64,000 nt of DNA from assembly GCA_964558415.1 (NCBI GenBank), contig CAZLDI010000007.1:75898-139897 (forward strand), written 5' to 3'. This DNA is from an uncultured Dehalococcoidia bacterium. GTDB lineage: Bacteria; Chloroflexota; Dehalococcoidia; SM23-28-2; RBG-16-64-32. Positions within the stretch are counted from its first letter, which is position 1, and the number at the start of each line of letters is the position of its first letter. The translations under genes were made by a program, and so were the position numbers. Below are positions 1 to 64,000 of this stretch, piece after piece. The notes under the pieces are model-generated. The model saw only the letters and a list, made by a program, of their open reading frames with translations. It was not told where the DNA came from and did no database searches.

Positions 1-310
1 CAATCGGAGAGCGAACAGCACGATAGGGGTCGTGGCTACGGATGCCGTGCTCAACAAGGAGCAATGCTACCGCCTGGCGGTGATCGCGCAAACGGGTCTG
101 ACGCGCGCGGTCCGGCCCGCGCACACGCCCGTTGATGGGGACACGATCTTCGCGCTGGCGACATGCGCTAACGAGACGGAGACGGACATGCTGCAGCTAG
201 GCGCGCTGGCAGCCCGGGCTGTCGAGCGAGCGATCGTGCGAGCTGTGGAGTGCGCGGCGGGGCTGGCGGGAGTGCCGTCGGCGCAGGAATGGGCGAATCG
301 CCGCGGATGA
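1..310 (+). CDS. P1/S58 (DmpA-type) aminopeptidase family protein, C-terminal fragment; 5' end lies outside the window
   Basis: Frame open from base 1. The translated motif NKEQCYRLAVIAQTGLTRAVRPAHTPVDGDTIFALATC is typical of S58/DmpA family C-termini. Confidence 0.6.
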   Translation, partial: NRRANSTIGVVATDAVLNKEQCYRLAVIAQTGLTRAVRPAHTPVDGDTIFALATCANETETDMLQLGALAARAVERAIVRAVECAAGLAGVPSAQEWANRRG

Positions 311-337
311 ACGCAGATTAGGCGGGGATGGACGAAG

Positions 338-589
338 ATGGGCGTAATCGTATTCGCGGCCGTGGTGGTGGTAGTCGTCGGTGGGCCACTGGTGTGGTAC
401 CTGCTGCGGTCCAGGCTGAGGCCGGGGGCAAGACTGATGGCGCTTGTCGGCGCGGCCGCCGGGGAAGCTGAGGTTCGGTTGTGGGTGGAATCGCTGCGTA
501 CTGCGGGGATCGGTTGTCAAGTGCGAGACGTGGGAGACATGTACCCGGGTGGGCCAACAACACCATACTCTTACGAGGTTTGGGTGTGA
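338..589 (+). CDS. small membrane-anchored hypothetical protein (possibly DUF2007-like)
   Basis: N-terminal hydrophobic helix (VIVFAAVVVVVVGGPLVWYLL), then a stretch (EAEVRLWVESLRTAGIGCQV) that weakly resembles DUF2007. No clear RBS. Codon usage is GC3-rich. Confidence 0.25.
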   Translation: MGVIVFAAVVVVVVGGPLVWYLLRSRLRPGARLMALVGAAAGEAEVRLWVESLRTAGIGCQVRDVGDMYPGGPTTPYSYEVWV

Positions 590-845
590 GAGCGGGACGC
601 GCCACGGGCGAGGGACGTCCCGGGGCTGTGAGAAGCGCCGGCCCAGTCACTCGGTCACAGCGAGCGCGGATGGGAGCCTTTACCAAGGCTTAACTCTTTA
701 CCGAGGCTTTACTTTTGTTGTGACGGGCTTCACCGTTCCGTTCACTCGCGCGGGGGATACTGGGTTTCGTGAACGCAAGCACAAACCCCTATGAAACCGT
801 GGCCGGCCCGCTGGTCACGCCCGCAGAGAGTGGAGGTCGCAAGCC

Positions 846-2174
846 ATGGCGCTGTTAGGCACAAAAGTACTGAGCAGGGTGCCGTTCCTGACCCGCGCGA
901 AGGGTAACGCCGGACTTGAGGAGTCGCCGGTCTCACAGAATGACGAGCCTCGGCGAGCGCCGCTGGTGATGCTGGTCTCCGATGCGTCCGGGCGGGTCTC
1001 CTTCCAACAGCACACGTTCAAGGACGCACCCGCAGGCGAAGAGTTCATAGAGTACTGGTACCACGGGCGGCCGCAGTCCGGGTTGATCTCGTTCTGGGCG
1101 CTGCCTGACCAACCGCGATCAATGGGTGGCGAGGGCGCCTGCGCCGGAGAGTCCGTGGTGCTGATTAGAGATGGGGACAGGCCGGGCGTCGTCTATCCAT
1201 TCTCTTTCGTAGACATGCAGACCGCGCACGGCTTTGTGCGGCAGGAAGTCTCCAAGGGACTGGACCTGGGGCAGGTCGCGATCCACTGGGCGGCACCTGT
1301 AACGCTGGAGGCGGACCTCTCGGGCAAGGTGCGAATCAACCCCCCGACGCCGCCTGATGCCGGGGAGATGCAGGCAGGCGGGCGGGCGCCCGTCCAGACC
1401 GCAGCCATCGAAGAGACGCCGCTCAGCGGCGAAAACGTGGCCGGAATGCCCGGCTTCTTCTCGCCGTCCAGCCAGGACGCCATGCCGACGGCCGCGGAGA
1501 GGCGCGCCTCCTCGGACTTCTGGGCGGATGATGAGGTGGTGCGGAAGAACGAAGTCGATAAGCGGTTCGCGCAGGTGGAGGCCGCGAGCCCGGTGCGCCG
1601 GCCACGGGTAGAAACCTTGAACACAGAAGGATTCGACACGCGAGTAGAGCCTGCGGCGAAGCTGGAAGACGAGGTCCCGCCGGGAACGACAGAGAGCATC
1701 GCCGTGGAGGCGCCGACGGTAGAGGCGGACGTCGAGCGGGACGCCATAGCACTCGACGTTGTCAGCGAATCCACTCCAGAGGCCGTTGTCCTGGAGGTCG
1801 AAGCCGTCCTCGAACCGGCCGTCACATTTGACGTCCCGGTCGGTGAGGTAGGAGCGTCCGAGGAGGAGGAGGAAGTTGAGAGTGGTCCGCACGTGGAGGA
1901 GCCGATAGTCGAGGCGGTTGAAGCAGAGGAGCTGTTCGCGGAAGATCCGGAGCCGCTGGTGAACGTCGAGCGGCTGATGCTGGAGGTGGAAGAGGCGGCG
2001 CTCGGAGCGGAGTGGCCGTCGGCGCGTTTTGATACCGTAGACGAAGCGGCCGGCGGATTCGGCGATGAGTCTGGCGAGGTCGAGGACGAAGTCTCGAAAG
2101 TCCTCCACACGCGGCGATGGGAATCGCAGGACGGGCCGTTTCGGGGGTTCGGTTCACCGCCTGGCAAGTTCTAG
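846..2174 (+). CDS. hypothetical protein with a ~190-aa N-terminal domain and a long acidic (E/D/V-rich) low-complexity C-terminal tail
   Basis: 442-aa ORF with GC3-rich codon usage. The C-terminal half is E/D/V/A-rich and looks disordered. No recognisable family. Confidence 0.55.
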   Translation: MALLGTKVLSRVPFLTRAKGNAGLEESPVSQNDEPRRAPLVMLVSDASGRVSFQQHTFKDAPAGEEFIEYWYHGRPQSGLISFWALPDQPRSMGGEGACAGESVVLIRDGDRPGVVYPFSFVDMQTAHGFVRQEVSKGLDLGQVAIHWAAPVTLEADLSGKVRINPPTPPDAGEMQAGGRAPVQTAAIEETPLSGENVAGMPGFFSPSSQDAMPTAAERRASSDFWADDEVVRKNEVDKRFAQVEAASPVRRPRVETLNTEGFDTRVEPAAKLEDEVPPGTTESIAVEAPTVEADVERDAIALDVVSESTPEAVVLEVEAVLEPAVTFDVPVGEVGASEEEEEVESGPHVEEPIVEAVEAEELFAEDPEPLVNVERLMLEVEEAALGAEWPSARFDTVDEAAGGFGDESGEVEDEVSKVLHTRRWESQDGPFRGFGSPPGKF

Positions 2175-2201
2175 GTCGGGATCACAGACCATCGCGGTCA
2201 G

Positions 2202-2230
2202 GAACGGCGTGTGGGTTCCACACGCCGTTC
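2202..2230. terminator. perfect 13-bp stem hairpin between convergent genes; putative bidirectional terminator
   Basis: GAACGGCGTGTGG-gtt-CCACACGCCGTTC lies between the stop of the 846..2174 gene and the fpg stop. Confidence 0.45.
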
Positions 2231-2244
2231 ATAGCGTCCGCCGC

Positions 2245-3063
2245 CTAGCGCTGGCAGCGCGGGCAGTAGTGGGTGCTGCGACCGGCGACCTTGGTGCGCC
2301 GGATCGCCGTCCCGCAGACGTAGCACGGCTCGCCGGTGCGGCGGAAGACGCGCACCTTCAGGTGATGACCACCCTCCCGACCGCTGGCGTCAAGGTAGTC
2401 GCGGAAGCTGGAGCCGCGGTCGCCCAGGGCTTCTTCGAGCGTTTGCCGGATGGCTGCGTGAAGGCGAGTGGAACCGGGGCGTGAGATCGAGTCCGCGGCG
2501 CGTGCGGGCCTGATACCGGCGAGGAAGAGGGCTTCGTCGGCGTAGATGTTGCCGATGCCCGCTATCGCCGCCTGGTCCAGCAGGACAGCTTTCACCGGAG
2601 CGGAGCGCCGCTTGAGGGTCGCGAGAAGGACGGTGGGGGTGAAAGCGTCTTCGAGCGGCTCCGGGCCGAGCGATCCGACGATGTGGGAGTCGTCGTCAAC
2701 CAGCCACATCGTGCCGAACTTGCGCAGGTCTATGAAGCAGAGCGACGCGCCGTCGTCCATCTGGAATCGCGCCCTCAAGTACGGACTTTCGTCACAACCG
2801 TGAGGGGAGTGGAGGAGGCGGCCGGTCATGCGCAGGTGGACGCCCCAGGTGAGGCCGCCCTGCAGTCGCAGAAGGAGATACTTGCCGCGGCGGTCGATGG
2901 CAGTGACGCGGTGGCCCGGGAGCAGCCGGCAGAAGTCGGCGGTTGGGAGGAGCTGGACGAGGCGCGGGGCGTTCGGTGAGACCCACGCCTGCGTGATTGT
3001 GCGGCCGGTGATGAGGGGGAGAAGGTCGCGGCGGATGGTTTCGACTTCGGGGAGCTCGGGCAT
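2245..3063 (-). CDS. mutM: formamidopyrimidine-DNA glycosylase (Fpg/MutM)
   Basis: Canonical N-terminus MPELPEVETIRR with catalytic Pro2/Glu3, an H2TH region, and a C-terminal zinc finger CYVCGTAIRRTKVAGRSTHYCPRCQ. The ORF caller's upstream extension (to 3162) runs into a tandem repeat; the true start is the ATG at 3063. Confidence 0.9.
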   Translation of the reverse strand: MPELPEVETIRRDLLPLITGRTITQAWVSPNAPRLVQLLPTADFCRLLPGHRVTAIDRRGKYLLLRLQGGLTWGVHLRMTGRLLHSPHGCDESPYLRARFQMDDGASLCFIDLRKFGTMWLVDDDSHIVGSLGPEPLEDAFTPTVLLATLKRRSAPVKAVLLDQAAIAGIGNIYADEALFLAGIRPARAADSISRPGSTRLHAAIRQTLEEALGDRGSSFRDYLDASGREGGHHLKVRVFRRTGEPCYVCGTAIRRTKVAGRSTHYCPRCQR

Positions 3064-3080
3064 GGGGACAGGATGGTGGG

Positions 3081-3206
3081 AGGGGGTCATAGGGGCAAGG
3101 GGGCATAGGGGCAAGGGGGCATGGGGGCATGGGGGCAAGGGGTCATAGGGGCAAGGGGTCATAGGGGCAAGGGGTCATAGGGGCAAGGGGGCAAGGGGTC
3201 ATAGGG
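3081..3206. repeat. G-rich 16-bp tandem repeat (minisatellite), unit AGGGGCAAGGGG(G/T)CAT, about 7.5 copies
   Basis: Read directly: the unit recurs at 3091, 3107, 3131, 3147, 3163, 3179 with G/T variants and partial units. It lies immediately upstream of the fpg start codon. Confidence 0.85.
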
Positions 3207-3227
3207 CGTTGTGCGGGATGGTGCGCT

Positions 3228-3292
3228 GTGAGATTCGTTCGCCCTCCGCACCGCCTTCCTTCCGCCCCCCTCGGCTCGGAATGACAGAGGGG
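3228..3292 (+). repeat. REP-like dispersed intergenic repeat copy (GAGATTCGTTCGCC...GCTCGGAATGACAGAGG)
   Basis: Shares its 5' (AGATTC-TTCGC) and 3' (GCTCrGAATGACA) ends with at least 8 other copies. It abuts the stop codon of the TPR lipoprotein gene. Confidence 0.7.
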
Positions 3293-3733
3293 TTAGCGGG
3301 CGCGGATTTCGTCGAGGAGCTTCTGGGCGGGGATGGACGTGTCCGGGTCTGAAGTGAGTTGCATCGCGTAGGCGAGGTCGGTGAGGGCCTTCTCGAAGTC
3401 AGCGAGCTGGTAGTAGGCGAGGCCGCGCTCGTAGTAGGTGTTGCCTCGATCGGGATCCAACTGGAGCGCCTTGTTGAAGTCGGTGATGGCGGCGCCGTAG
3501 TTGGCGGAGAGGAGGTAGGCGACGCCGCGGGAGTGGTAGATGAGCGGCTCTTCCGGGGCGAGGGCGACGGCGGCATCATACTCAGCGATCGCTTCTGCGT
3601 ACTTCGTTTCCTGGGCGAGGGCGACGCCGGTGTTGTGGCGCTGGAGGGCCTGCGTGCGCGCGCTGAGATCGTCGCTGCAGGTGGCGGCGACGAGGAGGGA
3701 GGCGAGTGGGAGGAACAGGAGTAGTCGCGTCAT
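3293..3733 (-). CDS. TPR-repeat lipoprotein
   Basis: Signal peptide with lipobox (LLVAATC), followed by 3 TPR-like repeats. Confidence 0.8.
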   Translation of the reverse strand: MTRLLLFLPLASLLVAATCSDDLSARTQALQRHNTGVALAQETKYAEAIAEYDAAVALAPEEPLIYHSRGVAYLLSANYGAAITDFNKALQLDPDRGNTYYERGLAYYQLADFEKALTDLAYAMQLTSDPDTSIPAQKLLDEIRAR

Positions 3734-3842
3734 GGTGTTCAGGGATTAAGACGGCGCTGGTGGCGCTCGCGTTGCGGCTCACGCGCGCCAACGATGCGAC
3801 CGAGTGGGTCTGCGGATCGCGCGGGGATTAGTGTCCGTCCCC

Positions 3843-4151
3843 TTAGGGGACGGTGATGGTGATGCCTTCGGTCTGCTGGAGTTGCTCCCAGGTGATGGTG
3901 CGCTCGGCGAGCACGGTCTGGTCGCAGACCTCGCCGTCGCAGAGGAAGCGGATCTCGTAGGTGAGGCTGCCGCGGAACTGGAGGGTCTCGAAATCACGGG
4001 AGGCGCCGGCGGAGATGAGCTCCGTCGGGACGCCGTCCTCGTAGACGACGATCGTCTGGTCGGTCTTGTTTTCGACGCGGATGGTCTGGCCGTCGTCGCA
4101 GGCGGCGACGGCGGTGGTGAGGAGGAGGACGAGTAGCAGTAACGGCGCCAC
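3843..4151 (-). CDS. small secreted lipoprotein, start uncertain
   Basis: h-region LVAPLLLLVLLLTTAVAAC with lipobox VAAC. The only in-frame start after the n-region is the GTG at 4151. The positively charged n-region (LARLANRSRG) is encoded inside a REP copy, and the only upstream ATG is at 4361. The stop codon sits in the loop of a hairpin (CCGTCCCC-tta-GGGGACGG, ~3838-3860). Confidence 0.4.
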   Translation of the reverse strand: MAPLLLLVLLLTTAVAACDDGQTIRVENKTDQTIVVYEDGVPTELISAGASRDFETLQFRGSLTYEIRFLCDGEVCDQTVLAERTITWEQLQQTEGITITVP

Positions 4152-4204
4152 GAGGAAGGCGCCCCGACTCCGGTTGGCGAGACGCGCGAGATCCTGTCCA
4201 AGAT

Positions 4205-4272
4205 GGCAAACTGTGAGATTCGTTCGCCCTCCGCCCTGCCTTCCTTCCGCCCCGCTCGGCTCAGAATGACAG
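4205..4272 (+). repeat. REP-like dispersed repeat copy
   Basis: GAGATTCGTTCGCCCTCCGCCCTGCCTTCCTTCCGCCCCGCTCGGCTCAGAATGACAGAGG, nearly identical to the copy at 3228-3292. Confidence 0.7.
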
Positions 4273-4282
4273 AGGCGGGCGT

Positions 4283-4345
4283 TGCGCAGGATGGTGGATC
4301 CCGGGATGCGTTCGCCCCCCCCACCCGCCCGACTCGGAACGGCAG
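4283..4345 (+). repeat. degenerate REP-like copy abutting the polA stop codon
   Basis: GATGCGTTCGCCCCCCCACCCGCCCGACTCGGAACGGCAGAGGGG. Its 3' end (GGCAGAGGGGTCAGG) parallels GAATGACAGAGGGGTTAGC at the TPR gene tail. Confidence 0.5.
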
Positions 4346-4350
4346 AGGGG

Positions 4351-7206
4351 TCAGGACGCAAACTCGCCGACCTCCACGGGTTCGCCGTATCGCATCTCGC
4401 CCCAGTTGCGGCCTGTTTTCGTGTCCACCTTAAGGGGAACGCACATTTCCAGGGATTTGGGCATTATGTCGATGCAGAGGGAGCGGACACCCTCCAGCTC
4501 ATCGCGGGGGCACTCGAAAATCAGCTCGTCGTGGATCTGGAGGGTCATGAGGCTGCGTAGTTTGCGGCGCTCCATCTCAGCGTCGAGGCGGTTCATCGCG
4601 ATCTTGATGATGTCGGCGGCGGTGCCCTGGACGGGCATGTTGATGGCGGCTCGCTCAGCGGCGTTGCGGACGTTGAAGTTGGTGGAGTTTATCTCCGGGA
4701 TGTAGCGCCGGCGGCCGAAGAGCGTCTCCGCGTAGCCGAGGCTGCGCACGGTGGAGGTCGTCTCGGAGACGTAGCGCTGGATGCCGGGGTACTTCTCGAA
4801 GTAGGTGCGGATGAACGTCGCGGCCTCTTCGCGGGAGATCTTTTCGCGGACTGAGAGGCCGAACTCGCTGAGTCCGTACAACACGCCGAAGTTAAAGACT
4901 TTGGCGCGCCGGCGCATTGCGGTCGTCACCTGATCAAGGGGAACGGCGAAGACCTGCGAGGCGGTGGCGGCGTGGATGTCGTCGTCGCGCAGGAAGGCTT
5001 CGACAAGGTTGGGGTCCCGGGTGATGTGGGCGATGATGCGCAGCTCGATCTGGGAATAGTCGGCCGCCAGGAGCATCGGATCCGGCCCAACGTCGCGAGC
5101 GATGAAGGCGCGTCGGATCTGCTCGCCGAGCTGTGTGCGGACAGGGATGTTCATAAGGTTGGGATTGCTGGAGGCGAGGCGTCCGGTGGCGGCGCCGGTC
5201 TGGTTGAACTCCGTGTGGATGCGGTTGGTACGCGGGTTGACGATGAACGGCAGCGTGTCGAGGTAAGTAGACTTCAGCTTGGTGAGCTCGCGGTGCTCGA
5301 AGATGAAGTCGATGACCGGATGCATGCCACGCAGGTTCTCCAGAGACTGGGCATCGGTGCTGTAGGCGCCGGTCTTGAGGCGGCGGGTCTTCGGCAGGTG
5401 CTGCTCCTCGAAGAGCACGTGCGAGAGCTGCTGAGGGGAGCCGATGTTGAACTCGTGGCCGGCGGCGGCGTAGATCTCCTCCTCGAGCCGGCGAATTTCC
5501 ATCGTGAGTGACTCCGACATCTCGCGCAGCGAGCCAGTCTCGATGGCGACGCCGTTCAGCTCCATGCGCGCCAGGACTGACACGAGCGGCATCTCGATCT
5601 CGTCGAAGAGGCTGCGCATGCCCTTCTCCTCCAGCTCCGGTTCGAGGAGATCACGCAGGCGCGCGGCGGCATCCACGGAGGCGCAGGCGTAGGCCGCCGC
5701 AGCCTCCACATCGAGCTCAGCCATTGTGAGCTGGGCGGCCTTGCGGCCAGACGGCCGCCCGTCCGGGCGAGCGCCGGCGCCGAGAAGCTGGGAGCGGTCC
5801 GGCAGCCCGATGCCCAGACGGCGTGAGGCGAGCCAGCTCAGGGCGAGCGCGCCTTCCTCCGGGCGTCCCGCGCCGCCGCCCTCGCCCAGGAGGTGGGCGG
5901 CGATCATGGTGTCGAAGTCGACGCCGCGCGCCCAGACGCCGTGGCGGGCGAGGGTGACGAGGTCCGGCTTGAGATAGTGGCCGCTGATGCGGACGTCCGG
6001 CGACTCGATGAGGGGCCCGAGGCGGGCGAGAACGGCGTCGAGCGGCAGCTGGGGGTCCTCGCCGAGGCGGACGGCGTGGCCAACGGGGATATAGTGCGCC
6101 TCGCCGCCTCCGAGACCGACCGTCAGGCCAACGATATCGGCGCGCATCGGCTCGCTGGACGTGGTCTGGGCGTCGAGCAGGAAGCGCTTCTGGTCCGCGA
6201 TGCGATCGACGACGGCCGCCAGTTGGTCTTCCGTGCGGACGGTGGTGAAGCGCTGCTCGACAGGCGATGCCGCGAGCGGCAATTGCTGCGCCTCCGGAGC
6301 GCGGTCAATGCCGTGTGGGAGGCGCGAGACGAGCGTCCGGAACTCGAGCTCCCGGAAGAGCTCGGTGACGCGCAAGGGATCGTAGTGGGCGTAGAAGTCC
6401 GCGGCGGCGAGGTCAAGCTGGACGGGCGCCTTGGTGTCGATTGTCGCGAGGTGCTTGCTCTGGCGGAGCTGGTCCGCGTTCTCGCGGAAGACGGGCTGGA
6501 AACGGGCGGGCTGGATCTCGTCGATGCGGTCGAGGAGCGCCTCGACGGATCCAAACTCGTCGACGAGCTTGACGGCGGTCTTGTCGCCGACACCCGGGAC
6601 GCCGGCGATGTTGTCGGAGGTGTCGCCCTTGAGCGCTTTGAGATCGGGCATCTGGTGGGGCAGGACACCGTAGCGGTCCTTGACGTCGGCGGCGGTCTTG
6701 TAGAGGACGGAGTCTCGCTGGTAGGGGCGGTACATCCAGAGGTGGACGCCGGGCTGGACAAGCTGGGCGATATCGCTATCCATGCTCACGAGATACGTCT
6801 CGACGCCCTGCCCAGCGGCCTGAACGGAGAGCGCGCCCATGAGGTCGTCGGCCTCGAAGCCGGGGAGCTCGCTGACGGGAATGCCGAAGACGGCGATGAC
6901 CTGGCGGCAGCGGTCGATCTGGGCGCGCAGTTCATCGGGCATAGCGACGCGCGTGGCCTTGTAGGTGTCGGTGATCTCATGACGGAAGGTCGGCCCGGGC
7001 GAGTCGAGGGTGATGATCACGTGAGTGGGCTTGAGCTCACCGAACATGGCGAGGAAGGTGTTGGTGAAGCCGAAGACGGCGCCGACAAGCTCGCCGGTGG
7101 CGCGGACCTTGAGGGGCTCCTTCATGCCGGCGAGGGCGTGGAAGGAGCGGTGGATGATGGAGTGGCCGTCGATGAGGACGAGGCGGGGGGGAGGGGTATC
7201 GCTCAC
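4351..7206 (-). CDS. polA: DNA polymerase I
   Basis: 951 aa with 5'-3' exonuclease, 3'-5' exonuclease and polymerase domains. Motifs include LIDGHSIIHR, DYSQIELRI and QVHDELIFE. Confidence 0.97.
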   Translation of the reverse strand: MSDTPPPRLVLIDGHSIIHRSFHALAGMKEPLKVRATGELVGAVFGFTNTFLAMFGELKPTHVIITLDSPGPTFRHEITDTYKATRVAMPDELRAQIDRCRQVIAVFGIPVSELPGFEADDLMGALSVQAAGQGVETYLVSMDSDIAQLVQPGVHLWMYRPYQRDSVLYKTAADVKDRYGVLPHQMPDLKALKGDTSDNIAGVPGVGDKTAVKLVDEFGSVEALLDRIDEIQPARFQPVFRENADQLRQSKHLATIDTKAPVQLDLAAADFYAHYDPLRVTELFRELEFRTLVSRLPHGIDRAPEAQQLPLAASPVEQRFTTVRTEDQLAAVVDRIADQKRFLLDAQTTSSEPMRADIVGLTVGLGGGEAHYIPVGHAVRLGEDPQLPLDAVLARLGPLIESPDVRISGHYLKPDLVTLARHGVWARGVDFDTMIAAHLLGEGGGAGRPEEGALALSWLASRRLGIGLPDRSQLLGAGARPDGRPSGRKAAQLTMAELDVEAAAAYACASVDAAARLRDLLEPELEEKGMRSLFDEIEMPLVSVLARMELNGVAIETGSLREMSESLTMEIRRLEEEIYAAAGHEFNIGSPQQLSHVLFEEQHLPKTRRLKTGAYSTDAQSLENLRGMHPVIDFIFEHRELTKLKSTYLDTLPFIVNPRTNRIHTEFNQTGAATGRLASSNPNLMNIPVRTQLGEQIRRAFIARDVGPDPMLLAADYSQIELRIIAHITRDPNLVEAFLRDDDIHAATASQVFAVPLDQVTTAMRRRAKVFNFGVLYGLSEFGLSVREKISREEAATFIRTYFEKYPGIQRYVSETTSTVRSLGYAETLFGRRRYIPEINSTNFNVRNAAERAAINMPVQGTAADIIKIAMNRLDAEMERRKLRSLMTLQIHDELIFECPRDELEGVRSLCIDIMPKSLEMCVPLKVDTKTGRNWGEMRYGEPVEVGEFAS

Positions 7207-7228
7207 GGGGGGATTATAGCAAGCGGCA

Positions 7229-7304
7229 ATGGGTCAGCGGGGGCAGGGGGTCAAATGGGGCAAAGGGTCGACAGGGGCAAGGATCAACGGCGCAGGAGGG
7301 GTCA
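7229..7304. repeat. G-rich motif cluster (GGGTCA / GGGGCAAGG) related to the fpg-upstream minisatellite, in the polA/MaoC divergent intergenic region
   Basis: ATGGGTCAGCGGGGGCAGGGGGTCAAATGGGGCAAAGGGTCGACAGGGGCAAGGATCAACGG shares GGGGCAAGG and GGGTCA cores with 3081-3206. Confidence 0.4.
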
Positions 7305-7323
7305 CGAACGCGGGCTGGCTGAA

Positions 7324-8247
7324 ATGACAGTGAGAGAACCTGCTGCTATCATTCGGCCTACTATGGCTGACCTTTCGTACGATGGGATTGAGGTGGGGAA
7401 GGAGTACGGGCCGTACTATTACCCGCTGAAGGAGCGGATTGGGCGGCACCTGGAGGCGGTGGAGAACGCGCATCCGTGGCACAACGGGCGGTCGCCGTGG
7501 GGGCCGCCGGTGGCGCCGCCGACCATCCTGGGGAACGCGGCGATGCGGTTTCTGGACGACTTCGGGCCGGTGCCGCCGGGGACGCTGCACGCCAAGCAGG
7601 AGATCGAGACGGCGGCGGCGCTGCGGTTGGACCGCAGGCCGATCGGGTACGGTAAGTTCGCCGACAAATACGAGAAGCGGGGCCGGCGGTGGTTTGTGTT
7701 CGAGACGCGCTGGCGGGATGAGACTGGGCTGATCATCGGGAAGAGCCGGATCACGATGGTGTTTCCGAAGGAAGAAGGAAGAAGGAAGGAGGAAGGAGGA
7801 GGGGAGCCGAGAACCGAGAAGCGAGAAGCGGAGCCGGCCCGGAAGAGCGAGTTAGCTGCGATTACGCGCGTTCTGACGCAGGAGAAGATGACGGCGTATA
7901 GCGAGGACTCTGCGAACGCGCTGCGGGGGTCGTCGATTCATGTGCAGCCGGAGGCGGCGAAGGCGGCGGGGTTCGAGCGGACGGTGGCGCAGGGGCTGAT
8001 GGCGGCGGACTATATCGGCGAGCTGATGGAAGAGGCGCTGGGCAGAGAGTGGTACGAGTACGCGGGGCTCTCGGTGACGTTCCTGAAGCCGATCCTCTGC
8101 GGGGACAGGCTGACGGCGAACGGGCGGTTGAAAGAGGAGGCGGAGGAGGGGGCGGTGGTGCGCCGGGTGTATGAGCTGTGGTGCGAGAACCAGCAGGGGG
8201 ACGTGGTGGCGGCGGGGACGGGGAGTTCGCTGGTGATGCCGGGGTAA
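7324..8247 (+). CDS. MaoC-like (R)-specific enoyl-CoA hydratase / hotdog-fold dehydratase with an internal low-complexity linker
   Basis: C-terminal hotdog domain. A K/E/R-rich linker (PKEEGRRKEEGGGEPRTEKREAEPARKSE) is encoded by purine-rich tandem repeats at ~7760-7840. A longer upstream ORF (5893..) is antisense to polA and was rejected. Confidence 0.75.
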   Translation: MTVREPAAIIRPTMADLSYDGIEVGKEYGPYYYPLKERIGRHLEAVENAHPWHNGRSPWGPPVAPPTILGNAAMRFLDDFGPVPPGTLHAKQEIETAAALRLDRRPIGYGKFADKYEKRGRRWFVFETRWRDETGLIIGKSRITMVFPKEEGRRKEEGGGEPRTEKREAEPARKSELAAITRVLTQEKMTAYSEDSANALRGSSIHVQPEAAKAAGFERTVAQGLMAADYIGELMEEALGREWYEYAGLSVTFLKPILCGDRLTANGRLKEEAEEGAVVRRVYELWCENQQGDVVAAGTGSSLVMPG

Positions 8248-8338
8248 GAGAGCGGGCGGCAACTTGACGGCAATAGCGGCGCGCGTATACTAGGTTGCGC
8301 TTCAAGTAACGCCCTGATTCAACCTCAAGGAGACTGTC

Positions 8339-9184
8339 ATGGCTGAATACGCACGGCCGGACTCGCTGGTGTCCACGCAATGGGCGGCGGACAATCTGAA
8401 CAACCCGAAGGTGCGGCTGATCGAGGTGGACGTCGATTCCGCGGCGTACGACACGGGGCACGCGCCGGGGGCCGTGGGCTGGAACTGGAAGTCCGACCTG
8501 GAGACGCAGTTGCAGCGGAACATCGCGGACAAGGAAGGGATGGAGAAGCTGCTTTCCGACGCCGGTGTGGACGGCGACACGACTGTGGTGCTGTACGGCG
8601 ACAACAACAACTGGTTCGCGGCGTACGCGCTGTGGGTGATGGAGTACTACGGGCTGGAGAACGTGAAGCTGATGAACGGGGGACGCAAGAAGTGGGTGGA
8701 AGAGGGGCGGCCGATGTCGACCGAGGCTGCGAAGCACGCGAAGGGCGGCATCAAGCTGGGCAGCCCGAACGCGAAGATCAGGGCGATGCGTGACGAGGTG
8801 CTGAGCCACGTCGGAAAGGCCGGCGGCGCTATGGTGGACGTACGCTCGCCGAAGGAGTACTCGGGAGAGATGCTGGCGCCGGAGAACCTGCCGCAAGAGG
8901 GCTCCCAGCGGGGCGGCCACATCCCGGGGGCGAAGAGCATCCCGTGGGGGCTGGCCTGCAACGAAGACGGGACGTTCAAGAGCGCGGACGAGCTGGTGGA
9001 GCTGTACGGCGGGCAGGGCGTCACGAAGGACAAGGACGTGATCGCCTACTGCCGCATCGGCGAGCGGTCTGCGCACACGTGGTTCGTGCTGACGCACCTG
9101 CTGGGTTATCCGAACGTGCGCAATTACGACGGCTCGTGGACAGAGTGGGGGTCGCTGGTGGGGGCGCCGATCGAGAAGCAGTGA
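8339..9184 (+). CDS. thiosulfate/3-mercaptopyruvate sulfurtransferase (two-domain rhodanese)
   Basis: Tandem rhodanese domains with the active-site Cys in CRIGERSAHTWF. RBS AAGGAGA upstream. Confidence 0.85.
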   Translation: MAEYARPDSLVSTQWAADNLNNPKVRLIEVDVDSAAYDTGHAPGAVGWNWKSDLETQLQRNIADKEGMEKLLSDAGVDGDTTVVLYGDNNNWFAAYALWVMEYYGLENVKLMNGGRKKWVEEGRPMSTEAAKHAKGGIKLGSPNAKIRAMRDEVLSHVGKAGGAMVDVRSPKEYSGEMLAPENLPQEGSQRGGHIPGAKSIPWGLACNEDGTFKSADELVELYGGQGVTKDKDVIAYCRIGERSAHTWFVLTHLLGYPNVRNYDGSWTEWGSLVGAPIEKQ

Positions 9185-9220
9185 TCCGGCGGGTACTGCG
9201 AGCCAACCGATAGATCGGCG

Positions 9221-9253
9221 CTCGCTCATGGTACGAGGGCCACCATGAGCGGG
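9221..9253. terminator. hairpin downstream of the rhodanese gene
   Basis: GCTCATGGT-acgagggcc-ACCATGAGC. Confidence 0.4.
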
Positions 9254-9330
9254 ACGAGGGATCGCCGTTGCCGCAGCGCCGTTAGCCTTCGACAGGCAAC
9301 GGATGGGCGCGTTATTATGCCGTTCAAGGC

Positions 9331-10224
9331 ATGGAGACACCGGGGTATCGGCTCGAACACCACACGCTGAAGATCGGCGGGCGGGAGGCGTTCTACCGCG
9401 AGGCGACGCCGGAGGGGGAGTCGCAGGGGTCGCTGGTGTTGCTGCACGGGTGGATCGGGACGTCTTCGTGGATGTTCCGGCACGTGCTGCCGGAGTTGGG
9501 GCGGCGCTGGCATACGATCGCCCCGGACCTGCCGGGATTCGGTCGGTCGCAGGCGCTGGAGGAAGCGCCTTCCATCGCGGGGTATCAGGAGTTCGTTCGT
9601 ACGCTCGTCGATGATCTGCATATCGACCGCTTTCGCCTGGTAGGCGTGTCGGTCGGCGGGACGGTGGCGCTGAGCTTCGCGCACCGTTATCCGGAGCGTG
9701 TCCAGAGGCTGGCGGTGCAGGGGCCGGTCTACCGTTGGAGCGACCTGCCGAAGCGATTCCGCGTCCTGTACGACCTGGTAGGCCGCGCGGGCCTGCTGAC
9801 GGACCTGATCCCGAAGTCGCCGATCAAGTGGTGGTTCTTCGTGCGGCGGCTGGAGATGGGGCGCGACACGCGGCGCCTGTCCGAGAAGGACCGCAAGCAG
9901 CTGGGCCGGGACATTCTGCGCGTGCCGAACGAGACGCTGGTGGACGTGGGACGAGAGCTATTGGCGATCGACTTGAGCGATGTGGCGCGGCGCATCTGCG
10001 TGCCGACGCTGGTGCTGGACGGGGAGGAAGCGCGGATGATCCCGGCAGCGGCCTCGCGCCATCTGAGCAGGCTGATCCCGGGCGCGCAGTTCCGGATCAT
10101 TCCGGACGCGGGACACAACGTCGCGATCGAGCGGCCGCACGAGTTCCTGGACGCCCTGCTGCCGTTTCTGGAGGAGCCACTCCCCACCACTCCACGCCGG
10201 AGGAAGACAACGAAGAAGCAGTAG
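9331..10224 (+). CDS. alpha/beta hydrolase fold protein
   Basis: Nucleophile elbow (VGVSVGG) and an HGW oxyanion region, with catalytic His near the C-terminus. Confidence 0.8.
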   Translation: METPGYRLEHHTLKIGGREAFYREATPEGESQGSLVLLHGWIGTSSWMFRHVLPELGRRWHTIAPDLPGFGRSQALEEAPSIAGYQEFVRTLVDDLHIDRFRLVGVSVGGTVALSFAHRYPERVQRLAVQGPVYRWSDLPKRFRVLYDLVGRAGLLTDLIPKSPIKWWFFVRRLEMGRDTRRLSEKDRKQLGRDILRVPNETLVDVGRELLAIDLSDVARRICVPTLVLDGEEARMIPAAASRHLSRLIPGAQFRIIPDAGHNVAIERPHEFLDALLPFLEEPLPTTPRRRKTTKKQ

Positions 10225-10242
10225 TGACCGGGCCGGAGCCGT

Positions 10243-10644
10243 CTATGAGAGCTGCGCGGTGCAGAAGGCGCAGCGCTTCGCTTCGATAGCGATCTCGCTG
10301 ACGCACTCCGGGCAGCGCTTGGTCGTGGGATCCGCGGGTGGCTCCTTCTTCATCCTCGCCAGGAGGAGGTTCATTGGCTGGACGACGACGAAGAAGATGA
10401 CGGCCGCGATGGTGACGAAGGTGATGATCTTGTTGATGAAGTCGCCGTAGCGGAAGGTGCTGTCGTTGATCGTGAAGTCGAGGGCGGAGAAGTCCGGCTG
10501 TCCGCCAATGGCAGCGATTAGCGGGGTCACCAGGTCCTCGACGAACGCGGTCACGACGGCACCGAACGCCGCGCCGATGACGACGGCGACGGCGAGGTCC
10601 ACGACGTTGCCGCGGAGCAGGAACTGTTTGAAGTCGTTAAGCAT
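10243..10644 (-). CDS. mscL: large-conductance mechanosensitive channel MscL with a C-terminal CxxC...CxxC zinc-ribbon-like tail
   Basis: MLNDFKQFLLRGNVVDLAVAVVIGAAFGAVV is the canonical MscL TM1. The C-terminal 25 aa read KRCPECVSEIAIEAKRCAFCTAQLS. Confidence 0.9.
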   Translation of the reverse strand: MLNDFKQFLLRGNVVDLAVAVVIGAAFGAVVTAFVEDLVTPLIAAIGGQPDFSALDFTINDSTFRYGDFINKIITFVTIAAVIFFVVVQPMNLLLARMKKEPPADPTTKRCPECVSEIAIEAKRCAFCTAQLS

Positions 10645-10775
10645 GCCAACCTCCCAATGGTTCCTATAAGAATCGTTGATTGATGAATATAGGCGACGAC
10701 GCTGAGCCGGTCAAGAGGTTTCAGCAGGCCAACACTCGGGTAGGCACCCAGTTTACGAATCATGACGATGCGCCA

Positions 10776-10803
10776 TTGTCTTGAGCGCGGCCATCGCTAT
10801 AAT
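10776..10803 (+). promoter_or_regulatory. sigma-70-like promoter (TTGTCT-16-TATAAT) giving a leaderless transcript for the CoA-transferase gene
   Basis: A perfect -10 TATAAT ends 8 nt before the ATG at 10812, and no SD is present. Confidence 0.45.
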
Positions 10804-10811
10804 TGGGTGCC

Positions 10812-12059
10812 ATGACAGCGGCGGCTCTGGACGATGTCCGCGTGGTGGACCTGACCACGGAGATGGGCCAGTACTGCACGAAGCTTCTGGCCGACCTGGG
10901 CGCGGACGTCATCAAAATCGAGCCGCCGGGCGGCGATCCGGTGCGGGGGCTGCCGCCGTTCTTCCACGACGAAGAGGGCCCCGCCAGTAGCCTCTACTGG
11001 CTGAACCTGAACACGAACAAGCGCAGCATGACGCTGGATATCGAGACGGAGGACGGGCGGGCCACTCTCGCGAGATTGGTGCGGACCGCAGACGTGGTTG
11101 TCGAGAGCTTCCAGCCGGGTTACCTCGACGGACTGGGCCTGGGGTACGAAGGGCTTTCCCGCATCAAGCCGGACATCATCGTGACATCGATCACGGGGTT
11201 CGGACAGACCGGGCCCCACGCGCAATACAAAGCGCCAGACATCGTGGGCGTGGCGATGGCCGGCATCATGTGGCTGGCGGGCGACCCGCAGGACCCGCCG
11301 AACGTGCCGCCGTGGCGCCAGGGGTACATCTCGGCGTGCATACACGCTGCCGGAGGCACCCTGACGGCGCTCTACCACCGCGATGTGACGGGCGAGGGCC
11401 AGCACGTTGATGTGTCGATGCAAGAGTCGCTTTCGATCGCGCAGGAGACGGCGATGCAGACGTGGGACATGAACGAGGCGCTGCGGGCGCGGAATGCCCA
11501 CCGCGGGGTTATTCCGGTCGACGTCCCGGGCACCGGTCCGTATGAGTGCCGTGACGGCGGCTGGGTGTTCGGTTACGTGGGGACCCCGGGCGGTGCCCAA
11601 TGGCCGGACCTGCTGGCGTGGATGGCGGAGGAAGGGATGGCCGAGGACCTGCCGGAAGAGCCAACCAAGGAGTTTGTCGACAACCTGAACCTGCGATTTC
11701 TGACCTCGATACTGGCCGATCCGGCGACTGTGGGTCAGAAGTTCGCCACGATGGGGAAGATCCAGCAGGTGCTGGTGCGGTTCATCAAGACGAAGACGAA
11801 GTGGGAGATGTACGAGCAGGCGCAGAGGCGGCGCCTGCTGTTCGGCATTGTGTCTACGCCGGAGGACATCGCGAAGAACCCGCAGCTCCAGTACCGGCAG
11901 TGGTTGACGGCCGTCGAGCATCCGGAGCTGGGCGCGACGCTGGAGTACCCGGGGCCGCCGTACCGGCTTTCGGAGACACCGTGGGCGATTCGTCGGAGGC
12001 CGCCGGCTGTGGGCGAGCACAACGATGAGGTGCTGAGGGAAGTAGCAAGTGGAAGGTAA
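10812..12059 (+). CDS. family III CoA-transferase (CaiB/BaiF/Frc family)
   Basis: VRVVDLTTEMGQYCTKLLADLGADVIKIE near the N-terminus, ~415 aa. The ORF caller's TTG at 10803 is an alternative start. Confidence 0.85.
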   Translation: MTAAALDDVRVVDLTTEMGQYCTKLLADLGADVIKIEPPGGDPVRGLPPFFHDEEGPASSLYWLNLNTNKRSMTLDIETEDGRATLARLVRTADVVVESFQPGYLDGLGLGYEGLSRIKPDIIVTSITGFGQTGPHAQYKAPDIVGVAMAGIMWLAGDPQDPPNVPPWRQGYISACIHAAGGTLTALYHRDVTGEGQHVDVSMQESLSIAQETAMQTWDMNEALRARNAHRGVIPVDVPGTGPYECRDGGWVFGYVGTPGGAQWPDLLAWMAEEGMAEDLPEEPTKEFVDNLNLRFLTSILADPATVGQKFATMGKIQQVLVRFIKTKTKWEMYEQAQRRRLLFGIVSTPEDIAKNPQLQYRQWLTAVEHPELGATLEYPGPPYRLSETPWAIRRRPPAVGEHNDEVLREVASGR

Positions 12060-12068
12060 GAGGCAAGT

Positions 12069-13316
12069 GTGAGCCAGAGACTGCCCCTGGAAGGCGTCAA
12101 GGTAGCGGACTTCTCCTGGTTCGGCGCGGGGCCGATCTGCGGGCGGCTGCTCGCTGACTACGGGGCCACGGTGGTGCGGATCGAGTCGGAGACGCACCTG
12201 GACTCGCTGCGGATCGTGGCGCCGTTCGCGAAGGGGAAGACGGGGTACAACGTCAGCGGGTACTTCAACAACTACAACGCTGGGAAGCTGGGCATCCTGC
12301 TCAACCTGAACACGGATGAGGGGATACACATCGCGCACAAGTTGATTGAATGGGCGGACGTATTCCTGACCAACATCACACCGCGCACGATTGAGCGCTG
12401 GGGGTTTACGTACGACAAGCTGATAGAGCTCAACCGAGAGATCATCGGCGTTTACGTGCCGATGCAGGGCTTCGATGGCCCACACAGGGACTTCCTGGGG
12501 TTTGGCGCGGTGCTGACGCCGATAACGGGGTATAACCATCTGTCGGGGTTCGCGAACCGTCCGCCGTTCGGACTGGGGACGAACTATCCGGACTACGTGA
12601 TCAACCCGGGGCACACGTTCGTCGCCATCATGGCCGCGCTGCGCTACAGACGGCGGACGGGGAAGGGGCAACGGATCGAGGTGGCGCAGATCGAGTCTTC
12701 GGTGGCACCCCTGGGGCCGGCGGTCTTCGACTACACGGCGAACGGGCGGGTGCAGACGCGCAGCGGGAACGGAATAGCGAACGCCGCGCCGCACAACGCG
12801 TTCAAGTGCAGGCCGCTGACGGACGGCGGCAGGCCGATGGATGAGCGCTGGATCGTCATCGCCTGCTTCAGCGACGACGAATGGAGCGCGTTCGTGCAAG
12901 CCATGGGGAGCCCGGAATGGGCGCGCGACACGAAATTCTCGACCCTTGCCGCAAGGAAGTCGAACGAGGCGGAGATGGACGCGCATATCAACGCCTGGAC
13001 GGCGGACAAGGACGCGTACAAACTGATGGCTGAGCTGCAGGGCCGTGGCGTGCCGGCCGGGGTGGTGCAGAGCGCGCGCGAGATCCTGGACGTGGATGAG
13101 CACATGAAGGCGCGGGGGTATTACGTGTACCTGAAGCATCCGGAGGCGGGCCGTCACGCGCACGACGGGCCGCCGTTTGTGCTCTCGAAGACGCCAGGGC
13201 GGCTGCGGTCGCCGGCACCGTGCCTGGGGGAGCATACGGAGTACGTGTGCAAGGAGATCCTGGGGTTGGACGACGAGGGGATCGCGGAGCTGATGGTGGC
13301 GGGGGCGCTGGCGTAG
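12069..13316 (+). CDS. family III CoA-transferase (second, tandem paralog)
   Basis: VKVADFSWFGAGPICGRLLADYGATVVRIE. GTG start 9 bp after the upstream gene. Confidence 0.85.
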   Translation: MSQRLPLEGVKVADFSWFGAGPICGRLLADYGATVVRIESETHLDSLRIVAPFAKGKTGYNVSGYFNNYNAGKLGILLNLNTDEGIHIAHKLIEWADVFLTNITPRTIERWGFTYDKLIELNREIIGVYVPMQGFDGPHRDFLGFGAVLTPITGYNHLSGFANRPPFGLGTNYPDYVINPGHTFVAIMAALRYRRRTGKGQRIEVAQIESSVAPLGPAVFDYTANGRVQTRSGNGIANAAPHNAFKCRPLTDGGRPMDERWIVIACFSDDEWSAFVQAMGSPEWARDTKFSTLAARKSNEAEMDAHINAWTADKDAYKLMAELQGRGVPAGVVQSAREILDVDEHMKARGYYVYLKHPEAGRHAHDGPPFVLSKTPGRLRSPAPCLGEHTEYVCKEILGLDDEGIAELMVAGALA

Positions 13317-13330
13317 GGGAGATTTCTGCG

Positions 13331-13422
13331 CACGGATAATGTTCACACCCCTCTCCCCCGCCGGATTCCTTCGCGAAGGGACATGAGCCCACGTTCGAGC
13401 CAGGTGGCCGCTCAGAATGACA
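13331..13422 (+). repeat. REP-like dispersed repeat copy
   Basis: GTTCACACCCCTCTCCCCCGCCGGATTCCTTCGCGAAG...GCTCAGAATGACA. Confidence 0.75.
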
Positions 13423-13430
13423 CGATCGGG

Positions 13431-13480
13431 ACGATGAGGGGATCGCGGAGCTGATGGTGGCGGGGGCGCTGGCGTAGGGG
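13431..13480 (+). repeat. direct repeat of the CoA-transferase 3' tail (copy 2 of 3)
   Basis: GACGATGAGGGGATCGCGGAGCTGATGGTGGCGGGGGCGCTGGCGTAGGGG matches 13272-13319 (the native tail, DDEGIAELMVAGALA*) with 1 mismatch. Confidence 0.85.
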
Positions 13481-13515
13481 CACGTGGATGCGGGGGATGC
13501 TGCCAGCGAACGCCG

Positions 13516-13595
13516 TTCACACCCCACACGCCGCCAGATTCCTTCGCGAAGAAGCACCGTGCCACGCCCCGAATGTGGCAGTCGCTCAGAATGAC
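13516..13595 (+). repeat. REP-like dispersed repeat copy
   Basis: TTCACACCCCACACGCCGCCAGATTCCTTCGCGAAG...GTCGCTCAGAATGAC. Confidence 0.75.
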
Positions 13596-13597
13596 TT

Positions 13598-13640
13598 GGG
13601 GATCGCGGAAGTGACGGCGGTGGCGGCGCTGGCGTAGGGA
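13598..13640 (+). repeat. diverged third copy of the CoA-transferase 3' tail
   Basis: GGGATCGCGGAAGTGACGGCGGTGGCGGCGCTGGCGTAGGGA encodes GIAEVTAVAALA*, against GIAELMVAGALA* in the native tail. Confidence 0.6.
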
Positions 13641-13735
13641 AGAGGGAGAGCGACTTGCTGCCCCCGACGGTGCGGGACTAGAATCCCTAGCGGGAACGGG
13701 CCGCGGGGTGCAGACCGGAGAGCGAGGGCAAGAAT

Positions 13736-15175
13736 ATGAGTCCGAAGCGATTGATCTTGCTGGCGGGTGCGGGCGTTTCAGCGATCCTGATGGGCGCTAT
13801 CCTGGCGATAATCCTCACCAGCGGTGGCACGAGCGAATCTGAGAAGCGCTATGAAGACGGCGTCGCCGCGCTGCAAGCCGGGCGGTACGATGACGCGATC
13901 GATTTATTCGGCGAAGCGATTGACCTCGACACAGAGTTCGCACCGGCGTATGTGGCCCGTGCTCAGGCCTACTGGGGCACGGGCAAGTTCGAAGACGGGT
14001 TGGATGACGCAAACGAGGCCATCGACCTGGACCCGGAGGACGTGAACGTTCTGGCCGACGCCTACGTGACGCGTGCTCAACTACAGTTGCCGCTTGAACG
14101 GACGGACGAGGCGATCGAGGATGCCGACGAGGCGATCGAGCTGAACCCGCCCGACTTGAACATTCTGGCACGCGCGCATGCCTGGCGCTCGTTCGGCCTG
14201 TTAGATCAGGAGGAGCTGGAGGATGCGCTGGACGCGGCGAATGAGGCGATTGATCTGGAAGCGAGCGATGCCAACGTTCAAGCTATCGCATACATAGCCC
14301 GAGCAACGGTGTACGTAGCACAGGAAGAATCCGAAAAGGCTCTCGACGATGCCGACGCAGCTATCTCGCTGGAGCCACAGGACGTAAATATACGAGCCGT
14401 CGCTCATATCGCGAAATCGTTTGCGCTAGGGGATCGACACGAGGAGGCGCTGGTGGAGGACGAGGCGGCGATTCAGCTCGACCCTCGGAACCCAAGGGTC
14501 CTTCGCAGCGCATACGGGGCGAAGGCTTTAGACCTTGAAGGTCTGGGGCGACTTGAGGAGGCGAAAGCGGCGGCTGACAAGGCCTGTGAGCTGGGTCTGG
14601 AAGAGGCGTGCGGGTTCACGACGGCTCCTACACGCGAGGAAGCGCTCGATCTGCTCCCCCTGATGGTATTGCAGCTGGAAGACCTGCCATCTGGATTCAA
14701 GGTTTACGACTCGCGGTTTGACACGCTTGAGGACGAGGCGGGTGTCTCCGATGACTCAGAGGCATTCCGGCGGCGCCTCGAGTCCTGGGGATTCATCCTC
14801 GGACACGACAGGTGGTACGCGGCCGATACGCCTTCAGAGTTTCCGGAAATATACGTGGAGATATGGCTACTGGCAGACGTCTCGGAGGCAGAAGAAGCAT
14901 TCGTCGACGGCGGTCTCTACTTAGAGGCGCCCGGCGTCACACCAGCGGAGGATTTTCCCGTCTTTGGCGACGAGTCCGAGGCGTATCGGCTCGCAGGTCC
15001 ATACCCTACCCTGAGTGGCGAGGTGATTCAAGTGGAGGGCCACATGGTAATCATTCGCAGTGGGCCGTTTCTAGCGGTGCTTCAGACGGCTTTCCCGCCG
15101 GGGCAAACTACCGACGACGCGGCGATTGACCTGGCAGCCAAACTCGAAACCCGCATGGCCGAGGGTGTGCGATGA
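13736..15175 (+). CDS. membrane-anchored TPR-repeat protein
   Basis: N-terminal TM helix, then at least 8 TPR-like repeats (AYVARAQAY-type), then a C-terminal ~180-aa non-TPR domain. Confidence 0.8.
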   Translation: MSPKRLILLAGAGVSAILMGAILAIILTSGGTSESEKRYEDGVAALQAGRYDDAIDLFGEAIDLDTEFAPAYVARAQAYWGTGKFEDGLDDANEAIDLDPEDVNVLADAYVTRAQLQLPLERTDEAIEDADEAIELNPPDLNILARAHAWRSFGLLDQEELEDALDAANEAIDLEASDANVQAIAYIARATVYVAQEESEKALDDADAAISLEPQDVNIRAVAHIAKSFALGDRHEEALVEDEAAIQLDPRNPRVLRSAYGAKALDLEGLGRLEEAKAAADKACELGLEEACGFTTAPTREEALDLLPLMVLQLEDLPSGFKVYDSRFDTLEDEAGVSDDSEAFRRRLESWGFILGHDRWYAADTPSEFPEIYVEIWLLADVSEAEEAFVDGGLYLEAPGVTPAEDFPVFGDESEAYRLAGPYPTLSGEVIQVEGHMVIIRSGPFLAVLQTAFPPGQTTDDAAIDLAAKLETRMAEGVR

Positions 15176-15603
15176 GCGTGCTCGTAGCTCGCACCGTTCA
15201 CATCAACGCCACGCCCGAGCAGGTGTGGGGCGTGATGATCAACGTCGAGAAGTGGCCCGAGTGGACGGCTTCGATGAAGTCCGTCGAGAGGTTGGAGGAG
15301 GGGCCGTTAGGGCTGGAGAGCAGGGCGCGTCTGCGGATCCGGCGCGCGCCGAGGCCCGGCATCTGGAAGGTAACCGAGTTCACAGAAGGGCGGTCGTTCA
15401 CGTGGGAGAACGACTCCGGCGGCGTGCACGGGGTGGCGACGCATCTTATCGAACCGGAGAACGGCGGGTGCAACGTGACACTGACAGTGACGTTGTCGGG
15501 GTTGGTCGCGATGCTGTTCGGGTGGGTGATGGCCGGGGCATCGCGCGAGAACGTGCGGATGGAGGCGGAGGGGCTGAAGGCGCGGAGTGAGGAACGCGAG
15601 TAG
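15172..15603 (+). CDS. SRPBCC (polyketide cyclase/START-like) family protein
   Basis: ATGA overlap with the upstream gene. Motif ...INATPEQVWGVMINVEKWPEW. Confidence 0.7.
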   Translation: MSVLVARTVHINATPEQVWGVMINVEKWPEWTASMKSVERLEEGPLGLESRARLRIRRAPRPGIWKVTEFTEGRSFTWENDSGGVHGVATHLIEPENGGCNVTLTVTLSGLVAMLFGWVMAGASRENVRMEAEGLKARSEERE

Positions 15604-15818
15604 TCGGGGCTGCGCTCCGCTCGTCCGTTCAGCTGCGCCCAGGGGCAGTCCTACTCTACACCGCGCCGAAGTGCGCGACGAGCGCTGCGGGGGTGCGGAG
15701 CGGGTGGTGGGAGATGTGCTGGTTGTGGAGGCGGAGGTGGGGATGTTGGGGATGTCATGGGGTCAGTTTAGCGGTGCGCGGATCAATCTCAGTCTCCACG
15801 CTATTGGCGCAGGCCGCG

Positions 15819-16229
15819 TCAAGGCTCCATTCGTTTGACGTTCGTGATGCGATCGAAGTCCGCATCGTAGCTGAAGAGCTCCGTCAGGCCCAGCCGCTCC
15901 ATATGCGCGACGGTCAGGGCATCTTCGAAATCGATCCTCGGATGCGAGGCCCAGATGTCCAGCGCCCGCACGCAGGCTCCTTTATGGGCGAGCTTGAGGC
16001 CGCGGAGCGTCAGTAGCGGGCGCAACCGCGCGCCTATGTCCACCGGTGTCAGGCCGTAATGGGCACGGGAACGGAGCACGTAACAGACCTCGGCGATGAT
16101 CACCTCCGACGTCGTCACAACCTCGTGCCCCGCCTTCACTCGCTGAAATAGAGCGAAGCAGGCCTCCGCCTTCCTCTCATCGCCCGCAACCAGATAGCGG
16201 AGGAAGACGTTCGCGTCCAGGAACCTCAC
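15819..16229 (-). CDS. vapC: PIN-domain ribonuclease toxin VapC
   Basis: MRFLDANVFLRYL..., with acidic PIN residues (D5, E, D). Confidence 0.8.
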   Translation of the reverse strand: MRFLDANVFLRYLVAGDERKAEACFALFQRVKAGHEVVTTSEVIIAEVCYVLRSRAHYGLTPVDIGARLRPLLTLRGLKLAHKGACVRALDIWASHPRIDFEDALTVAHMERLGLTELFSYDADFDRITNVKRMEP

Positions 16230-16486
16230 GTCCCGTCGCCGGCCTCCGCTGTCGCTTTCTCATCGCGAGCGGCGCGGCTGACGGACCTGAAGTCCCTGGT
16301 GCGCGTTGCCGGCTTGACCGAGGCAAACGCGGACTCCAGGGTGAATCTGGCGGGAAGCAGCTGGACCTTGTCGTCTTCGATCGAGAATGCGACCTTGTCT
16401 CTTGGCTTAAGGCCGAGAAGGCGCCGCACCTCCGACGGGACGGTCACCTGGCCACGTTGCGTCATTGTCGTAACTATCTCCTTCAT
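16226..16486 (-). CDS. vapB: AbrB/MazE-type antitoxin VapB
   Basis: SpoVT/AbrB swapped-hairpin N-terminus (TQRGQVTVPSEVRRLLGLKPRDKVAF). 4-bp overlap with vapC. Confidence 0.8.
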   Translation of the reverse strand: MKEIVTTMTQRGQVTVPSEVRRLLGLKPRDKVAFSIEDDKVQLLPARFTLESAFASVKPATRTRDFRSVSRAARDEKATAEAGDGT

Positions 16487-16512
16487 TTACTCCACTCCAT
16501 ATCATTGCCTTT

Positions 16513-16535
16513 GTTATAACTCAATGAGATATAAC
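16513..16535. promoter_or_regulatory. inverted repeat GTTATA-N11-TATAAC in an AT-rich island upstream of vapB; candidate autoregulatory operator or promoter
   Basis: The only AT-rich stretch nearby, 27-49 bp upstream of the vapB start. Confidence 0.3.
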
Positions 16536-16694
16536 ATGACCATTACCGAATGTCAATAGCAAGCCTTTGCCCACCCAGGTCAGACGCGCCCTCGATGAGG
16601 GGACCCCGTTGACGGACGATTTGCTGATTTCATACCCATCGCCTAGTATTGGCGATGCGTTTCTGCGAAACAAACTCCCGGAAGGAGAGACCCG

Positions 16695-18338
16695 ATGGCG
16701 ATGATAGACGGCGGCGACCTAGTGGTGCGCGCGATCAAGCAGGAGGGCGTGGATACGATATTCACGCTGTGCGGCGGGCACGTGCAGGCGATCTACGACG
16801 CGTGCCTGGACGAGAACGTGCGGGTGATCGACACGCGGCACGAGCAGGTGGCGGGGCACGCGGCGGAGGGGTGGAGCCGGGCGACGCGGCGCTGCGGGGT
16901 GGGGGTGGTGACGGCGGGGCCGGGGGTGACGGACTGCACGACGGCGATCGCGAACGCCTGGCACAACAAGAGCCCGATGCTGATCATCGGCGGCCGCAGC
17001 CCGCTGTCTCGCTTCGAGATGGGGTCGCTGCAGGATATGGACCACACGGAGATGCTGAAGCCGATCACGAAGTGGGCGAAGTGCGTACACGAGACGAAGC
17101 GCATCCCGGAGTACATCTCGATGGGGTTCCGGGCGGCGCTGACGGGGCGGATGGGGCCGTCGTTCCTGGAGATCCCGACGGACGTGCTGTTCATGAAGGT
17201 GGAGGAGAACGAGGTGTTCTTCCCGCAGAGCTATCGTCCGGAGGGTCGCGTCTATCCTGACCCGAAGAGCGTGCGCAAGGCGGCGGAGGCGCTGCGGAGC
17301 GCCGAGCGGCCGGTGATCATGGCGGGCTCGGCGATCTACTGGAGCGAGGCGCACGAGGAGCTGCGGGAGCTGGCGGAGCTGATGCAGGCGCCGGTGTACC
17401 TGAACGCGATGGGACGGGGCTCGCTGAACCAGGAGCACGCGCTGTTCTACAGCCGCAGCCGGCGGACGGCGCTGACGAAGGCGGACTGCATCCTGGTGAT
17501 CGGGACGCCGATGGACTTCCGGCTGTCGTACGGGAAGCGATTCAACCCCGAAGCGAAGACGATCCAGGTGGACACCGATCCCGCGGAGCTGGGCCGCAAC
17601 CGCGACATCGACATCCAGCTCGAGGCCGACGCCCGGGCGAGCCTGGAGTCGCTGACGGCGGAGCTTTCCGGGTTCAAGGACGATCACAAGGCGTGGTTGG
17701 GGGAGCTGCGGGAGCAGGAGGACAAGACGCGCGCGCAGATGGAGGAGTGGATGGCGAGCGACCGCGAGCCGATCCACCCGCTGCGGTTGTGCGCGGAGAT
17801 GGCGAACTTCGTGGACGAGAACACGATCGTCGTGGGCGACGGCGGGGACATCGTCAGCCACGCCTCGAAGATACTGCCGGTGAACCAGCCCGGGCAGTGG
17901 TATGACCCGGGCCCGTTCGGGACGCTGGGCGTGGGGACGGGTTTCTGCATGGCGATCAACAGCGTGTACCCGAACAAGCGCATCCTGATGGTCAACGGCG
18001 ACGGGGCTTTCGGGCTGAACGGCTTCGACTTCGACACGTTCGTGCGCTTCAACATCCCGGTGGTGTCCGTGGTGGGGAACGACCGGCAATGGGGACAGAT
18101 CACGGTGGGACAGCGCGCGATGTACGGGAAGGACCGGGTGGTGGCGAGCATGCTGGGGGACGAGTGCCGGTACGACAAGATCGTCGAAGGGATGGGCGGC
18201 CACGGGGAGTACGTCACGAAGCCGGACGAGATCCGGCCGGCGATCGAGCGGGCGTTCGCATCCGGGAAGCCGGCGTGCGTGAACGTAATTATGGACCAGG
18301 AGCCGCCTGGGATCATGGGCGGGTACGAGTTTATGTAG
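16695..18338 (+). CDS. thiamine-pyrophosphate-dependent enzyme (acetolactate synthase / oxalyl-CoA decarboxylase family)
   Basis: 547 aa with PYR, central and PP domains. ThDP motif GDGAFGLNGFDFDTFVRFNIPVVSVVGND. RBS GGAAGGAG upstream. Confidence 0.85.
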   Translation: MAMIDGGDLVVRAIKQEGVDTIFTLCGGHVQAIYDACLDENVRVIDTRHEQVAGHAAEGWSRATRRCGVGVVTAGPGVTDCTTAIANAWHNKSPMLIIGGRSPLSRFEMGSLQDMDHTEMLKPITKWAKCVHETKRIPEYISMGFRAALTGRMGPSFLEIPTDVLFMKVEENEVFFPQSYRPEGRVYPDPKSVRKAAEALRSAERPVIMAGSAIYWSEAHEELRELAELMQAPVYLNAMGRGSLNQEHALFYSRSRRTALTKADCILVIGTPMDFRLSYGKRFNPEAKTIQVDTDPAELGRNRDIDIQLEADARASLESLTAELSGFKDDHKAWLGELREQEDKTRAQMEEWMASDREPIHPLRLCAEMANFVDENTIVVGDGGDIVSHASKILPVNQPGQWYDPGPFGTLGVGTGFCMAINSVYPNKRILMVNGDGAFGLNGFDFDTFVRFNIPVVSVVGNDRQWGQITVGQRAMYGKDRVVASMLGDECRYDKIVEGMGGHGEYVTKPDEIRPAIERAFASGKPACVNVIMDQEPPGIMGGYEFM

Positions 18339-18461
18339 GGAGCAGCGATGCGCGCTATCAGCTGATGAGCTCACACTCCGCCGCCCGGGATGATCCACGG
18401 AATTGGCACAGATGTACACGGAGAATGAGCCGCTCGGCTACCCGCAGATGAGAGTAGATGG

Positions 18462-19367
18462 ATGCCACGCATAGACTACGGCGGCGGGCTGACTATCGAC
18501 GCGCCGGAGGGGATGACCGTCCTTGAGACGTCGATCCAGCATGGGCTGGAGCACAGGGCCGCCTGCGGCGGACAGGAGCGCTGCACCACCTGTCGAATCG
18601 AAATACTTGACGGTACTGAGAACTGCCCGCCGAGCACGGCCGGCGAGCGCGAGGTCCTGGAGCTCGGAGGCTTTGGGGAAGACATCCGGCTCGGCTGCTC
18701 TCTCAGGCCATCGGGCGATATCAAGATCCGGCTTCTCGTCCGCGAGAGGATCGGTAAAGAAGACCTGCGACCGGAGGGGATGGCGCGAGAACGGGAGGTG
18801 GCCGTTTTGTTCGCGGATATCCGCAACTTCACCGCCTTCTCAGAGAATCACCTCGCTTTCGACGTCCTGCATCTTCTCAACCGCTACTTCGACCGTATGG
18901 GCACTATCATCGACTTCAATCGCGGCGAAGTGATTGCCTTCCTGGGAGACGGAATCGTCGCCTTCTTCGAGGGCGGCGACCCGACGCGAGCGGCAGTCGC
19001 CGCCACGCGGTGCGCCACCCAGATGCTCAAGGGCGCGCAGGCATTCTCGCGCTACTCAACTGAGCACTTCGGTTTCGATGTGCGGACCGGCATTGGCATC
19101 GCCTTCGGCCCGGCGGTGATCGGCGAGGTCGGGTACTACCGCAACACCCGTCCGAACTGTATCGGCGACGTGGTGAACACCGCGTCGCGCGTACAGGACG
19201 CAACGAAGGAACACGGCGCGTCTCTCCTGGTGACGGACGCCATCCGCAAGCTAGCCGAAGGCAAGTTCGAGTTCGGGCGCGAGTTTACCTGCGAGCTGCG
19301 CGGCAAGGAGGGAGAGCATCAGTTGTACGAAGTGCTGCGGGAGAAGCGAAGTCGCGCTCGTGCTTGA
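18462..19367 (+). CDS. 2Fe-2S ferredoxin domain fused to a class III adenylate/guanylate cyclase catalytic domain
   Basis: N-terminal ~95 aa carry Cys C-x5-C-x2-C...C (ACGGQERCTTC...LGCS). The C-terminal cyclase homology domain has metal-binding Asp residues (VLFADIRNFT, LGDGIVAFF) and transition-state residues (NTASRV). Confidence 0.85.
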   Translation: MPRIDYGGGLTIDAPEGMTVLETSIQHGLEHRAACGGQERCTTCRIEILDGTENCPPSTAGEREVLELGGFGEDIRLGCSLRPSGDIKIRLLVRERIGKEDLRPEGMAREREVAVLFADIRNFTAFSENHLAFDVLHLLNRYFDRMGTIIDFNRGEVIAFLGDGIVAFFEGGDPTRAAVAATRCATQMLKGAQAFSRYSTEHFGFDVRTGIGIAFGPAVIGEVGYYRNTRPNCIGDVVNTASRVQDATKEHGASLLVTDAIRKLAEGKFEFGREFTCELRGKEGEHQLYEVLREKRSRARA

Positions 19368-19490
19368 CGCTGCGTTGTGACACGGGTCACAGGCAAAAGG
19401 CGGGAGGAGGTCTATCATGCGAGCGGGCCGCGCGGTGGCAAGGAGAACTTCGCCGCTCCCGACGCAGGGAGGGAAGGGCCAGGTGACAAG

Positions 19491-21230
19491 ATGAGACTCA
19501 TGGAAGCTGAACGGAAGGCAAGCGTCGACGTCTGCCCCCTCGAAGAGCTTCAGCGCGAGCGCGTGAAGGTCGTCTCGGCGGAGGGGCGCGTAATCGCGGT
19601 GTTCTACGAGGAAGGGAAGCTCTACGCGCTGGACAACCGCTGCCCGCACATGGGCTTCCCGTTGAATCGCGGGACTGTGAAGGACGGCATCCTGACCTGC
19701 CACTGGCACCACGCGAAGTTCGATCTCGCCGGGGGCTGCACGTTCGACCCTTTCGCGGACGACGTGACGCGCTTCCATGTGGAGGAGCGCGAGCGCACGG
19801 TCTGGCTCGATCCGAGGCCGATCGAGGAGGACCGGCGCGTACACTGGCTGGGCAAACTCGACGAGGGGCTGGAACAGAACCTGCGATTAGTGCTGGCGAA
19901 GAGCGTGATCGGCCTCGAGGGGCTCGACGCGACGCGAGATATTCTGACCAAGGCGGCGCTCTTCGGGATACGCAACCGGGTGTCGGGCTGGAGCAGCGGC
20001 CTCTCGATTATGACGGGGATGGCAAACGTGCTGCCGTCGCTCGACGAAGCCGACCGGCCTCTGGCGCTGTACCAGGGACTCGTGCACGTCGCCCGGACGA
20101 CCGAGGGGCAGCCTCCGAGCTTCGATCTCGAAGCACTTAACACAGATGAGAAGCGGCCGGCGCGCTATCTCGACTGGTTCCGGCGCTTCATCGAGGTGCG
20201 GGCGGAGGACGCGGCGGAGCGGACGCTGCGCACGGCGATCCGCATCGGGCTGCCAGAGCGGGCGGTGGCAGACATGGTTTTCGCTGCCTGTACCGACCAC
20301 CTCTTCCTGAACGAGGGGCACTCACTGGACTTCGCGAACAAGGCGTTCGAGCTGCTGGACCACATCGGCTGGGAGCACGCAGAGGAGGTGCTGGTCTCGC
20401 TCATCCCCGACTTCATCCAGGCGACGCGAATGGAAGAGACGTCGCCCTGGCGGCACCCAGTCAACTTACCGGAGCTACTGGGCGAGGTCTACCAGCAGCT
20501 CGATGCGGCGATCGATGAGGGCGGCGGGAAGCTGAACGGATGGGCTGAACACCAAGCGCTGGCGGAGCAGATACTGGACGGCGAGCCGAAGGAGACGCTC
20601 GCTGCGATGCTAGACGCTGTGCGGCAGGGTGCGCCGCTGACGGAGCTTTCGGCGACAGTGGCGTACGCGGCGGTGCGGCGACCGGTGCACTTCCGCGTGA
20701 CGAACGAGTTCGCCGACTGGGACACGATCCACCACACGTTCACGTACGCCAACGGCGTCGACCAGGCGGTGCGGCGGGCGCCGTCAAAGCTGCTGGCGCG
20801 CGGCATCTTCGACGGGGCAATGTCGGTTTACCTGGAGCGATTCCTCAACGTCCCCAAGCAGCCTATACCGACGCCCTCGGGTGGCACGGCCAGTCGTGGG
20901 GAAATATTGGCCTCATTCGACGAGCAAGGGAAGGTGGATGAGGCGGCGCAGCAGGTGGCGGACGCGATCGCCGCGGGGAATCAGAGCGAAATAATTGGGA
21001 CACTGGGCCACGCGTTGCTGCGGGAGGACGCGCACTTCCACCAGTTCCAGATCTACGAAGCGGGACTCCGCCAGTACGGCAACTTCGGTAATACACCGCT
21101 GGGTGACCACGTTCTCATCGGGACGACGCGCTTTCTGGCGGCGCGCTCACCGACGGTGCGGGCGACACCGCAGACGTACGACATCGCGGCGCGGCTGCAT
21201 CGGGGAGAGTCCCTGCACGGGGAGGATTAA
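19491..21230 (+). CDS. Rieske [2Fe-2S] domain protein with a large uncharacterised C-terminal helical domain
   Basis: Rieske boxes CPHMG...CHWHH near the N-terminus. RBS AGGGAGGGAAGG upstream of the ATG at 19491. The ~440-aa C-terminal region has no recognised motifs. Confidence 0.75.
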   Translation: MRLMEAERKASVDVCPLEELQRERVKVVSAEGRVIAVFYEEGKLYALDNRCPHMGFPLNRGTVKDGILTCHWHHAKFDLAGGCTFDPFADDVTRFHVEERERTVWLDPRPIEEDRRVHWLGKLDEGLEQNLRLVLAKSVIGLEGLDATRDILTKAALFGIRNRVSGWSSGLSIMTGMANVLPSLDEADRPLALYQGLVHVARTTEGQPPSFDLEALNTDEKRPARYLDWFRRFIEVRAEDAAERTLRTAIRIGLPERAVADMVFAACTDHLFLNEGHSLDFANKAFELLDHIGWEHAEEVLVSLIPDFIQATRMEETSPWRHPVNLPELLGEVYQQLDAAIDEGGGKLNGWAEHQALAEQILDGEPKETLAAMLDAVRQGAPLTELSATVAYAAVRRPVHFRVTNEFADWDTIHHTFTYANGVDQAVRRAPSKLLARGIFDGAMSVYLERFLNVPKQPIPTPSGGTASRGEILASFDEQGKVDEAAQQVADAIAAGNQSEIIGTLGHALLREDAHFHQFQIYEAGLRQYGNFGNTPLGDHVLIGTTRFLAARSPTVRATPQTYDIAARLHRGESLHGED

Positions 21231-21277
21231 GGAGGCTAGTTGGTCCAAGAACTGCTTCGGGTTCACGCGCCCGCGGA

Positions 21278-21371
21278 CGGGCGTTCGCGTCAAGGAAGCC
21301 TCCGTTCGTGAACGTGATTATGGACCAGGAGCCGCCTGGGATCATGGGCGAGTACGAGTTTATGTAGGGAG
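21278..21371 (+). repeat. diverged direct repeat of the 3' tail of the TPP-enzyme gene (copy 2), 2.95 kb downstream of the native tail
   Basis: The core GTGAACGTGATTATGGACCAGGAGCCGCCTGGGATCATGGGCGAGTACGAGTTTATGTAGGGAG (21308-21371) matches 18279-18342 with 2 mismatches, and weaker similarity extends ~30 bp further upstream. In frame it encodes ...RAFASRKPPFVNVIMDQEPPGIMGEYEFM*, against ...RAFASGKPACVNVIMDQEPPGIMGGYEFM* in the native gene. Confidence 0.85.
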
Positions 21372-21401
21372 AGGCGGTGCCCCGCGGCGGAGAGTAGTCT
21401 C

Positions 21402-21434
21402 CCGCTCATCCTACGAGTGCCTCAGGATGAGCGG
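21402..21434. terminator. hairpin following the displaced TPP tail copy (probable original terminator of the TPP gene)
   Basis: CCGCTCATCCT-acgagtgcctc-AGGATGAGCGG. Confidence 0.4.
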
Positions 21435-21546
21435 TGGTAGCCTCTCTGACCGCCGCCTGAGGTGACGCCTTTCGCTTGCGCGCCTCAGGACCCACCTGTA
21501 ATCTTCTCAACATCGGTTCGACGAGCTATCCATCTGGAGGTACGCT

Positions 21547-21887
21547 ATGGGAAAGCTGAATTGCATCGTCATCGACTGCGCGGACCCCGACAAGGCCTCG
21601 CAATTCTGGGCGCAGGCGCTCGAAGGGTACGAGATCGACAAACAGCCGTGGGGCATCTCGATGAGTCCGACTCTGATCCGCTGATCTACTTCGAGGTCGT
21701 GCCGGAGGGTAAGGCCGTGAAGAACCGCCTGCACATCAACATCCGTTCCGCGGACCGAGGGGTGGAGGTGAAGCGGCTCGTCTCGCTCGGCGCGACGGAG
21801 ATCGAGGAGATGAGCCCGGGCGGCGGCTACGTCTGGACGAACATGAAGGACGTCGAGGGGAACGAGTTCTGCGTGTCGCAGGCTTAG
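21547..21887 (+). pseudogene. VOC/glyoxalase-family gene with an apparent +1/-1 frameshift (or a sequencing error)
   Basis: The N-terminal part MGKLNCIVIDCADPDKASQFWAQALEGYEI... reads in one frame and stops near 21681. The C-terminal part DPLIYFEVVPEGKAVKNRLHINIRSADRGVEVKRLVSLGATEI... continues in another frame to 21887. Confidence 0.5.
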
Positions 21888-21891
21888 CCGC

Positions 21892-22464
21892 ATGACAGCG
21901 GCCGACGTTCAGCGGCTCGCTGAGGCCGCGATGACCGGCGACGCAAACACCGTCCGACTTATTCTCGCGGAGGAGCCCGGATCGGCGGGCGAGTACACGG
22001 ACGAGGGCTGGACGGCGCTGCACCTCGCGGCGACGCCGGAGGTCGCAGGACTCCTGCTGGACGCGGGCGCGGACATCCGAGCGCAGAACCGGCACAGGTT
22101 CGCGGGGCCGGGGAACAGCCCGCTGCACGGCGCGACGTACTTAAACCGGGTGGAGGTCGTGCGCTTCCTGCTGGCGCGCGGGGCGGATGCCAACGCCCGC
22201 GACAACGCGGGGCTGACGGCGCTGCACCTGGCCGCCGGTAACGGCTGGTTGGAGTGCGCGCGCGTGTTGCTTGGTGGCGGCGCGGACGCTATGGTCCGCA
22301 CGAACCGCGAGGGCGTGCCGAAGGCGTGGCGCGAGGTAACACCGCTGGACGTGCTGTCGTCTACCGGACGGAAGCGGGATGATGGGTCGGAGGTGCCGAC
22401 GGACGTGAACGTGGCTATAGGGGAGCTGCTGGCAGCGTACGGAGCGCAGGAGCAAGTGACATGA
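21892..22464 (+). CDS. ankyrin-repeat protein
   Basis: At least 4 ANK repeats (GWTALHLAA, SPLHGATY, GLTALHLAAGNG). Confidence 0.8.
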   Translation: MTAADVQRLAEAAMTGDANTVRLILAEEPGSAGEYTDEGWTALHLAATPEVAGLLLDAGADIRAQNRHRFAGPGNSPLHGATYLNRVEVVRFLLARGADANARDNAGLTALHLAAGNGWLECARVLLGGGADAMVRTNREGVPKAWREVTPLDVLSSTGRKRDDGSEVPTDVNVAIGELLAAYGAQEQVT

Positions 22465-22682
22465 AACGAGCGAACTGGGGTGATCCGAAGTTGAGATACG
22501 CCACTATGGGCGGCTGTATCGGGCTGGCGATCAGCCTCTCCCGCGGGATCGCTGATGGGCAGGACATTGGGCTGCTGACCATCGTAACGCTCGTCTCGGG
22601 GACGGTGGGCGTGGGGATCGGTTGGGTGGCGGGGTGGGTGGTGTCACTGCTGCGGCCGGGTGGCGGAGGGCGGAGGGAGTGA
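22461..22682 (+). CDS. small membrane protein (2 TM helices), translationally coupled to the ankyrin gene
   Basis: ATGA overlap with the ankyrin gene. Gly-rich hydrophobic segments. Confidence 0.45.
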   Translation: MKRANWGDPKLRYATMGGCIGLAISLSRGIADGQDIGLLTIVTLVSGTVGVGIGWVAGWVVSLLRPGGGGRRE

Positions 22683-22707
22683 GGAGATGGAGGCCCGTGG
22701 CGCGCCG

Positions 22708-23121
22708 TCAGGCAGCCGGCTCCACGCGGGTGATGCCTGGCAGGCGGTCGAAGTCCGTGTCCCAGGTGTAGATTTCCGAGAGGCGCTGGGAACGCATGAA
22801 GGCGGCGTTGTACGCGTCCGCAAACGACAGACGGGTTGTCGCGTAGACATCCAGCGCTTCGTAGTAAGTTTGCTTATCGGCGATTCGGACGTTCGGTAGC
22901 GCAAGGACGTACTGCAGGTCGTCCCGGATCTTTGCTCTGGGGACCACGTAGCTCTTCTCGAGGATGAAGACTGTCTCAAAGATGACCATCGGTGAGACGG
23001 TCACCTGTTCTTCCCCAGCTTCCACGCGCAGAAGCAGCGCCACCACCCGCGACGCCTTCTCTTCATCGTCACGGGTGAGAAGGCGGACGAGGATGTTGGT
23101 ATCAAGGAAGCGGTGCGCCAT
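22708..23121 (-). CDS. vapC: PIN-domain toxin VapC (second pair)
   Basis: MAHRFLDTNILVRLL... The start ATG at 23121 was chosen over the longer ORF-caller extension. Confidence 0.8.
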   Translation of the reverse strand: MAHRFLDTNILVRLLTRDDEEKASRVVALLLRVEAGEEQVTVSPMVIFETVFILEKSYVVPRAKIRDDLQYVLALPNVRIADKQTYYEALDVYATTRLSFADAYNAAFMRSQRLSEIYTWDTDFDRLPGITRVEPAA

Positions 23122-23125
23122 GATC

Positions 23126-23383
23126 CTACCGCTCAGTCTCGGACAGTACTTCCTCGGCCACTCCCCGTTCGAACTCTTCGCGCAATTGTCGGAAGTCTTC
23201 GGGCCTGCTGCGCGGTGAGACTGAGCCGTACATCGCAAGAATCCCCGACGCCTTCCTCAGCCTCGCGGTCTCCCCGTCGATCTCGAAGGCGATCTTATCT
23301 CGCGGCTTGAGGCCCAGCCGCAAGCGGATCTCCTTGGGTATAGTCACTTGGCCTTTCACTGTTAATGTCGTTTGTTTCAGCAT
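23126..23383 (-). CDS. vapB: AbrB/SpoVT-type antitoxin VapB (second pair; paralog of 16226-16486)
   Basis: MLKQTTLTVKGQVTIPKEIRLRLGLKPRDKIAF. 4 bp upstream of vapC. Confidence 0.75.
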   Translation of the reverse strand: MLKQTTLTVKGQVTIPKEIRLRLGLKPRDKIAFEIDGETARLRKASGILAMYGSVSPRSRPEDFRQLREEFERGVAEEVLSETER

Positions 23384-23500
23384 ACGCTCCATACCCTCTA
23401 TCCGTAGCAATACCGTCTTCTATCAGTAATACTATCACATGCCGGGTCGACGCAGTTGAGATGTGGGCGGGCATGCCTGAACGCCCGGGGCGCGGCCTGA

Positions 23501-23579
23501 TCCACCACGCCGCCAACCCCAGATTCCTTCGCGGCGAGAGTAATCGCAGGTTGCGAGCGTTGGGGCGCTCAGAATGACA
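23501..23579 (+). repeat. REP-like dispersed repeat copy
   Basis: CCACCACGCCGCCAACCCCAGATTCCTTCGCGGCGAG...GGCGCTCAGAATGACA. Confidence 0.75.
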
Positions 23580-23605
23580 GAGGGAGCCGGGCTCCGCGGG
23601 AAAGC

Positions 23606-23639
23606 GGAGCGCCCCCCGGCGTCCGGAGCGGGGGGCGCT
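23606..23639. terminator. GC-rich hairpin downstream of the ferritin-like gene
   Basis: GAGCGCCCCCCG-gcgtccgga-GCGGGGGGCGCT. Confidence 0.4.
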
Positions 23640-23678
23640 TTGGGGTTATCCGCCTCGCGCTGAGGGGGGCGGGAGGCG

Positions 23679-24758
23679 CTAGTTGTCGAGGAACTGCTTG
23701 AGCATCGGGCTCATGCGCTCGCGGCGGTCGCCGAGGCCGGAGACCTTTAGGCGATGCATGTACTCGTTGACGCGCTTGCGCTGGACCTGCATGGACAGTT
23801 GGACGCCCTTGTCGATGTTCTTGATGCCGCCGCCCATAAGGATGGCGAGGGCCTCGAAAAGAGCGAAGCTGCGGTCGTCGGCGGTCGGGTCCGGCGTGAG
23901 GGTTGCCTCAACCTTGTCCAGGTAGTGGTGGATCTCCTCGCGCCGCCAGGGCTCGGTGTCCAGAACGTACTTCAGGTGCATGACGCCGAAGCCGAGGTGT
24001 CGCGACTCATCCTGGCCGCACATGCGGAAGATGCGCTTCTCGGCGTCGTTCTGGCCGATGTACTCGCCCATGCGGAACATGGACTGGACGAAACCTTCAG
24101 CGGCGACGTGCATGATGGCGGACATCTCGGTGAAGTCCTGGGCGTCGATGATGACGCGGAGGCCCTGCTGGGGGAGGGAGGAGAGGAGACCACCGCCGTT
24201 GGCGAGGGCGCGCTTGCGGAAGACGTCCAGGTGGCGGGCTTCGTCCATGATCTGGGAGATGAGGAAGAGCTTAACCTCGTGGTGCTCGCTGTTGATCTTG
24301 GGAAGCCACTGGCCGGGGGTGTCGCCGGCGATGAACTCGACCTCGGTAAGCATCGTGCAGAGCTGGCACATCGCGCGCTCCATGTCGTCCGGGAGCGGCT
24401 GGATCTCGTCCCAGGGGATGTCCGTGGCGGATGACCACTGGCGCTGAACCGCCTCTTCGTAGAGGAGGCGCGCGTTCTCGGAGTAGACGTCCGCGGCGTG
24501 AGAGTAGGTGCCCGGGACGCGTGGCGCATCAGGGCGGGCTTTGGAGCCGCGGGCGCGGATAGAACGGTTGTCGCTGTCGGCGGGGACCTCACCAGCGGGC
24601 CCGATCTCGATCTCGTCCAGAGTGAGGCCGCGCTTGCCGGGCTTCGCGCGCATGCCCCAGGGGTGGCCGTTTTCGTCAAGGTTGAGCCAGCTGAGATCCA
24701 GGGGCTGTACTTCGGCGGGCTCGCGGAGCTTCTCGAGGATGTTGACATCGATAGCCAT
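23679..24758 (-). CDS. ferritin-like diiron-carboxylate protein (putative oxygenase/oxidase)
   Basis: Two E...E-x2-H motifs (LTEVE...DEARH and AAEG...QDESRH). 359 aa. Confidence 0.65.
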   Translation of the reverse strand: MAIDVNILEKLREPAEVQPLDLSWLNLDENGHPWGMRAKPGKRGLTLDEIEIGPAGEVPADSDNRSIRARGSKARPDAPRVPGTYSHAADVYSENARLLYEEAVQRQWSSATDIPWDEIQPLPDDMERAMCQLCTMLTEVEFIAGDTPGQWLPKINSEHHEVKLFLISQIMDEARHLDVFRKRALANGGGLLSSLPQQGLRVIIDAQDFTEMSAIMHVAAEGFVQSMFRMGEYIGQNDAEKRIFRMCGQDESRHLGFGVMHLKYVLDTEPWRREEIHHYLDKVEATLTPDPTADDRSFALFEALAILMGGGIKNIDKGVQLSMQVQRKRVNEYMHRLKVSGLGDRRERMSPMLKQFLDN

Positions 24759-24919
24759 GCTGAGGTCCTTCCTCCCCGCCGGGGCGGGTGCTTAGCGGAT
24801 ACTAAGTTACGAGTTTTTTCTATCATACAAGACGGTCGCTGTCAACGGAAAATTACAGGGTCTAGAGGGAGATTTCAACATTAGAGGTGTCCAGAACAGG
24901 CAGTTATACTGAAGGTGTG

Positions 24920-25225
24920 ATGCTGGAGCGAGAGCGCGGTCTGGGCGGCGATATCCGTGGGGCGGAACACGGCGACTACACGGACTGGGATAACCCCGAG
25001 GATATCGAAGACGCCCCCGAGGGGTACTACGATGAGGACGACGAGGATGATGGCTCGTACGTACCGGAGCCGGGCGACGCCGACTACGACCTTTCAGAAG
25101 CGGCCGGCTATGCGGACTGGGAGGCGCCGGAGCGGGAGACGCCGTTCCCTCAATGGCTGATAGTTGCGATCTCGATCGCTCTGGTACTCGCTATCCTGGT
25201 CCCTGTGCTGTTACAAGCGAGGTGA
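24920..25225 (+). CDS. hypothetical acidic protein with a C-terminal transmembrane anchor
   Basis: D/E/Y-rich N-terminal region, then the helix LIVAISIALVLAILVPVLL. The start could be the GTG at 24887. Confidence 0.4.
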   Translation: MLERERGLGGDIRGAEHGDYTDWDNPEDIEDAPEGYYDEDDEDDGSYVPEPGDADYDLSEAAGYADWEAPERETPFPQWLIVAISIALVLAILVPVLLQAR

Positions 25226-25244
25226 GCGGCCCGACGCAGAGTGT

Positions 25245-25478
25245 TCAGGGGGTGGGGGCGGGCTCTACCGGTGAGCCGGCCGGGGCTTCTATTTCAACTT
25301 CCACATAGGGGTTACCGTAGCGGTCACGCTTCATCTCGGCAGCGCGCACCCGACCACGGAAGAGGCGGTTGCCCTCCCAGTAGGACATCTCCTGACCGAC
25401 GAGCGTCGGCACGAAGGCTTTGATGCCTTTTTCGTCGAAGGCGAAGCGCAGATCGAGGGTCGACATTCTGTAGAACAT
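25245..25478 (-). CDS. hypothetical small protein
   Basis: ORF with GC3 bias and no recognised family. The start (MFYRM or MSTLD) is uncertain. Confidence 0.3.
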   Translation of the reverse strand: MFYRMSTLDLRFAFDEKGIKAFVPTLVGQEMSYWEGNRLFRGRVRAAEMKRDRYGNPYVEVEIEAPAGSPVEPAPTP

Positions 25479-25713
25479 GATAGGACGATTGGAGGTTACA
25501 GGCCAGAATACCGGGCAAGGGCACACACTCTCAGGTCCGGCCGGTGTGGCGTGGTTCACGGCGTGACGTATAATGGCGCCTGGTAGTTAGCAGAGGCGAC
25601 GTCTCGGGCTGCCCGGGCAGCCACACGAGTTATCGGCCACCCCACCAAGGCGGCGGCCGCGAAGAACCCAAGGAACCTAAATCGAATAGAGCAACGACTG
25701 TAGGGAGGTCGCT

Positions 25714-26817
25714 ATGAAGATTCTACAGATCGCCCCGCTGTGGGAGTCGGTGCCACCCGTCCGCTACGGAGGGACGGAAGCCGTGGTACACCTGCTGGTT
25801 GAGGAGCTGGTGAAGCTGGGACATGAGGTAACATTATGGGCGTCCGGGGACTCCCGGACGTCGGCGACGCTTCGCTCGTGTTACCCGGTGAGCCTGCGGA
25901 CCGCGCAAGGGATCGAAAATAAGGCTCCATACGCGTGGCAACATGCGTCGCTAGCGCTTTCGGAGGCGGGGGAATACGACATCGTTCACAACCACGCGGG
26001 TGAGGAGGTAATGGCCCTCTCGCACTTGATACCGGACATTGCGATGCTAACGACGATGCACTGCCTCATCACTACGGACACGAAGTTTGTCTGGGACCGG
26101 TACCGGGGGTGCTACAACAACATCAGCTGGTCGCAGCGCCGCCTGATGCCCAAGGTGTCTGGAGGCCGGTGCGTCGGCGTGGTCTATAACGGGATAGACG
26201 TGGGAAGCTTCCCGTTCCAGGCGAAGAAGGAGGATTTCCTACTGTTTCTGGGGCGCATCTCTGCGGAGAAGGGCCCGCATTTGGCGGTAGAGGTGGCTCG
26301 CCGCGCCGGGAAGCGGCTGGTCATCGCCGGGAAAGTGGACCCAGCGGACCGCGAATTCCATAGGACAGTGGTGGAGCCACTTATTGACGGGGACAGAGTG
26401 GTGTTCATGGGAGAGGCCGACGGGAAGCTCAAGCGCGAGCTCTACCGCAGGGCATCCTGCCTGCTGATGCCAATTATGTGGGACGAGCCGTTCGGCCTCG
26501 TAATGGCCGAGGCGATGGCTTGCGGCACACCAGTTGTGGTAGCGAACAGAGGAGCAGCGGCCGAGATTGTATGCGACGGGAAGACGGGATTCGTGGTCGG
26601 CACAATCGACGCGATGGTGGCCGCCCTGAAGAATATTTCCGAGATAGATCCGGTGCAATGCCGGGCGCACGTGAGCGCGACATTCGACGGGCCGGCGATG
26701 GCGAGCGCTTATGTGAGGGTGTACGAGGCGATCCTGAAAGGGCGACGCATGGCGAGCGGCCAGGTGGGGCCGAAGCGGAACGGGAACGAAGCGGCACCGG
26801 CGATTCGGGTAGCGTGA
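25714..26817 (+). CDS. GT4-family glycosyltransferase
   Basis: MKILQIAPLWESVPPVRYGGTEAVVHLLVEEL, with a C-terminal EPFGLV motif. RBS GGGAGG upstream. Confidence 0.85.
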   Translation: MKILQIAPLWESVPPVRYGGTEAVVHLLVEELVKLGHEVTLWASGDSRTSATLRSCYPVSLRTAQGIENKAPYAWQHASLALSEAGEYDIVHNHAGEEVMALSHLIPDIAMLTTMHCLITTDTKFVWDRYRGCYNNISWSQRRLMPKVSGGRCVGVVYNGIDVGSFPFQAKKEDFLLFLGRISAEKGPHLAVEVARRAGKRLVIAGKVDPADREFHRTVVEPLIDGDRVVFMGEADGKLKRELYRRASCLLMPIMWDEPFGLVMAEAMACGTPVVVANRGAAAEIVCDGKTGFVVGTIDAMVAALKNISEIDPVQCRAHVSATFDGPAMASAYVRVYEAILKGRRMASGQVGPKRNGNEAAPAIRVA

Positions 26818-26869
26818 GATGATCTCCGGCAGCCGCACGATGTTTTCGACACTGGCAAACGCTGAATAG

Positions 26870-29119
26870 ATGGCCAAGCCCGCGGGTATGGAGCGACCAG
26901 TCATTCCCGCAGAATCTCAGCCTCAGACGACGCTGTTGCCCGAGGCTGAGCCGATGGCCGTCCAGGACATCCGCGATGCGCTGGTTATCCGAGAACGAGA
27001 CCTGTTTCTGCTGACGGACACCGCAGGGCAAGTGCCCCTGGGAAACAGCGACGGGTACGGGCTGTACTACGCGGATACCCGCTATCTGTCCGCGTATGAG
27101 TTTTCATTTGCCGGCACAACGCCGCTGGTGCTGCTTTCGACAGCTGAGCTGGGGTACAGCTCAGAGCAGGTGCTGACGAACCCGTCGATGGTGGATACCG
27201 AGGGCCAATCTGTGCCGAGGGGGACGATAGAAGTGCGCCGGGTGAGGGTACTCGAGGACGTCATGGAAGAGACGGTGCGCACTACGAACTACAATGCCTA
27301 TCCTGTGGAGCTGGACCTGACGCTGCGGATCGCGGCGGATTTTGCCGATATTTTCGAGGTGCGTGGGTACCAGCGCGAGCTCCGAGGTGCCTTCTATCAA
27401 CCGGTATGGCGGCAGTCGGAGTTGGCCCTGGCCTACAAGGGGCGCGACGGGCGCAAGAGAGAGACGCTGCTCTCGTTCGAGCCGGGGCCCCGATCAGTGC
27501 AGAGACACTTCGAGATGTCAGTGGTGAACTTCCGGGTGTCGCTTGGGCCGCGAACGAGCGAGACGATCCGGGTGCTGGTGAGCATGGACGGCCGGCTCGA
27601 AATCGCCCGTGAAGCTGAGCGATTCTCGGTGGTTAAGAGGGAGTACGAGGCGTGGTTCCTGGATGCGACCCGCATTGAGACAGATAACGCGTTCTTCAAC
27701 GCAGTTTTGGAGCGCTCTCTGACCGACCTGCGAATGCTGTGGAACCACGGCAGCGCGGGGACGGGCTATCCCGCAGCCGGCACGCCGTGGTTCGACACGT
27801 TGTTCGGTCGAGACTCTGCCGTAGTGGGGCTTCAGACGCTGGCGCTAAAGCCAGCGATCGCCCGCGACTGTCTCGTTTCGCTGGCTCGCTGGCAGGGCAA
27901 GAAGTTCGACTCATGGCGGGACGAAGAGCCCGGTAAGATACTCCACGAGCTTCGGCAGGGTGAACTGACGAGTACCGGCGAGTTGCCATTTTCGCCGTAC
28001 TTCGGGAGCGTGGATTCGACACCGCTGTTCCTGTGGCTGGCGGGCGAGTATTTCGCGTGGACCGGGGACACGGGCCTGCTCTCGCAGCTGGAGACGAATC
28101 TGCGCGCTGCCGTGCATTGGCTAACGCAGTATGGGGACAGTAATGGGGACGGATATCTCGATTACGAGAAGCGTTCCAGCCGGGGGCTGGTGAACCAGGG
28201 CTGGAAGGACTCCGGAGACTCTATCTGTCACGCGGACGGAAGCCCGGTAGAGCCACCGGTGACCCTCGTGGAGGTACAAGGTTACGTATACGCCGCGCTG
28301 GGTCGCCTAGCACAGCTCTTCCTGGCGCTGGGGGACGGGGTTTTCGCGCAAGAGCTTGCCCAGCGCGCGAAGGCGATGGAGCGGCGGTTCAATCAGGAGT
28401 TCTGGCTCGACGAAGGGTGCTTCGCCCTGGCACTGGACGGGACGGGACGGCAAGCGGCCTCGATTACGTCGAACGCGGGGCACGCGCTGTGGAGCGCGAT
28501 CGCGCGTCGCCCCCGCGGCAAGCAGGTGGTGGAACGGCTCATGGCAGGCGATATGTTCTCAGGATGGGGCGTTCGAACGTTGAGCGCCGAATCGCCGAGA
28601 TTCAATCCGCTTGGATATCACCTGGGAACGGTGTGGCCACACGACAACTCGATAATTGCGATGGGGTTCAAACGTTACGGCTTCGAGGACGAGCTCAACG
28701 AACTCGCGACCGCTCTATTCGACGCCGCACGCGCGTTTCCGTACTACCGGCTACCCGAGTTGTTCGCGGGCACTGAGCGTTCAGCGCACCAGGCCCCCGT
28801 TCCATACCCGGTTGCCTGTCGGCCGCAGGCCTGGGCGGCGGGCGCGTTTCCGCTCATCATACAGGCGATCCTGGGCCTCTGTCCCGACGCACCGAACGGC
28901 CGGCTACTGGTCGTACAGCCGAAGCTACCGGCGTGGCTGAAGCAGGTGCGTGTGGAGGGGATGCGGATTGGAAGCGGGGAAGTGGACCTGACCTATGAGC
29001 TGCATGGAAAGCGAACCCGGGTGGAGGTGACGAGAAAGTCGCGCGGCATCTCCGTTGAGCAAAGACGGACATGGCCGCGGATGAGTGCCATCGCGCGCGA
29101 ATATACTGGCAGCTCTTGA
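26870..29119 (+). CDS. amylo-alpha-1,6-glucosidase / glycogen-debranching-enzyme-like glycoside hydrolase
   Basis: GDE N-terminal and C-terminal (alpha/alpha)6 barrel signatures (WFDTLFGRDS..., GWKDSGDS). 749 aa. Confidence 0.75.
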   Translation: MAKPAGMERPVIPAESQPQTTLLPEAEPMAVQDIRDALVIRERDLFLLTDTAGQVPLGNSDGYGLYYADTRYLSAYEFSFAGTTPLVLLSTAELGYSSEQVLTNPSMVDTEGQSVPRGTIEVRRVRVLEDVMEETVRTTNYNAYPVELDLTLRIAADFADIFEVRGYQRELRGAFYQPVWRQSELALAYKGRDGRKRETLLSFEPGPRSVQRHFEMSVVNFRVSLGPRTSETIRVLVSMDGRLEIAREAERFSVVKREYEAWFLDATRIETDNAFFNAVLERSLTDLRMLWNHGSAGTGYPAAGTPWFDTLFGRDSAVVGLQTLALKPAIARDCLVSLARWQGKKFDSWRDEEPGKILHELRQGELTSTGELPFSPYFGSVDSTPLFLWLAGEYFAWTGDTGLLSQLETNLRAAVHWLTQYGDSNGDGYLDYEKRSSRGLVNQGWKDSGDSICHADGSPVEPPVTLVEVQGYVYAALGRLAQLFLALGDGVFAQELAQRAKAMERRFNQEFWLDEGCFALALDGTGRQAASITSNAGHALWSAIARRPRGKQVVERLMAGDMFSGWGVRTLSAESPRFNPLGYHLGTVWPHDNSIIAMGFKRYGFEDELNELATALFDAARAFPYYRLPELFAGTERSAHQAPVPYPVACRPQAWAAGAFPLIIQAILGLCPDAPNGRLLVVQPKLPAWLKQVRVEGMRIGSGEVDLTYELHGKRTRVEVTRKSRGISVEQRRTWPRMSAIAREYTGSS

Positions 29120-29154
29120 CGCGAGCCGAGGCACACATCCATAGTGTGGGCTTG

Positions 29155-29964
29155 ATGTCTGAGAAACCCTTACTGGACCAGATCGCCGTGGTTACGGGCG
29201 CGAGCAGGGGGATCGGGCGGCAGATCGCGATCGATTTCGCGAAGGCAGGGGCGGACGTGGTGGTGACGGCGCGTACGAGCGAAAGTGCGCCCGCGAAGTT
29301 GCCCGGGACGATCGAGCAGACGGCGCGAGAGGTGGAGGCGGAAGGCAGGCGGGCGCTGGCGTTGCAGGTGGACGTATCGAGCCAGGAGCAGATCGAGGAG
29401 ATGGCACGGCGGACGCTGGCGACGTTCGGCCGGTGCGACATCCTGGTGAACAATGCCGGAATCAGCGCGCCTGCACCGTTTCACGAGACGCCGCTGAAGC
29501 GCTGGGACCTGGTGTTTAACGTGAACCTGCGCGGGCCGGTGATCTGCATGCAGGCGTTCGTTCCGGGGATGCTCGAGCGCAAGAGCGGGCGGATCATCAA
29601 TATCTCCTCGATGCTGGCGGCGGCGCGGCTGCCGGGTATGGTCTCGTACTCGGCGTCAAAGGTGGCGCTAGAGACGCTTACGCAGTATTCGGGAGAGGAG
29701 CTTCAGCCGCACGGAATCGCCGTGAACGCGCTGCGGATCGAGTTGATGATCGCGACGGAGGGCTGGACGTTCCGCAATCCGGGGATGGACTTCTCGGACT
29801 GGGACAAGCCGGAGGCGGCGTCCGAGGCGGCGCTATGGATCGCGACTCAGCCGGCGTCGTACACGGGTCAAGTCGTCACGATAGGACAGGCACAGGCGGC
29901 GATGGGGAAGGCGAACCCGGTGGTGTCACGCGTAGGAGACTTCGAGAAGTACAGACCGCGGTAG
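29155..29964 (+). CDS. SDR-family oxidoreductase
   Basis: TGASRGIGRQIA cofactor motif and YSASK catalytic motif. Confidence 0.85.
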   Translation: MSEKPLLDQIAVVTGASRGIGRQIAIDFAKAGADVVVTARTSESAPAKLPGTIEQTAREVEAEGRRALALQVDVSSQEQIEEMARRTLATFGRCDILVNNAGISAPAPFHETPLKRWDLVFNVNLRGPVICMQAFVPGMLERKSGRIINISSMLAAARLPGMVSYSASKVALETLTQYSGEELQPHGIAVNALRIELMIATEGWTFRNPGMDFSDWDKPEAASEAALWIATQPASYTGQVVTIGQAQAAMGKANPVVSRVGDFEKYRPR

Positions 29965-30065
29965 TTGATTAGCCGATAGAGACGCCCGACTAGTCGGGAT
30001 CACCGCCCGTCACCGAGGCTGGCGTCAGGCGCAGCAGCAGCAACAGGGTGGCGGTGGCCCCGACC

Positions 30066-31013
30066 TTACGGTGCCCAGATGTCGCGGAAGACGTACCATT
30101 GCTCCGGGTAGCGGCGGACGTAGGACTCAAAGGCCGCAGCCAGGCGGCGCGTGAGCCGGGCGATGTCCTCTTCGGCGCTCAACTCTTTATTCGAGACCAG
30201 CGGGGGCTCGATGTGAGCAATGAAGCGACCACCCGGACGACGCGCGGCCACGGCGAATATAAGCGGGGCGCCGCTGAGACGGGCAAGGCGGGCGGGGCCT
30301 GCGGGGAAGACGGTGGGCTTGCCGAAGAAGCTGATCGGCACGCCATCGGAACGATCCAGGGCGATGTCGAGGACGAAGGCGACCATCTCGCGGCGGCGCA
30401 GGCTGCGCAGCAAGCGGATGCCCGCGCCATGGGCGGGCACTAGCGTCACGCCCATGCGGGCGCGGCAGGCCTGGGCCCAGTCCATGATCGCGGGCGGGCC
30501 AAAGCGTTCGGTGACGGCGGTGATCTTGTAGCCACGCATGATGGCGATGGCGGCGGCGACCTCCGCGCTGCCCATGTGGGCGCTGGCGAAGATGATCCCC
30601 TTACCATGCGACTCGGCGTCGTCGAAGTGCTCCTCGCCCCTGACTTCCAGGCGGTCGAGCACGGTATTGTTGTCCCAGCCCTGGACGTGAATGATCTCGG
30701 CGATGTACCGAGCGAAGTGACGGAAGCAACGACGGGCGGCCCGCTCGACGGCGGGATTGGTTATGTCGAGACCCAGGATGCGCGCGTAGTTGCGGAGCGC
30801 CTTCTGTCGCTTGCTGTGCCAGACGGCGTAGGCGAAGTCGCCCCAAGGGATGGCGAAGCGGCGCGCAAGTTCGAACGGGATGAGCGGGATGCCGCTGCGG
30901 TTGAGGACGTACAGGGGGGGACCGCCAAGCAGGCGCGTATGCAAAGGCTGGGTAGCTGGGGCCGAGCGCGCGGGGGTTTGGTCGCCCCGCTCATGGTTCG
31001 ACGGGCTCACCAT
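30066..31013 (-). CDS. lysophospholipid / lipid A (HtrB/PIM-type) acyltransferase, LPLAT family
   Basis: Lauroyl/myristoyl acyltransferase-like protein with an HxxxxD-type region (ASAHMGSAE). Confidence 0.7.
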   Translation of the reverse strand: MVSPSNHERGDQTPARSAPATQPLHTRLLGGPPLYVLNRSGIPLIPFELARRFAIPWGDFAYAVWHSKRQKALRNYARILGLDITNPAVERAARRCFRHFARYIAEIIHVQGWDNNTVLDRLEVRGEEHFDDAESHGKGIIFASAHMGSAEVAAAIAIMRGYKITAVTERFGPPAIMDWAQACRARMGVTLVPAHGAGIRLLRSLRRREMVAFVLDIALDRSDGVPISFFGKPTVFPAGPARLARLSGAPLIFAVAARRPGGRFIAHIEPPLVSNKELSAEEDIARLTRRLAAAFESYVRRYPEQWYVFRDIWAP

Positions 31014-31100
31014 GAGGGGGAGAGAGCGGAATGCGGGGGTGGGGCGATGGCGGGTGGCCACGGGGACAAGCGACGAACGGGCGACCACGCCGGGCCGCCC

Positions 31101-31568
31101 CTACGCAGTGGCGCCACCGCGGTAGGAGATTTCGAGCTCGTGGACGCGGTGGTTGGGGACGCGGAGAAAGAGGGCGGTTGCCTCTGCCAGAATCTCGCCT
31201 GAGAGAGTGAGGATTTTGGCCTCGGCTTCAAGGCGGCGCCCGCGGTCTCTAACCACCTGAGCCGTGACGGCTAGCTCCTGGCCGAGGGGGAGCGGTCTGC
31301 GATATTTGACCTCCATGCGGGCGGTCATGGCCCAGGCTCCGGCAGCATACATGGCCCAGCCCATCGCTTCGTCCATCGCGGCGGCGGCGATTCCTCCGTG
31401 GGCGAGGCCGGGGAAACCCTGATGGGTAGCCCGCGCGAAGAAGCGGCCGCTCACGACGAGGCCAGCGACTTCGAACTCGATATGGAGCCCTTCGGGGTTG
31501 CGGTCTCCACAGCCGTAGCACATGTGGCGAGGGCTGCCATCCAGTTCGTCCCCGAGACCTTGCGTCAT
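31101..31568 (-). CDS. PaaI/hotdog-fold thioesterase family protein
   Basis: Hotdog-fold pattern (HGGIAAAAMDEAMG). Confidence 0.7.
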   Translation of the reverse strand: MTQGLGDELDGSPRHMCYGCGDRNPEGLHIEFEVAGLVVSGRFFARATHQGFPGLAHGGIAAAAMDEAMGWAMYAAGAWAMTARMEVKYRRPLPLGQELAVTAQVVRDRGRRLEAEAKILTLSGEILAEATALFLRVPNHRVHELEISYRGGATA

Positions 31569-31595
31569 TGGGGATAGCCTGCGACCGGAACCGCT

Positions 31596-31677
31596 TGACC
31601 CACCGCGCCTCCGCCACCCGGATTCCTTCGCGGCAAGCGGGGTCGGCGCGTTCCACTGGATGGGCGCTCAGAATGAC
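31596..31677 (+). repeat. REP-like dispersed repeat copy
   Basis: ACCCACCGCGCCTCCGCCACCCGGATTCCTTCGCGGCAAG...GGGCGCTCAGAATGAC. Confidence 0.75.
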
Positions 31678-31683
31678 GTGGGT

Positions 31684-32925
31684 TCATGCAGGCGCGAACT
31701 CCTTGAAGGCGATGACGCCGTTCTGGCCGCCGAAGCCGAAGCCGTTGGCGATGGCGACACGCACGGGCCTGCGGGCGGCGGTCAGCGGCGTGTAGTCCAG
31801 GTCGCAGTCGGTGTCGGGCGTCTCGAGGTTGATCGTGGGCGGAACGACGCCTTCGCAGATCGCCTTGATCGCGGTCAGGGCAGAGATGGCACCGGCTGCG
31901 CCGAGCTGATGGCCTACCATGGATTTGGGCCCGGTGACCGCCACGCTGTAGGCGTGATCGCCGAGAGCGCGCTTGATGGCGGTGGTCTCGGCGGCATCGT
32001 TAAGGGGGGTGCCAGTACCGTGGGCCACGACGCAGTCCACGTCCTGCGGCCGGAGGTCAGACTTCTTGAGCGCGCGCGTAATCGCCGTTGCCGCGGCGTC
32101 GCCGGTCGGGTCTGGCGCGGTGATGTGGTAGGCATCTGAAGTGATCGCGCCCCCAGCAAGCTCGGCATAGATGCGGGCGCCTCGTCGCCGCGCGTGTTCG
32201 AGCGTCTCGATGATCATTGCGGCGGAACCTTCGCCGTAGACGAAGCCGTCACGGTCGCGGTCGAACGGGCGGCAGGCGCGTTCGGGTTCGTCGTTTCGGG
32301 TCGAGAGGGCGCGCAGGTTGGCCATGGCGGCGATAGAGATCGGGATGATGTTGGCCTCCGCGCCGCCCGCGATCACGACTTCCGTCTCCTCGAGGTCCAA
32401 CAGTCGCTTGGCGTCGACAAAGGCGAAGATACCGGCTGCACAAGCCGCCACGGAGGTAATGGTTGGGCCGCGGACGCCAAGGTTGATCGCCACCTGGCAC
32501 GACGCCATGTTGGGGGCCATCGCTGGCACGGTGAGCGGCCCAACGCGGGCGGCGCCCTTTTCGAGGTACGTCTTTTCGCCGTCCGCAATGACGTCGACGC
32601 CGCCACCGCCGGTGTTCATCACGATGGCGATGTCATCTCGGTTCCGGTGGTTGATTGTGAGGCACGAGTCTTCTACGGCCTGACGGGCGGCGGCAACGGC
32701 GAACTGGGAGAAGCGCGCGGCGCGTTTTGCGGCCTTCGAGTCCATGTAGCGGGCCGGGTCCCAGTCTTTGACCTCGGCGGCGATCCGACAGTCCTGATCG
32801 CTGGCGTCGAACAGGGAGATATGCTTGACTCCGGAGACGCCGGAGGTCAGGTTGTGCCAGAACTCACTGACCGTGTGTCCGATTGGGGTTATGCAGCCAA
32901 GCCCCGTGACGACGGCGCGGACCAT
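31684..32925 (-). CDS. fabF: 3-oxoacyl-ACP synthase II
   Basis: MVRAVVTGLGCITPIG, the active-site Cys region, and the HGTGT / GH catalytic triad motifs. Confidence 0.92.
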   Translation of the reverse strand: MVRAVVTGLGCITPIGHTVSEFWHNLTSGVSGVKHISLFDASDQDCRIAAEVKDWDPARYMDSKAAKRAARFSQFAVAAARQAVEDSCLTINHRNRDDIAIVMNTGGGGVDVIADGEKTYLEKGAARVGPLTVPAMAPNMASCQVAINLGVRGPTITSVAACAAGIFAFVDAKRLLDLEETEVVIAGGAEANIIPISIAAMANLRALSTRNDEPERACRPFDRDRDGFVYGEGSAAMIIETLEHARRRGARIYAELAGGAITSDAYHITAPDPTGDAAATAITRALKKSDLRPQDVDCVVAHGTGTPLNDAAETTAIKRALGDHAYSVAVTGPKSMVGHQLGAAGAISALTAIKAICEGVVPPTINLETPDTDCDLDYTPLTAARRPVRVAIANGFGFGGQNGVIAFKEFAPA

Positions 32926-33347
32926 TAGCCGCGGCACTCCTCGAGGCCGGGAACGAACACGAGGCGCCAAGTTGTGACGACGCCTTCAGATTTGGAGACG
33001 AAAACCCACTCGGTTTCACGCTCCTGGCCGTCGACCAGCTGTACCACGATGGTGCGAGCTTCGTCGCCGACGAAATCAACGGACTTGACGCGTTGGAAGC
33101 CGTCCGGGACGTACTCTTGTGCAAGGGCAGTCACGAGATCAGCTGATATGCATCGCTGGGTGATCTCCGGTGCGAGGTAGTCGTAAAGACCCTCGGGGCC
33201 GTCGGCGGCGTAGGCGTTCGTCGCGAGTTCGGCGACGCCGGCGATCTGGCGAACACGTTCGTCATCAGGTAGATCGCCGCCACCGCCGCTGCAGGCGAGA
33301 GTGATGGCGAGAGGGGCTAGAGCTGCAGTCAAGAGGCCGACCTTCAC
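32925..33347 (-). CDS. hypothetical lipoprotein embedded in the FAS-II-like operon
   Basis: Signal peptide plus lipobox LACS. No known family. Confidence 0.5.
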   Translation of the reverse strand: MKVGLLTAALAPLAITLACSGGGGDLPDDERVRQIAGVAELATNAYAADGPEGLYDYLAPEITQRCISADLVTALAQEYVPDGFQRVKSVDFVGDEARTIVVQLVDGQERETEWVFVSKSEGVVTTWRLVFVPGLEECRG

Positions 33348-33748
33348 ACGGTTACCGATGCTTCGCCGGAGATGAGCAACTCACCCGCCGGATTACGACA
33401 TTCGACCTCGCAGACGGTCAAGGGGCCGTCCACGCGGATTACGCGGCCGGACGCTGTGACTGAATCACCGGGGCGACCGGGCGCGCGCAGGCGGACTTTG
33501 AGGTGTCCGGAGGCAGGCCAAGCCTTTCCGAAAGCGGCTGTGAGCATCTCCGAGATATAAGCGAGGACGAGCATGCCGTGGGCGATCGTGCCACCGAACT
33601 GAGTGCCGGCGGCGAACGTGGGGTCCGTGTGGAGCGGGTTGTGATCGCCGCTCGCGGCGGCATAGTCGTTGATCCTATCCTGCGTGATGATGCGCGTGAC
33701 GCCAGGCAGCTCATCGCCGATCTGAAACGAGCGAACGCCCGCCTGCAT
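33344..33748 (-). CDS. MaoC-like (3R)-hydroxyacyl-ACP dehydratase, HadB-like catalytic subunit
   Basis: Hydratase-2 motif DHNPLHTDPTFA. 134 aa. Confidence 0.75.
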   Translation of the reverse strand: MQAGVRSFQIGDELPGVTRIITQDRINDYAAASGDHNPLHTDPTFAAGTQFGGTIAHGMLVLAYISEMLTAAFGKAWPASGHLKVRLRAPGRPGDSVTASGRVIRVDGPLTVCEVECRNPAGELLISGEASVTV

Positions 33749-34149
33749 CAGGACGCCTCGGTCGGGAAACTGAGCATGGCGCGGCCGGTCATGACGAGGC
33801 CGCCGGATTCGTCGGTAACGGCGACGCTGATGCCCATCAGGACCCAGCCCTGGCGCTCCCCCCGGCTAGTGATGTCCAGGCGCGTAAGCAGACGCTCGCC
33901 CACGCGAACGCTGCGGTGGAACGACAACTCCTGGCCTACGTGTAAAGCGCCAGGAGGGAGGACTGTGCGGTCTAGCAGGGCGCTCACAGACAGCGCGGCC
34001 ACTTCCAGCGGCGGAACGATATCGCCCAGCCGGTCAATTGCACCGTCTTCGACGGCTGAGACGTAGGCGGACACGGCCTGCGGTGATAGGTGATAGGTGG
34101 TGTCCGGGAAACGGTAGCCCCTGCGCGCAGTCTCCAGAAGGGAGGGCAT
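33748..34149 (-). CDS. HadA/UPF0336-like hotdog protein (non-catalytic partner of HadB)
   Basis: 133-aa hotdog-like protein lacking the hydratase motif. It lies immediately upstream of the HadB-like gene, as hadA does in mycobacteria. Confidence 0.55.
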   Translation of the reverse strand: MPSLLETARRGYRFPDTTYHLSPQAVSAYVSAVEDGAIDRLGDIVPPLEVAALSVSALLDRTVLPPGALHVGQELSFHRSVRVGERLLTRLDITSRGERQGWVLMGISVAVTDESGGLVMTGRAMLSFPTEAS

Positions 34150-34156
34150 GGAGGGT

Positions 34157-34528
34157 TCAGCTTCGCCCGGCGAACCGTGACATGTCTATAACGCGGCGCT
34201 CGTGCAGGCCTTCGCCGATCTTCGCGCCGGTCTCGTTATAGGCTTCGACCTCGAAGACTACTTTGCGGCCGTCCTGCTCTTTGACGCGCCCTTTTATGGT
34301 GACCTTCATGCCGATGGGCGTGGCGGCCATGTGCTTCAGATCGACGCGGTAACCGACGGAGCTTTCGCCGGAATCCTGGAAGGGGATCAGCATCTTGAGG
34401 CAGAGTCCCTCGATGTGAGCGACCATCGTCGGTGTGGAGTACATGGGGACAGGGAGGTGCTTAACGCCCATGTCCGGGGTAGTGTCGATGACCATCTCGT
34501 CGCTGGTGCCCTGCGGGATGTCTTTCAT
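34157..34528 (-). CDS. hotdog-fold thioesterase-like protein
   Basis: 123 aa with a thioesterase-superfamily pattern. Confidence 0.55.
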   Translation of the reverse strand: MKDIPQGTSDEMVIDTTPDMGVKHLPVPMYSTPTMVAHIEGLCLKMLIPFQDSGESSVGYRVDLKHMAATPIGMKVTIKGRVKEQDGRKVVFEVEAYNETGAKIGEGLHERRVIDMSRFAGRS

Positions 34529-34647
34529 GCTGCCTCCACCTTGTTCTCAACCGGACTCAGTATAAGGGAGGCACGAAGCGTCAAAGCAACACGCCGGTAG
34601 GCGCATGCCAGCGAACGCTGGCCTGACGGATGCTAGAATCGCACGTG

Positions 34648-34968
34648 ATGGCGAAGGTAACTATCTTGCCCCTGGAAGAGACGGTGGAGGCAGCGCTGGG
34701 GCAGACGATCATGGAGGCGGCCTGGGCGCACGGGCTGTACTGGCCGACGACGTGCGGGGGGCAGGGGATCTGCACGACGTGCGCTTGCACCGTGAACCAA
34801 GGTGCGGAAAACCTGGATGAGATGGGCCGCGCCGAGCGCAAGACTTTGGCAGAGGAGCTTGGAGAAGGCGCCATTCGGGTACGCTCCCTGCGGTTGGCCT
34901 GTCAGGCGCGCGTAAGGGGGGATGTGACGGTCACGAAGCGGGGCGTGCGGCCGGAGGAGCCTGTCTGA
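34648..34968 (+). CDS. 2Fe-2S ferredoxin
   Basis: CGGQGICTTCAC...C motif. Confidence 0.8.
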   Translation: MAKVTILPLEETVEAALGQTIMEAAWAHGLYWPTTCGGQGICTTCACTVNQGAENLDEMGRAERKTLAEELGEGAIRVRSLRLACQARVRGDVTVTKRGVRPEEPV

Positions 34969-35019
34969 GATTGTCGTGGTTGTCGATGAGGGGTAAAATC
35001 GTAACGATCAGGGCGTAAT

Positions 35020-35301
35020 ATGACATACGTCATCACGGAACCATGCATCGGGACAAAGGATGCATCCTGCGTGGATGTCTGTCCCGTGGATTGCATCTAC
35101 ACGAGTGAGGATGATCCACAGTACTACATCGACCCTGACACCTGCATCGACTGCGCGGCGTGCGAGCCTGTCTGTCCCGTGACTGCGATTTTCTTTGAGG
35201 ACGACGTGCCGGAACAGTGGAAGAACTACACCGAGATCAACGCCGAGTGGTTCAAGAACAAAGATACAGGCGGGTTCCGGGCGCGCACTGAGCGCCACTA
35301 A
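35020..35301 (+). CDS. fdxA: 7Fe ferredoxin ([3Fe-4S][4Fe-4S])
   Basis: MTYVITEPCIGTKDASCVDVCPVDCI...CIDCAACEPVCPV. Confidence 0.9.
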   Translation: MTYVITEPCIGTKDASCVDVCPVDCIYTSEDDPQYYIDPDTCIDCAACEPVCPVTAIFFEDDVPEQWKNYTEINAEWFKNKDTGGFRARTERH

Positions 35302-35419
35302 GCCATCGCCAGCGTTAACAACGCTGTAACGTCTGCTTCTTGACGAATCGCCAAATCGCCTCTATTCTCTACTATGCCAGCTATAAACGCCCTTAATAGC
35401 TAGCAGGAGGTTCCGCCCC

Positions 35420-36322
35420 GTGGATTTCGGTCAGGTCGAAGCGTTCGTGCAGGTTGCGGCGCACAAGTCGTTCAGCCGTGCGGCGGAGGTGCTTCAACTA
35501 ACACAGCCATCGATTACCGCGCGTATCCAGACCCTCGAACGAGATCTCGGCGAGGAGTTGTTCGAGCGAGGCGGCCGCGGCGTGCGGCTGACGGACGCCG
35601 GGCTGGCGTTCCTGCCGTTCAGCGACCGGCTGCTCCAGACGCTGCAGGAAGGGCGCGACGCCGTCGACGAGGTGCGGAACGTACAGGCGGGGTCCTTGCG
35701 GCTGGGATCGGCTCCTACGATCTCGACGTACGTGCTGCCGAGCATCCTGCATCGCTTCCGCCAGAGTTACCAGGGCGTTGATGTGGTGATCCGCACCGGG
35801 CGGTCCGAGCAGGTGCTTGCCATGCTACTGGCGGACGAAGTACAGGTCGGGCTTGTACGCTCGCTGACGCACCCCGATGTAGAGAACATCCATCTGTACG
35901 ACGATGAGATCGTGCTCGTGGCCTATCCAAAGCACCGGTTCGCCGAAGACGCTCGAACGACGATCGGGGAGGCGGCGACAGAGCCTATCGTCCTCTTCGA
36001 TCGAGGGTCCTCATACTACGGCCTCATCAACAACTTCTTCCGCCAGGCAGAGGTGATACCAAACGTCGCGATGGAGTTGGATTCGCTCGAGGCGACGAAG
36101 CGTATGGTGGAGGAGGGGCTGGGGATCGCGCTGGTGCCGCTGGTGACGATCGAACGCGAGCTGGATGCCGGCACGCTGGTGCGCATCGACCTGGTGGACG
36201 CGGAACCGATCCAGCGGCCGATCTCGCTAATCCACCGCAGGCACAGGAAGCGGCCACGGACTGTGGAGGCGTACATCGATGCGGTGGTTGAGATGTACAA
36301 CGTGAGTGTGGCCGCAAAGTAG
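35420..36322 (+). CDS. LysR-family transcriptional regulator
   Basis: HTH near the N-terminus (FSRAAEVLQLTQPSITARIQTLE), followed by a substrate-binding domain. Confidence 0.9.
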   Translation: MDFGQVEAFVQVAAHKSFSRAAEVLQLTQPSITARIQTLERDLGEELFERGGRGVRLTDAGLAFLPFSDRLLQTLQEGRDAVDEVRNVQAGSLRLGSAPTISTYVLPSILHRFRQSYQGVDVVIRTGRSEQVLAMLLADEVQVGLVRSLTHPDVENIHLYDDEIVLVAYPKHRFAEDARTTIGEAATEPIVLFDRGSSYYGLINNFFRQAEVIPNVAMELDSLEATKRMVEEGLGIALVPLVTIERELDAGTLVRIDLVDAEPIQRPISLIHRRHRKRPRTVEAYIDAVVEMYNVSVAAK

Positions 36323-36427
36323 CGCCAACGCCAGGGCGATTTTACAGCCACGATGGATGCTGAATTTTATCTAAAGCGGGGGTGAAGCACCTGTAGTCAG
36401 GCGAAGGAGTTCCTTTCGCTATATGGC

Positions 36428-36703
36428 GTGATGGTGCGGGAGCGGGACTTCTTCCAAGAGCCACTGAACGAGGCGGAGCTGCGCGAGCTGCTGGGCGCGA
36501 CGCCGCCGGCGGAAGCCTTCGCGTGGCGGAGCCCGCGGGCGAAGGAGATGGGGCTGGATCCAGCCAATCCCCCGGCGGACGGGGAGCTGGTGCGGATGAT
36601 GCTGGAGGTGCCGTATCTGTTGCGGCGTCCGGTGATTCGGATCGAGAGAGAGACGGTGTTCGGGTTCGACCGAGAGCGACTGGAGGGGCTGCTGCGGCGT
36701 TAG
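36428..36703 (+). pseudogene. ArsC/Spx/YffB-family protein lacking the N-terminal catalytic-Cys region (truncated gene or remnant)
   Basis: The 91-aa ORF aligns only to the C-terminal ~80 aa of ArsC-family proteins. There is no CxxS/C N-terminal segment. It is preceded by an unusual AT-rich stretch (AATTTTATCTAAAGC). Confidence 0.45.
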
Positions 36704-36739
36704 GGGGCTTCGCCGGCGGTCCTAGACTCGGCTGCGACC

Positions 36740-37591
36740 CTACGAAGCGACCTCGCTCCGAATCTCCTTGAGGATTTGGACGTTGGCAGCATCCGGCCCT
36801 TCGTTGTCGAAGCCGGGGACTTCGAGTAGGAAAGGGACCTCGGCGAATGCGGGGTGGGAGAGGAGGTTCGCGAAGCCGTCGCGACCGATGTGGCCGTCGC
36901 CGATGTTCTCGTGGCGGTCGATGCCGCCAGCGAGCGGACACTTCGAGTCGTTGGCGTGGACGGCGACGAGGCGCTCGAGGCCGATCTCGCGGTCGAACTC
37001 GTCCATCGCGGAGTCGAGGCCCGGACGGGTCTTCACGTCATAACCAGCGGCGAACGAGTGCTGCGTATCCAGGCAGACTTTGACGCGAGGCGAGCCAGCC
37101 TCGCGAGCGATCTTGCCGAGCTCGGAGAACCGGGAGCCGATCGCGCCGCCCATGCCGGCGCTGTTCTCAAGGATGAGCCAGGTGTCTTCCGGCGTTGCGT
37201 CGATCACGCGCCGGACGTAGCCGGTGACCTGGGCGACCCGAGCGTCGTAACCGGCGCCCTTGTGCGAGCCGAGGTGGAAGATGACGCCCTTCGCGCCGAG
37301 CAGAGAGGCGGCCTTCATCTCCGCGACGAGCGCGTCGTACGACTTCGCGAGCAAGTCGGGCTTATCGGAGGCTAAGTTCACCAAGTAGAGGCCGTGGATG
37401 AAGGCGGGCTCGATGGCGGTCTCGGCGACCTTAGCCCGATAGGCGGTGAGTTCGTCATTGCCGAAGGTCTTCCGGCGCCAGGCCTGGGGGGCGCCGCAGA
37501 AGATCTGGACGGCTTCAGCGCCCATCTCGGCCGCGCGCTCGATGCCCTTGTCGACGCCGCCGGAGGTCTTGACGTGCGCACCAATTTTCAT
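36740..37591 (-). CDS. nfo: endonuclease IV (AP endonuclease family 2)
   Basis: MKIGAHV...HAPYLVNL-type motifs, with metal-binding His/Asp/Glu residues throughout. Confidence 0.92.
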   Translation of the reverse strand: MKIGAHVKTSGGVDKGIERAAEMGAEAVQIFCGAPQAWRRKTFGNDELTAYRAKVAETAIEPAFIHGLYLVNLASDKPDLLAKSYDALVAEMKAASLLGAKGVIFHLGSHKGAGYDARVAQVTGYVRRVIDATPEDTWLILENSAGMGGAIGSRFSELGKIAREAGSPRVKVCLDTQHSFAAGYDVKTRPGLDSAMDEFDREIGLERLVAVHANDSKCPLAGGIDRHENIGDGHIGRDGFANLLSHPAFAEVPFLLEVPGFDNEGPDAANVQILKEIRSEVAS

Positions 37592-37694
37592 GGGGGGAGT
37601 ATATCAGTGAGGCAGATTTCAGCGCCCCGCTCGTCCTTCGAGAGCCTCCCTCCTGAGGCAGGCAGGCAGGATGGGCGCCTGTACGGTCATCGGC

Positions 37695-39158
37695 CTATAG
37701 ACGCTCCGCCGCCGCCCGTAGGTCCGAGCGAAAGTCGGGATGGGCGATTGCGATCAGCTCCGCGGCACGCTGGCGGTGATTCTTCCCCCAGAGGCGGGCG
37801 ATGCCGTATTCCGTGACGATGGTGTCTGCAAAGAAGCGAGGGACCGTGATGATGGAACCGGCATCATGATGGGCAACTATGCGAGAGACCGCGCCAGCAA
37901 GGGCCGTAGAAGGCAGAAGGGTAATGGCGCGACCGCCCTTGGACATCGCAGCACCGATCTGGAACTCCGGCTGCCCACCCGACCCGTTGATCATGCGAGG
38001 CCCGAATACGCTCTCAGAGTTGATCTGGCCGATGAGATCGATCGAGAGAGAGTTGTTCATCGCGTAGAAGTTTTCGTTTTGAGAGATTGTGCGAAGGTCC
38101 AAGACGTAGTCGGTGTCACGGACCTCAAATTTCGGGTTGTTGGTGACTATTTTGAGGTCTTCGCTGTCAGAGCCGGACCACGCCGCGGCGATCGCCTTAC
38201 CGGGATGAAGGGTCTTTCTCAGGCCATTGATGACGCCGGCTTCGACAAGCCTGGGAATGCCGGGGGCGACCATCTCCGAGTGCAAGCCAAGGTCTTGCTT
38301 GTTGTCGAAGGCACCGGTACGGGCGAGGTACATGCTGGGCTCCCCCGCGCCAATCTGGATCGTCGCGCCGTCCGGCACCAGACCCCCAACGTAACCGCAG
38401 ATCGTCTTCGCGACATCGGGCGGCTCCGCGAGGCCCAGCAGGCGGCGCACCTGTTCCGGGGGCAGGCGGGTCATGATGGGCCCAACGACGATCAGGCGGT
38501 CCATGTCTTCACCAAGCTCATCGATGATGCCGAGGTATGCGGCGCGCGCATCTTCATCCTCGACGCGGCGCAGCCAGGCCTCGACGAGGCCGCGCGTGAT
38601 CTGCACGGGCGGAACCTCTACGAAGGCGGTGACCTCGGAAACGTGGACGCGGTTGTCGCCGCAGACGGGCCGCAGGCCGGCGTCTACCTCAGCGATGACT
38701 GTGCGCGAGCGGCGGGTATAGGAGCGCTTGTTCCAGTTGTGCGCTCCGAACGCCACGTATCCGCCGTCGTCAGGCGGCGTGACGGAGACCAGGAAAACGT
38801 CGACCGCGCGCCGTTCCGTTCTCTCTTCCTCAGTCTCTTTGCCGGCGAGAGAGAAGAGGTTCGGGAGGTAGGTGGCGCGACCTTCGTCGACGGCGTGGCG
38901 GGCGAAGTCGCCGATGAAAAGCTCGAATTCTACGCGAAAGGTCTGCTCGTGGCCGGGCTGGAACCAGCCGGGATCAGCCAGCGGTGTGGTTACGCGGAGG
39001 TCGATCGAGACGCCGTTTCCGGTGCAGTGGCGGAAGAGCGCGCCGGGCAGAACGCGCGGCCCGGCGAGGGGGATCACCACCAGATCGCCCGCTTTCACGA
39101 GCTTCATGGCGTCCTCAGCCGGGGCGAGGCGCCTGTTGTATTCTTCGCGCCAGTCCAT
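37695..39158 (-). CDS. acetyl-CoA hydrolase/transferase family protein (4-hydroxybutyrate/succinyl-CoA:acetate CoA-transferase-like)
   Basis: 487 aa with AcetylCoA_hydro N- and C-terminal domains. Confidence 0.8.
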   Translation of the reverse strand: MDWREEYNRRLAPAEDAMKLVKAGDLVVIPLAGPRVLPGALFRHCTGNGVSIDLRVTTPLADPGWFQPGHEQTFRVEFELFIGDFARHAVDEGRATYLPNLFSLAGKETEEERTERRAVDVFLVSVTPPDDGGYVAFGAHNWNKRSYTRRSRTVIAEVDAGLRPVCGDNRVHVSEVTAFVEVPPVQITRGLVEAWLRRVEDEDARAAYLGIIDELGEDMDRLIVVGPIMTRLPPEQVRRLLGLAEPPDVAKTICGYVGGLVPDGATIQIGAGEPSMYLARTGAFDNKQDLGLHSEMVAPGIPRLVEAGVINGLRKTLHPGKAIAAAWSGSDSEDLKIVTNNPKFEVRDTDYVLDLRTISQNENFYAMNNSLSIDLIGQINSESVFGPRMINGSGGQPEFQIGAAMSKGGRAITLLPSTALAGAVSRIVAHHDAGSIITVPRFFADTIVTEYGIARLWGKNHRQRAAELIAIAHPDFRSDLRAAAERL

Positions 39159-39311
39159 GGGGGGCTTCTCCTTCCGGATTGCGTCCCATTATCGCGAGGG
39201 ATGCCACGTGTGCCAAGACGCATGAAGAAGCGCCAGCCCGAGGACCTCCAGGGTCTTGGGGGACGCAGAGCCGCGCAACAGCGTGGACTCGTATACGTCT
39301 ACAGAGATAAA

Positions 39312-39755
39312 ATGACACACGCAGCGACCGAACCAGGAGCCCTAGTGCCAGATAAACTCCACCAGGAGATCGACGAGCTTCTTGCGAGCCTCGACACGTT
39401 CCCGAAGAAGAAGGCGGCCTGGCGTCGGGCGGTGTCCGCGACCGGTGCCTTCTTCCTCGACGTGGGCGATATGGTCAGTTCTATCCCATTGCCCCGGCTC
39501 TCGGCCGGGCACATCTTGCTCATCGCGATTCTGGTCATCGTCCTGTTCTACCTGGCCGGGCCGGACGGTGGTATTACGCGCTGGGTGATCGCGGGAGCGA
39601 TTCTGGTGTTCATAGCCGCGTTCGCGTGGTCGCTGCGGAGGAACTCGCCGGGCGGACGGTCGCAGCGGAAGTACTGGCGCGACAAGCCGATTGACCTGCG
39701 TCCCGGGCAAGACGGCGGGCTGCGATCGTGGTGGAACCGCCGGGGCCGGCGCTAA
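39312..39755 (+). CDS. small membrane protein (DUF3040-like)
   Basis: N-terminal helix-rich region, then 2 TM helices and an R/W-rich tail. Confidence 0.45.
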   Translation: MTHAATEPGALVPDKLHQEIDELLASLDTFPKKKAAWRRAVSATGAFFLDVGDMVSSIPLPRLSAGHILLIAILVIVLFYLAGPDGGITRWVIAGAILVFIAAFAWSLRRNSPGGRSQRKYWRDKPIDLRPGQDGGLRSWWNRRGRR

Positions 39756-39759
39756 TCGT

Positions 39760-41088
39760 TTGACAAACCGTCGCAGGCAGATCCTAGCCGGCGTGGCAGG
39801 TTTTGCGCTACTGATACCGCTTGGGTCCTGCGGTGATGCTGGCCATGAGCCACAGGCGACGGAGTCTCCCTCCCAAAGTCCCTCATCGTCTGCAAGCGAT
39901 GCCCCGAAGCCAACGCCCGGCCTGGGCGCGCCAGAGTTCGACGCCGCGGCCGCGGTTGAACATGCGCGGATGCTTTCGGTGGAGATCGGCGTGCGCGCGG
40001 CTGGCAGTGAGGGCGAGCGGCAGGGTGCGGAGTACATCCGGGACGAGCTGGCGAGCTACGGCTACGTGACAGCTATGCAGCCGTTCCCGTTCGATACTTT
40101 CGTGGACCACAGCACGTTGGATATGGTGTCGCCACAGGTGCAGACGCTCGCCGTCGCCGCGATGTCAAGCAGCATCGAAGGGGCTGTAGAGGCGGACGTG
40201 GCGTACGCGGGGCTGGGAGCGGAGAGCGATTACCCGGCCCGCATCGACGGCAAGATCGCGCTGGTGAAGCGAGGGGTGCTGTTCTTCAGCCAGAAGGTGG
40301 CGAACGCGTTCAACGCAGGCGCCGTGGCGGTGGTGGTGTACAACAACGAGCCGGGCATCTTCGGCGGACAATTGAGCGAGCAGAGCGCCATCCCGACGGC
40401 AAGCATCTCCAGGGAGGATGGAGAGATGCTCCGCGACCTTATCGAAAACGCCGCCAACCCGCAACCGGTAAGGCTGCGCCTGAACCTGGACCAGGAGACG
40501 GTGAAGTCGCAATCGCAGAACGTCACGGCCTATCCCCCGGATCACACGTGCCGGATCGTGGTCGGGGCGCATTATGACTCGGTGTCAGCCGGGCCGGGGG
40601 CGAACGACAACGCCTCGGGCACCAGCGTGGCGATTGAGATCGCGCGGGCGCTGGCGGCGGACGGCGGCTTTGACGACGTGTGCTTCGCGCTTTTCGGGGC
40701 CGAGGAGGCGGGCCTGCTGGGCAGCCGCTGGTACGTGGAGCAGTTGACGGAGCCGGAGAAGTTGATCATCGAGGCGATGCTGAACTTCGACATGCTGGCC
40801 GTGGGCGATGAATGGCCGCTGGTGGGCTCTGACGCGATCAAGGACATCGCAATGGAAGCGGCGGAGAAGCTGGGGTTAGACTACAGCCTGATGAGCGCGC
40901 TGCCTGATGGTGCGGGGAGCGATCACGCGCCGTTCATCCAGGCGGGTATCCCGGCGATCCTGTTCAACTGCTTCTGCGACGAGCACTACCACACGAAGGA
41001 CGACAGCTTCGAGTTCCTTAAGGAGGAGCGTCTGCGCGAGGCCGGCGCGCTGGGGATGCAGGTCATAGGCCGTATCCTCGCCGGATAG
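39760..41088 (+). CDS. M28-family aminopeptidase with a PA domain; lipoprotein with an RRR-containing (Tat-like) signal
   Basis: TTG start proposed. Signal TNRRRQILAGVAGFALLIPLGSC. M28 motifs HYDSV, NDNASG, EEAGLLGS. Confidence 0.75.
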   Translation: MTNRRRQILAGVAGFALLIPLGSCGDAGHEPQATESPSQSPSSSASDAPKPTPGLGAPEFDAAAAVEHARMLSVEIGVRAAGSEGERQGAEYIRDELASYGYVTAMQPFPFDTFVDHSTLDMVSPQVQTLAVAAMSSSIEGAVEADVAYAGLGAESDYPARIDGKIALVKRGVLFFSQKVANAFNAGAVAVVVYNNEPGIFGGQLSEQSAIPTASISREDGEMLRDLIENAANPQPVRLRLNLDQETVKSQSQNVTAYPPDHTCRIVVGAHYDSVSAGPGANDNASGTSVAIEIARALAADGGFDDVCFALFGAEEAGLLGSRWYVEQLTEPEKLIIEAMLNFDMLAVGDEWPLVGSDAIKDIAMEAAEKLGLDYSLMSALPDGAGSDHAPFIQAGIPAILFNCFCDEHYHTKDDSFEFLKEERLREAGALGMQVIGRILAG

Positions 41089-41133
41089 TTGCCCACGGCT
41101 CCGGCATACGTTAGTATGCCCGCGAAGGAGACG

Positions 41134-41550
41134 ATGACGCCCCCCAAGATTCTGACTCCGTTGCTCCTGGCACTCGTCGCGCTGCCTGGCCTTGTGGCGG
41201 CGTGCGGCGGTGGTGAAGACGACTCCAGTTTCCGCCCCGGCGCGCTCACGGACCCCGGCGACGTGCCAACCGCGACGCCGTGGGAGGAGGCTCCTGAGAT
41301 CATCATCATCGATCCTAACGCCATCATCCCCGTCGGGCCGGAGGCGACGCCGGTGCCGACGACACCCGGCGGCGAGCCGGGCGAATGCGGCCCGAAGTAC
41401 ACAGTCGCGTCCGGCGACAACTTCTCGTCGATCGCGGAGAAGTGCGGCGTCACCACGCAAGGCATCGTGGACGCGAACCCGGGTGTGGACCCGCGTACGC
41501 TGCACATCGGGGACGTGATCAATATTCCCCAGAGCATGACCAGCCAGTAG
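41134..41550 (+). CDS. LysM-domain lipoprotein
   Basis: Lipobox LVAAC. C-terminal LysM (YTVASGDNFSSIAEKCGVTTQGIVDANPGV). Confidence 0.75.
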   Translation: MTPPKILTPLLLALVALPGLVAACGGGEDDSSFRPGALTDPGDVPTATPWEEAPEIIIIDPNAIIPVGPEATPVPTTPGGEPGECGPKYTVASGDNFSSIAEKCGVTTQGIVDANPGVDPRTLHIGDVINIPQSMTSQ

Positions 41551-41579
41551 GCGACCCACGACCAGTAGGCGACCCACGA
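41544..41579 (+). repeat. 18-bp tandem duplication spanning the LysM gene stop codon (CCAGTAGGCGACCCACGA x2)
   Basis: Read directly from the sequence. Confidence 0.8.
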
Positions 41580-41662
41580 CCGCGGTTGCCCGCGATTCGT
41601 GCGCTATGCTAACATCGGCGCGCGGCGGCTCCGGCAATCGAAGTCGCCTATAGCTCAGACGT

Positions 41663-43228
41663 ATGGCTATCGAAGACAAGAAGGCTACCGACCGTTTGGC
41701 GGAGCTTGCTCGCGTCAAGGAGCAAGGTCGCCTAGGCGGCGGCGCGGAGCGCATCGAGGCGCAGCACGGGCGCGGCAAGCTGACGGCGCGTGAGCGGCTG
41801 AACATCCTGCTGGACGAGGGGAGCTTCGACGAGTTCGACGCCCTGGCAACCCACCGATCGACCGAGTTCGGGCTGGATAAGCAGAAGGTTCACGGGGACG
41901 CAGTGGTGACGGGCTACGGCAAGATCGAAGGGCGGCCGGTGTACGTCTATTCGCAGGACTTTACGGTGCTCGGGGGGTCACTTTCGGAGGTGGCGGGGGA
42001 GAAGGTCTGCAAGGTGATGGACCTAGCGCTGCGCAATGGCGCGCCGGTGATAGGGGTGAACGACGGCGGTGGGGCCCGCATCCAGGAGGGCGTGGTCTCG
42101 CTGAAGGGATACGGGGAGATCTTCACGCGGAACGTGATCGCCTCGGGAGTCGTACCGCAGATATCGGTGATCATGGGCCCGTCGGCGGGCGGGGCGGTGT
42201 ATTCGCCGGCGATAACGGACTTCATCTTCATGAAGCAGGGCAGCGGCCAGATGTACATCACCGGTCCGGACGTAGTGCGCGCGGTGACTCAAGAAGACGT
42301 GACGCATGAGGAGCTGGGTGGAGCGCAGGTGCACAGCAGCCGCACGGGTGTCGCGCATTTCAGCGTGGAAGGCGAAGAAGAGTGCCTGCAGGAAGTGCGG
42401 CGCCTGATATCGTTCCTGCCGCTGAACAACATGGAGGACCCGCCGTACCAGGAGCCCGCGGACCTGCCCGACCGCCTTTGTAACGAGATGGCGAAGCTGG
42501 TACCGGAGGACTCGAGTAAGCCGTACGACGTCCACACGGTGATCGAGGCGATCCTGGACGACGGCGACTTCATGGAGGTGCACGCGGCATGGGCGCGCAG
42601 TATCACCGTCGGTCTCGGTCGGATGAACGGGCGAGTAGTGGGGATAGTGGCAAACAACCCGATGAGCATGGCGGGCGTGCTGGACGTGGACTCGTCGCGC
42701 AAGGGGGCGCGCTTCGTGCGCTTCTGTGATGCGTTCAACATCCCTATCGTGACGCTGGTGGACGTGCCCGGCTATTTGCCCGGGACGGCCCAGGAGTACG
42801 GCGGCATTATCGTGCACGGGGCGAAGCTGCTGTACGCGTACGCGGAGGCGACGGTGCCCAAGGTGACGGTGATCCTGCGCAAGGACTACGGCGGGGCGTA
42901 CCTGGTGATGGGATCGAAGCACCTGCGCGCGGACGTCAATTACGCCTGGCCCGGCGCGGAGATCGCGGTGACGGGGCCGGACGCGGCGGCGAACATCATC
43001 TTTCGGCGCGAGATTGAGGCGGCGCAGGACCCGGACGCGCGCCGGAAGGAGCTGATCGAGGACTACCGGCGGAACTTCGCGAACCCGTACATCGCGGCAT
43101 CGCGGGGGTTCATCGATGACGTGATAGACCCAAAGGAGACGCGGATCAAGGTGATCCGGGCGCTGGAGATGCTGCAGAACAAGACGGACAGCAACCCGCC
43201 GAAGAAGCACGGGAACATCCCGTTGTAG
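41663..43228 (+). CDS. acyl-CoA carboxylase carboxyltransferase (12S/beta) subunit
   Basis: PccB/AccD5-like, 521 aa. Confidence 0.9.
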
Positions 43229-43246
43229 GCCTAGATTCCGAGGCAT

Positions 43247-43723
43247 ATGTTGGGTGGCCGAATCGAAGTAGAGGCGGTCATTGCCGCCCCTTTAAGGGAA
43301 GTCTGGGCGACGTGGACAAACCTTGAGAGCCTTCCGGAGTGGATGCCCGCAGTGGTGTCTGTGCGTCGCGTGGGCGAACAGACAGAAGGAGTTGGTGCGG
43401 AGATTGAGTTCACGGCGCGGAACGCGTGGCGCACGGTAACGTACCGGATGCGCATCACGCACTGGGATGAGGCAAAGCTGGTGCGACAGGAGATAGTGCC
43501 CGGTTCCGGCAAAGGCCTCTGGGCCGGACTTCTGGACCAACAGTCAACCGAATGGACATTCGCCCCTGAGAACGGCAACACGAGGATAGCCGCGACGCAG
43601 AATATGAAGCTGAAGGGGCTGGCCGACATCCTGAGCCAACCATGGCTTTTGATATTTGACCGGCAGCTGTACCGGCGGGCGTTTCGCAGGCTGGCGGAAC
43701 TCGTCGCGGGCGAAGCCCCGTAG
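43247..43723 (+). CDS. SRPBCC-family protein
   Basis: Polyketide_cyc2-like; WTNLESLPEWMP. Confidence 0.65.
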   Translation: MLGGRIEVEAVIAAPLREVWATWTNLESLPEWMPAVVSVRRVGEQTEGVGAEIEFTARNAWRTVTYRMRITHWDEAKLVRQEIVPGSGKGLWAGLLDQQSTEWTFAPENGNTRIAATQNMKLKGLADILSQPWLLIFDRQLYRRAFRRLAELVAGEAP

Positions 43724-43736
43724 TGAAGGATCACCA

Positions 43737-45215
43737 ATGGGCTTAAAGATCACCGACACCACTATGCGCGACGGGCATCAGTCGCTGCTGGCCACGCGCA
43801 TGCGGACGGAGGACATGCTGCCGATCGCGGCGGAGATGGACGAGGCGGGGTTCCACAGTGTGGAGATCTGGGGAGGCGCGACGTTCGATACGGCGCTGCG
43901 CTTCCTGCGCGAGGACCCGTGGGACCGCCTGCGGGAGCTAAAGAAGCGGTTCAGGAAGACGCCGACGCAGATGCTGCTACGCGGACAGAACGTCCTCGGA
44001 TACCGTCATTACGCGGACGACGTCGTCGAGAAGTTCTGCCAGCTCGCGGTCAAGAACGGGATGGACATCTTCCGCATCTTCGACGCTCTAAACGACCTGC
44101 GGAACCTGGAGACGGCGATCAAGGCGGTGAAGAAGGCGGGCGGGCACGTGCAGGGGACGATCTGCTACACGATCAGCCCGGTGCACACGCCAGAGATGTT
44201 CGCCAAGCAGGCGAAGGAGCTTGAGGAGATGGGGAGCGACTCCATCTGCATCAAGGACATGGCCGGGCTGCTGCATCCGTACGACGCGTTCCAGATCGTG
44301 AGCAGCATCAAGAAGATCGTGAAGGTCCCGATCCAGATGCACTGTCACTGCACGAGCGGCATGGCGGAGATGACGTACGTGAAGGCCGTCGAGGCCGGCC
44401 TGGACGTCATCGACTGCGCGCTCTCGACGCTCTCGCAAGGTACGTCGCAGCCGCCGGCGGAGTCGCTGGTCGCGACATTCGAGGGGACGAAGGATGACAC
44501 GAAGATGGACCTGGAGCAGCTAACGCACCTGGCGGACTACTTCGGGGAGGTGCGAAAGAAGTACGCGGCGTTCGAGGGGAACGTCAAGGTGGACGCCGGA
44601 GTGCTGCTGCACCAGGTGCCGGGAGGGATGATCTCGAACCTGGTCTCGCAGCTACGAGAGCAGGGGGCGCTGGACAAGCTGAAGGACGTGCTGGAGGAGA
44701 TACCGCGGGTGCGGGCGGACATGGGCTACCCGCCACTGGTTACGCCGACGAGCCAGATCGTGGGCACGCAGGCGGTGCTCAACGCGATCTACGGGCAGCG
44801 GTACAAGCAGGTGAGCAAAGAGACGAAGGCAGTCGTCCTCGGTCAGTACGGCGAGACACCCGCGCCGATCGGCGCAGACATCCTGAGGACGGTGGGAGGT
44901 GGCGAAAAGCCGATCAAGGGCCGGCCGGCAGACGTATTGGCGCCAGAGTTAGCGAAGGCAGCGAAGGAAGTGGGGAGTTTGGCGCATTCAGACGAGGACG
45001 TGATGTCCTATGTCCTTTTCCCGCAGGTGGCGCGCGAGTTCCTGGAGTGGCGCGAGCAGGGAGCGGGGCTGGAGCCGGACCTGGTGGCGGCGATCGCGGC
45101 GGCGCTGGCGAGCGACCACCAGCAGACGGCCGCGACGGCGCCCAGCGTGGCCGCTTCTCATGACCACAACGCGTGGAAGATGGCGGGTCGCAGCCGGCTG
45201 ATGCGAGGACGGTGA
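43737..45215 (+). CDS. carboxyltransferase 5S subunit (pyruvate carboxylase subunit B / oxaloacetate decarboxylase alpha-like, HMGL-like TIM barrel), without a fused biotinyl domain
   Basis: MGLKITDTTMRDGHQS, followed by a PYC_OADA-like domain. Confidence 0.85.
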   Translation: MGLKITDTTMRDGHQSLLATRMRTEDMLPIAAEMDEAGFHSVEIWGGATFDTALRFLREDPWDRLRELKKRFRKTPTQMLLRGQNVLGYRHYADDVVEKFCQLAVKNGMDIFRIFDALNDLRNLETAIKAVKKAGGHVQGTICYTISPVHTPEMFAKQAKELEEMGSDSICIKDMAGLLHPYDAFQIVSSIKKIVKVPIQMHCHCTSGMAEMTYVKAVEAGLDVIDCALSTLSQGTSQPPAESLVATFEGTKDDTKMDLEQLTHLADYFGEVRKKYAAFEGNVKVDAGVLLHQVPGGMISNLVSQLREQGALDKLKDVLEEIPRVRADMGYPPLVTPTSQIVGTQAVLNAIYGQRYKQVSKETKAVVLGQYGETPAPIGADILRTVGGGEKPIKGRPADVLAPELAKAAKEVGSLAHSDEDVMSYVLFPQVAREFLEWREQGAGLEPDLVAAIAAALASDHQQTAATAPSVAASHDHNAWKMAGRSRLMRGR

Positions 45216-45281
45216 TGGCAATCGGCAATGGGAAGGCGGCGATCGGGTCCTGCGGGCGCTCGGCGGTGAGAGTTTAGACGA

Positions 45282-45794
45282 ATGAGGCTGGTCATCCAGG
45301 GACAAGAGTTCGAAGTCCAGCCATCTCAGGATAGCGTGAGCGTCGGCGACGTGGCCTATGCGGTGCGCATTGTGCGCAGCGGGAACATCGCTACGGTCTA
45401 CGTCAACGAGAAGCCGTTCGCGGTGCAGCTGCCCGCCTCCAGCGCAGGCGGCCCGGACGAGGGGACGGTGAGGCTGCTCGTCGACGCGAAGGAGTACGAG
45501 ATTGAGGTGCAAGGCCGCGCGGCAGCCGTGCGTCCGCGACCGAAGGCGGCGAAGAAGCCGGCAGCCGCGGCCGGAGCGGTGACGGCGCAGATGACGGGCC
45601 GGGTGATCCGGGTGGACGTGAAGCCGGGCGACCAGGTGGCGGAAGGTCTGGTGCTGCTGATCGTTGAGGCGATGAAGATGGAGAACGAGATCACTGCGCC
45701 GATGGCGGGGACGGTGAAGGAGGTGGCGGTGAACGCGGGGGCGCGGGTGTCCGAGGGGGATCTGTTGGTGCGGATTGAGGCAGCAGGGGAGTAG
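45282..45794 (+). CDS. biotin carboxyl carrier protein (1.3S-type biotinyl subunit)
   Basis: EAMKMENEI biotinylation motif. A/P/K-rich linker. Confidence 0.85.
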   Translation: MRLVIQGQEFEVQPSQDSVSVGDVAYAVRIVRSGNIATVYVNEKPFAVQLPASSAGGPDEGTVRLLVDAKEYEIEVQGRAAAVRPRPKAAKKPAAAAGAVTAQMTGRVIRVDVKPGDQVAEGLVLLIVEAMKMENEITAPMAGTVKEVAVNAGARVSEGDLLVRIEAAGE

Positions 45795-45827
45795 AGGCCG
45801 CAACGTCGACTCCCGCGATCGGGTAGT

Positions 45828-45910
45828 CTGACCCACGACCCCACGCCGCCCAGATTATTCGCGAAGATACGGCTCGCCGCGATCGGGGCGTGTCGCCGCT
45901 CAGAATGACA
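45828..45910 (+). repeat. REP-like dispersed repeat copy
   Basis: GACCCACGACCCCACGCCGCCCAGATTATTCGCGAAG...CGCCGCTCAGAATGACA. Confidence 0.7.
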
Positions 45911-45944
45911 TCGAGGCGACCGTTCAGTCGCCCGGAGGTGGCGC

Positions 45945-46181
45945 CTACTCCCCGAGGGTGACCAGGCTGGTCGTGCTCTGGACGCCGTCGATGGTGCGGA
46001 TGCGCTCGCCGAGGATGGGGGGGATGTCCTGGAGGGTGTCGACCTCCAGTTCGATGACGAAGTCGTAGGGACCCATCACCTCGTGCATCTCGACGATCTG
46101 GGGGATTTTCACGATCTCTTCGTGAACGTGTTTGGTCTTGCCGGGGTCGGAAACTACGAGCACGTATGCCTTGATCGCCAT
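45945..46181 (-). CDS. Lrp/AsnC ligand-binding (RAM) domain protein, stand-alone
   Basis: 78 aa; MAIKAYVLVV...HEVMGPYDFVIEL. Confidence 0.7.
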   Translation of the reverse strand: MAIKAYVLVVSDPGKTKHVHEEIVKIPQIVEMHEVMGPYDFVIELEVDTLQDIPPILGERIRTIDGVQSTTSLVTLGE

Positions 46182-46300
46182 CGAGTGTCGCTCCTCCTGG
46201 TATGCGGGATGCGCCGGACCGCAGCTCCGGGGCGGAAGATGGCGTAAGTATACAGTGGATGATGGGTGGTTGTCAGTGGTCAGCCAGTAGTGGATAGTGG

Positions 46301-49081
<2,781 letters not shown>

Positions 49082-49111
49082 GGATCCCTTCGCGTCGCTT
49101 ATGAACAACCC

Positions 49112-49636
49112 ATGCGACTTGATTTCTCCGGCGCACCAGCGAAGGCATTCAAGCAGGTCTGGATAATCCATGGGCTGATGGCCGGCGGCGTGCTAGTTTG
49201 CGCGGTCGCGGGGGAAACTGTGATAAGGGTGGACCCAGAGTTTGAGCGTCGAGGGGGATACACCGCGTTCGGTGATGTAGCCTGGGCGGTTCGCGCTGCT
49301 GCATTGCTCTTTCTGGTGCAGATGGCTCTTCTACTACTACTAACGCCGGAGCGGTGGGTGCTCCGCAAGGTGATGGAACTCCGTCCACAGAACATCGACC
49401 TGGCCGTGACCCGCACTCTCACAAGCGTTCAAGTTGTGAGAAGCGCTCAGGGTCCCGTGGTTGCGACCTTTGGTGTCCTCCTGTTCTTCGGGAGTGCCGA
49501 TAGATCCGACATATACGTCAGCGCCGTTTTCGCGCTGAACCTGCTATTCTTTTGGCGCCCCACACGCAGCCAATGGGAGAGTTTCTTCCACCGGGCGGCA
49601 ACTCAATATGAGGGAGTCTCGGCTCGGCCCTGGTAA
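49112..49636 (+). CDS. hypothetical membrane protein (4 TM helices)
   Basis: Hydrophobic helices. No family recognised. Confidence 0.45.
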   Translation: MRLDFSGAPAKAFKQVWIIHGLMAGGVLVCAVAGETVIRVDPEFERRGGYTAFGDVAWAVRAAALLFLVQMALLLLLTPERWVLRKVMELRPQNIDLAVTRTLTSVQVVRSAQGPVVATFGVLLFFGSADRSDIYVSAVFALNLLFFWRPTRSQWESFFHRAATQYEGVSARPW

Positions 49637-49746
49637 GGTGCGGTGATCCAAGTGCATGCCCAATGCCCGCCCACCGCGTGAAATTCGCCGTCACCTATGC
49701 GTCGCTGCTAGAATACAGCCGTCGTGCCTTCCGGAGCAGGTGGAAC

Positions 49747-50961
49747 ATGGGATCTAATCAGGCCATAGAGCGCGCGAAGGAGCACTTCGCGCATGTAGTC
49801 GCCGGACAGCTGGCGCGGGTGGAGCGGATGAAGGCGGCGGAGGACTGGACGGACTACGGGTCGCTGAAGCCGATCATTCTCGGCGTCTGCGGGGGCGACG
49901 GGATCGGGCCGTACATCACCGCGGAGGCGCGGCGGGTGCTGGCGTTCCTGCTGGCGCCGGAGGTGGAGAGCGGGAAGGTGGTCTTCCGCACGATCGAGGG
50001 GCTGACGATCGAGAACCGCGCGCAGCAAAACACGGCGATACCGGACGACGTGCTGGCCGAGCTGAAGAAGTGCCATGTCATCCTGAAGGGCCCGACGACG
50101 ACGCCGCGCGCGGGGGACCAGTGGGCGAACATCGAGAGCGCGAACGTGGCGATGCGGCGGGAGCTGGACTTGTTCGCGAACGTGCGGCCGGTGCGTGTGC
50201 CTGAGCAGGGGATCGACTGGATCTTCTTCCGCGAGAATACGGAAGGGGCGTACATCCTGGGCAGCCACGGGGTGAATGTGACGGAGGACCTGGCGATCGA
50301 CTTCACGGCCGTGACGACGCAGGGGAGCGAGCGGATCATCAAGCTGGCGTTCGATCACGCGAGCCGCAACGGGATCAACAAGGTGACGGTGGTGACGAAG
50401 GCGAACGTGGTGAAGACGACGGACGGGAAGTTTCTGGACACGGCGCGGAGGATCTCGAAGGATTACCCGGAGGTGGTCTGGGACGACTGGTACATCGACA
50501 TCATGACGGCGAAGCTGGTGGACCCGAAGCGGCGGACGGAGTTCAAGGTCGTCGTGCTGCCCAACCTTTACGGCGACATCCTGACGGACGAAGCGGCGGA
50601 GTTCCAGGGGGGCGTGGGGACCGCGGGCAGCGCGAACATCGGCAAGCGGTATGCGATGTTCGAGGCGATCCACGGCAGCGCGCCGCGCATGGTGGACGAG
50701 GGACGCGCGGACTACGCCGACCCGAGCAGCATGATCCGGGCGGCGGCGATGCTGCTGAACCACACCGGTTTTGCGGACCGGGGCAAGCGGCTGGAGATGG
50801 CGCTGGACGTGTGCGGGAACCTGGAGAAGCGGCTGGTCGTGACCGGACGGCCGACGGGGGCGAAGGGGTCGGAGTTTGCCGATTACATCATGGAGACGCT
50901 GCAGGACTCGGGGCTGGAGGAGAAGTGGCGGGGGTACCAGGATGGAGGAAGTAGGAAGTAG
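49747..50961 (+). CDS. icd: isocitrate dehydrogenase (isocitrate/isopropylmalate dehydrogenase family)
   Basis: NLYGDILTD motif and the SANVAMRRELDLFANVRPV region. Genomic context with acnA and mdh. Confidence 0.75.
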   Translation: MGSNQAIERAKEHFAHVVAGQLARVERMKAAEDWTDYGSLKPIILGVCGGDGIGPYITAEARRVLAFLLAPEVESGKVVFRTIEGLTIENRAQQNTAIPDDVLAELKKCHVILKGPTTTPRAGDQWANIESANVAMRRELDLFANVRPVRVPEQGIDWIFFRENTEGAYILGSHGVNVTEDLAIDFTAVTTQGSERIIKLAFDHASRNGINKVTVVTKANVVKTTDGKFLDTARRISKDYPEVVWDDWYIDIMTAKLVDPKRRTEFKVVVLPNLYGDILTDEAAEFQGGVGTAGSANIGKRYAMFEAIHGSAPRMVDEGRADYADPSSMIRAAAMLLNHTGFADRGKRLEMALDVCGNLEKRLVVTGRPTGAKGSEFADYIMETLQDSGLEEKWRGYQDGGSRK

Positions 50962-51080
50962 GAAGAAGGAAGGTGGAGGTAGGAAGCCCGTGGGGCATAT
51001 CACCCTGGAGCGGGACGAGGGTCGCGGCTAACGGGGACGCTTCGACGTGTCCCGCCGGTTGTTGGAGACCGTGAGCTAAC

Positions 51081-51114
51081 CCGGACGGATTCTTCGCTGC
51101 GCTCAAGAATGACA
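51081..51114 (+). repeat. short REP-like copy immediately 5' of the mdh RBS
   Basis: CCGGACGGATTCTTCGCTGCGCTCAAGAATGACA. Confidence 0.5.
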
Positions 51115-51133
51115 GCAGAATGAGGAGGAATGA

Positions 51134-52066
51134 TTGCGAGCTAAAGTAACGGTAGTGGGCGCCGGGATGACCGGCGGGACGATGGCACAGAGGCTGGCGG
51201 AGACGGGGCATGTGGACGTGGTGCTGCAGGACATCATCGAGGGGTTGCCGCAGGGTAAGGCGCTTGACCTCGCCGAGGAGGCGGCGCACGCCGGGTTTAC
51301 GGCGAAGGTCACCGGCTCGAACGATTGGGCGGACACCAGAGGGTCGGACGTGGTAGTGATCACTTCGGGTGTGCCGCGCAAGCCGGGGATGACGCGGGAG
51401 GAGCTGCTGAACATCAACGCCGGGATCGTCGGCGGTGTCGCGAGGAGCGCGGCGAAGGCCTCGCCGAAGGCAGTGTTCATCATCTTCGCGAACCCTATGG
51501 ACGTGATGTGCCACGTCGCACTGGAAGCGAGCGGCTTTCCGGCAAACCGTGTGATCGGGCAGGGGGGGATGCTGGACAGCGCACGCTACCGGACGTTTAT
51601 CGCCTGGGCGGCGAAGGCGTCGGTGCAGGACGTGCACGCGCAGGTGCTGGGCGGACACACGGAAGCGACGATGGTGCCGATCGTGAGCACGGCGCACGTG
51701 GGCGGCGTGCCGCTGACGAAGCTGCTTTCGAAGAAGAAGATCGAGGGGGTGGTGCAGCGAGCGAAGAACGGCGGGGCGGAGATCGTCTCGTTGCTGAAGA
51801 CCGGGTCGGCGTTCTACGCGCCGGCGGCGGCGACGGTGGAGATGGTGGAGGCGGTGCTGCTGGACAAGAAGCGCATCCTCCCTTGCGCCACGCTGGCGGA
51901 CGGGCAGTACGGGATCCAGGGCGCGTATGTGGGGCTGCCGGTGAAGGTGGGGGCGAAGGGGATAGAAGCGGTGTACGAGCCGCCGCTGTGGGACAGCGAG
52001 ATCGCGGGGATCCGCGGGGCGGCGGAGTCGACGCGGGAGCTGGTGGGGCTGATCGAGAAGAAGTAG
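51134..52066 (+). CDS. mdh: malate dehydrogenase (LDH-like MDH)
   Basis: TTG start 6 nt after GAGGAGG. GVPRKPGMTREEL with Arg at the specificity position. Catalytic His in GGHTE. Confidence 0.9.
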   Translation: MRAKVTVVGAGMTGGTMAQRLAETGHVDVVLQDIIEGLPQGKALDLAEEAAHAGFTAKVTGSNDWADTRGSDVVVITSGVPRKPGMTREELLNINAGIVGGVARSAAKASPKAVFIIFANPMDVMCHVALEASGFPANRVIGQGGMLDSARYRTFIAWAAKASVQDVHAQVLGGHTEATMVPIVSTAHVGGVPLTKLLSKKKIEGVVQRAKNGGAEIVSLLKTGSAFYAPAAATVEMVEAVLLDKKRILPCATLADGQYGIQGAYVGLPVKVGAKGIEAVYEPPLWDSEIAGIRGAAESTRELVGLIEKK

Positions 52067-52092
52067 GCTCCACGAGAGGCAGGAGGTCACTG

Positions 52093-52875
52093 ATGCCTGA
52101 ATACGTGTTCGACAACGCCAGCGAACAGACTCCGACCCGGTTCTCCGCGCTCGAAGGGCTATTCGACGCCGGGACGTTCCGCCACATCGACTCGCTAGGG
52201 ATCGCGCCGGGATCGCGCTGCCTTGAGGTGGGAGGCGGCTCGGGGTCCGTGGCCAGGGGGCTGAGCGCGCGCGTCGGGGACCGCGGCCAGGTGGTGGTTA
52301 CCGACATCGACACCAGACACCTCACGGGAATGGATGAGCCAAACATCGAGGTCCGGCAACACGACATCGTTGCTGACGACCTGGAAGAGGACCACTATGA
52401 CGCGGCACACACGAGGCTGGTGTTGCTGCACATTCCAGAACGCGAGAGGGCCATCGAGCGGATCGTGAGGTCCCTGCGGCCGGGTGGATGGCTGCTTTTC
52501 GAAGAGTTCGACTCGCTGTCGATGCCGCCCGATCCAGAACTGAATCCCTCGGAGCACTTTCTGAAGACTCTAGGCGCTCTCTGGAAAGTGATGGCATCCG
52601 AGGGTGTGAACCTGCGCTTCGGCAGGCTCTTGCCAGGAATCCTGGAGAAGATGGGGTTGCGAGACGTCGGCGCCGAGGCGACGGCGTTCTTGTTCAAGGG
52701 AGCCTCGACCGGCGCTGCGGTGCTGCGCGCAAACTTCTTGCAGATGCGCGACAAGTTGATAGCCTCCGGATACATCACCGAAGGCGAATTCGAGGCCGAC
52801 CTTGCAAGGCTGGATGACCCCGGCGTGGAGTGGCCGTCCTGGGTGTTGTGGTCGGTCTGGGGCCGACGGTCATAG
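52093..52875 (+). CDS. class I SAM-dependent methyltransferase
   Basis: Motif I LEVGGGSG. RBS AGGAGG. Its stop codon is followed in frame by an mdh-tail copy. Confidence 0.8.
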   Translation: MPEYVFDNASEQTPTRFSALEGLFDAGTFRHIDSLGIAPGSRCLEVGGGSGSVARGLSARVGDRGQVVVTDIDTRHLTGMDEPNIEVRQHDIVADDLEEDHYDAAHTRLVLLHIPERERAIERIVRSLRPGGWLLFEEFDSLSMPPDPELNPSEHFLKTLGALWKVMASEGVNLRFGRLLPGILEKMGLRDVGAEATAFLFKGASTGAAVLRANFLQMRDKLIASGYITEGEFEADLARLDDPGVEWPSWVLWSVWGRRS

Positions 52876-52923
52876 GCGGCGGCGTCCACGCGGGAGCTGG
52901 TGGGGCTGATCGAGAAGAAGTAG
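52876..52923 (+). repeat. direct repeat of the mdh 3' tail (copy 2 of 3)
   Basis: GGCGGCGGCGTCCACGCGGGAGCTGGTGGGGCTGATCGAGAAGAAGTAG matches 52019-52066 with 2 mismatches. The last 39 nt are identical. Confidence 0.9.
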
Positions 52924-53050
52924 CGCTGGGGAGGCAGGCCGGGCGGGCGGCGCAGCGTGCTGCGCCCTCATTCTCACTACCCACCCATCCTTCGATACCC
53001 CGCCACAGAGGGGTGCAGGCTCTCAGCGTGAGCACAACGCGACCTCGCAC

Positions 53051-53067
53051 TGTAGAATAGCCGCATC
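53051..53067 (+). promoter_or_regulatory. extended -10 (TGTAGAAT) promoter giving a leaderless mRNA for the hydrolase-cyclase gene
   Basis: TGTAGAATAGCCGCATC-ATG. A 45-bp block spanning the promoter and the first 8 codons is near-identical at 54518-54560. Confidence 0.45.
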
Positions 53068-54393
53068 ATGGAACCTCAGGTCCGGTACGTCACAAGCTCA
53101 GACGGCACGAGGATCGCCACGTGGAGGCTCGGTAAGGGCACGCCGCTCATACTGGTACGTCCGATCTGGTCGCTCCCGACTGCGCTGCACTGGCTGAGTC
53201 CATCAGACCGAGGCCATCTGGAGCGGCTTGCGGGCAAGCGGACTGTCATCATGTACGACAACCGCGGACAGGGCCTCTCCGACCGCGAGGCGGGTGATCT
53301 CTCGCTTGAGGCGAGGACGGCCGATCTCGCTGCTGTGGTACAAAGCCTGGGAGTTCGTCCCTTCGATCTCATGGCAATGGCCAACTCAGCGCCGGTCGCG
53401 ATAGCGTACGCGGCCGACAATCCCGACAGGGTCCGCTGCCTCGTACTCAGCAGCGCCGCTGCGCGCGGCCGGGACATCAGGCTGTCACCACAGCGGCACG
53501 CTATTGCCCGGTTAGCGGAGGTTGACTGGGCGCTTTTCAACCGTGTTGGGGCGCTCATCTCATACGGCTTCACAGAGTTCGCTGAGTTGGTGGCGGAAAC
53601 GGGCGCAGCCAGCATCACGCCCGAAACATTCCTCCGGGCCACAAAAGCCGCCTGGCAGTTCGATGCAACCGGCGGTGTCTCTAAGGTGGCCTGTCCAACG
53701 CTGGTCCTCCATCAAGAGCGAGGCGAGGTCCCAATTGAAGTGTCGAGGCAGCTCGCCGCTTCGCTCCCGGACGGACGTCTGGTCGTCTATGATCAGCCAT
53801 TCTCATCCACGCTCGGGACGACTGAGACAGTCGACAACATCGAGGCGTTCCTGGACGAGGGCGACCCCGGCGCGGCGGCTCCCGCCGAAGCTCTCCCCTC
53901 GGGCACCGCCATCATCCTGTTCACGGACATCGCAGACTCCACGGCGCTAACGGAGAAGATGGGTGACGCGGCGTTCCGCGAGACGGCACACGACCTCGAC
54001 GAACGCATGCGGTCAGCCATCCGCGAGGCGGGCGGCAAGCCCGTCGAGGGCAAGGTGCTCGGCGACGGGGTCATGGCGCTGTTCACGTCGGCAGCGCAGG
54101 CGATAGAGGCGGCGGTTCGCTGCCGAGACGCTGGTAGTCACAGCGAGATGCCGATACACGTCGGGGTACACGCTGGCGATGTGATCAGGGATGGGAACAC
54201 AGTTTACGGGGGCGCCGTCAACGTGGCGTCTCGCGTGTGCGGTCTCTCAGCCACAGGCGAAGTGCTGGTCTCCGAGACTGTGCGTTCGCTGGCGCGCACC
54301 TCCGCTGGCGTGCGGTTCGAGGACCGCGGTGAGCACGAGCTGAAGGGGGTGGGGGAGGCGGTACGGGTGTGGGCGGTGGTGCAGAACCAGTGA
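53068..54393 (+). CDS. alpha/beta-hydrolase domain fused to a class III adenylate/guanylate cyclase (LipJ/Rv1900c-like)
   Basis: N-terminal alpha/beta-hydrolase fold, ~270 aa. C-terminal cyclase homology domain with metal-binding Asp residues (ILFTDIADST, LGDGVMALF) and NVASRV. Confidence 0.85.
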   Translation: MEPQVRYVTSSDGTRIATWRLGKGTPLILVRPIWSLPTALHWLSPSDRGHLERLAGKRTVIMYDNRGQGLSDREAGDLSLEARTADLAAVVQSLGVRPFDLMAMANSAPVAIAYAADNPDRVRCLVLSSAAARGRDIRLSPQRHAIARLAEVDWALFNRVGALISYGFTEFAELVAETGAASITPETFLRATKAAWQFDATGGVSKVACPTLVLHQERGEVPIEVSRQLAASLPDGRLVVYDQPFSSTLGTTETVDNIEAFLDEGDPGAAAPAEALPSGTAIILFTDIADSTALTEKMGDAAFRETAHDLDERMRSAIREAGGKPVEGKVLGDGVMALFTSAAQAIEAAVRCRDAGSHSEMPIHVGVHAGDVIRDGNTVYGGAVNVASRVCGLSATGEVLVSETVRSLARTSAGVRFEDRGEHELKGVGEAVRVWAVVQNQ

Positions 54394-54462
54394 TAGACCC
54401 ACAGATTAGGTACGATCGGAGCGCCGATGGGGATGAGGTCGCGGAAATCTTGAAGGCGAATC

Positions 54463-54499
54463 CACGCGGGAGCTGGTGGGGCTGATCGAGAAGAAGTAG
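54463..54499 (+). repeat. direct repeat of the mdh 3' tail (copy 3 of 3)
   Basis: TCCACGCGGGAGCTGGTGGGGCTGATCGAGAAGAAGTAG is identical to the last 39 nt of mdh. Confidence 0.9.
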
Positions 54500-54517
54500 G
54501 CGGTCGCGCTGCCACGC

Positions 54518-54534
54518 TGTAGAATAGCCGCAAC
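54518..54534 (+). promoter_or_regulatory. extended -10 (TGTAGAAT) leaderless promoter, paralogous copy
   Basis: Identical to 53051-53067. Confidence 0.45.
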
Positions 54535-55869
54535 ATGGAACCTCAGGTCCGGTACGTCACCAGTGCCGACGGGACGAAGATTGCCACGTGGCGGATCGGT
54601 AAGGGCACGCCCCTCATTCTCATCGGTTCCATTTGGGCAACGCCGGCTGAGCTTCAGTGGATGGTCGCACGGGACCGGACCCATCTTGAGCGGCTCGCGA
54701 ATAACCGCATGGTCGTCCTGTACGACCAGCGCGGACAGGGCCTATCCGACCGCGATGTGGACGACTTTTCTCTCGCCGCCAGGGTGAGCGATCTGGCGGC
54801 CGTCTTACAAAGTCTGCAGGCACCATCGGTCGATGTCGTGGCGGCGACCAATTCCGCCCCGGTAGCCATCACCTACGCCGCTGACCACCCGGAACGAGTC
54901 CGTCGACTCATCCTCACCAGCGCTGCCGCCCGCAATCGCGACATCCGACTCACACCCCAGCGTCACGCCATCGCGAGACTGGCTGAGGTCGACTGGTTGT
55001 TGTTCAACCAGGTCCACGCGTTGATTACTCACGGGTTCACAGAGTTCTCCGGACTGATCGCCGAGACTTCGGCGGCGAGCATCACCCCGGAGAAATTCGC
55101 AGCCGCGATGAGCGCTGCCTGGCAGTTCGACGCGACCGATAATCTCTCCCGGGTGACGTGTCCAACACTGGTGCTGCACCTGTGGAGTGAAGCTCCGATC
55201 GAGCTCTCGAAGCAGCTTGCAGCCACTATCCCGGACGCCCAACTGGTGGTCTTCCAGCAGCCGTACGGCACAACCCTTGGCCTACTGGAGACGATCGAAA
55301 ACATAGAGGCGTTCCTGGACGAGGATGATGTCCCGGCAACGCAGAGCGTCGAGACCACCCTCCCCTCCGGCATGACGGCGATCCTGTTCGCCGACATCGT
55401 CGACTCCACGGCGCTCACCGAACGCCTCGGTGATGCCGCCTTCCGCGAGAAGGCGCGTGAGCTCGGGGCCTCGTTGCGGGGGCTGATCCGTGAGTGCGCA
55501 GGAATACCGGTCGAGGGGCCGACGCTAGGGGACGGCGTGCTGGCGGCCTTCACGTCGGCGCGAGAGGCAATCGAGGCGGCGCAGCGCTGCGGCAAGGCGG
55601 GCGGTAACGCCGGTTTGCCCCTGCACCTCGGCATCCACGCCGGCGATGTGACGCGTGAGAAGGATCCGGACGGGCGCGACAACGTCTACGGGGGCGCCGT
55701 CAACATCGCCTCGCGGATCAGCGCGCTGTCGGCGGCGGGGGAGGTGCTGGTGTCGGATGTCGTCCGAACGTTGGCGCGCACATCGGCGGGGGTGCGGTTC
55801 GAGGACCGCGGCGAGCAGACGCTTAAGGGCGTGGGGGAGGCGGTGCGGGTGTGGGCGGTAAGTGACTGA
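54535..55869 (+). CDS. alpha/beta-hydrolase domain fused to a class III adenylate/guanylate cyclase (second LipJ-like paralog)
   Basis: By eye ~65% identical to 53068-54393. The first 8 codons and the last 13 residues are identical. Confidence 0.85.
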   Translation: MEPQVRYVTSADGTKIATWRIGKGTPLILIGSIWATPAELQWMVARDRTHLERLANNRMVVLYDQRGQGLSDRDVDDFSLAARVSDLAAVLQSLQAPSVDVVAATNSAPVAITYAADHPERVRRLILTSAAARNRDIRLTPQRHAIARLAEVDWLLFNQVHALITHGFTEFSGLIAETSAASITPEKFAAAMSAAWQFDATDNLSRVTCPTLVLHLWSEAPIELSKQLAATIPDAQLVVFQQPYGTTLGLLETIENIEAFLDEDDVPATQSVETTLPSGMTAILFADIVDSTALTERLGDAAFREKARELGASLRGLIRECAGIPVEGPTLGDGVLAAFTSAREAIEAAQRCGKAGGNAGLPLHLGIHAGDVTREKDPDGRDNVYGGAVNIASRISALSAAGEVLVSDVVRTLARTSAGVRFEDRGEQTLKGVGEAVRVWAVSD

Positions 55870-55875
55870 GGTGAC

Positions 55876-56844
55876 GTGAGCAAGCACCGGCACAAGGTGT
55901 TCGCAGCGATGCGGGTGGCGGCACCCCATTTGGAGGCGCTTTCAGTGACGTGCGACGTCACGTGCTTCGAAGGTGCGGGGAGAATGACGGCGGCAGAGCT
56001 CGTTTCCTCCGCGGCGGGCGTCGATGGTTTGCTGTCACCTGCGAACCAGCCGATCCCGACCGAGCTGCTGCGAACGGCGGCGCGGCTGCGGGTGATCAGC
56101 AACTTCGGCGTGGGGTACGACAACGTGGACCTAGCGGTTGCTGCCGAGTGCGGCATCCTGGTGACGAACACGCCGGGGGTGCTGAGCGCCGCCGTCGCTG
56201 AGCTGACGCTGGGGCTCATGATCTCGCTCGCGCGGGGACTGCGCCAGGCTGAGCAGGTTGTGCGGGAGGGGCGCTGGGGAGCGCCCGGCGCGCTGCCGCT
56301 GGGCACAGACTTGAGGGGCAAGGCCCTCGGCATCGCCGGCTACGGGCGGATCGGGCGGGAGGTTGCCGGCCGGGCGGGCGCGTTCGGGATGCACGTGATC
56401 TTCTTCGATGCGCGGCCGGGGACCAGTGCCGCCGCTGGCCACCGGAGTGTCGACTCGCTGGCACAGTTGCTCGCGGAGGCGGATTTCGTGACGCTGCACA
56501 CGGACCTGAATGCGGGGTCGCGGCACCTGATCGGCGCGGACGAGTTAGGCTTGATGAAGCACACGGCTTATCTGATCAACACCTCTCGTGGAGCGATCGT
56601 TGACCAGGGGGCGCTCTACGAGGCGCTGAAGGGCGGCCGGATCGCGGGTGCGGCGCTCGACGTGCTGGAGCGCGAGCCGCCTGATCCGGCTGATCCGCTA
56701 CTTCAGCTCCCGAACGTGGTGGTGTTGCCGCATATCGGCTCGGCTACCGTCGAGACGAGGCGGGCGATGATGGAGCTGGCGATCGAGAACCTGCTGGCCT
56801 GCCTGGAGGGAAGGCCGTGCGAGAATATCGTCGCCGGAGGTTAG
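55876..56844 (+). CDS. D-isomer-specific 2-hydroxyacid dehydrogenase (glyoxylate/hydroxypyruvate reductase-like)
   Basis: GIAGYGRIGREVA NAD motif. Catalytic R...E...H. Confidence 0.85.
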   Translation: MSKHRHKVFAAMRVAAPHLEALSVTCDVTCFEGAGRMTAAELVSSAAGVDGLLSPANQPIPTELLRTAARLRVISNFGVGYDNVDLAVAAECGILVTNTPGVLSAAVAELTLGLMISLARGLRQAEQVVREGRWGAPGALPLGTDLRGKALGIAGYGRIGREVAGRAGAFGMHVIFFDARPGTSAAAGHRSVDSLAQLLAEADFVTLHTDLNAGSRHLIGADELGLMKHTAYLINTSRGAIVDQGALYEALKGGRIAGAALDVLEREPPDPADPLLQLPNVVVLPHIGSATVETRRAMMELAIENLLACLEGRPCENIVAGG

Positions 56845-56963
56845 CGCGAGTTAGAATGCCGGGGCAGGCGCGCGGGGGAAGTAGTCCTCGGGGTCCCGCC
56901 GTCGACCAGCCAGAGCCCGTGTAGGCACTGCAGCGAGCGCGGGAGTGAGAGCGAGGCCACGCG

Positions 56964-57428
56964 ATGTCCGAGTCACAGCAGGAAACGCAAGGGGGAGGTG
57001 GTCTCCACGGATTCCTGGAGGCGATCTACGGCCGCGTCTTCCGAGTGATCGCGACGCTTGGGCTGCCGCCGACGTTCGTCATTGTGCTTGAAACGCGAGG
57101 GCGCCGGTCTGGATTGACTCGCAGCACTGTGCTGATTACCGGGAGCCACCTGAGCGAGCGGTATCTTGTGTCGCTGCTGGGTGATGGCGCGGAGTGGCTG
57201 CGAAACGTCCGCGCGGCTGGCGGCGAAGCCGTGATCAGGCACGGGAGAAGGCAGGCGGTGAGTCTGGAAGAGGTGCCTGTAGAAGGACGGGCGGCGATCC
57301 TCAAGGCCTACTTGAAGTGGTCGCTGGGTGCGCGCGCGATTATCGAGGTGAGCCACAAGGCGCCGGTGGAAGAGTTCGAGCGAGTCGCTGCGGAGTATCC
57401 GGTGCTTCGTATAGCCAGTCGGTCCTAG
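56964..57428 (+). CDS. nitroreductase-family deazaflavin(F420)-dependent oxidoreductase (DDN/DUF385-like)
   Basis: ~150 aa; ...VLETRGRRSGLTRSTVL...YLKWS. Confidence 0.65.
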   Translation: MSESQQETQGGGGLHGFLEAIYGRVFRVIATLGLPPTFVIVLETRGRRSGLTRSTVLITGSHLSERYLVSLLGDGAEWLRNVRAAGGEAVIRHGRRQAVSLEEVPVEGRAAILKAYLKWSLGARAIIEVSHKAPVEEFERVAAEYPVLRIASRS

Positions 57429-57458
57429 ATTGCCAGCCGGTGCTATGATTCGATCGCG

Positions 57459-58304
57459 ATGCGAGAGATTCACGTTGACGAGATCAGCGAGGCCGTGAGG
57501 CATCTCTGCACAGAAGCGGCAAGCAGGCTGCCGGAAGATGTGGTGGGGGCGCTGCGGACGGCCCGCGTTCGCGAAGATTCGGCGGCGGGCATAAGAGTGC
57601 TGGACCAGATCCTGCTCAACGCGGACCAAGCCCGGGCGGAGATGCTTCCGCTGTGTCAGGACACGGGGACAATCGTGATCTTCCTGGATGTCGGGCAAGA
57701 TGTGCACATCACAGGCGGACCGGTGATGGAGGCGCTGACGGACGGCGTGAACGCCGCTTATCGAGATGGTTTCCTGCGGGCGGCGATGGTTGACAGGCCG
57801 TTTTCGGACCGCGTGAACACGAGGGACGGCACGCCGCCTGTCGTACACACGGAGATCGTTGGGGGCGATAGACTGCGCATTCACGTGATGGCAAAGGGTT
57901 GCGGCGGCGAAAACGCGAGCCGTTTCTCGATGATCCCGCCCGGCGAGGGGAAGCAGGGGATCACGAAGTTCGTCTTAAAGGCAATCGAGGAATCGGCAGG
58001 GAACCCATGCCCGCCGATCATCATCGGGCTGGGCATCGGCGGGACGGCGGAGCACGCGATGTACATGGCGACGCGCGCACTGACGCGGAAGATCGGGGAG
58101 CCGAACGGCGATCGGGAAGAAAGCGCGTTCGAGGCGGAGCTCCTGGTGGGTGTGAACACGCTGGGTATCGGCCCCCAGTCGGCGGGCGGTCGCGCCACTG
58201 CGCTGGCGGTGCACATCAAGACGTACCCGACGCACATCGCGTCGATGCCGGTGGCGGTGAACCTGCAGTGTCACTCGGCCAGGCTGAAGGAGGCGATCCT
58301 GTGA
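57459..58304 (+). CDS. class I fumarate hydratase / L(+)-tartrate dehydratase alpha subunit (Fe-S hydro-lyase)
   Basis: LCQDTGT and CGGE Fe-S ligand motifs; 281 aa. No recognisable beta subunit follows. Confidence 0.85.
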   Translation: MREIHVDEISEAVRHLCTEAASRLPEDVVGALRTARVREDSAAGIRVLDQILLNADQARAEMLPLCQDTGTIVIFLDVGQDVHITGGPVMEALTDGVNAAYRDGFLRAAMVDRPFSDRVNTRDGTPPVVHTEIVGGDRLRIHVMAKGCGGENASRFSMIPPGEGKQGITKFVLKAIEESAGNPCPPIIIGLGIGGTAEHAMYMATRALTRKIGEPNGDREESAFEAELLVGVNTLGIGPQSAGGRATALAVHIKTYPTHIASMPVAVNLQCHSARLKEAIL

Positions 58305-58621
58305 GCGCGACGTTACGACATCGCATCGTCGAGGCCAGCGAGCCCAGGGCGGACCCTTCTTGCCGGCTTACGCGAGAAGAAGGGCAGCGCAGGAAGTCGG
58401 ACAACGATGGCCTGTTCGCCCAACTTGCGCGGCAACGGCAGATCGGAGCGGCGAACGAATTCGTTTTCCGCGGCGACCCTGACAGATTGTGGAACCAGAT
58501 AAGTTTGTTCGTGGATGAAGAGTCGCGGTGTTGTCCGTTCTTCACGTTCGAGCAGGTCGAAGAGCGAGCCGGCGTGCTGTTGCGGGTAGTCGCGCCACGG
58601 GCAGGTACGGAAGACGCATGA
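58301..58621 (+). CDS. hypothetical protein, translationally coupled between the fumarase alpha subunit and the cupin
   Basis: GTGA overlap with the upstream stop and ATGA overlap with the downstream start. No family recognised, and it is not similar to fumarase beta. Confidence 0.3.
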   Translation: MSATLRHRIVEASEPRADPSCRLTREEGQRRKSDNDGLFAQLARQRQIGAANEFVFRGDPDRLWNQISLFVDEESRCCPFFTFEQVEERAGVLLRVVAPRAGTEDA

Positions 58622-59010
58622 ACTCGCTCCGCGTCATCCGAGCTGACGAACTGTCGCCGCAAACGTCGCAGACGCCCGGCATGCACAGGATGACGGCGAT
58701 CGACGCGGCGAACGCGGGAGCGAAGGGGTTGTGGGTCGGGCGGGTCACGCTCGAAGCGGGCGCACGATCCGGGGCTCACCACCACGGCGACTGCGAAAGC
58801 GTGATCTGTGTGACAGCAGGGAGGATACGCTTCCGCTACGGCGACAGGCTGGAGAACCGCGCCGAGGCAGGGCCGGGCGACTTCATCTACGTGCCGCCAA
58901 GAGTGGTGCACCAGGAGATCAACCTGAGCGAATCCGAGCCGATCGATTCCATCGTTATACGGGACTCGCAGGAGAACGTCGTCGTAAACGTGGATATCGA
59001 GTCCGGCTAG
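58618..59010 (+). CDS. cupin-domain protein
   Basis: GAHHHGDCESVICVTAGRIR...DFIYVPPRVVHQE. Confidence 0.7.
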   Translation: MNSLRVIRADELSPQTSQTPGMHRMTAIDAANAGAKGLWVGRVTLEAGARSGAHHHGDCESVICVTAGRIRFRYGDRLENRAEAGPGDFIYVPPRVVHQEINLSESEPIDSIVIRDSQENVVVNVDIESG

Positions 59011-60041
59011 CCGCCGGAGGTGCGCACCCGCACGTACTGCTCGAGCGCCGGTAATAGAGCATCCGGAATCGCGGCTGCGGCATCGTCCTTCGCGCCGACG
59101 GCCACCGGGCCAGCGCTGCGCATTGCATCGAGCAAGGCCCAGGCCCGGACGGCGTGCAGCACCTGCCAGTAACGTAGCCTGACCGGATCGACCGCGAGGC
59201 TCGCGCTATAGTGGCGCACATACGAGCGAATTAAGTATCCCCGTAGCACCCGAAGGAGTACGCGCTCGGTCAGTCCGCCGGCAAGCGGGGGCGCCAGCCA
59301 GAAGAGCGCCGTTGTACGGGCGACGTCCGAGTGCCTGTCGCCGACGGCGGCGTCGGACCAATCGATCACCACTGCTCGGCCCGAATCATCCACCAGCAGG
59401 TTCAGCGGGTGGTAGTCGTTGTGGCAGAGGACGACGTCCTCCTGCGGCTCAGCGGGACGGTTGCGATCAAGCCATTCGAGCGCTTCGCCCTGGCCAGTCA
59501 GACCGACGCGCCGGGTCGTCTCCCTCAATTCGTCCAGAAGGCGGTCGGCGAGCGGGCACGTGCCGTCGAGCGGGCAACCATCCAGGGGCACTCGATGCAG
59601 GCGCACCTGCGTGTCTGCCAGCAGGCGAAGCATCCGATCGATGGCGAGTGGATTCTTGAAGCGATCAAGCATAGTGGAGCCGGGCGCCCGCTCCATGATC
59701 ATGAACGGGAGGCCAAGGGGTGTGTCCCTGATCACGACGAGAAGGGGGAGCGGGGCCGGGAATCCCGCTGCATGGACGAAGCGTTGCACGGCCTCTTCGC
59801 GTTTGGCCTTATCTTGCTGGTCGGGTGAAGGGTAGACGCGCAGGACGAGCGGCCGCAGCCAGTGCGGGTCCAGGGACCCGCTGAGGCGGAAGGCGTAGGT
59901 ATAGGTATCGAGGCCGCCACCGATGCGCGTAGGGCCGTCAGCCAACTCCAGCGCTCCGAGCGCAGGCGAAAGGGCCTGCACCAGCCCAGCGCGGACTCGC
60001 GGGAGGTCTCCCGGGTCGAAGGGTAAGCTCTCCGCGGTCAT
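59007..60041 (-). CDS. phosphotransferase (APH/choline-kinase-like) family protein
   Basis: HNDYHPLNLLVD catalytic loop and IDWSDAAVGD motif. The start ATG at 60041 was chosen over the longer ORF extension. Confidence 0.75.
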   Translation of the reverse strand: MTAESLPFDPGDLPRVRAGLVQALSPALGALELADGPTRIGGGLDTYTYAFRLSGSLDPHWLRPLVLRVYPSPDQQDKAKREEAVQRFVHAAGFPAPLPLLVVIRDTPLGLPFMIMERAPGSTMLDRFKNPLAIDRMLRLLADTQVRLHRVPLDGCPLDGTCPLADRLLDELRETTRRVGLTGQGEALEWLDRNRPAEPQEDVVLCHNDYHPLNLLVDDSGRAVVIDWSDAAVGDRHSDVARTTALFWLAPPLAGGLTERVLLRVLRGYLIRSYVRHYSASLAVDPVRLRYWQVLHAVRAWALLDAMRSAGPVAVGAKDDAAAAIPDALLPALEQYVRVRTSGG

Positions 60042-60084
60042 GACGGACAGTCTACCGCTACTGCGAAAACGGTGGCCAGACGAA

Positions 60085-60858
60085 TCAGGCGAGCCCGAGG
60101 TCGGCAACGCAGAGGGCCATCTCGAACGTGAAGCCGTTCGCGCCCGTGTAGGGTCCCACGTAGCAGCCGATTCCGGCGGCGGCGTAACCGGCGCCCATGA
60201 CGATCGACTGATGCGGCGGGCTGGCCAGCCAGATATCCACCACGAGACCGGCGGTCGGCGAGGCGAGCACCAGCACCTCGCCCACACCGGCGGCGTAGCC
60301 CTGCCGGAGCGCGCGATCGGCCGGTGTGCCGTCGAGGGTGTGGCTCAACGCTGCCAGAGTGGTCTGGAAGTGGAGCTCGGCGTACTGCTGGGCGGCGGAC
60401 GTGAGGGCGACATTGTTGTTGAGCAGCGACAGTCCCTGGGCGGCACGGCGGTCATTCAAGAGTGAGGCCACAGAGCGCGCCAGATCGACACCGGGGCCGC
60501 TGGCGGGGGGCCGTGGCGGGGAAGCCGTGGGAGGCGGCGGCGATGTGGGTGGGGGCGGCGTTGGGCGAGCGGTTGGAGCTGCGGTTGGGTCAGGTAACGG
60601 CGCGAGCGTTGGTCCGGGTGTCGAAGAGGGAGGCGCTGAAGGTGTGGGCCGGGCAGTCGCGTGGGCCTTCGGCCGGGCGCGATGAACGAGCGGCGACATG
60701 GAGCCGGCCGGCGGCTGCGATCCGTTCTGTACGGACGCGGCCCCGAGGCCAAGGGCAAAGACGGCAGAGACCGCGACGACGGCGGCCCAGAATCGCCTCT
60801 TTGCGGCCCCCGAAAGCAGGGAACGCCGAGCATGTCCCCTCATGAACCTCCCTATCAC
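60085..60858 (-). CDS. secreted CAP/SCP/PR-1-like domain protein with a Pro/Thr/Ala-rich linker
   Basis: Signal peptide, then a PT-rich region, then a CAP-domain-like C-terminus (HSQIVM-like HQSIVMGAGYAAAGIGC). Confidence 0.65.
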   Translation of the reverse strand: MIGRFMRGHARRSLLSGAAKRRFWAAVVAVSAVFALGLGAASVQNGSQPPAGSMSPLVHRARPKAHATARPTPSAPPSSTPGPTLAPLPDPTAAPTARPTPPPPTSPPPPTASPPRPPASGPGVDLARSVASLLNDRRAAQGLSLLNNNVALTSAAQQYAELHFQTTLAALSHTLDGTPADRALRQGYAAGVGEVLVLASPTAGLVVDIWLASPPHQSIVMGAGYAAAGIGCYVGPYTGANGFTFEMALCVADLGLA

Positions 60859-60981
60859 GAGCGGCGACCGGTTGTTTCGGCAGTCTAATCGCCCGTGATA
60901 GACGGGGCAATCACAATTGGTGGTGTGTTTATAGGAAGAGTCTAGGAACTCTGTTGGGATGAAGCTGCGCCGGCCGCCCGG

Positions 60982-61725
60982 CTACTTGCCGCGCAGCCTG
61001 CTGAAGATCCAGCGGAAGGGGTCGTAGAACTGGTCTGCGACGCGCTCCTTGAGGGGAATAATGGCGTTGTCCGTGATGTGGATGTCTTCCGGACAGACCT
61101 CCGTGCAACACTTGGTGATGTTGCACATGCCGATGCCGGCTGCCTTGCGGATCAGCGCCGTGCGGTCCTCAGTGTCCAGGGGGTGCATCTCAAGCTCCGC
61201 GAGGCGGACGAAAAAACGCGGACCATAGAATTGCTCTTTGTTCTCGGGGTGATCGCGGATGACGTGGCAGACGTTCTGACAGAGGAAGCACTCGATGCAC
61301 TTGCGGAACTCCTGGCCGCGCTCCACGTCCACCTGCTGCAGGCGGTAGCGGCCGCCAGGGTCCGGGGCGCGGGGCTTGAAGGCTGGGATCTGCTTGGCGA
61401 CTTCGTAGTTGAACGAGACGTCCGTCACGAGGTCTTTGATGATCGGGAAGGTCTTGATCGGGGCTACGGTGATCGCCTCGCCGGGGGCGAACAGGTTCAT
61501 GCGGGTCATGCACATCAGGCGGGGCTGCCCGTTCACCTCCGCACTGCAGGAGCCACACTTGCCGGCCTTGCAGTTCCAGCGCACTGCCAGGTCGTTAGCC
61601 TGTGTCGCCTGTATGGTATGGATGACGTCGAGAACCACCTGCCCCTCCGGCGCATCTACGGTGTAGTCGACGAAAGCGCCTCCACTGGAGTCACCGCGGA
61701 ACACCTTCACAACCACGTCAGGCAC
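60982..61725 (-). CDS. sdhB: succinate dehydrogenase/fumarate reductase iron-sulfur subunit
   Basis: Three Cys clusters (CKAGKCGSC, CIECFLCQNVC, CNITKCCTEVCP). Confidence 0.95.
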   Translation of the reverse strand: MPDVVVKVFRGDSSGGAFVDYTVDAPEGQVVLDVIHTIQATQANDLAVRWNCKAGKCGSCSAEVNGQPRLMCMTRMNLFAPGEAITVAPIKTFPIIKDLVTDVSFNYEVAKQIPAFKPRAPDPGGRYRLQQVDVERGQEFRKCIECFLCQNVCHVIRDHPENKEQFYGPRFFVRLAELEMHPLDTEDRTALIRKAAGIGMCNITKCCTEVCPEDIHITDNAIIPLKERVADQFYDPFRWIFSRLRGK

Positions 61726-63529
61726 TGACTTTCGCCTCCTCCAGCAACTCGCTGAGCTCCGCCGGCATCTGTGGCAGCGGTTCTTTGCGGATATGCGGTG
61801 CGCCGTCTACACCCAGGCGTATCGCCTGGGTGTATCTCCCCCACTCGGCGTCTGTGGCCGGGAAGTCGTCGCGGGTGTGGGCACCGCGACTCTCCCGGCG
61901 TTCGATGGCTGCCAGCGTGACTGTCTCCGCTACAGTGAGCAAGGAACGCAGGTCCATTGCGAGGTGCCAGCCCGGGTTGTACTGGCGGTTGCCTTCGACA
62001 CCCGTCTTCGAGGCGCGCTCCTTGAGCCTCTGGAGCCTCTCCAGCGCCTGCTTGAGCTCCGTCTCTGTGCGGATGATGCCGACCAGGTCCTGCATGGTGT
62101 CCTGCAGGTCTCGTTGAATGGCGTATGGGTTCTCATCGCCTCCCCGGTCGAAGTGGCCGAGCATCTCGGTGGCGGCGGCGTCAACTTCCCCGGTGTCGAT
62201 CGAGGGCGTGCTCGCGATCGCGCTTGCGTACTCCGCCGCGCCGGTGCCGGCGCGCCTGCCGAAGACAAGCAAGTCCGACAGCGAGTTACCGCCCAGGCGA
62301 TTGGCGCCGTGCATGCCGCCTGCGCATTCTCCGGCAGCGAAGAGGCCGGGGACGCCCACCGCGGCCGCGGTGTCGGCGTCGACGCGCACGCCGCCCATCA
62401 TGTAGTGGCAGGTGGGGCCGACTTCCATGGGTTCGCTGGTTATGTCAACGTCGGCGAGCTGCTTGAACTGGTGGTGCATGCTGGGCAAGCGCTTGCGGAT
62501 GTATTCGGCAGAGCGGCGAGTGGCGATGTCGAGGTAGACGCCGCCGTGGGGACTGCCACGGCCGGCCTTGATCTCTGAATTGATCGCCCGGGCGACTTCG
62601 TCTCGCGGTAGGAGGTCCGGCGTTCGGCGGTTGTTGAGCTTGTCATCGTACCAGCGATCAGCCTCTTCTTCGGTATCCGCCGTCTCCGCTTTGAAGAACT
62701 CCGGAATGTAGCGGAACATGAAGCGCTCACCCTCGGAGTTGCGGAGGGTGCCGCCGTCGCCGCGCACGCTCTCGGTGACGAGGATGCCGCGCACGCTGGG
62801 CGGCCAGATCATGCCGGTGGGGTGGAACTGGACGAACTCCATGTCGATCAGGTCGGCGCCGGCCCAGTAGGCCAGCGAATGGCCATCGGCGGTGTACTCC
62901 CAGGAGTTTGAGGTGACCTTCCAGGCCTTACCGATACCGCCGGTCGCAAGGACGACAGCTTTTGCCTTGAACAGGATGAGCTCACCGCTCTCGCGCCAGT
63001 AACCGAGGGCCCCGCAGATGCGGTCTCCGTCTTTGAAAAGGCGCGAGATCGTACACTCCATGAAGACGTCGATGCCCTGGTGCACGGCGTGCTGCTGGAG
63101 GGTGCGGATCATCTCCAGACCCGTGCGGTCGCCCACGTGCGCCAGGCGGTCGTAGCGATGCCCGCCGAAGGGGCGCTGCGAGATAAGGCCGTCCTTCGTG
63201 CGGTCGAAGAGGGCACCCCACTCTTCAAGTTCGTAGACCCGGTCGGGCGCTTCCTGGGCGTGGAGCTGGGCCATGCGCCAGTTGTTGAGCAGCTTGCCAC
63301 CACGCATCGTATCGCGGAAATGGACGCGCCAGTTATCGTCCGGGTATACGTTGCCCAGGGCCGCCGCGATACCGCCTTCTGCCATCACGGTATGCGCCTT
63401 GCCAAGCAACGACTTGCAAACAAGGGCGGTCTTCACGCCCTGCGCCGAAGCCTCGATAGCGGCGCGCAGACCAGCGCCGCCGGCGCCAACGACGATCACG
63501 TCGTATTCGTGCGTCTCGTATTCAGGCAT
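61718..63529 (-). CDS. sdhA: succinate dehydrogenase/fumarate reductase flavoprotein subunit
   Basis: DVIVVGAGGAGLRAA, the FAD-attachment His region (HTVMAEGG), and RLGGNSL. Confidence 0.97.
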   Translation of the reverse strand: MPEYETHEYDVIVVGAGGAGLRAAIEASAQGVKTALVCKSLLGKAHTVMAEGGIAAALGNVYPDDNWRVHFRDTMRGGKLLNNWRMAQLHAQEAPDRVYELEEWGALFDRTKDGLISQRPFGGHRYDRLAHVGDRTGLEMIRTLQQHAVHQGIDVFMECTISRLFKDGDRICGALGYWRESGELILFKAKAVVLATGGIGKAWKVTSNSWEYTADGHSLAYWAGADLIDMEFVQFHPTGMIWPPSVRGILVTESVRGDGGTLRNSEGERFMFRYIPEFFKAETADTEEEADRWYDDKLNNRRTPDLLPRDEVARAINSEIKAGRGSPHGGVYLDIATRRSAEYIRKRLPSMHHQFKQLADVDITSEPMEVGPTCHYMMGGVRVDADTAAAVGVPGLFAAGECAGGMHGANRLGGNSLSDLLVFGRRAGTGAAEYASAIASTPSIDTGEVDAAATEMLGHFDRGGDENPYAIQRDLQDTMQDLVGIIRTETELKQALERLQRLKERASKTGVEGNRQYNPGWHLAMDLRSLLTVAETVTLAAIERRESRGAHTRDDFPATDAEWGRYTQAIRLGVDGAPHIRKEPLPQMPAELSELLEEAKVSA

Positions 63530-63533
63530 CGCG

Positions 63534-64000
63534 CTAGAATCCCGACCACGTATTCAAGTCTGTGATATGCCCGTTCGCGACCAGGCGGATGTAGAGATCC
63601 GTGAAGACGATCCAGATGAGGCTGGACCAGGCCCACAAGCGGTGGTTGACGTTCCAGAGAGAGACGCGGTCCCAGATACGCTTGCGGGCGCGCGTCCAGG
63701 CGGAGCAGCTAAAGCAGTCCAGACCCCCGCCAACGAAATGGCGGAGTGAGTGGCAGGAGAAGGTGTACATCATCAGGAGGAAGGCGTTGACGCAGAGCAC
63801 GACCGTGCCGACTCCGATGCCGAGCCCGGTCTCGACCGCCCTGCCGTCGATGACCTCCTCGCTGTTGTAGAAGCCGTGGAGGGCGCCGATCCAGAGGAGG
63901 GGGACAAAGACGAGGGCGACGTACATGAAGAAGCGGTGCAGGTTCTGGAGGATGAGGGGAAAGCGGGACTCGCCGCTATAGCGTTTCTGGAAGTCGCCAA
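63534..64000 (-). CDS. sdhC: succinate dehydrogenase membrane anchor subunit, 3' portion; 5' end probably lies outside the window
   Basis: Hydrophobic helices lying immediately upstream of sdhA-sdhB in C-A-B order. The reading frame stays open to the window edge. Confidence 0.5.
   Translation of the reverse strand, partial: GDFQKRYSGESRFPLILQNLHRFFMYVALVFVPLLWIGALHGFYNSEEVIDGRAVETGLGIGVGTVVLCVNAFLLMMYTFSCHSLRHFVGGGLDCFSCSAWTRARKRIWDRVSLWNVNHRLWAWSSLIWIVFTDLYIRLVANGHITDLNTWSGF

Follow-up and report, generated by a model that had tools for sequence, protein, structure and literature searches.

The main result of this analysis is a local excess of identity at the 5' ends of cycA and cycB, two tandem genes in the 64-kb stretch of DNA studied here (the window), which was most likely produced by short-tract gene conversion between them. 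We consider it likely that the two genes are old tandem paralogs, each with its own leaderless-type promoter, that this 5' block was converted after their divergence, and that both encode a non-catalytic sensory N-terminal domain. The encoded proteins are 66% identical over 443 aligned residues, in line with the value of about 65% put forward in the original prediction, and the genes are 68% identical at the nucleotide level. Against this background, a 44-nt block comprising a TAGAAT hexamer, a 9-nt spacer and the first 26 coding bases of each gene matches at 43 of 44 positions. The corresponding pattern (CTGTAGAATAGCCGCANCATGGAACCTCAGGTCCGGTACGTCAC) occurs exactly twice, once at the start of each gene, with the sole difference falling on its N (T/A), and was not matched in any of 100 shuffles of the sequence. 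No other identical run between the two genes is as long as the block (16 + 27 nt, counting the upstream part); the next ones span 16-20 nt. The features discussed below are listed in the table.

Table. Features of the cycA/cycB locus and of the other tail-bracketed insertions in the window.
Feature	Position	Strand	Description
CoA-transferase pseudo-tails (two)	13429-13640	+	13429-13480 at 98%, 13589-13640 at 79%; gene at 12069-13316
Insertion with third cyclase	18352-21277	+	Fer2 + cyclase 18462-19367, Rieske protein 19377-21230
TPP-enzyme pseudo-tail	21278-21380	+	Real tail 18249-18351; 7 mismatches in first 39 nt, 1 in next 55
mdh (malate dehydrogenase)	51134-52066	+	Last 49 nt (52018-52066) are the real tail, repeated downstream
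SAM-methyltransferase gene (MT)	52093-52875	+	260 aa; SD AGGAGG; cassette between real tail and pseudo-tail 2
Pseudo-tail 2	52875-52923	+	47/49 match to mdh tail; begins at MT stop codon
Spacer before cycA block	52924-53049	+	126 nt; unrelated to 17-nt spacer before cycB
cycA 5' block	53050-53093	+	CTG-TAGAAT (hexamer 53053-53058), 9-nt spacer, ATG and next 23 coding nt
cycA	53068-54393	+	441 aa; pseudo-alpha/beta-hydrolase domain ~1-265, class III cyclase domain ~280-437
Pseudo-tail 3	54435-54501	+	Distal ~30 nt decayed: indels, net -4 nt, frameshifted
cycB 5' block	54517-54560	+	43/44 match to cycA block; -10-like hexamer 54520-54525
cycB	54535-55869	+	444 aa; architecture as cycA
D-2-hydroxyacid dehydrogenase gene	55876-56844	+	GTG start 6 nt after cycB stop; preceded by GAGGTGA

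Gene conversion is recognized by an identity tract that departs from the overall identity of the pair together with phylogenetic incongruence, and both were found. The incongruence was assessed in a quartet formed by cycA, cycB and their two closest orthologs, L003 and L085, from relatives whose mdh products are 91-92% identical to that of the window. All seven informative sites between -18 and +26 group cycA with cycB and L003 with L085, whereas in the gene body this is the least frequent pattern (23 of 96 sites, 24%; p = 0.24^7 ≈ 5e-5). If L003 and L085 represent sister lineages, the promoter that they share could derive from one change only, and the non-coding sites would then lend less weight to the quartet; the block itself is short, its run of silent-site identity in seven coding codons not being significant alone. 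Relative to the window block, each ortholog carries 9-10 differences in 44 positions; these affect the hexamer (TAGACT), the spacer and 2-4 synonymous sites in the first eight codons. In the N-terminal domain the divergence between cycA and cycB (67% amino acid identity) is no smaller than that between cycA and L003 (72.5%). Among 50 within-locus pairs, cycA and cycB present the highest block identity, and the between-locus mean is 24.5/44. Other tandem pairs of the family, 62-66% identical overall, contain perfect tracts of 95-314 nt. Domain-level mosaicism is apparent at the cycA/cycB locus itself, and the cyclase domain of cycB is orthologous to those of L003 and L084_2 (81-83% amino acid identity). 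Conversion of the kind proposed here is ordinary for this cyclase family, and the homogenization of the 5' ends by gene conversion, as first proposed, is supported.

The 44-nt identity island would have arisen by non-reciprocal homologous recombination between cycA and cycB after their divergence. Both genes are preceded by mdh pseudo-tails, whose final 36-39 nt would make up a second island. Identity would be retained only where there is enough uninterrupted homology and homogenization is harmless, as in the shared promoter and N-terminus or in a non-functional pseudo-tail, with the gene bodies evolving apart. Recent duplication of the whole tail-spacer-promoter segment was discarded, because the 126-nt and 17-nt spacers are unrelated. 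The arrangement resembles the lpl cluster of S. aureus (Tsuru & Kobayashi 2008, PMC2568036), where recombination at conserved segments both diversifies and homogenizes tandem paralogs. It differs from that cluster, in which the central region is involved, in that one of the islands covers the promoter and first codons, and in that the repeated unit includes a fragment of mdh, an unrelated upstream gene.

In both genes the hexamer lies exactly 9 nt before the ATG, as originally described, and the intervening AGCCGCA(T/A)C carries no Shine-Dalgarno sequence, the layout that defines candidate leaderless genes. The designation as an extended -10 element does not hold, however, since TG directly abuts the hexamer (TGTAGAAT) and the base that separates them in the canonical TGnTAnnnT spacing is missing. 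A TANNNT element about 12 nt upstream of the start is a signature of leaderless genes (PMC3160421). Across 79 non-coupled genes of the family, TANNNT start positions peak at -15 (20 genes) and at -12/-13 (17), against background counts no higher than 3. The family thus repeatedly places a -10-like hexamer 6-9 nt ahead of the ATG and lacks a Shine-Dalgarno sequence there, and other genes of the window (fumA, polA, CoA-transferase 1 and orf34648) share this layout. A simple scan of 51-57.5 kb for sigma-70 -35/-10 promoters and terminators returned no promoter with a -35 element and no terminator between cycA and cycB; searches of the window with Rfam, at the gathering threshold, and for tRNAs yielded no matches. 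Each gene would possess its own sigma-A-type -10 element, and the comparative evidence supports mRNAs that are leaderless or near-leaderless, with a predicted leader of about 3 nt at most and devoid of a Shine-Dalgarno sequence. The 9-nt gap exceeds the usual 6-7 nt, so that a leader of 2-3 nt is as likely as a true leaderless start, and transcripts may begin 2-3 nt before the AUG instead of exactly on it. The leaderless mRNAs of the original prediction are thus upheld as regards a promoter immediately before the ATG and the lack of a Shine-Dalgarno sequence, and qualified as regards the exact start. The layout is that of the TA-led leaderless genes of Actinobacteria and Deinococcus-Thermus (Zheng et al. 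2011, PMC3160421), which combine TANNNT near the start, no Shine-Dalgarno sequence and an ATG, although the modal hexamer start lies at -15 (a 9-nt gap) rather than at about -12. The D-2-hydroxyacid dehydrogenase gene downstream is probably co-transcribed with cycB.

The near-identity of the blocks could also arise in the absence of any conversion, if an ancestral block had been held identical by purifying selection on a leaderless promoter and mRNA 5' end, the first codons of a leaderless mRNA doubling as a ribosome-binding signal. The position of the -10 element and the MEPQ(V/I)RY N-terminus are indeed kept across the family, and L039, L050 and L065, which come from three different MAGs, have a 5' block of their own that is identical among them at 42-44 of 44 positions, with proteins only 50-63% identical. 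The latter observation points to strong nucleotide-level selection on 5' ends in the family, which could contribute at cycA and cycB. Selection of the required strength is nevertheless not acting in this lineage, as L003 and L085 have changed their blocks at spacer and synonymous sites; moreover, the contrast in quartet support between block and gene body argues against it, and the spacer AGCCGCA and a rare CCT codon have no family-wide counterpart. We therefore regard selection alone as an unlikely explanation.

It is more doubtful still that the block is a mobile promoter module inserted independently before each gene. Such a module is suggested by a dispersed family of small repeats, which precede mdh both in the window and in relatives and whose terminal GCTCAGAATGACAG resembles CACTGTAGAATAGCC, and by the spacer preceding the cycA block, which weakly resembles the 5' half of these repeats. 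Only two copies of TGTAGAATAGCCGCA are present in the 64 kb, however, even with up to 3 mismatches allowed, the block runs 26 nt in frame into coding sequence, and the two blocks are preceded by unrelated sequences. In L003 and L085 the -10 element lies at the same distance from the start, which makes the promoter an old part of the cyclase gene, ancestral to it, and argues against the alternative, put forward in the original prediction, of a promoter belonging to the mobile unit. An assembly artefact, in which strain mixtures of a metagenome were collapsed or chained into identical stretches and repeated tails, is very improbable: the source is metagenomic and the relative carrying L003 at the same locus occurs in the same sample, but between a JGI contig and the window there are 6 SNPs over 16 kb, all of them outside 52-56 kb, a Logan contig (SRR6155509) reproduces 52894-54490 exactly and breaks inside two repeated mdh tails, as real repeats would cause it to do, the 1-8 nt that the junctions have in common with mdh are too few to produce a k-mer chimera, pseudo-tail 3 extends into decayed, frameshifted sequence for which a functional mdh cannot have been the source, and L127, from a different sample, presents the same kind of structure.

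Gene conversion would have operated between members of a large Chloroflexota family that usually occurs in tandem arrays. The LipJ-like nature originally attributed to the proteins is valid for their architecture, which combines Pfam Abhydrolase_1/_6 and Hydrolase_4 matches (~40-240) with Guanylate_cyc (280-437), and Foldseek searches with an AF2 model returned matches to both hydrolase and cyclase folds. It does not extend to membership in the LipJ equivalog (NCBIfam NF058673, bifunctional lipase/adenylate cyclase), for which cycA and cycB score 158.1 and 141.6 bits, mostly in the C-terminal half, far below the cutoff of 800. An N-terminal alpha/beta-hydrolase fold followed by a C-terminal class III cyclase is also found in Rv1900c/LipJ of M. 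tuberculosis (1YBT, 1YBU) and Ma1120 of M. avium (4WP3), and the cyclase domain superimposes on those of Rv1900c and Ma1120 with a TM of 0.9 and an rmsd of 1.6 Å at 35-38% identity. In contrast to LipJ and Ma1120, the nucleophile serine is absent, and the Chloroflexota family has many copies per genome, arranged in tandem arrays. No literature on cyclase paralog expansion in Dehalococcoidia was found.

The elbow reads A103-M104-A105-N106-S107-A108-P109 in cycA and A-A-T-N-S-A-P in cycB. The nucleophiles of 3r0v (GMSSG) and 7clz (GHDIG) both align with A105 of cycA and T105 of cycB, and this column (A16/G12/L8/I7/T6/V5) has no conserved serine in the family. In the AF2 model (pLDDT 91) a strand at 99-104 is followed by a helix at 105-117, and the Ser, Asp or Cys of a catalytic hydrolase at the beta5 elbow (Sm-x-Nu-x-Sm) is present in neither protein. 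No catalytic histidine was identified after the last strand, in residues 240-256 of either protein, where the columns are highly variable (66 sequences). With alanine or threonine in place of the nucleophile and no conserved histidine, the N-terminal domain is probably non-catalytic, which agrees with the non-canonical elbow noted earlier, and it would most likely have a sensory or regulatory role towards the cyclase. The metal-binding aspartates (D287, D333) and transition-state residues (N385, R389) of PF00211 are present in both proteins and invariant or nearly so. At the substrate site, cycA has K329 but T378 (Asn in 64 of 66 family members), and cycB, like its ortholog L003, has N378 with P329, a proline replacing the substrate-binding lysine.

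The genomic context of the pair is itself unusual. The end of mdh is present in three copies (52018-52066, 52875-52923 and 54451-54499). In pseudo-tail 3 the proximal 38 nt (54464-54501) are identical to the mdh tail plus GC; its interpretation as an in-frame diverged allele was excluded by the net loss of 4 nt and an in-frame stop. Both pseudo-tails have TCC where mdh has TCG. A scan for the mdh tail of a metagenome collection lacking this organism gave no matches. MT is 96% identical at the nucleotide level to its counterpart in L127, whereas the adjacent mdh 3' ends are only 82-84% identical, and homology-facilitated illegitimate recombination co-importing the mdh end with MT is thus unsupported. 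MT and cycA sit between the real tail and the pseudo-tails; cycB has a tail copy on its upstream side only. A cyclase directly after mdh is conserved synteny in L003 and L085, so that this position is ancestral and cycB is the syntenic copy. The claim that all three cyclases of the window lie within tail-bracketed insertions accordingly applies to cycA and the third cyclase, and not to cycB.

Besides the mdh slot, the window contains two more tail-bracketed insertions. The one harboring the third cyclase is flanked by copies of the end of a TPP-enzyme gene and is absent from the syntenic site of L166; behind the CoA-transferase gene, each of the two pseudo-tails is preceded by a member of the small repeat family. 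The tails of mdh and of the CoA-transferase and TPP-enzyme genes are hence repeated directly, the 3'-end repeats by which ICE/CIME elements are recognized. The three repeats have neither sequence similarity nor a common length and lack a single conserved att core, and no recombinase or transposase domain was detected by Pfam in the 35 window ORFs scanned, which cover part of the genome. A DGR-like template/variable repeat for the TPP-enzyme tail was rejected, there being no reverse transcriptase between the copies and no adenine-specific mismatches. Structured RNA was likewise rejected for the small repeats (fold z-scores -0.3 to +1.2, none better than shuffles), as was TAG-specific targeting, because TAG predominates among the stop codons of the window (26 of 50).

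These insertions allow a tentative reading, to which we assign a low probability, in which the identity islands serve as functional components of a cassette system that needs no recombinase and is particular to this Chloroflexota lineage. Genes would come to be flanked by the final 35-100 nt of a conserved core gene, copied as a portable tail; excision, exchange between relatives and re-insertion would proceed purely by homologous recombination at the tail, and integron-like arrays would build up behind the mdh, CoA-transferase and TPP-enzyme genes, with the newest cassette next to the gene. It is favored by the density of pseudo-tails, of which the 64 kb contain five at three loci and L127 provides a further instance, whereas ~1.4 Mb of related loci contain none. 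Sites in L166 are empty, and the same tail is followed by a cupin in L127 but by MT and cycA in the window. The increase in identity from the mdh end to MT exactly at the tail and the sharp boundary between identical and decayed sequence within pseudo-tails count likewise. ICE/CIME arrays similarly consist of serial insertions after a gene, separated by direct repeats of its 3' end with the newest nearest the gene, and some of their units lack recombinase genes (the CIME concept). Accretion of integrative elements at gene 3' ends is also the origin of tRNA/tmRNA islands, such as the ssrA islands of Dehalococcoides. Unlike ICE/CIME arrays, the insertions have no integrase or transposase in the ORFs scanned, use three target genes with unrelated 34-100-nt repeats within 64 kb, carry cargo down to ~110 nt, and have repeats that switch sharply from identical to decayed. 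Integron cassette arrays and IS26 translocatable units also place head-to-tail single-gene cassettes, each with a trailing repeat, beside a fixed site; here, in contrast, there is no IntI, attC or IS, and the repeat is no more than the host gene's own end.

To our knowledge, promoters and leaderless translation are almost unstudied in this uncultured phylum. The cycA/cycB pair is a clear example, with statistical support, of concerted evolution that is limited to a promoter and first codons, and the value of this finding is itself modest. The same finding delineates a large family of Chloroflexota cyclases in which a dead hydrolase domain is fused to the cyclase, and whose genes typically form recombining tandem arrays. 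The family is predicted to have a leaderless start and a sensory pseudo-enzyme domain, and A and B proteins might form heterodimers in which one active site is intact. The tail-bracketed insertions are a more novel lead than the block, and the larger potential lies in this context, where genes accumulate behind mdh and two other core genes nearby and copies of the host tail set them apart, no recombinase being visible. Should tail bracketing prove systematic, it would constitute a simple homology-based route to gene capture and exchange.

Both tandem genes claimed in the original prediction, cycA and cycB, were found as open reading frames, with 66% protein and 68% DNA identity in pairwise alignment, as was the near-identical block at their 5' ends. 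The 44-nt pattern, spanning TAGAAT, a 9-nt spacer and the first 26 coding bases, occurs exactly twice in the window (53050-53093 and 54517-54560), with one base different, and not at all in shuffled sequence. Comparison of the flanks sets this 43/44 match against the 68% DNA identity overall and against unrelated spacers upstream of the block (126 nt at the cycA locus versus 17 nt at cycB), each of which follows a repeat of the final 36-49 nt of the upstream malate dehydrogenase gene, mdh. An assembly accident as the source of the arrangement was ruled out by two agreeing contigs: a JGI contig with 6 SNPs over 16 kb, none at the cycA/cycB locus, and a Logan contig (SRR6155509) matching 52894-54490 exactly, both of its ends lying within the two tail copies.

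Coordinates and layout of features in the window (for L127, a related locus, positions are its own)
Feature	Position	Strand	Remark
cycA	53068-54393	+	441 aa ORF
cycB	54535-55869	+	444 aa ORF
TAGAAT (cycA)	53053-58	+	9 nt ahead of ATG
TAGAAT (cycB)	54520-25	+	9 nt ahead of ATG
fumA			TGcTATGAT + 9 nt to start
polA			TGcTATAAT + 6 nt to start
CoA-transferase 1			TATAAT + 8 nt to start
orf34648			TGcTAGAAT + 8 nt to start
mdh array	52018-54501		tail-bracketed
CoA-transferase array	13268-13640		tail-bracketed
TPP-enzyme real tail / pseudo-tail	18249-18351 / 21278-21380
L127 insertion	690-1260		tail-bracketed
Dispersed repeat copies	3232-3285, 4217-4270, 13364-13421, 13537-13595, 23522-23578, 31621-31677, 45858-45909	+ (all)
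Dispersed repeat variant	~51100-51120		upstream of mdh

The block was compared across 104 family genes aligned in register, where the cycA/cycB value is the highest of 50 within-locus pairs and between-locus identity averages 24.5/44. The closest relatives, L003 and L085, carry a single cyclase after an mdh 91-92% identical in amino acids to that of the window; their cyclase -10 lies at the same distance, with the hexamer TAGACT and a different spacer, and their first 8 codons show 2-4 synonymous differences, leaving 34-35/44 matches to the window block. In the quartet formed by these two cyclases with cycA and cycB, the window genes group together at 7/7 informative sites within -18 to +26, versus 23/96 in the other 1.3 kb, where this grouping is the rarest pattern (p ≈ 5e-5). 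In the N-domain, cycA is 67% identical to cycB and 72.5% to L003 in amino acids. Based on the quartet sites, the ortholog mismatches and the N-domain distances, the common ancestor of the block is most likely younger than that of the genes, supporting the gene conversion of 5' ends that had been proposed. Conversion is common in the family, in which tandem pairs with an overall identity of 62-66% include stretches of 95-314 nt free of any mismatch (e.g. L055, L032, L063, L057, L024). Nucleotide-level selection or exchange of 5' modules also occurs, as three loci (L039, L050, L065) have in common a different 5' block (42-44/44) with proteins only 50-63% identical, and may help maintain the cycA/cycB island. 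At these loci (L039 5880-6030, L050 812-962, L065 5880-6030), in MAGs of three different species, a near-identical region of ~75 nt covers ~45 nt upstream and the first 30 coding nt, with a hairpin CCTCGGCC(G/T)CCCGAGG, TGTACCCT, a spacer and the first 10 codons, and may represent a 5' regulatory module that is either conserved or exchanged. Another repeated upstream module, a GC-rich hairpin (CCCTTCCCTCAnAGGGAAGGGG then CCGGGGG), stands in place of the -10-like element ahead of cyclase paralogs in L034 (370-420 and 1790-1840) and L024 (~7310-7350).

The family comprises more than 3,400 homologs of ~440 aa; one-genome-per-species data yielded 328 loci, of which 80 were kept, all from Chloroflexota/Dehalococcoidia-type MAGs except two labelled Binatia. 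Copies are many per MAG and very often stand 2-4 in tandem. Genes at the head of an array typically carry a -10-like hexamer close before the ATG and no Shine-Dalgarno (SD) sequence (e.g. L012, ctgtagaataacgccagcATG; L021, L061, L024, L074), and later genes show translational coupling (GGAGG...gTGATG). Among 79 non-coupled family genes, TANNNT starts at -15 in 20 and at -12/-13 in 17, with at most 3 genes at any other position. A TANNNT-type hexamer near the start is a published signature of leaderless genes (PMC3160421). Since this layout recurs in the family and before other genes of the window, a leaderless-type start for cycA and cycB is well supported comparatively, plausible but unproven; the exact start claimed for the mRNAs stands less firmly, as the 9-nt gap may place the RNA start 2-3 nt ahead of the AUG. 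The label of an extended -10 has to be dropped: in both genes TG directly abuts the hexamer, which is therefore not a canonical TGn element. No -35 element was detected for either gene.

Both proteins combine an alpha/beta-hydrolase fold (~40-240) with a class III cyclase domain (280-437) according to Pfam. The LipJ-like label is apt for this architecture and not for protein identity, since the NCBIfam LipJ equivalog scores (158 bits for cycA, 142 for cycB) fall far below the cutoff of 800. An AlphaFold model built from 66 homologs (pLDDT 91) superposes its cyclase domain on the nearest solved structures, Ma1120 and Rv1900c, at an rmsd of 1.6 Å (TM ~0.9); the N-domain superposes on esterases and haloperoxidases with TM ~0.77. 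In alignment to hydrolases with known nucleophiles, the nucleophile position is A105 in cycA and T105 in cycB, and S107 takes the place of the second small GxSxG residue; strand 99-104 of the model leads directly into helix 105-117. Across the family this column holds A/G/L/I/T/V, and the alignment contains no conserved His at the expected catalytic-His site. The N-domain is therefore very probably non-catalytic, as had been suspected, and presumably a sensory module. In the cyclase domain, the family shows no or almost no variation at the two metal Asp residues, the Asn and the Arg, and 61/66 sequences have the substrate Lys. The Lys is kept in cycA, which has Thr where 64/66 sequences carry Asn, and is replaced by Pro in cycB and its L003 ortholog. 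The substrate-site deviations (alignment residues 329, 378) are thus complementary, Lys + Thr in cycA and Pro + Asn in cycB/L003. Class III cyclases are head-to-tail dimers, so a cycA/cycB heterodimer with one intact substrate site is conceivable.

The order icd-mdh-(0-3 kb)-fumA is conserved in 80 relatives (L086-L165). Across Chloroflexota relatives the mdh-fumA slot is empty or holds a methyltransferase (L092, L105, L127), a gene resembling F420H2-quinone reductase, a cNMP-binding protein, cyclases or ~1 kb of other sequence. Because cyclases also occupy it in L003, L085, L101 and L084, a cyclase adjoining mdh is ancestral for the closest relatives of the window. The sequence 3' of the third mdh tail copy, pseudo-tail 3 (TAG GCGG...), matches the L003 arrangement, making cycB the syntenic copy. 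The proposal that all three cyclases of the window lie in insertions is accordingly corrected: the third lies inside an insertion at a TPP-enzyme gene, and cycB is the syntenic, ancestral neighbor of mdh. For the cyclase domain, cycB shows 81-83% identity to L003 and L084_2, and cycA 75% to L084_1; the N-domains of cycA, cycB, L003, L084_1 and L085 are of one type (57-72%), whereas that of L084_2 is very different (36%). Such mosaic domains indicate recurrent recombination between tandem paralogs, of the kind known from the lpl cluster of S. aureus (PMC2568036).

At three core genes (CoA-transferase, TPP enzyme, mdh) every inserted segment is followed by a further copy of the last 34-100 nt of the gene; the best-preserved copy lies nearest to the gene, and the copies (pseudo-tails) show a sharp switch from identical to decayed sequence. 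Downstream of the CoA-transferase gene (12069-13316) come two units in which a small repeat precedes a pseudo-tail (98% and 79% identical to the real tail), and downstream of the TPP-enzyme gene (16695-18338) a 2.9-kb insertion that encodes the third cyclase (Fer2 + cyclase) together with a Rieske protein, then a pseudo-tail. Both sites are empty in L166, a syntenic 164-kb contig (TPP enzyme 92% identical), where the glyoxalase gene lies 13 nt after the TPP gene; in the window it lies 3' of the pseudo-tail. The TPP pseudo-tail has window-specific substitutions in common with the real tail, and its mismatches number 7 in the first 39 nt and 1 in the next 55 (Fisher p = 0.008). Pseudo-tail 3 of mdh is a decayed fragment whose distal part contains an in-frame stop and indels (net -4 nt), yet its final 36 nt, and 2 nt past the stop codon, match the real tail perfectly. 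The natural stop codon of the methyltransferase gene marks the exact start of pseudo-tail 2; where every real mdh has TCG, pseudo-tails 2 and 3 both read TCC. In related loci (0.82 + 0.58 Mb) no orphan tails were found except in L127, whose mdh is 88% identical in nucleotides to that of the window: there a cupin gene separates the real tail from a pseudo-tail, after which come the junction and methyltransferase also present in the window. The DNA of this methyltransferase is 96% identical (52093-52875 versus L127 1283-1586), against 82-84% for the last 200 nt of the adjacent mdh, which indicates that the cassette has moved from one lineage to another with the tail as its boundary, in a recent lateral exchange of a single-gene segment. 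The data favor recombination at the tails themselves, in which [cassette + tail] DNA may have integrated by a Campbell-type or ends-out route and then undergone conversion. A site-specific integrase, or target duplication at staggered cuts, agrees less well with the data, and no integrase or transposase domain was found among 35 scanned window ORFs.

Several smaller features were also observed. Some 175 nt (21369-21546) separate the TPP pseudo-tail from the start of the glyoxalase gene and are absent from L166; they hold an inverted repeat, CGCTCATCC...GGATGAGCG, have GGAGAGG / GGAGGT (the glyoxalase SD region) at their flanks, and are possibly a further small insertion. PIN-domain (toxin-type) genes at 15819-16229 (-) and 22708-23238 (-) lie close to insertion loci, in regions differing from L166. 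A dispersed repeat of ~60-90 nt, (CACCCC...)AGATTCCTTCGCG, 35-45 variable nt, GCCGCTCAGAATGACAG, is found in the window and in L106, L107, L136, L138, L139 and L166, with no Rfam match and no stable fold. It lies 25-35 nt upstream of the mdh start in the window and relatives, followed by an SD, and may therefore be a promoter or regulatory module; at other sites it adjoins stop codons of convergent genes. Between one copy and the fpg start (opposite strand) lies a tandem array (3057-3222) of ~20 G-rich 8-nt units (GGGGCAAG / GGGTCATA).

The gene-conversion and pseudo-hydrolase interpretations are thus supported. The cycA/cycB locus adds a new case of processes already known, the concerted evolution of tandemly arrayed paralogs and promoters of the leaderless type, and its unusual element is the tail-bracketed cassette arrays.
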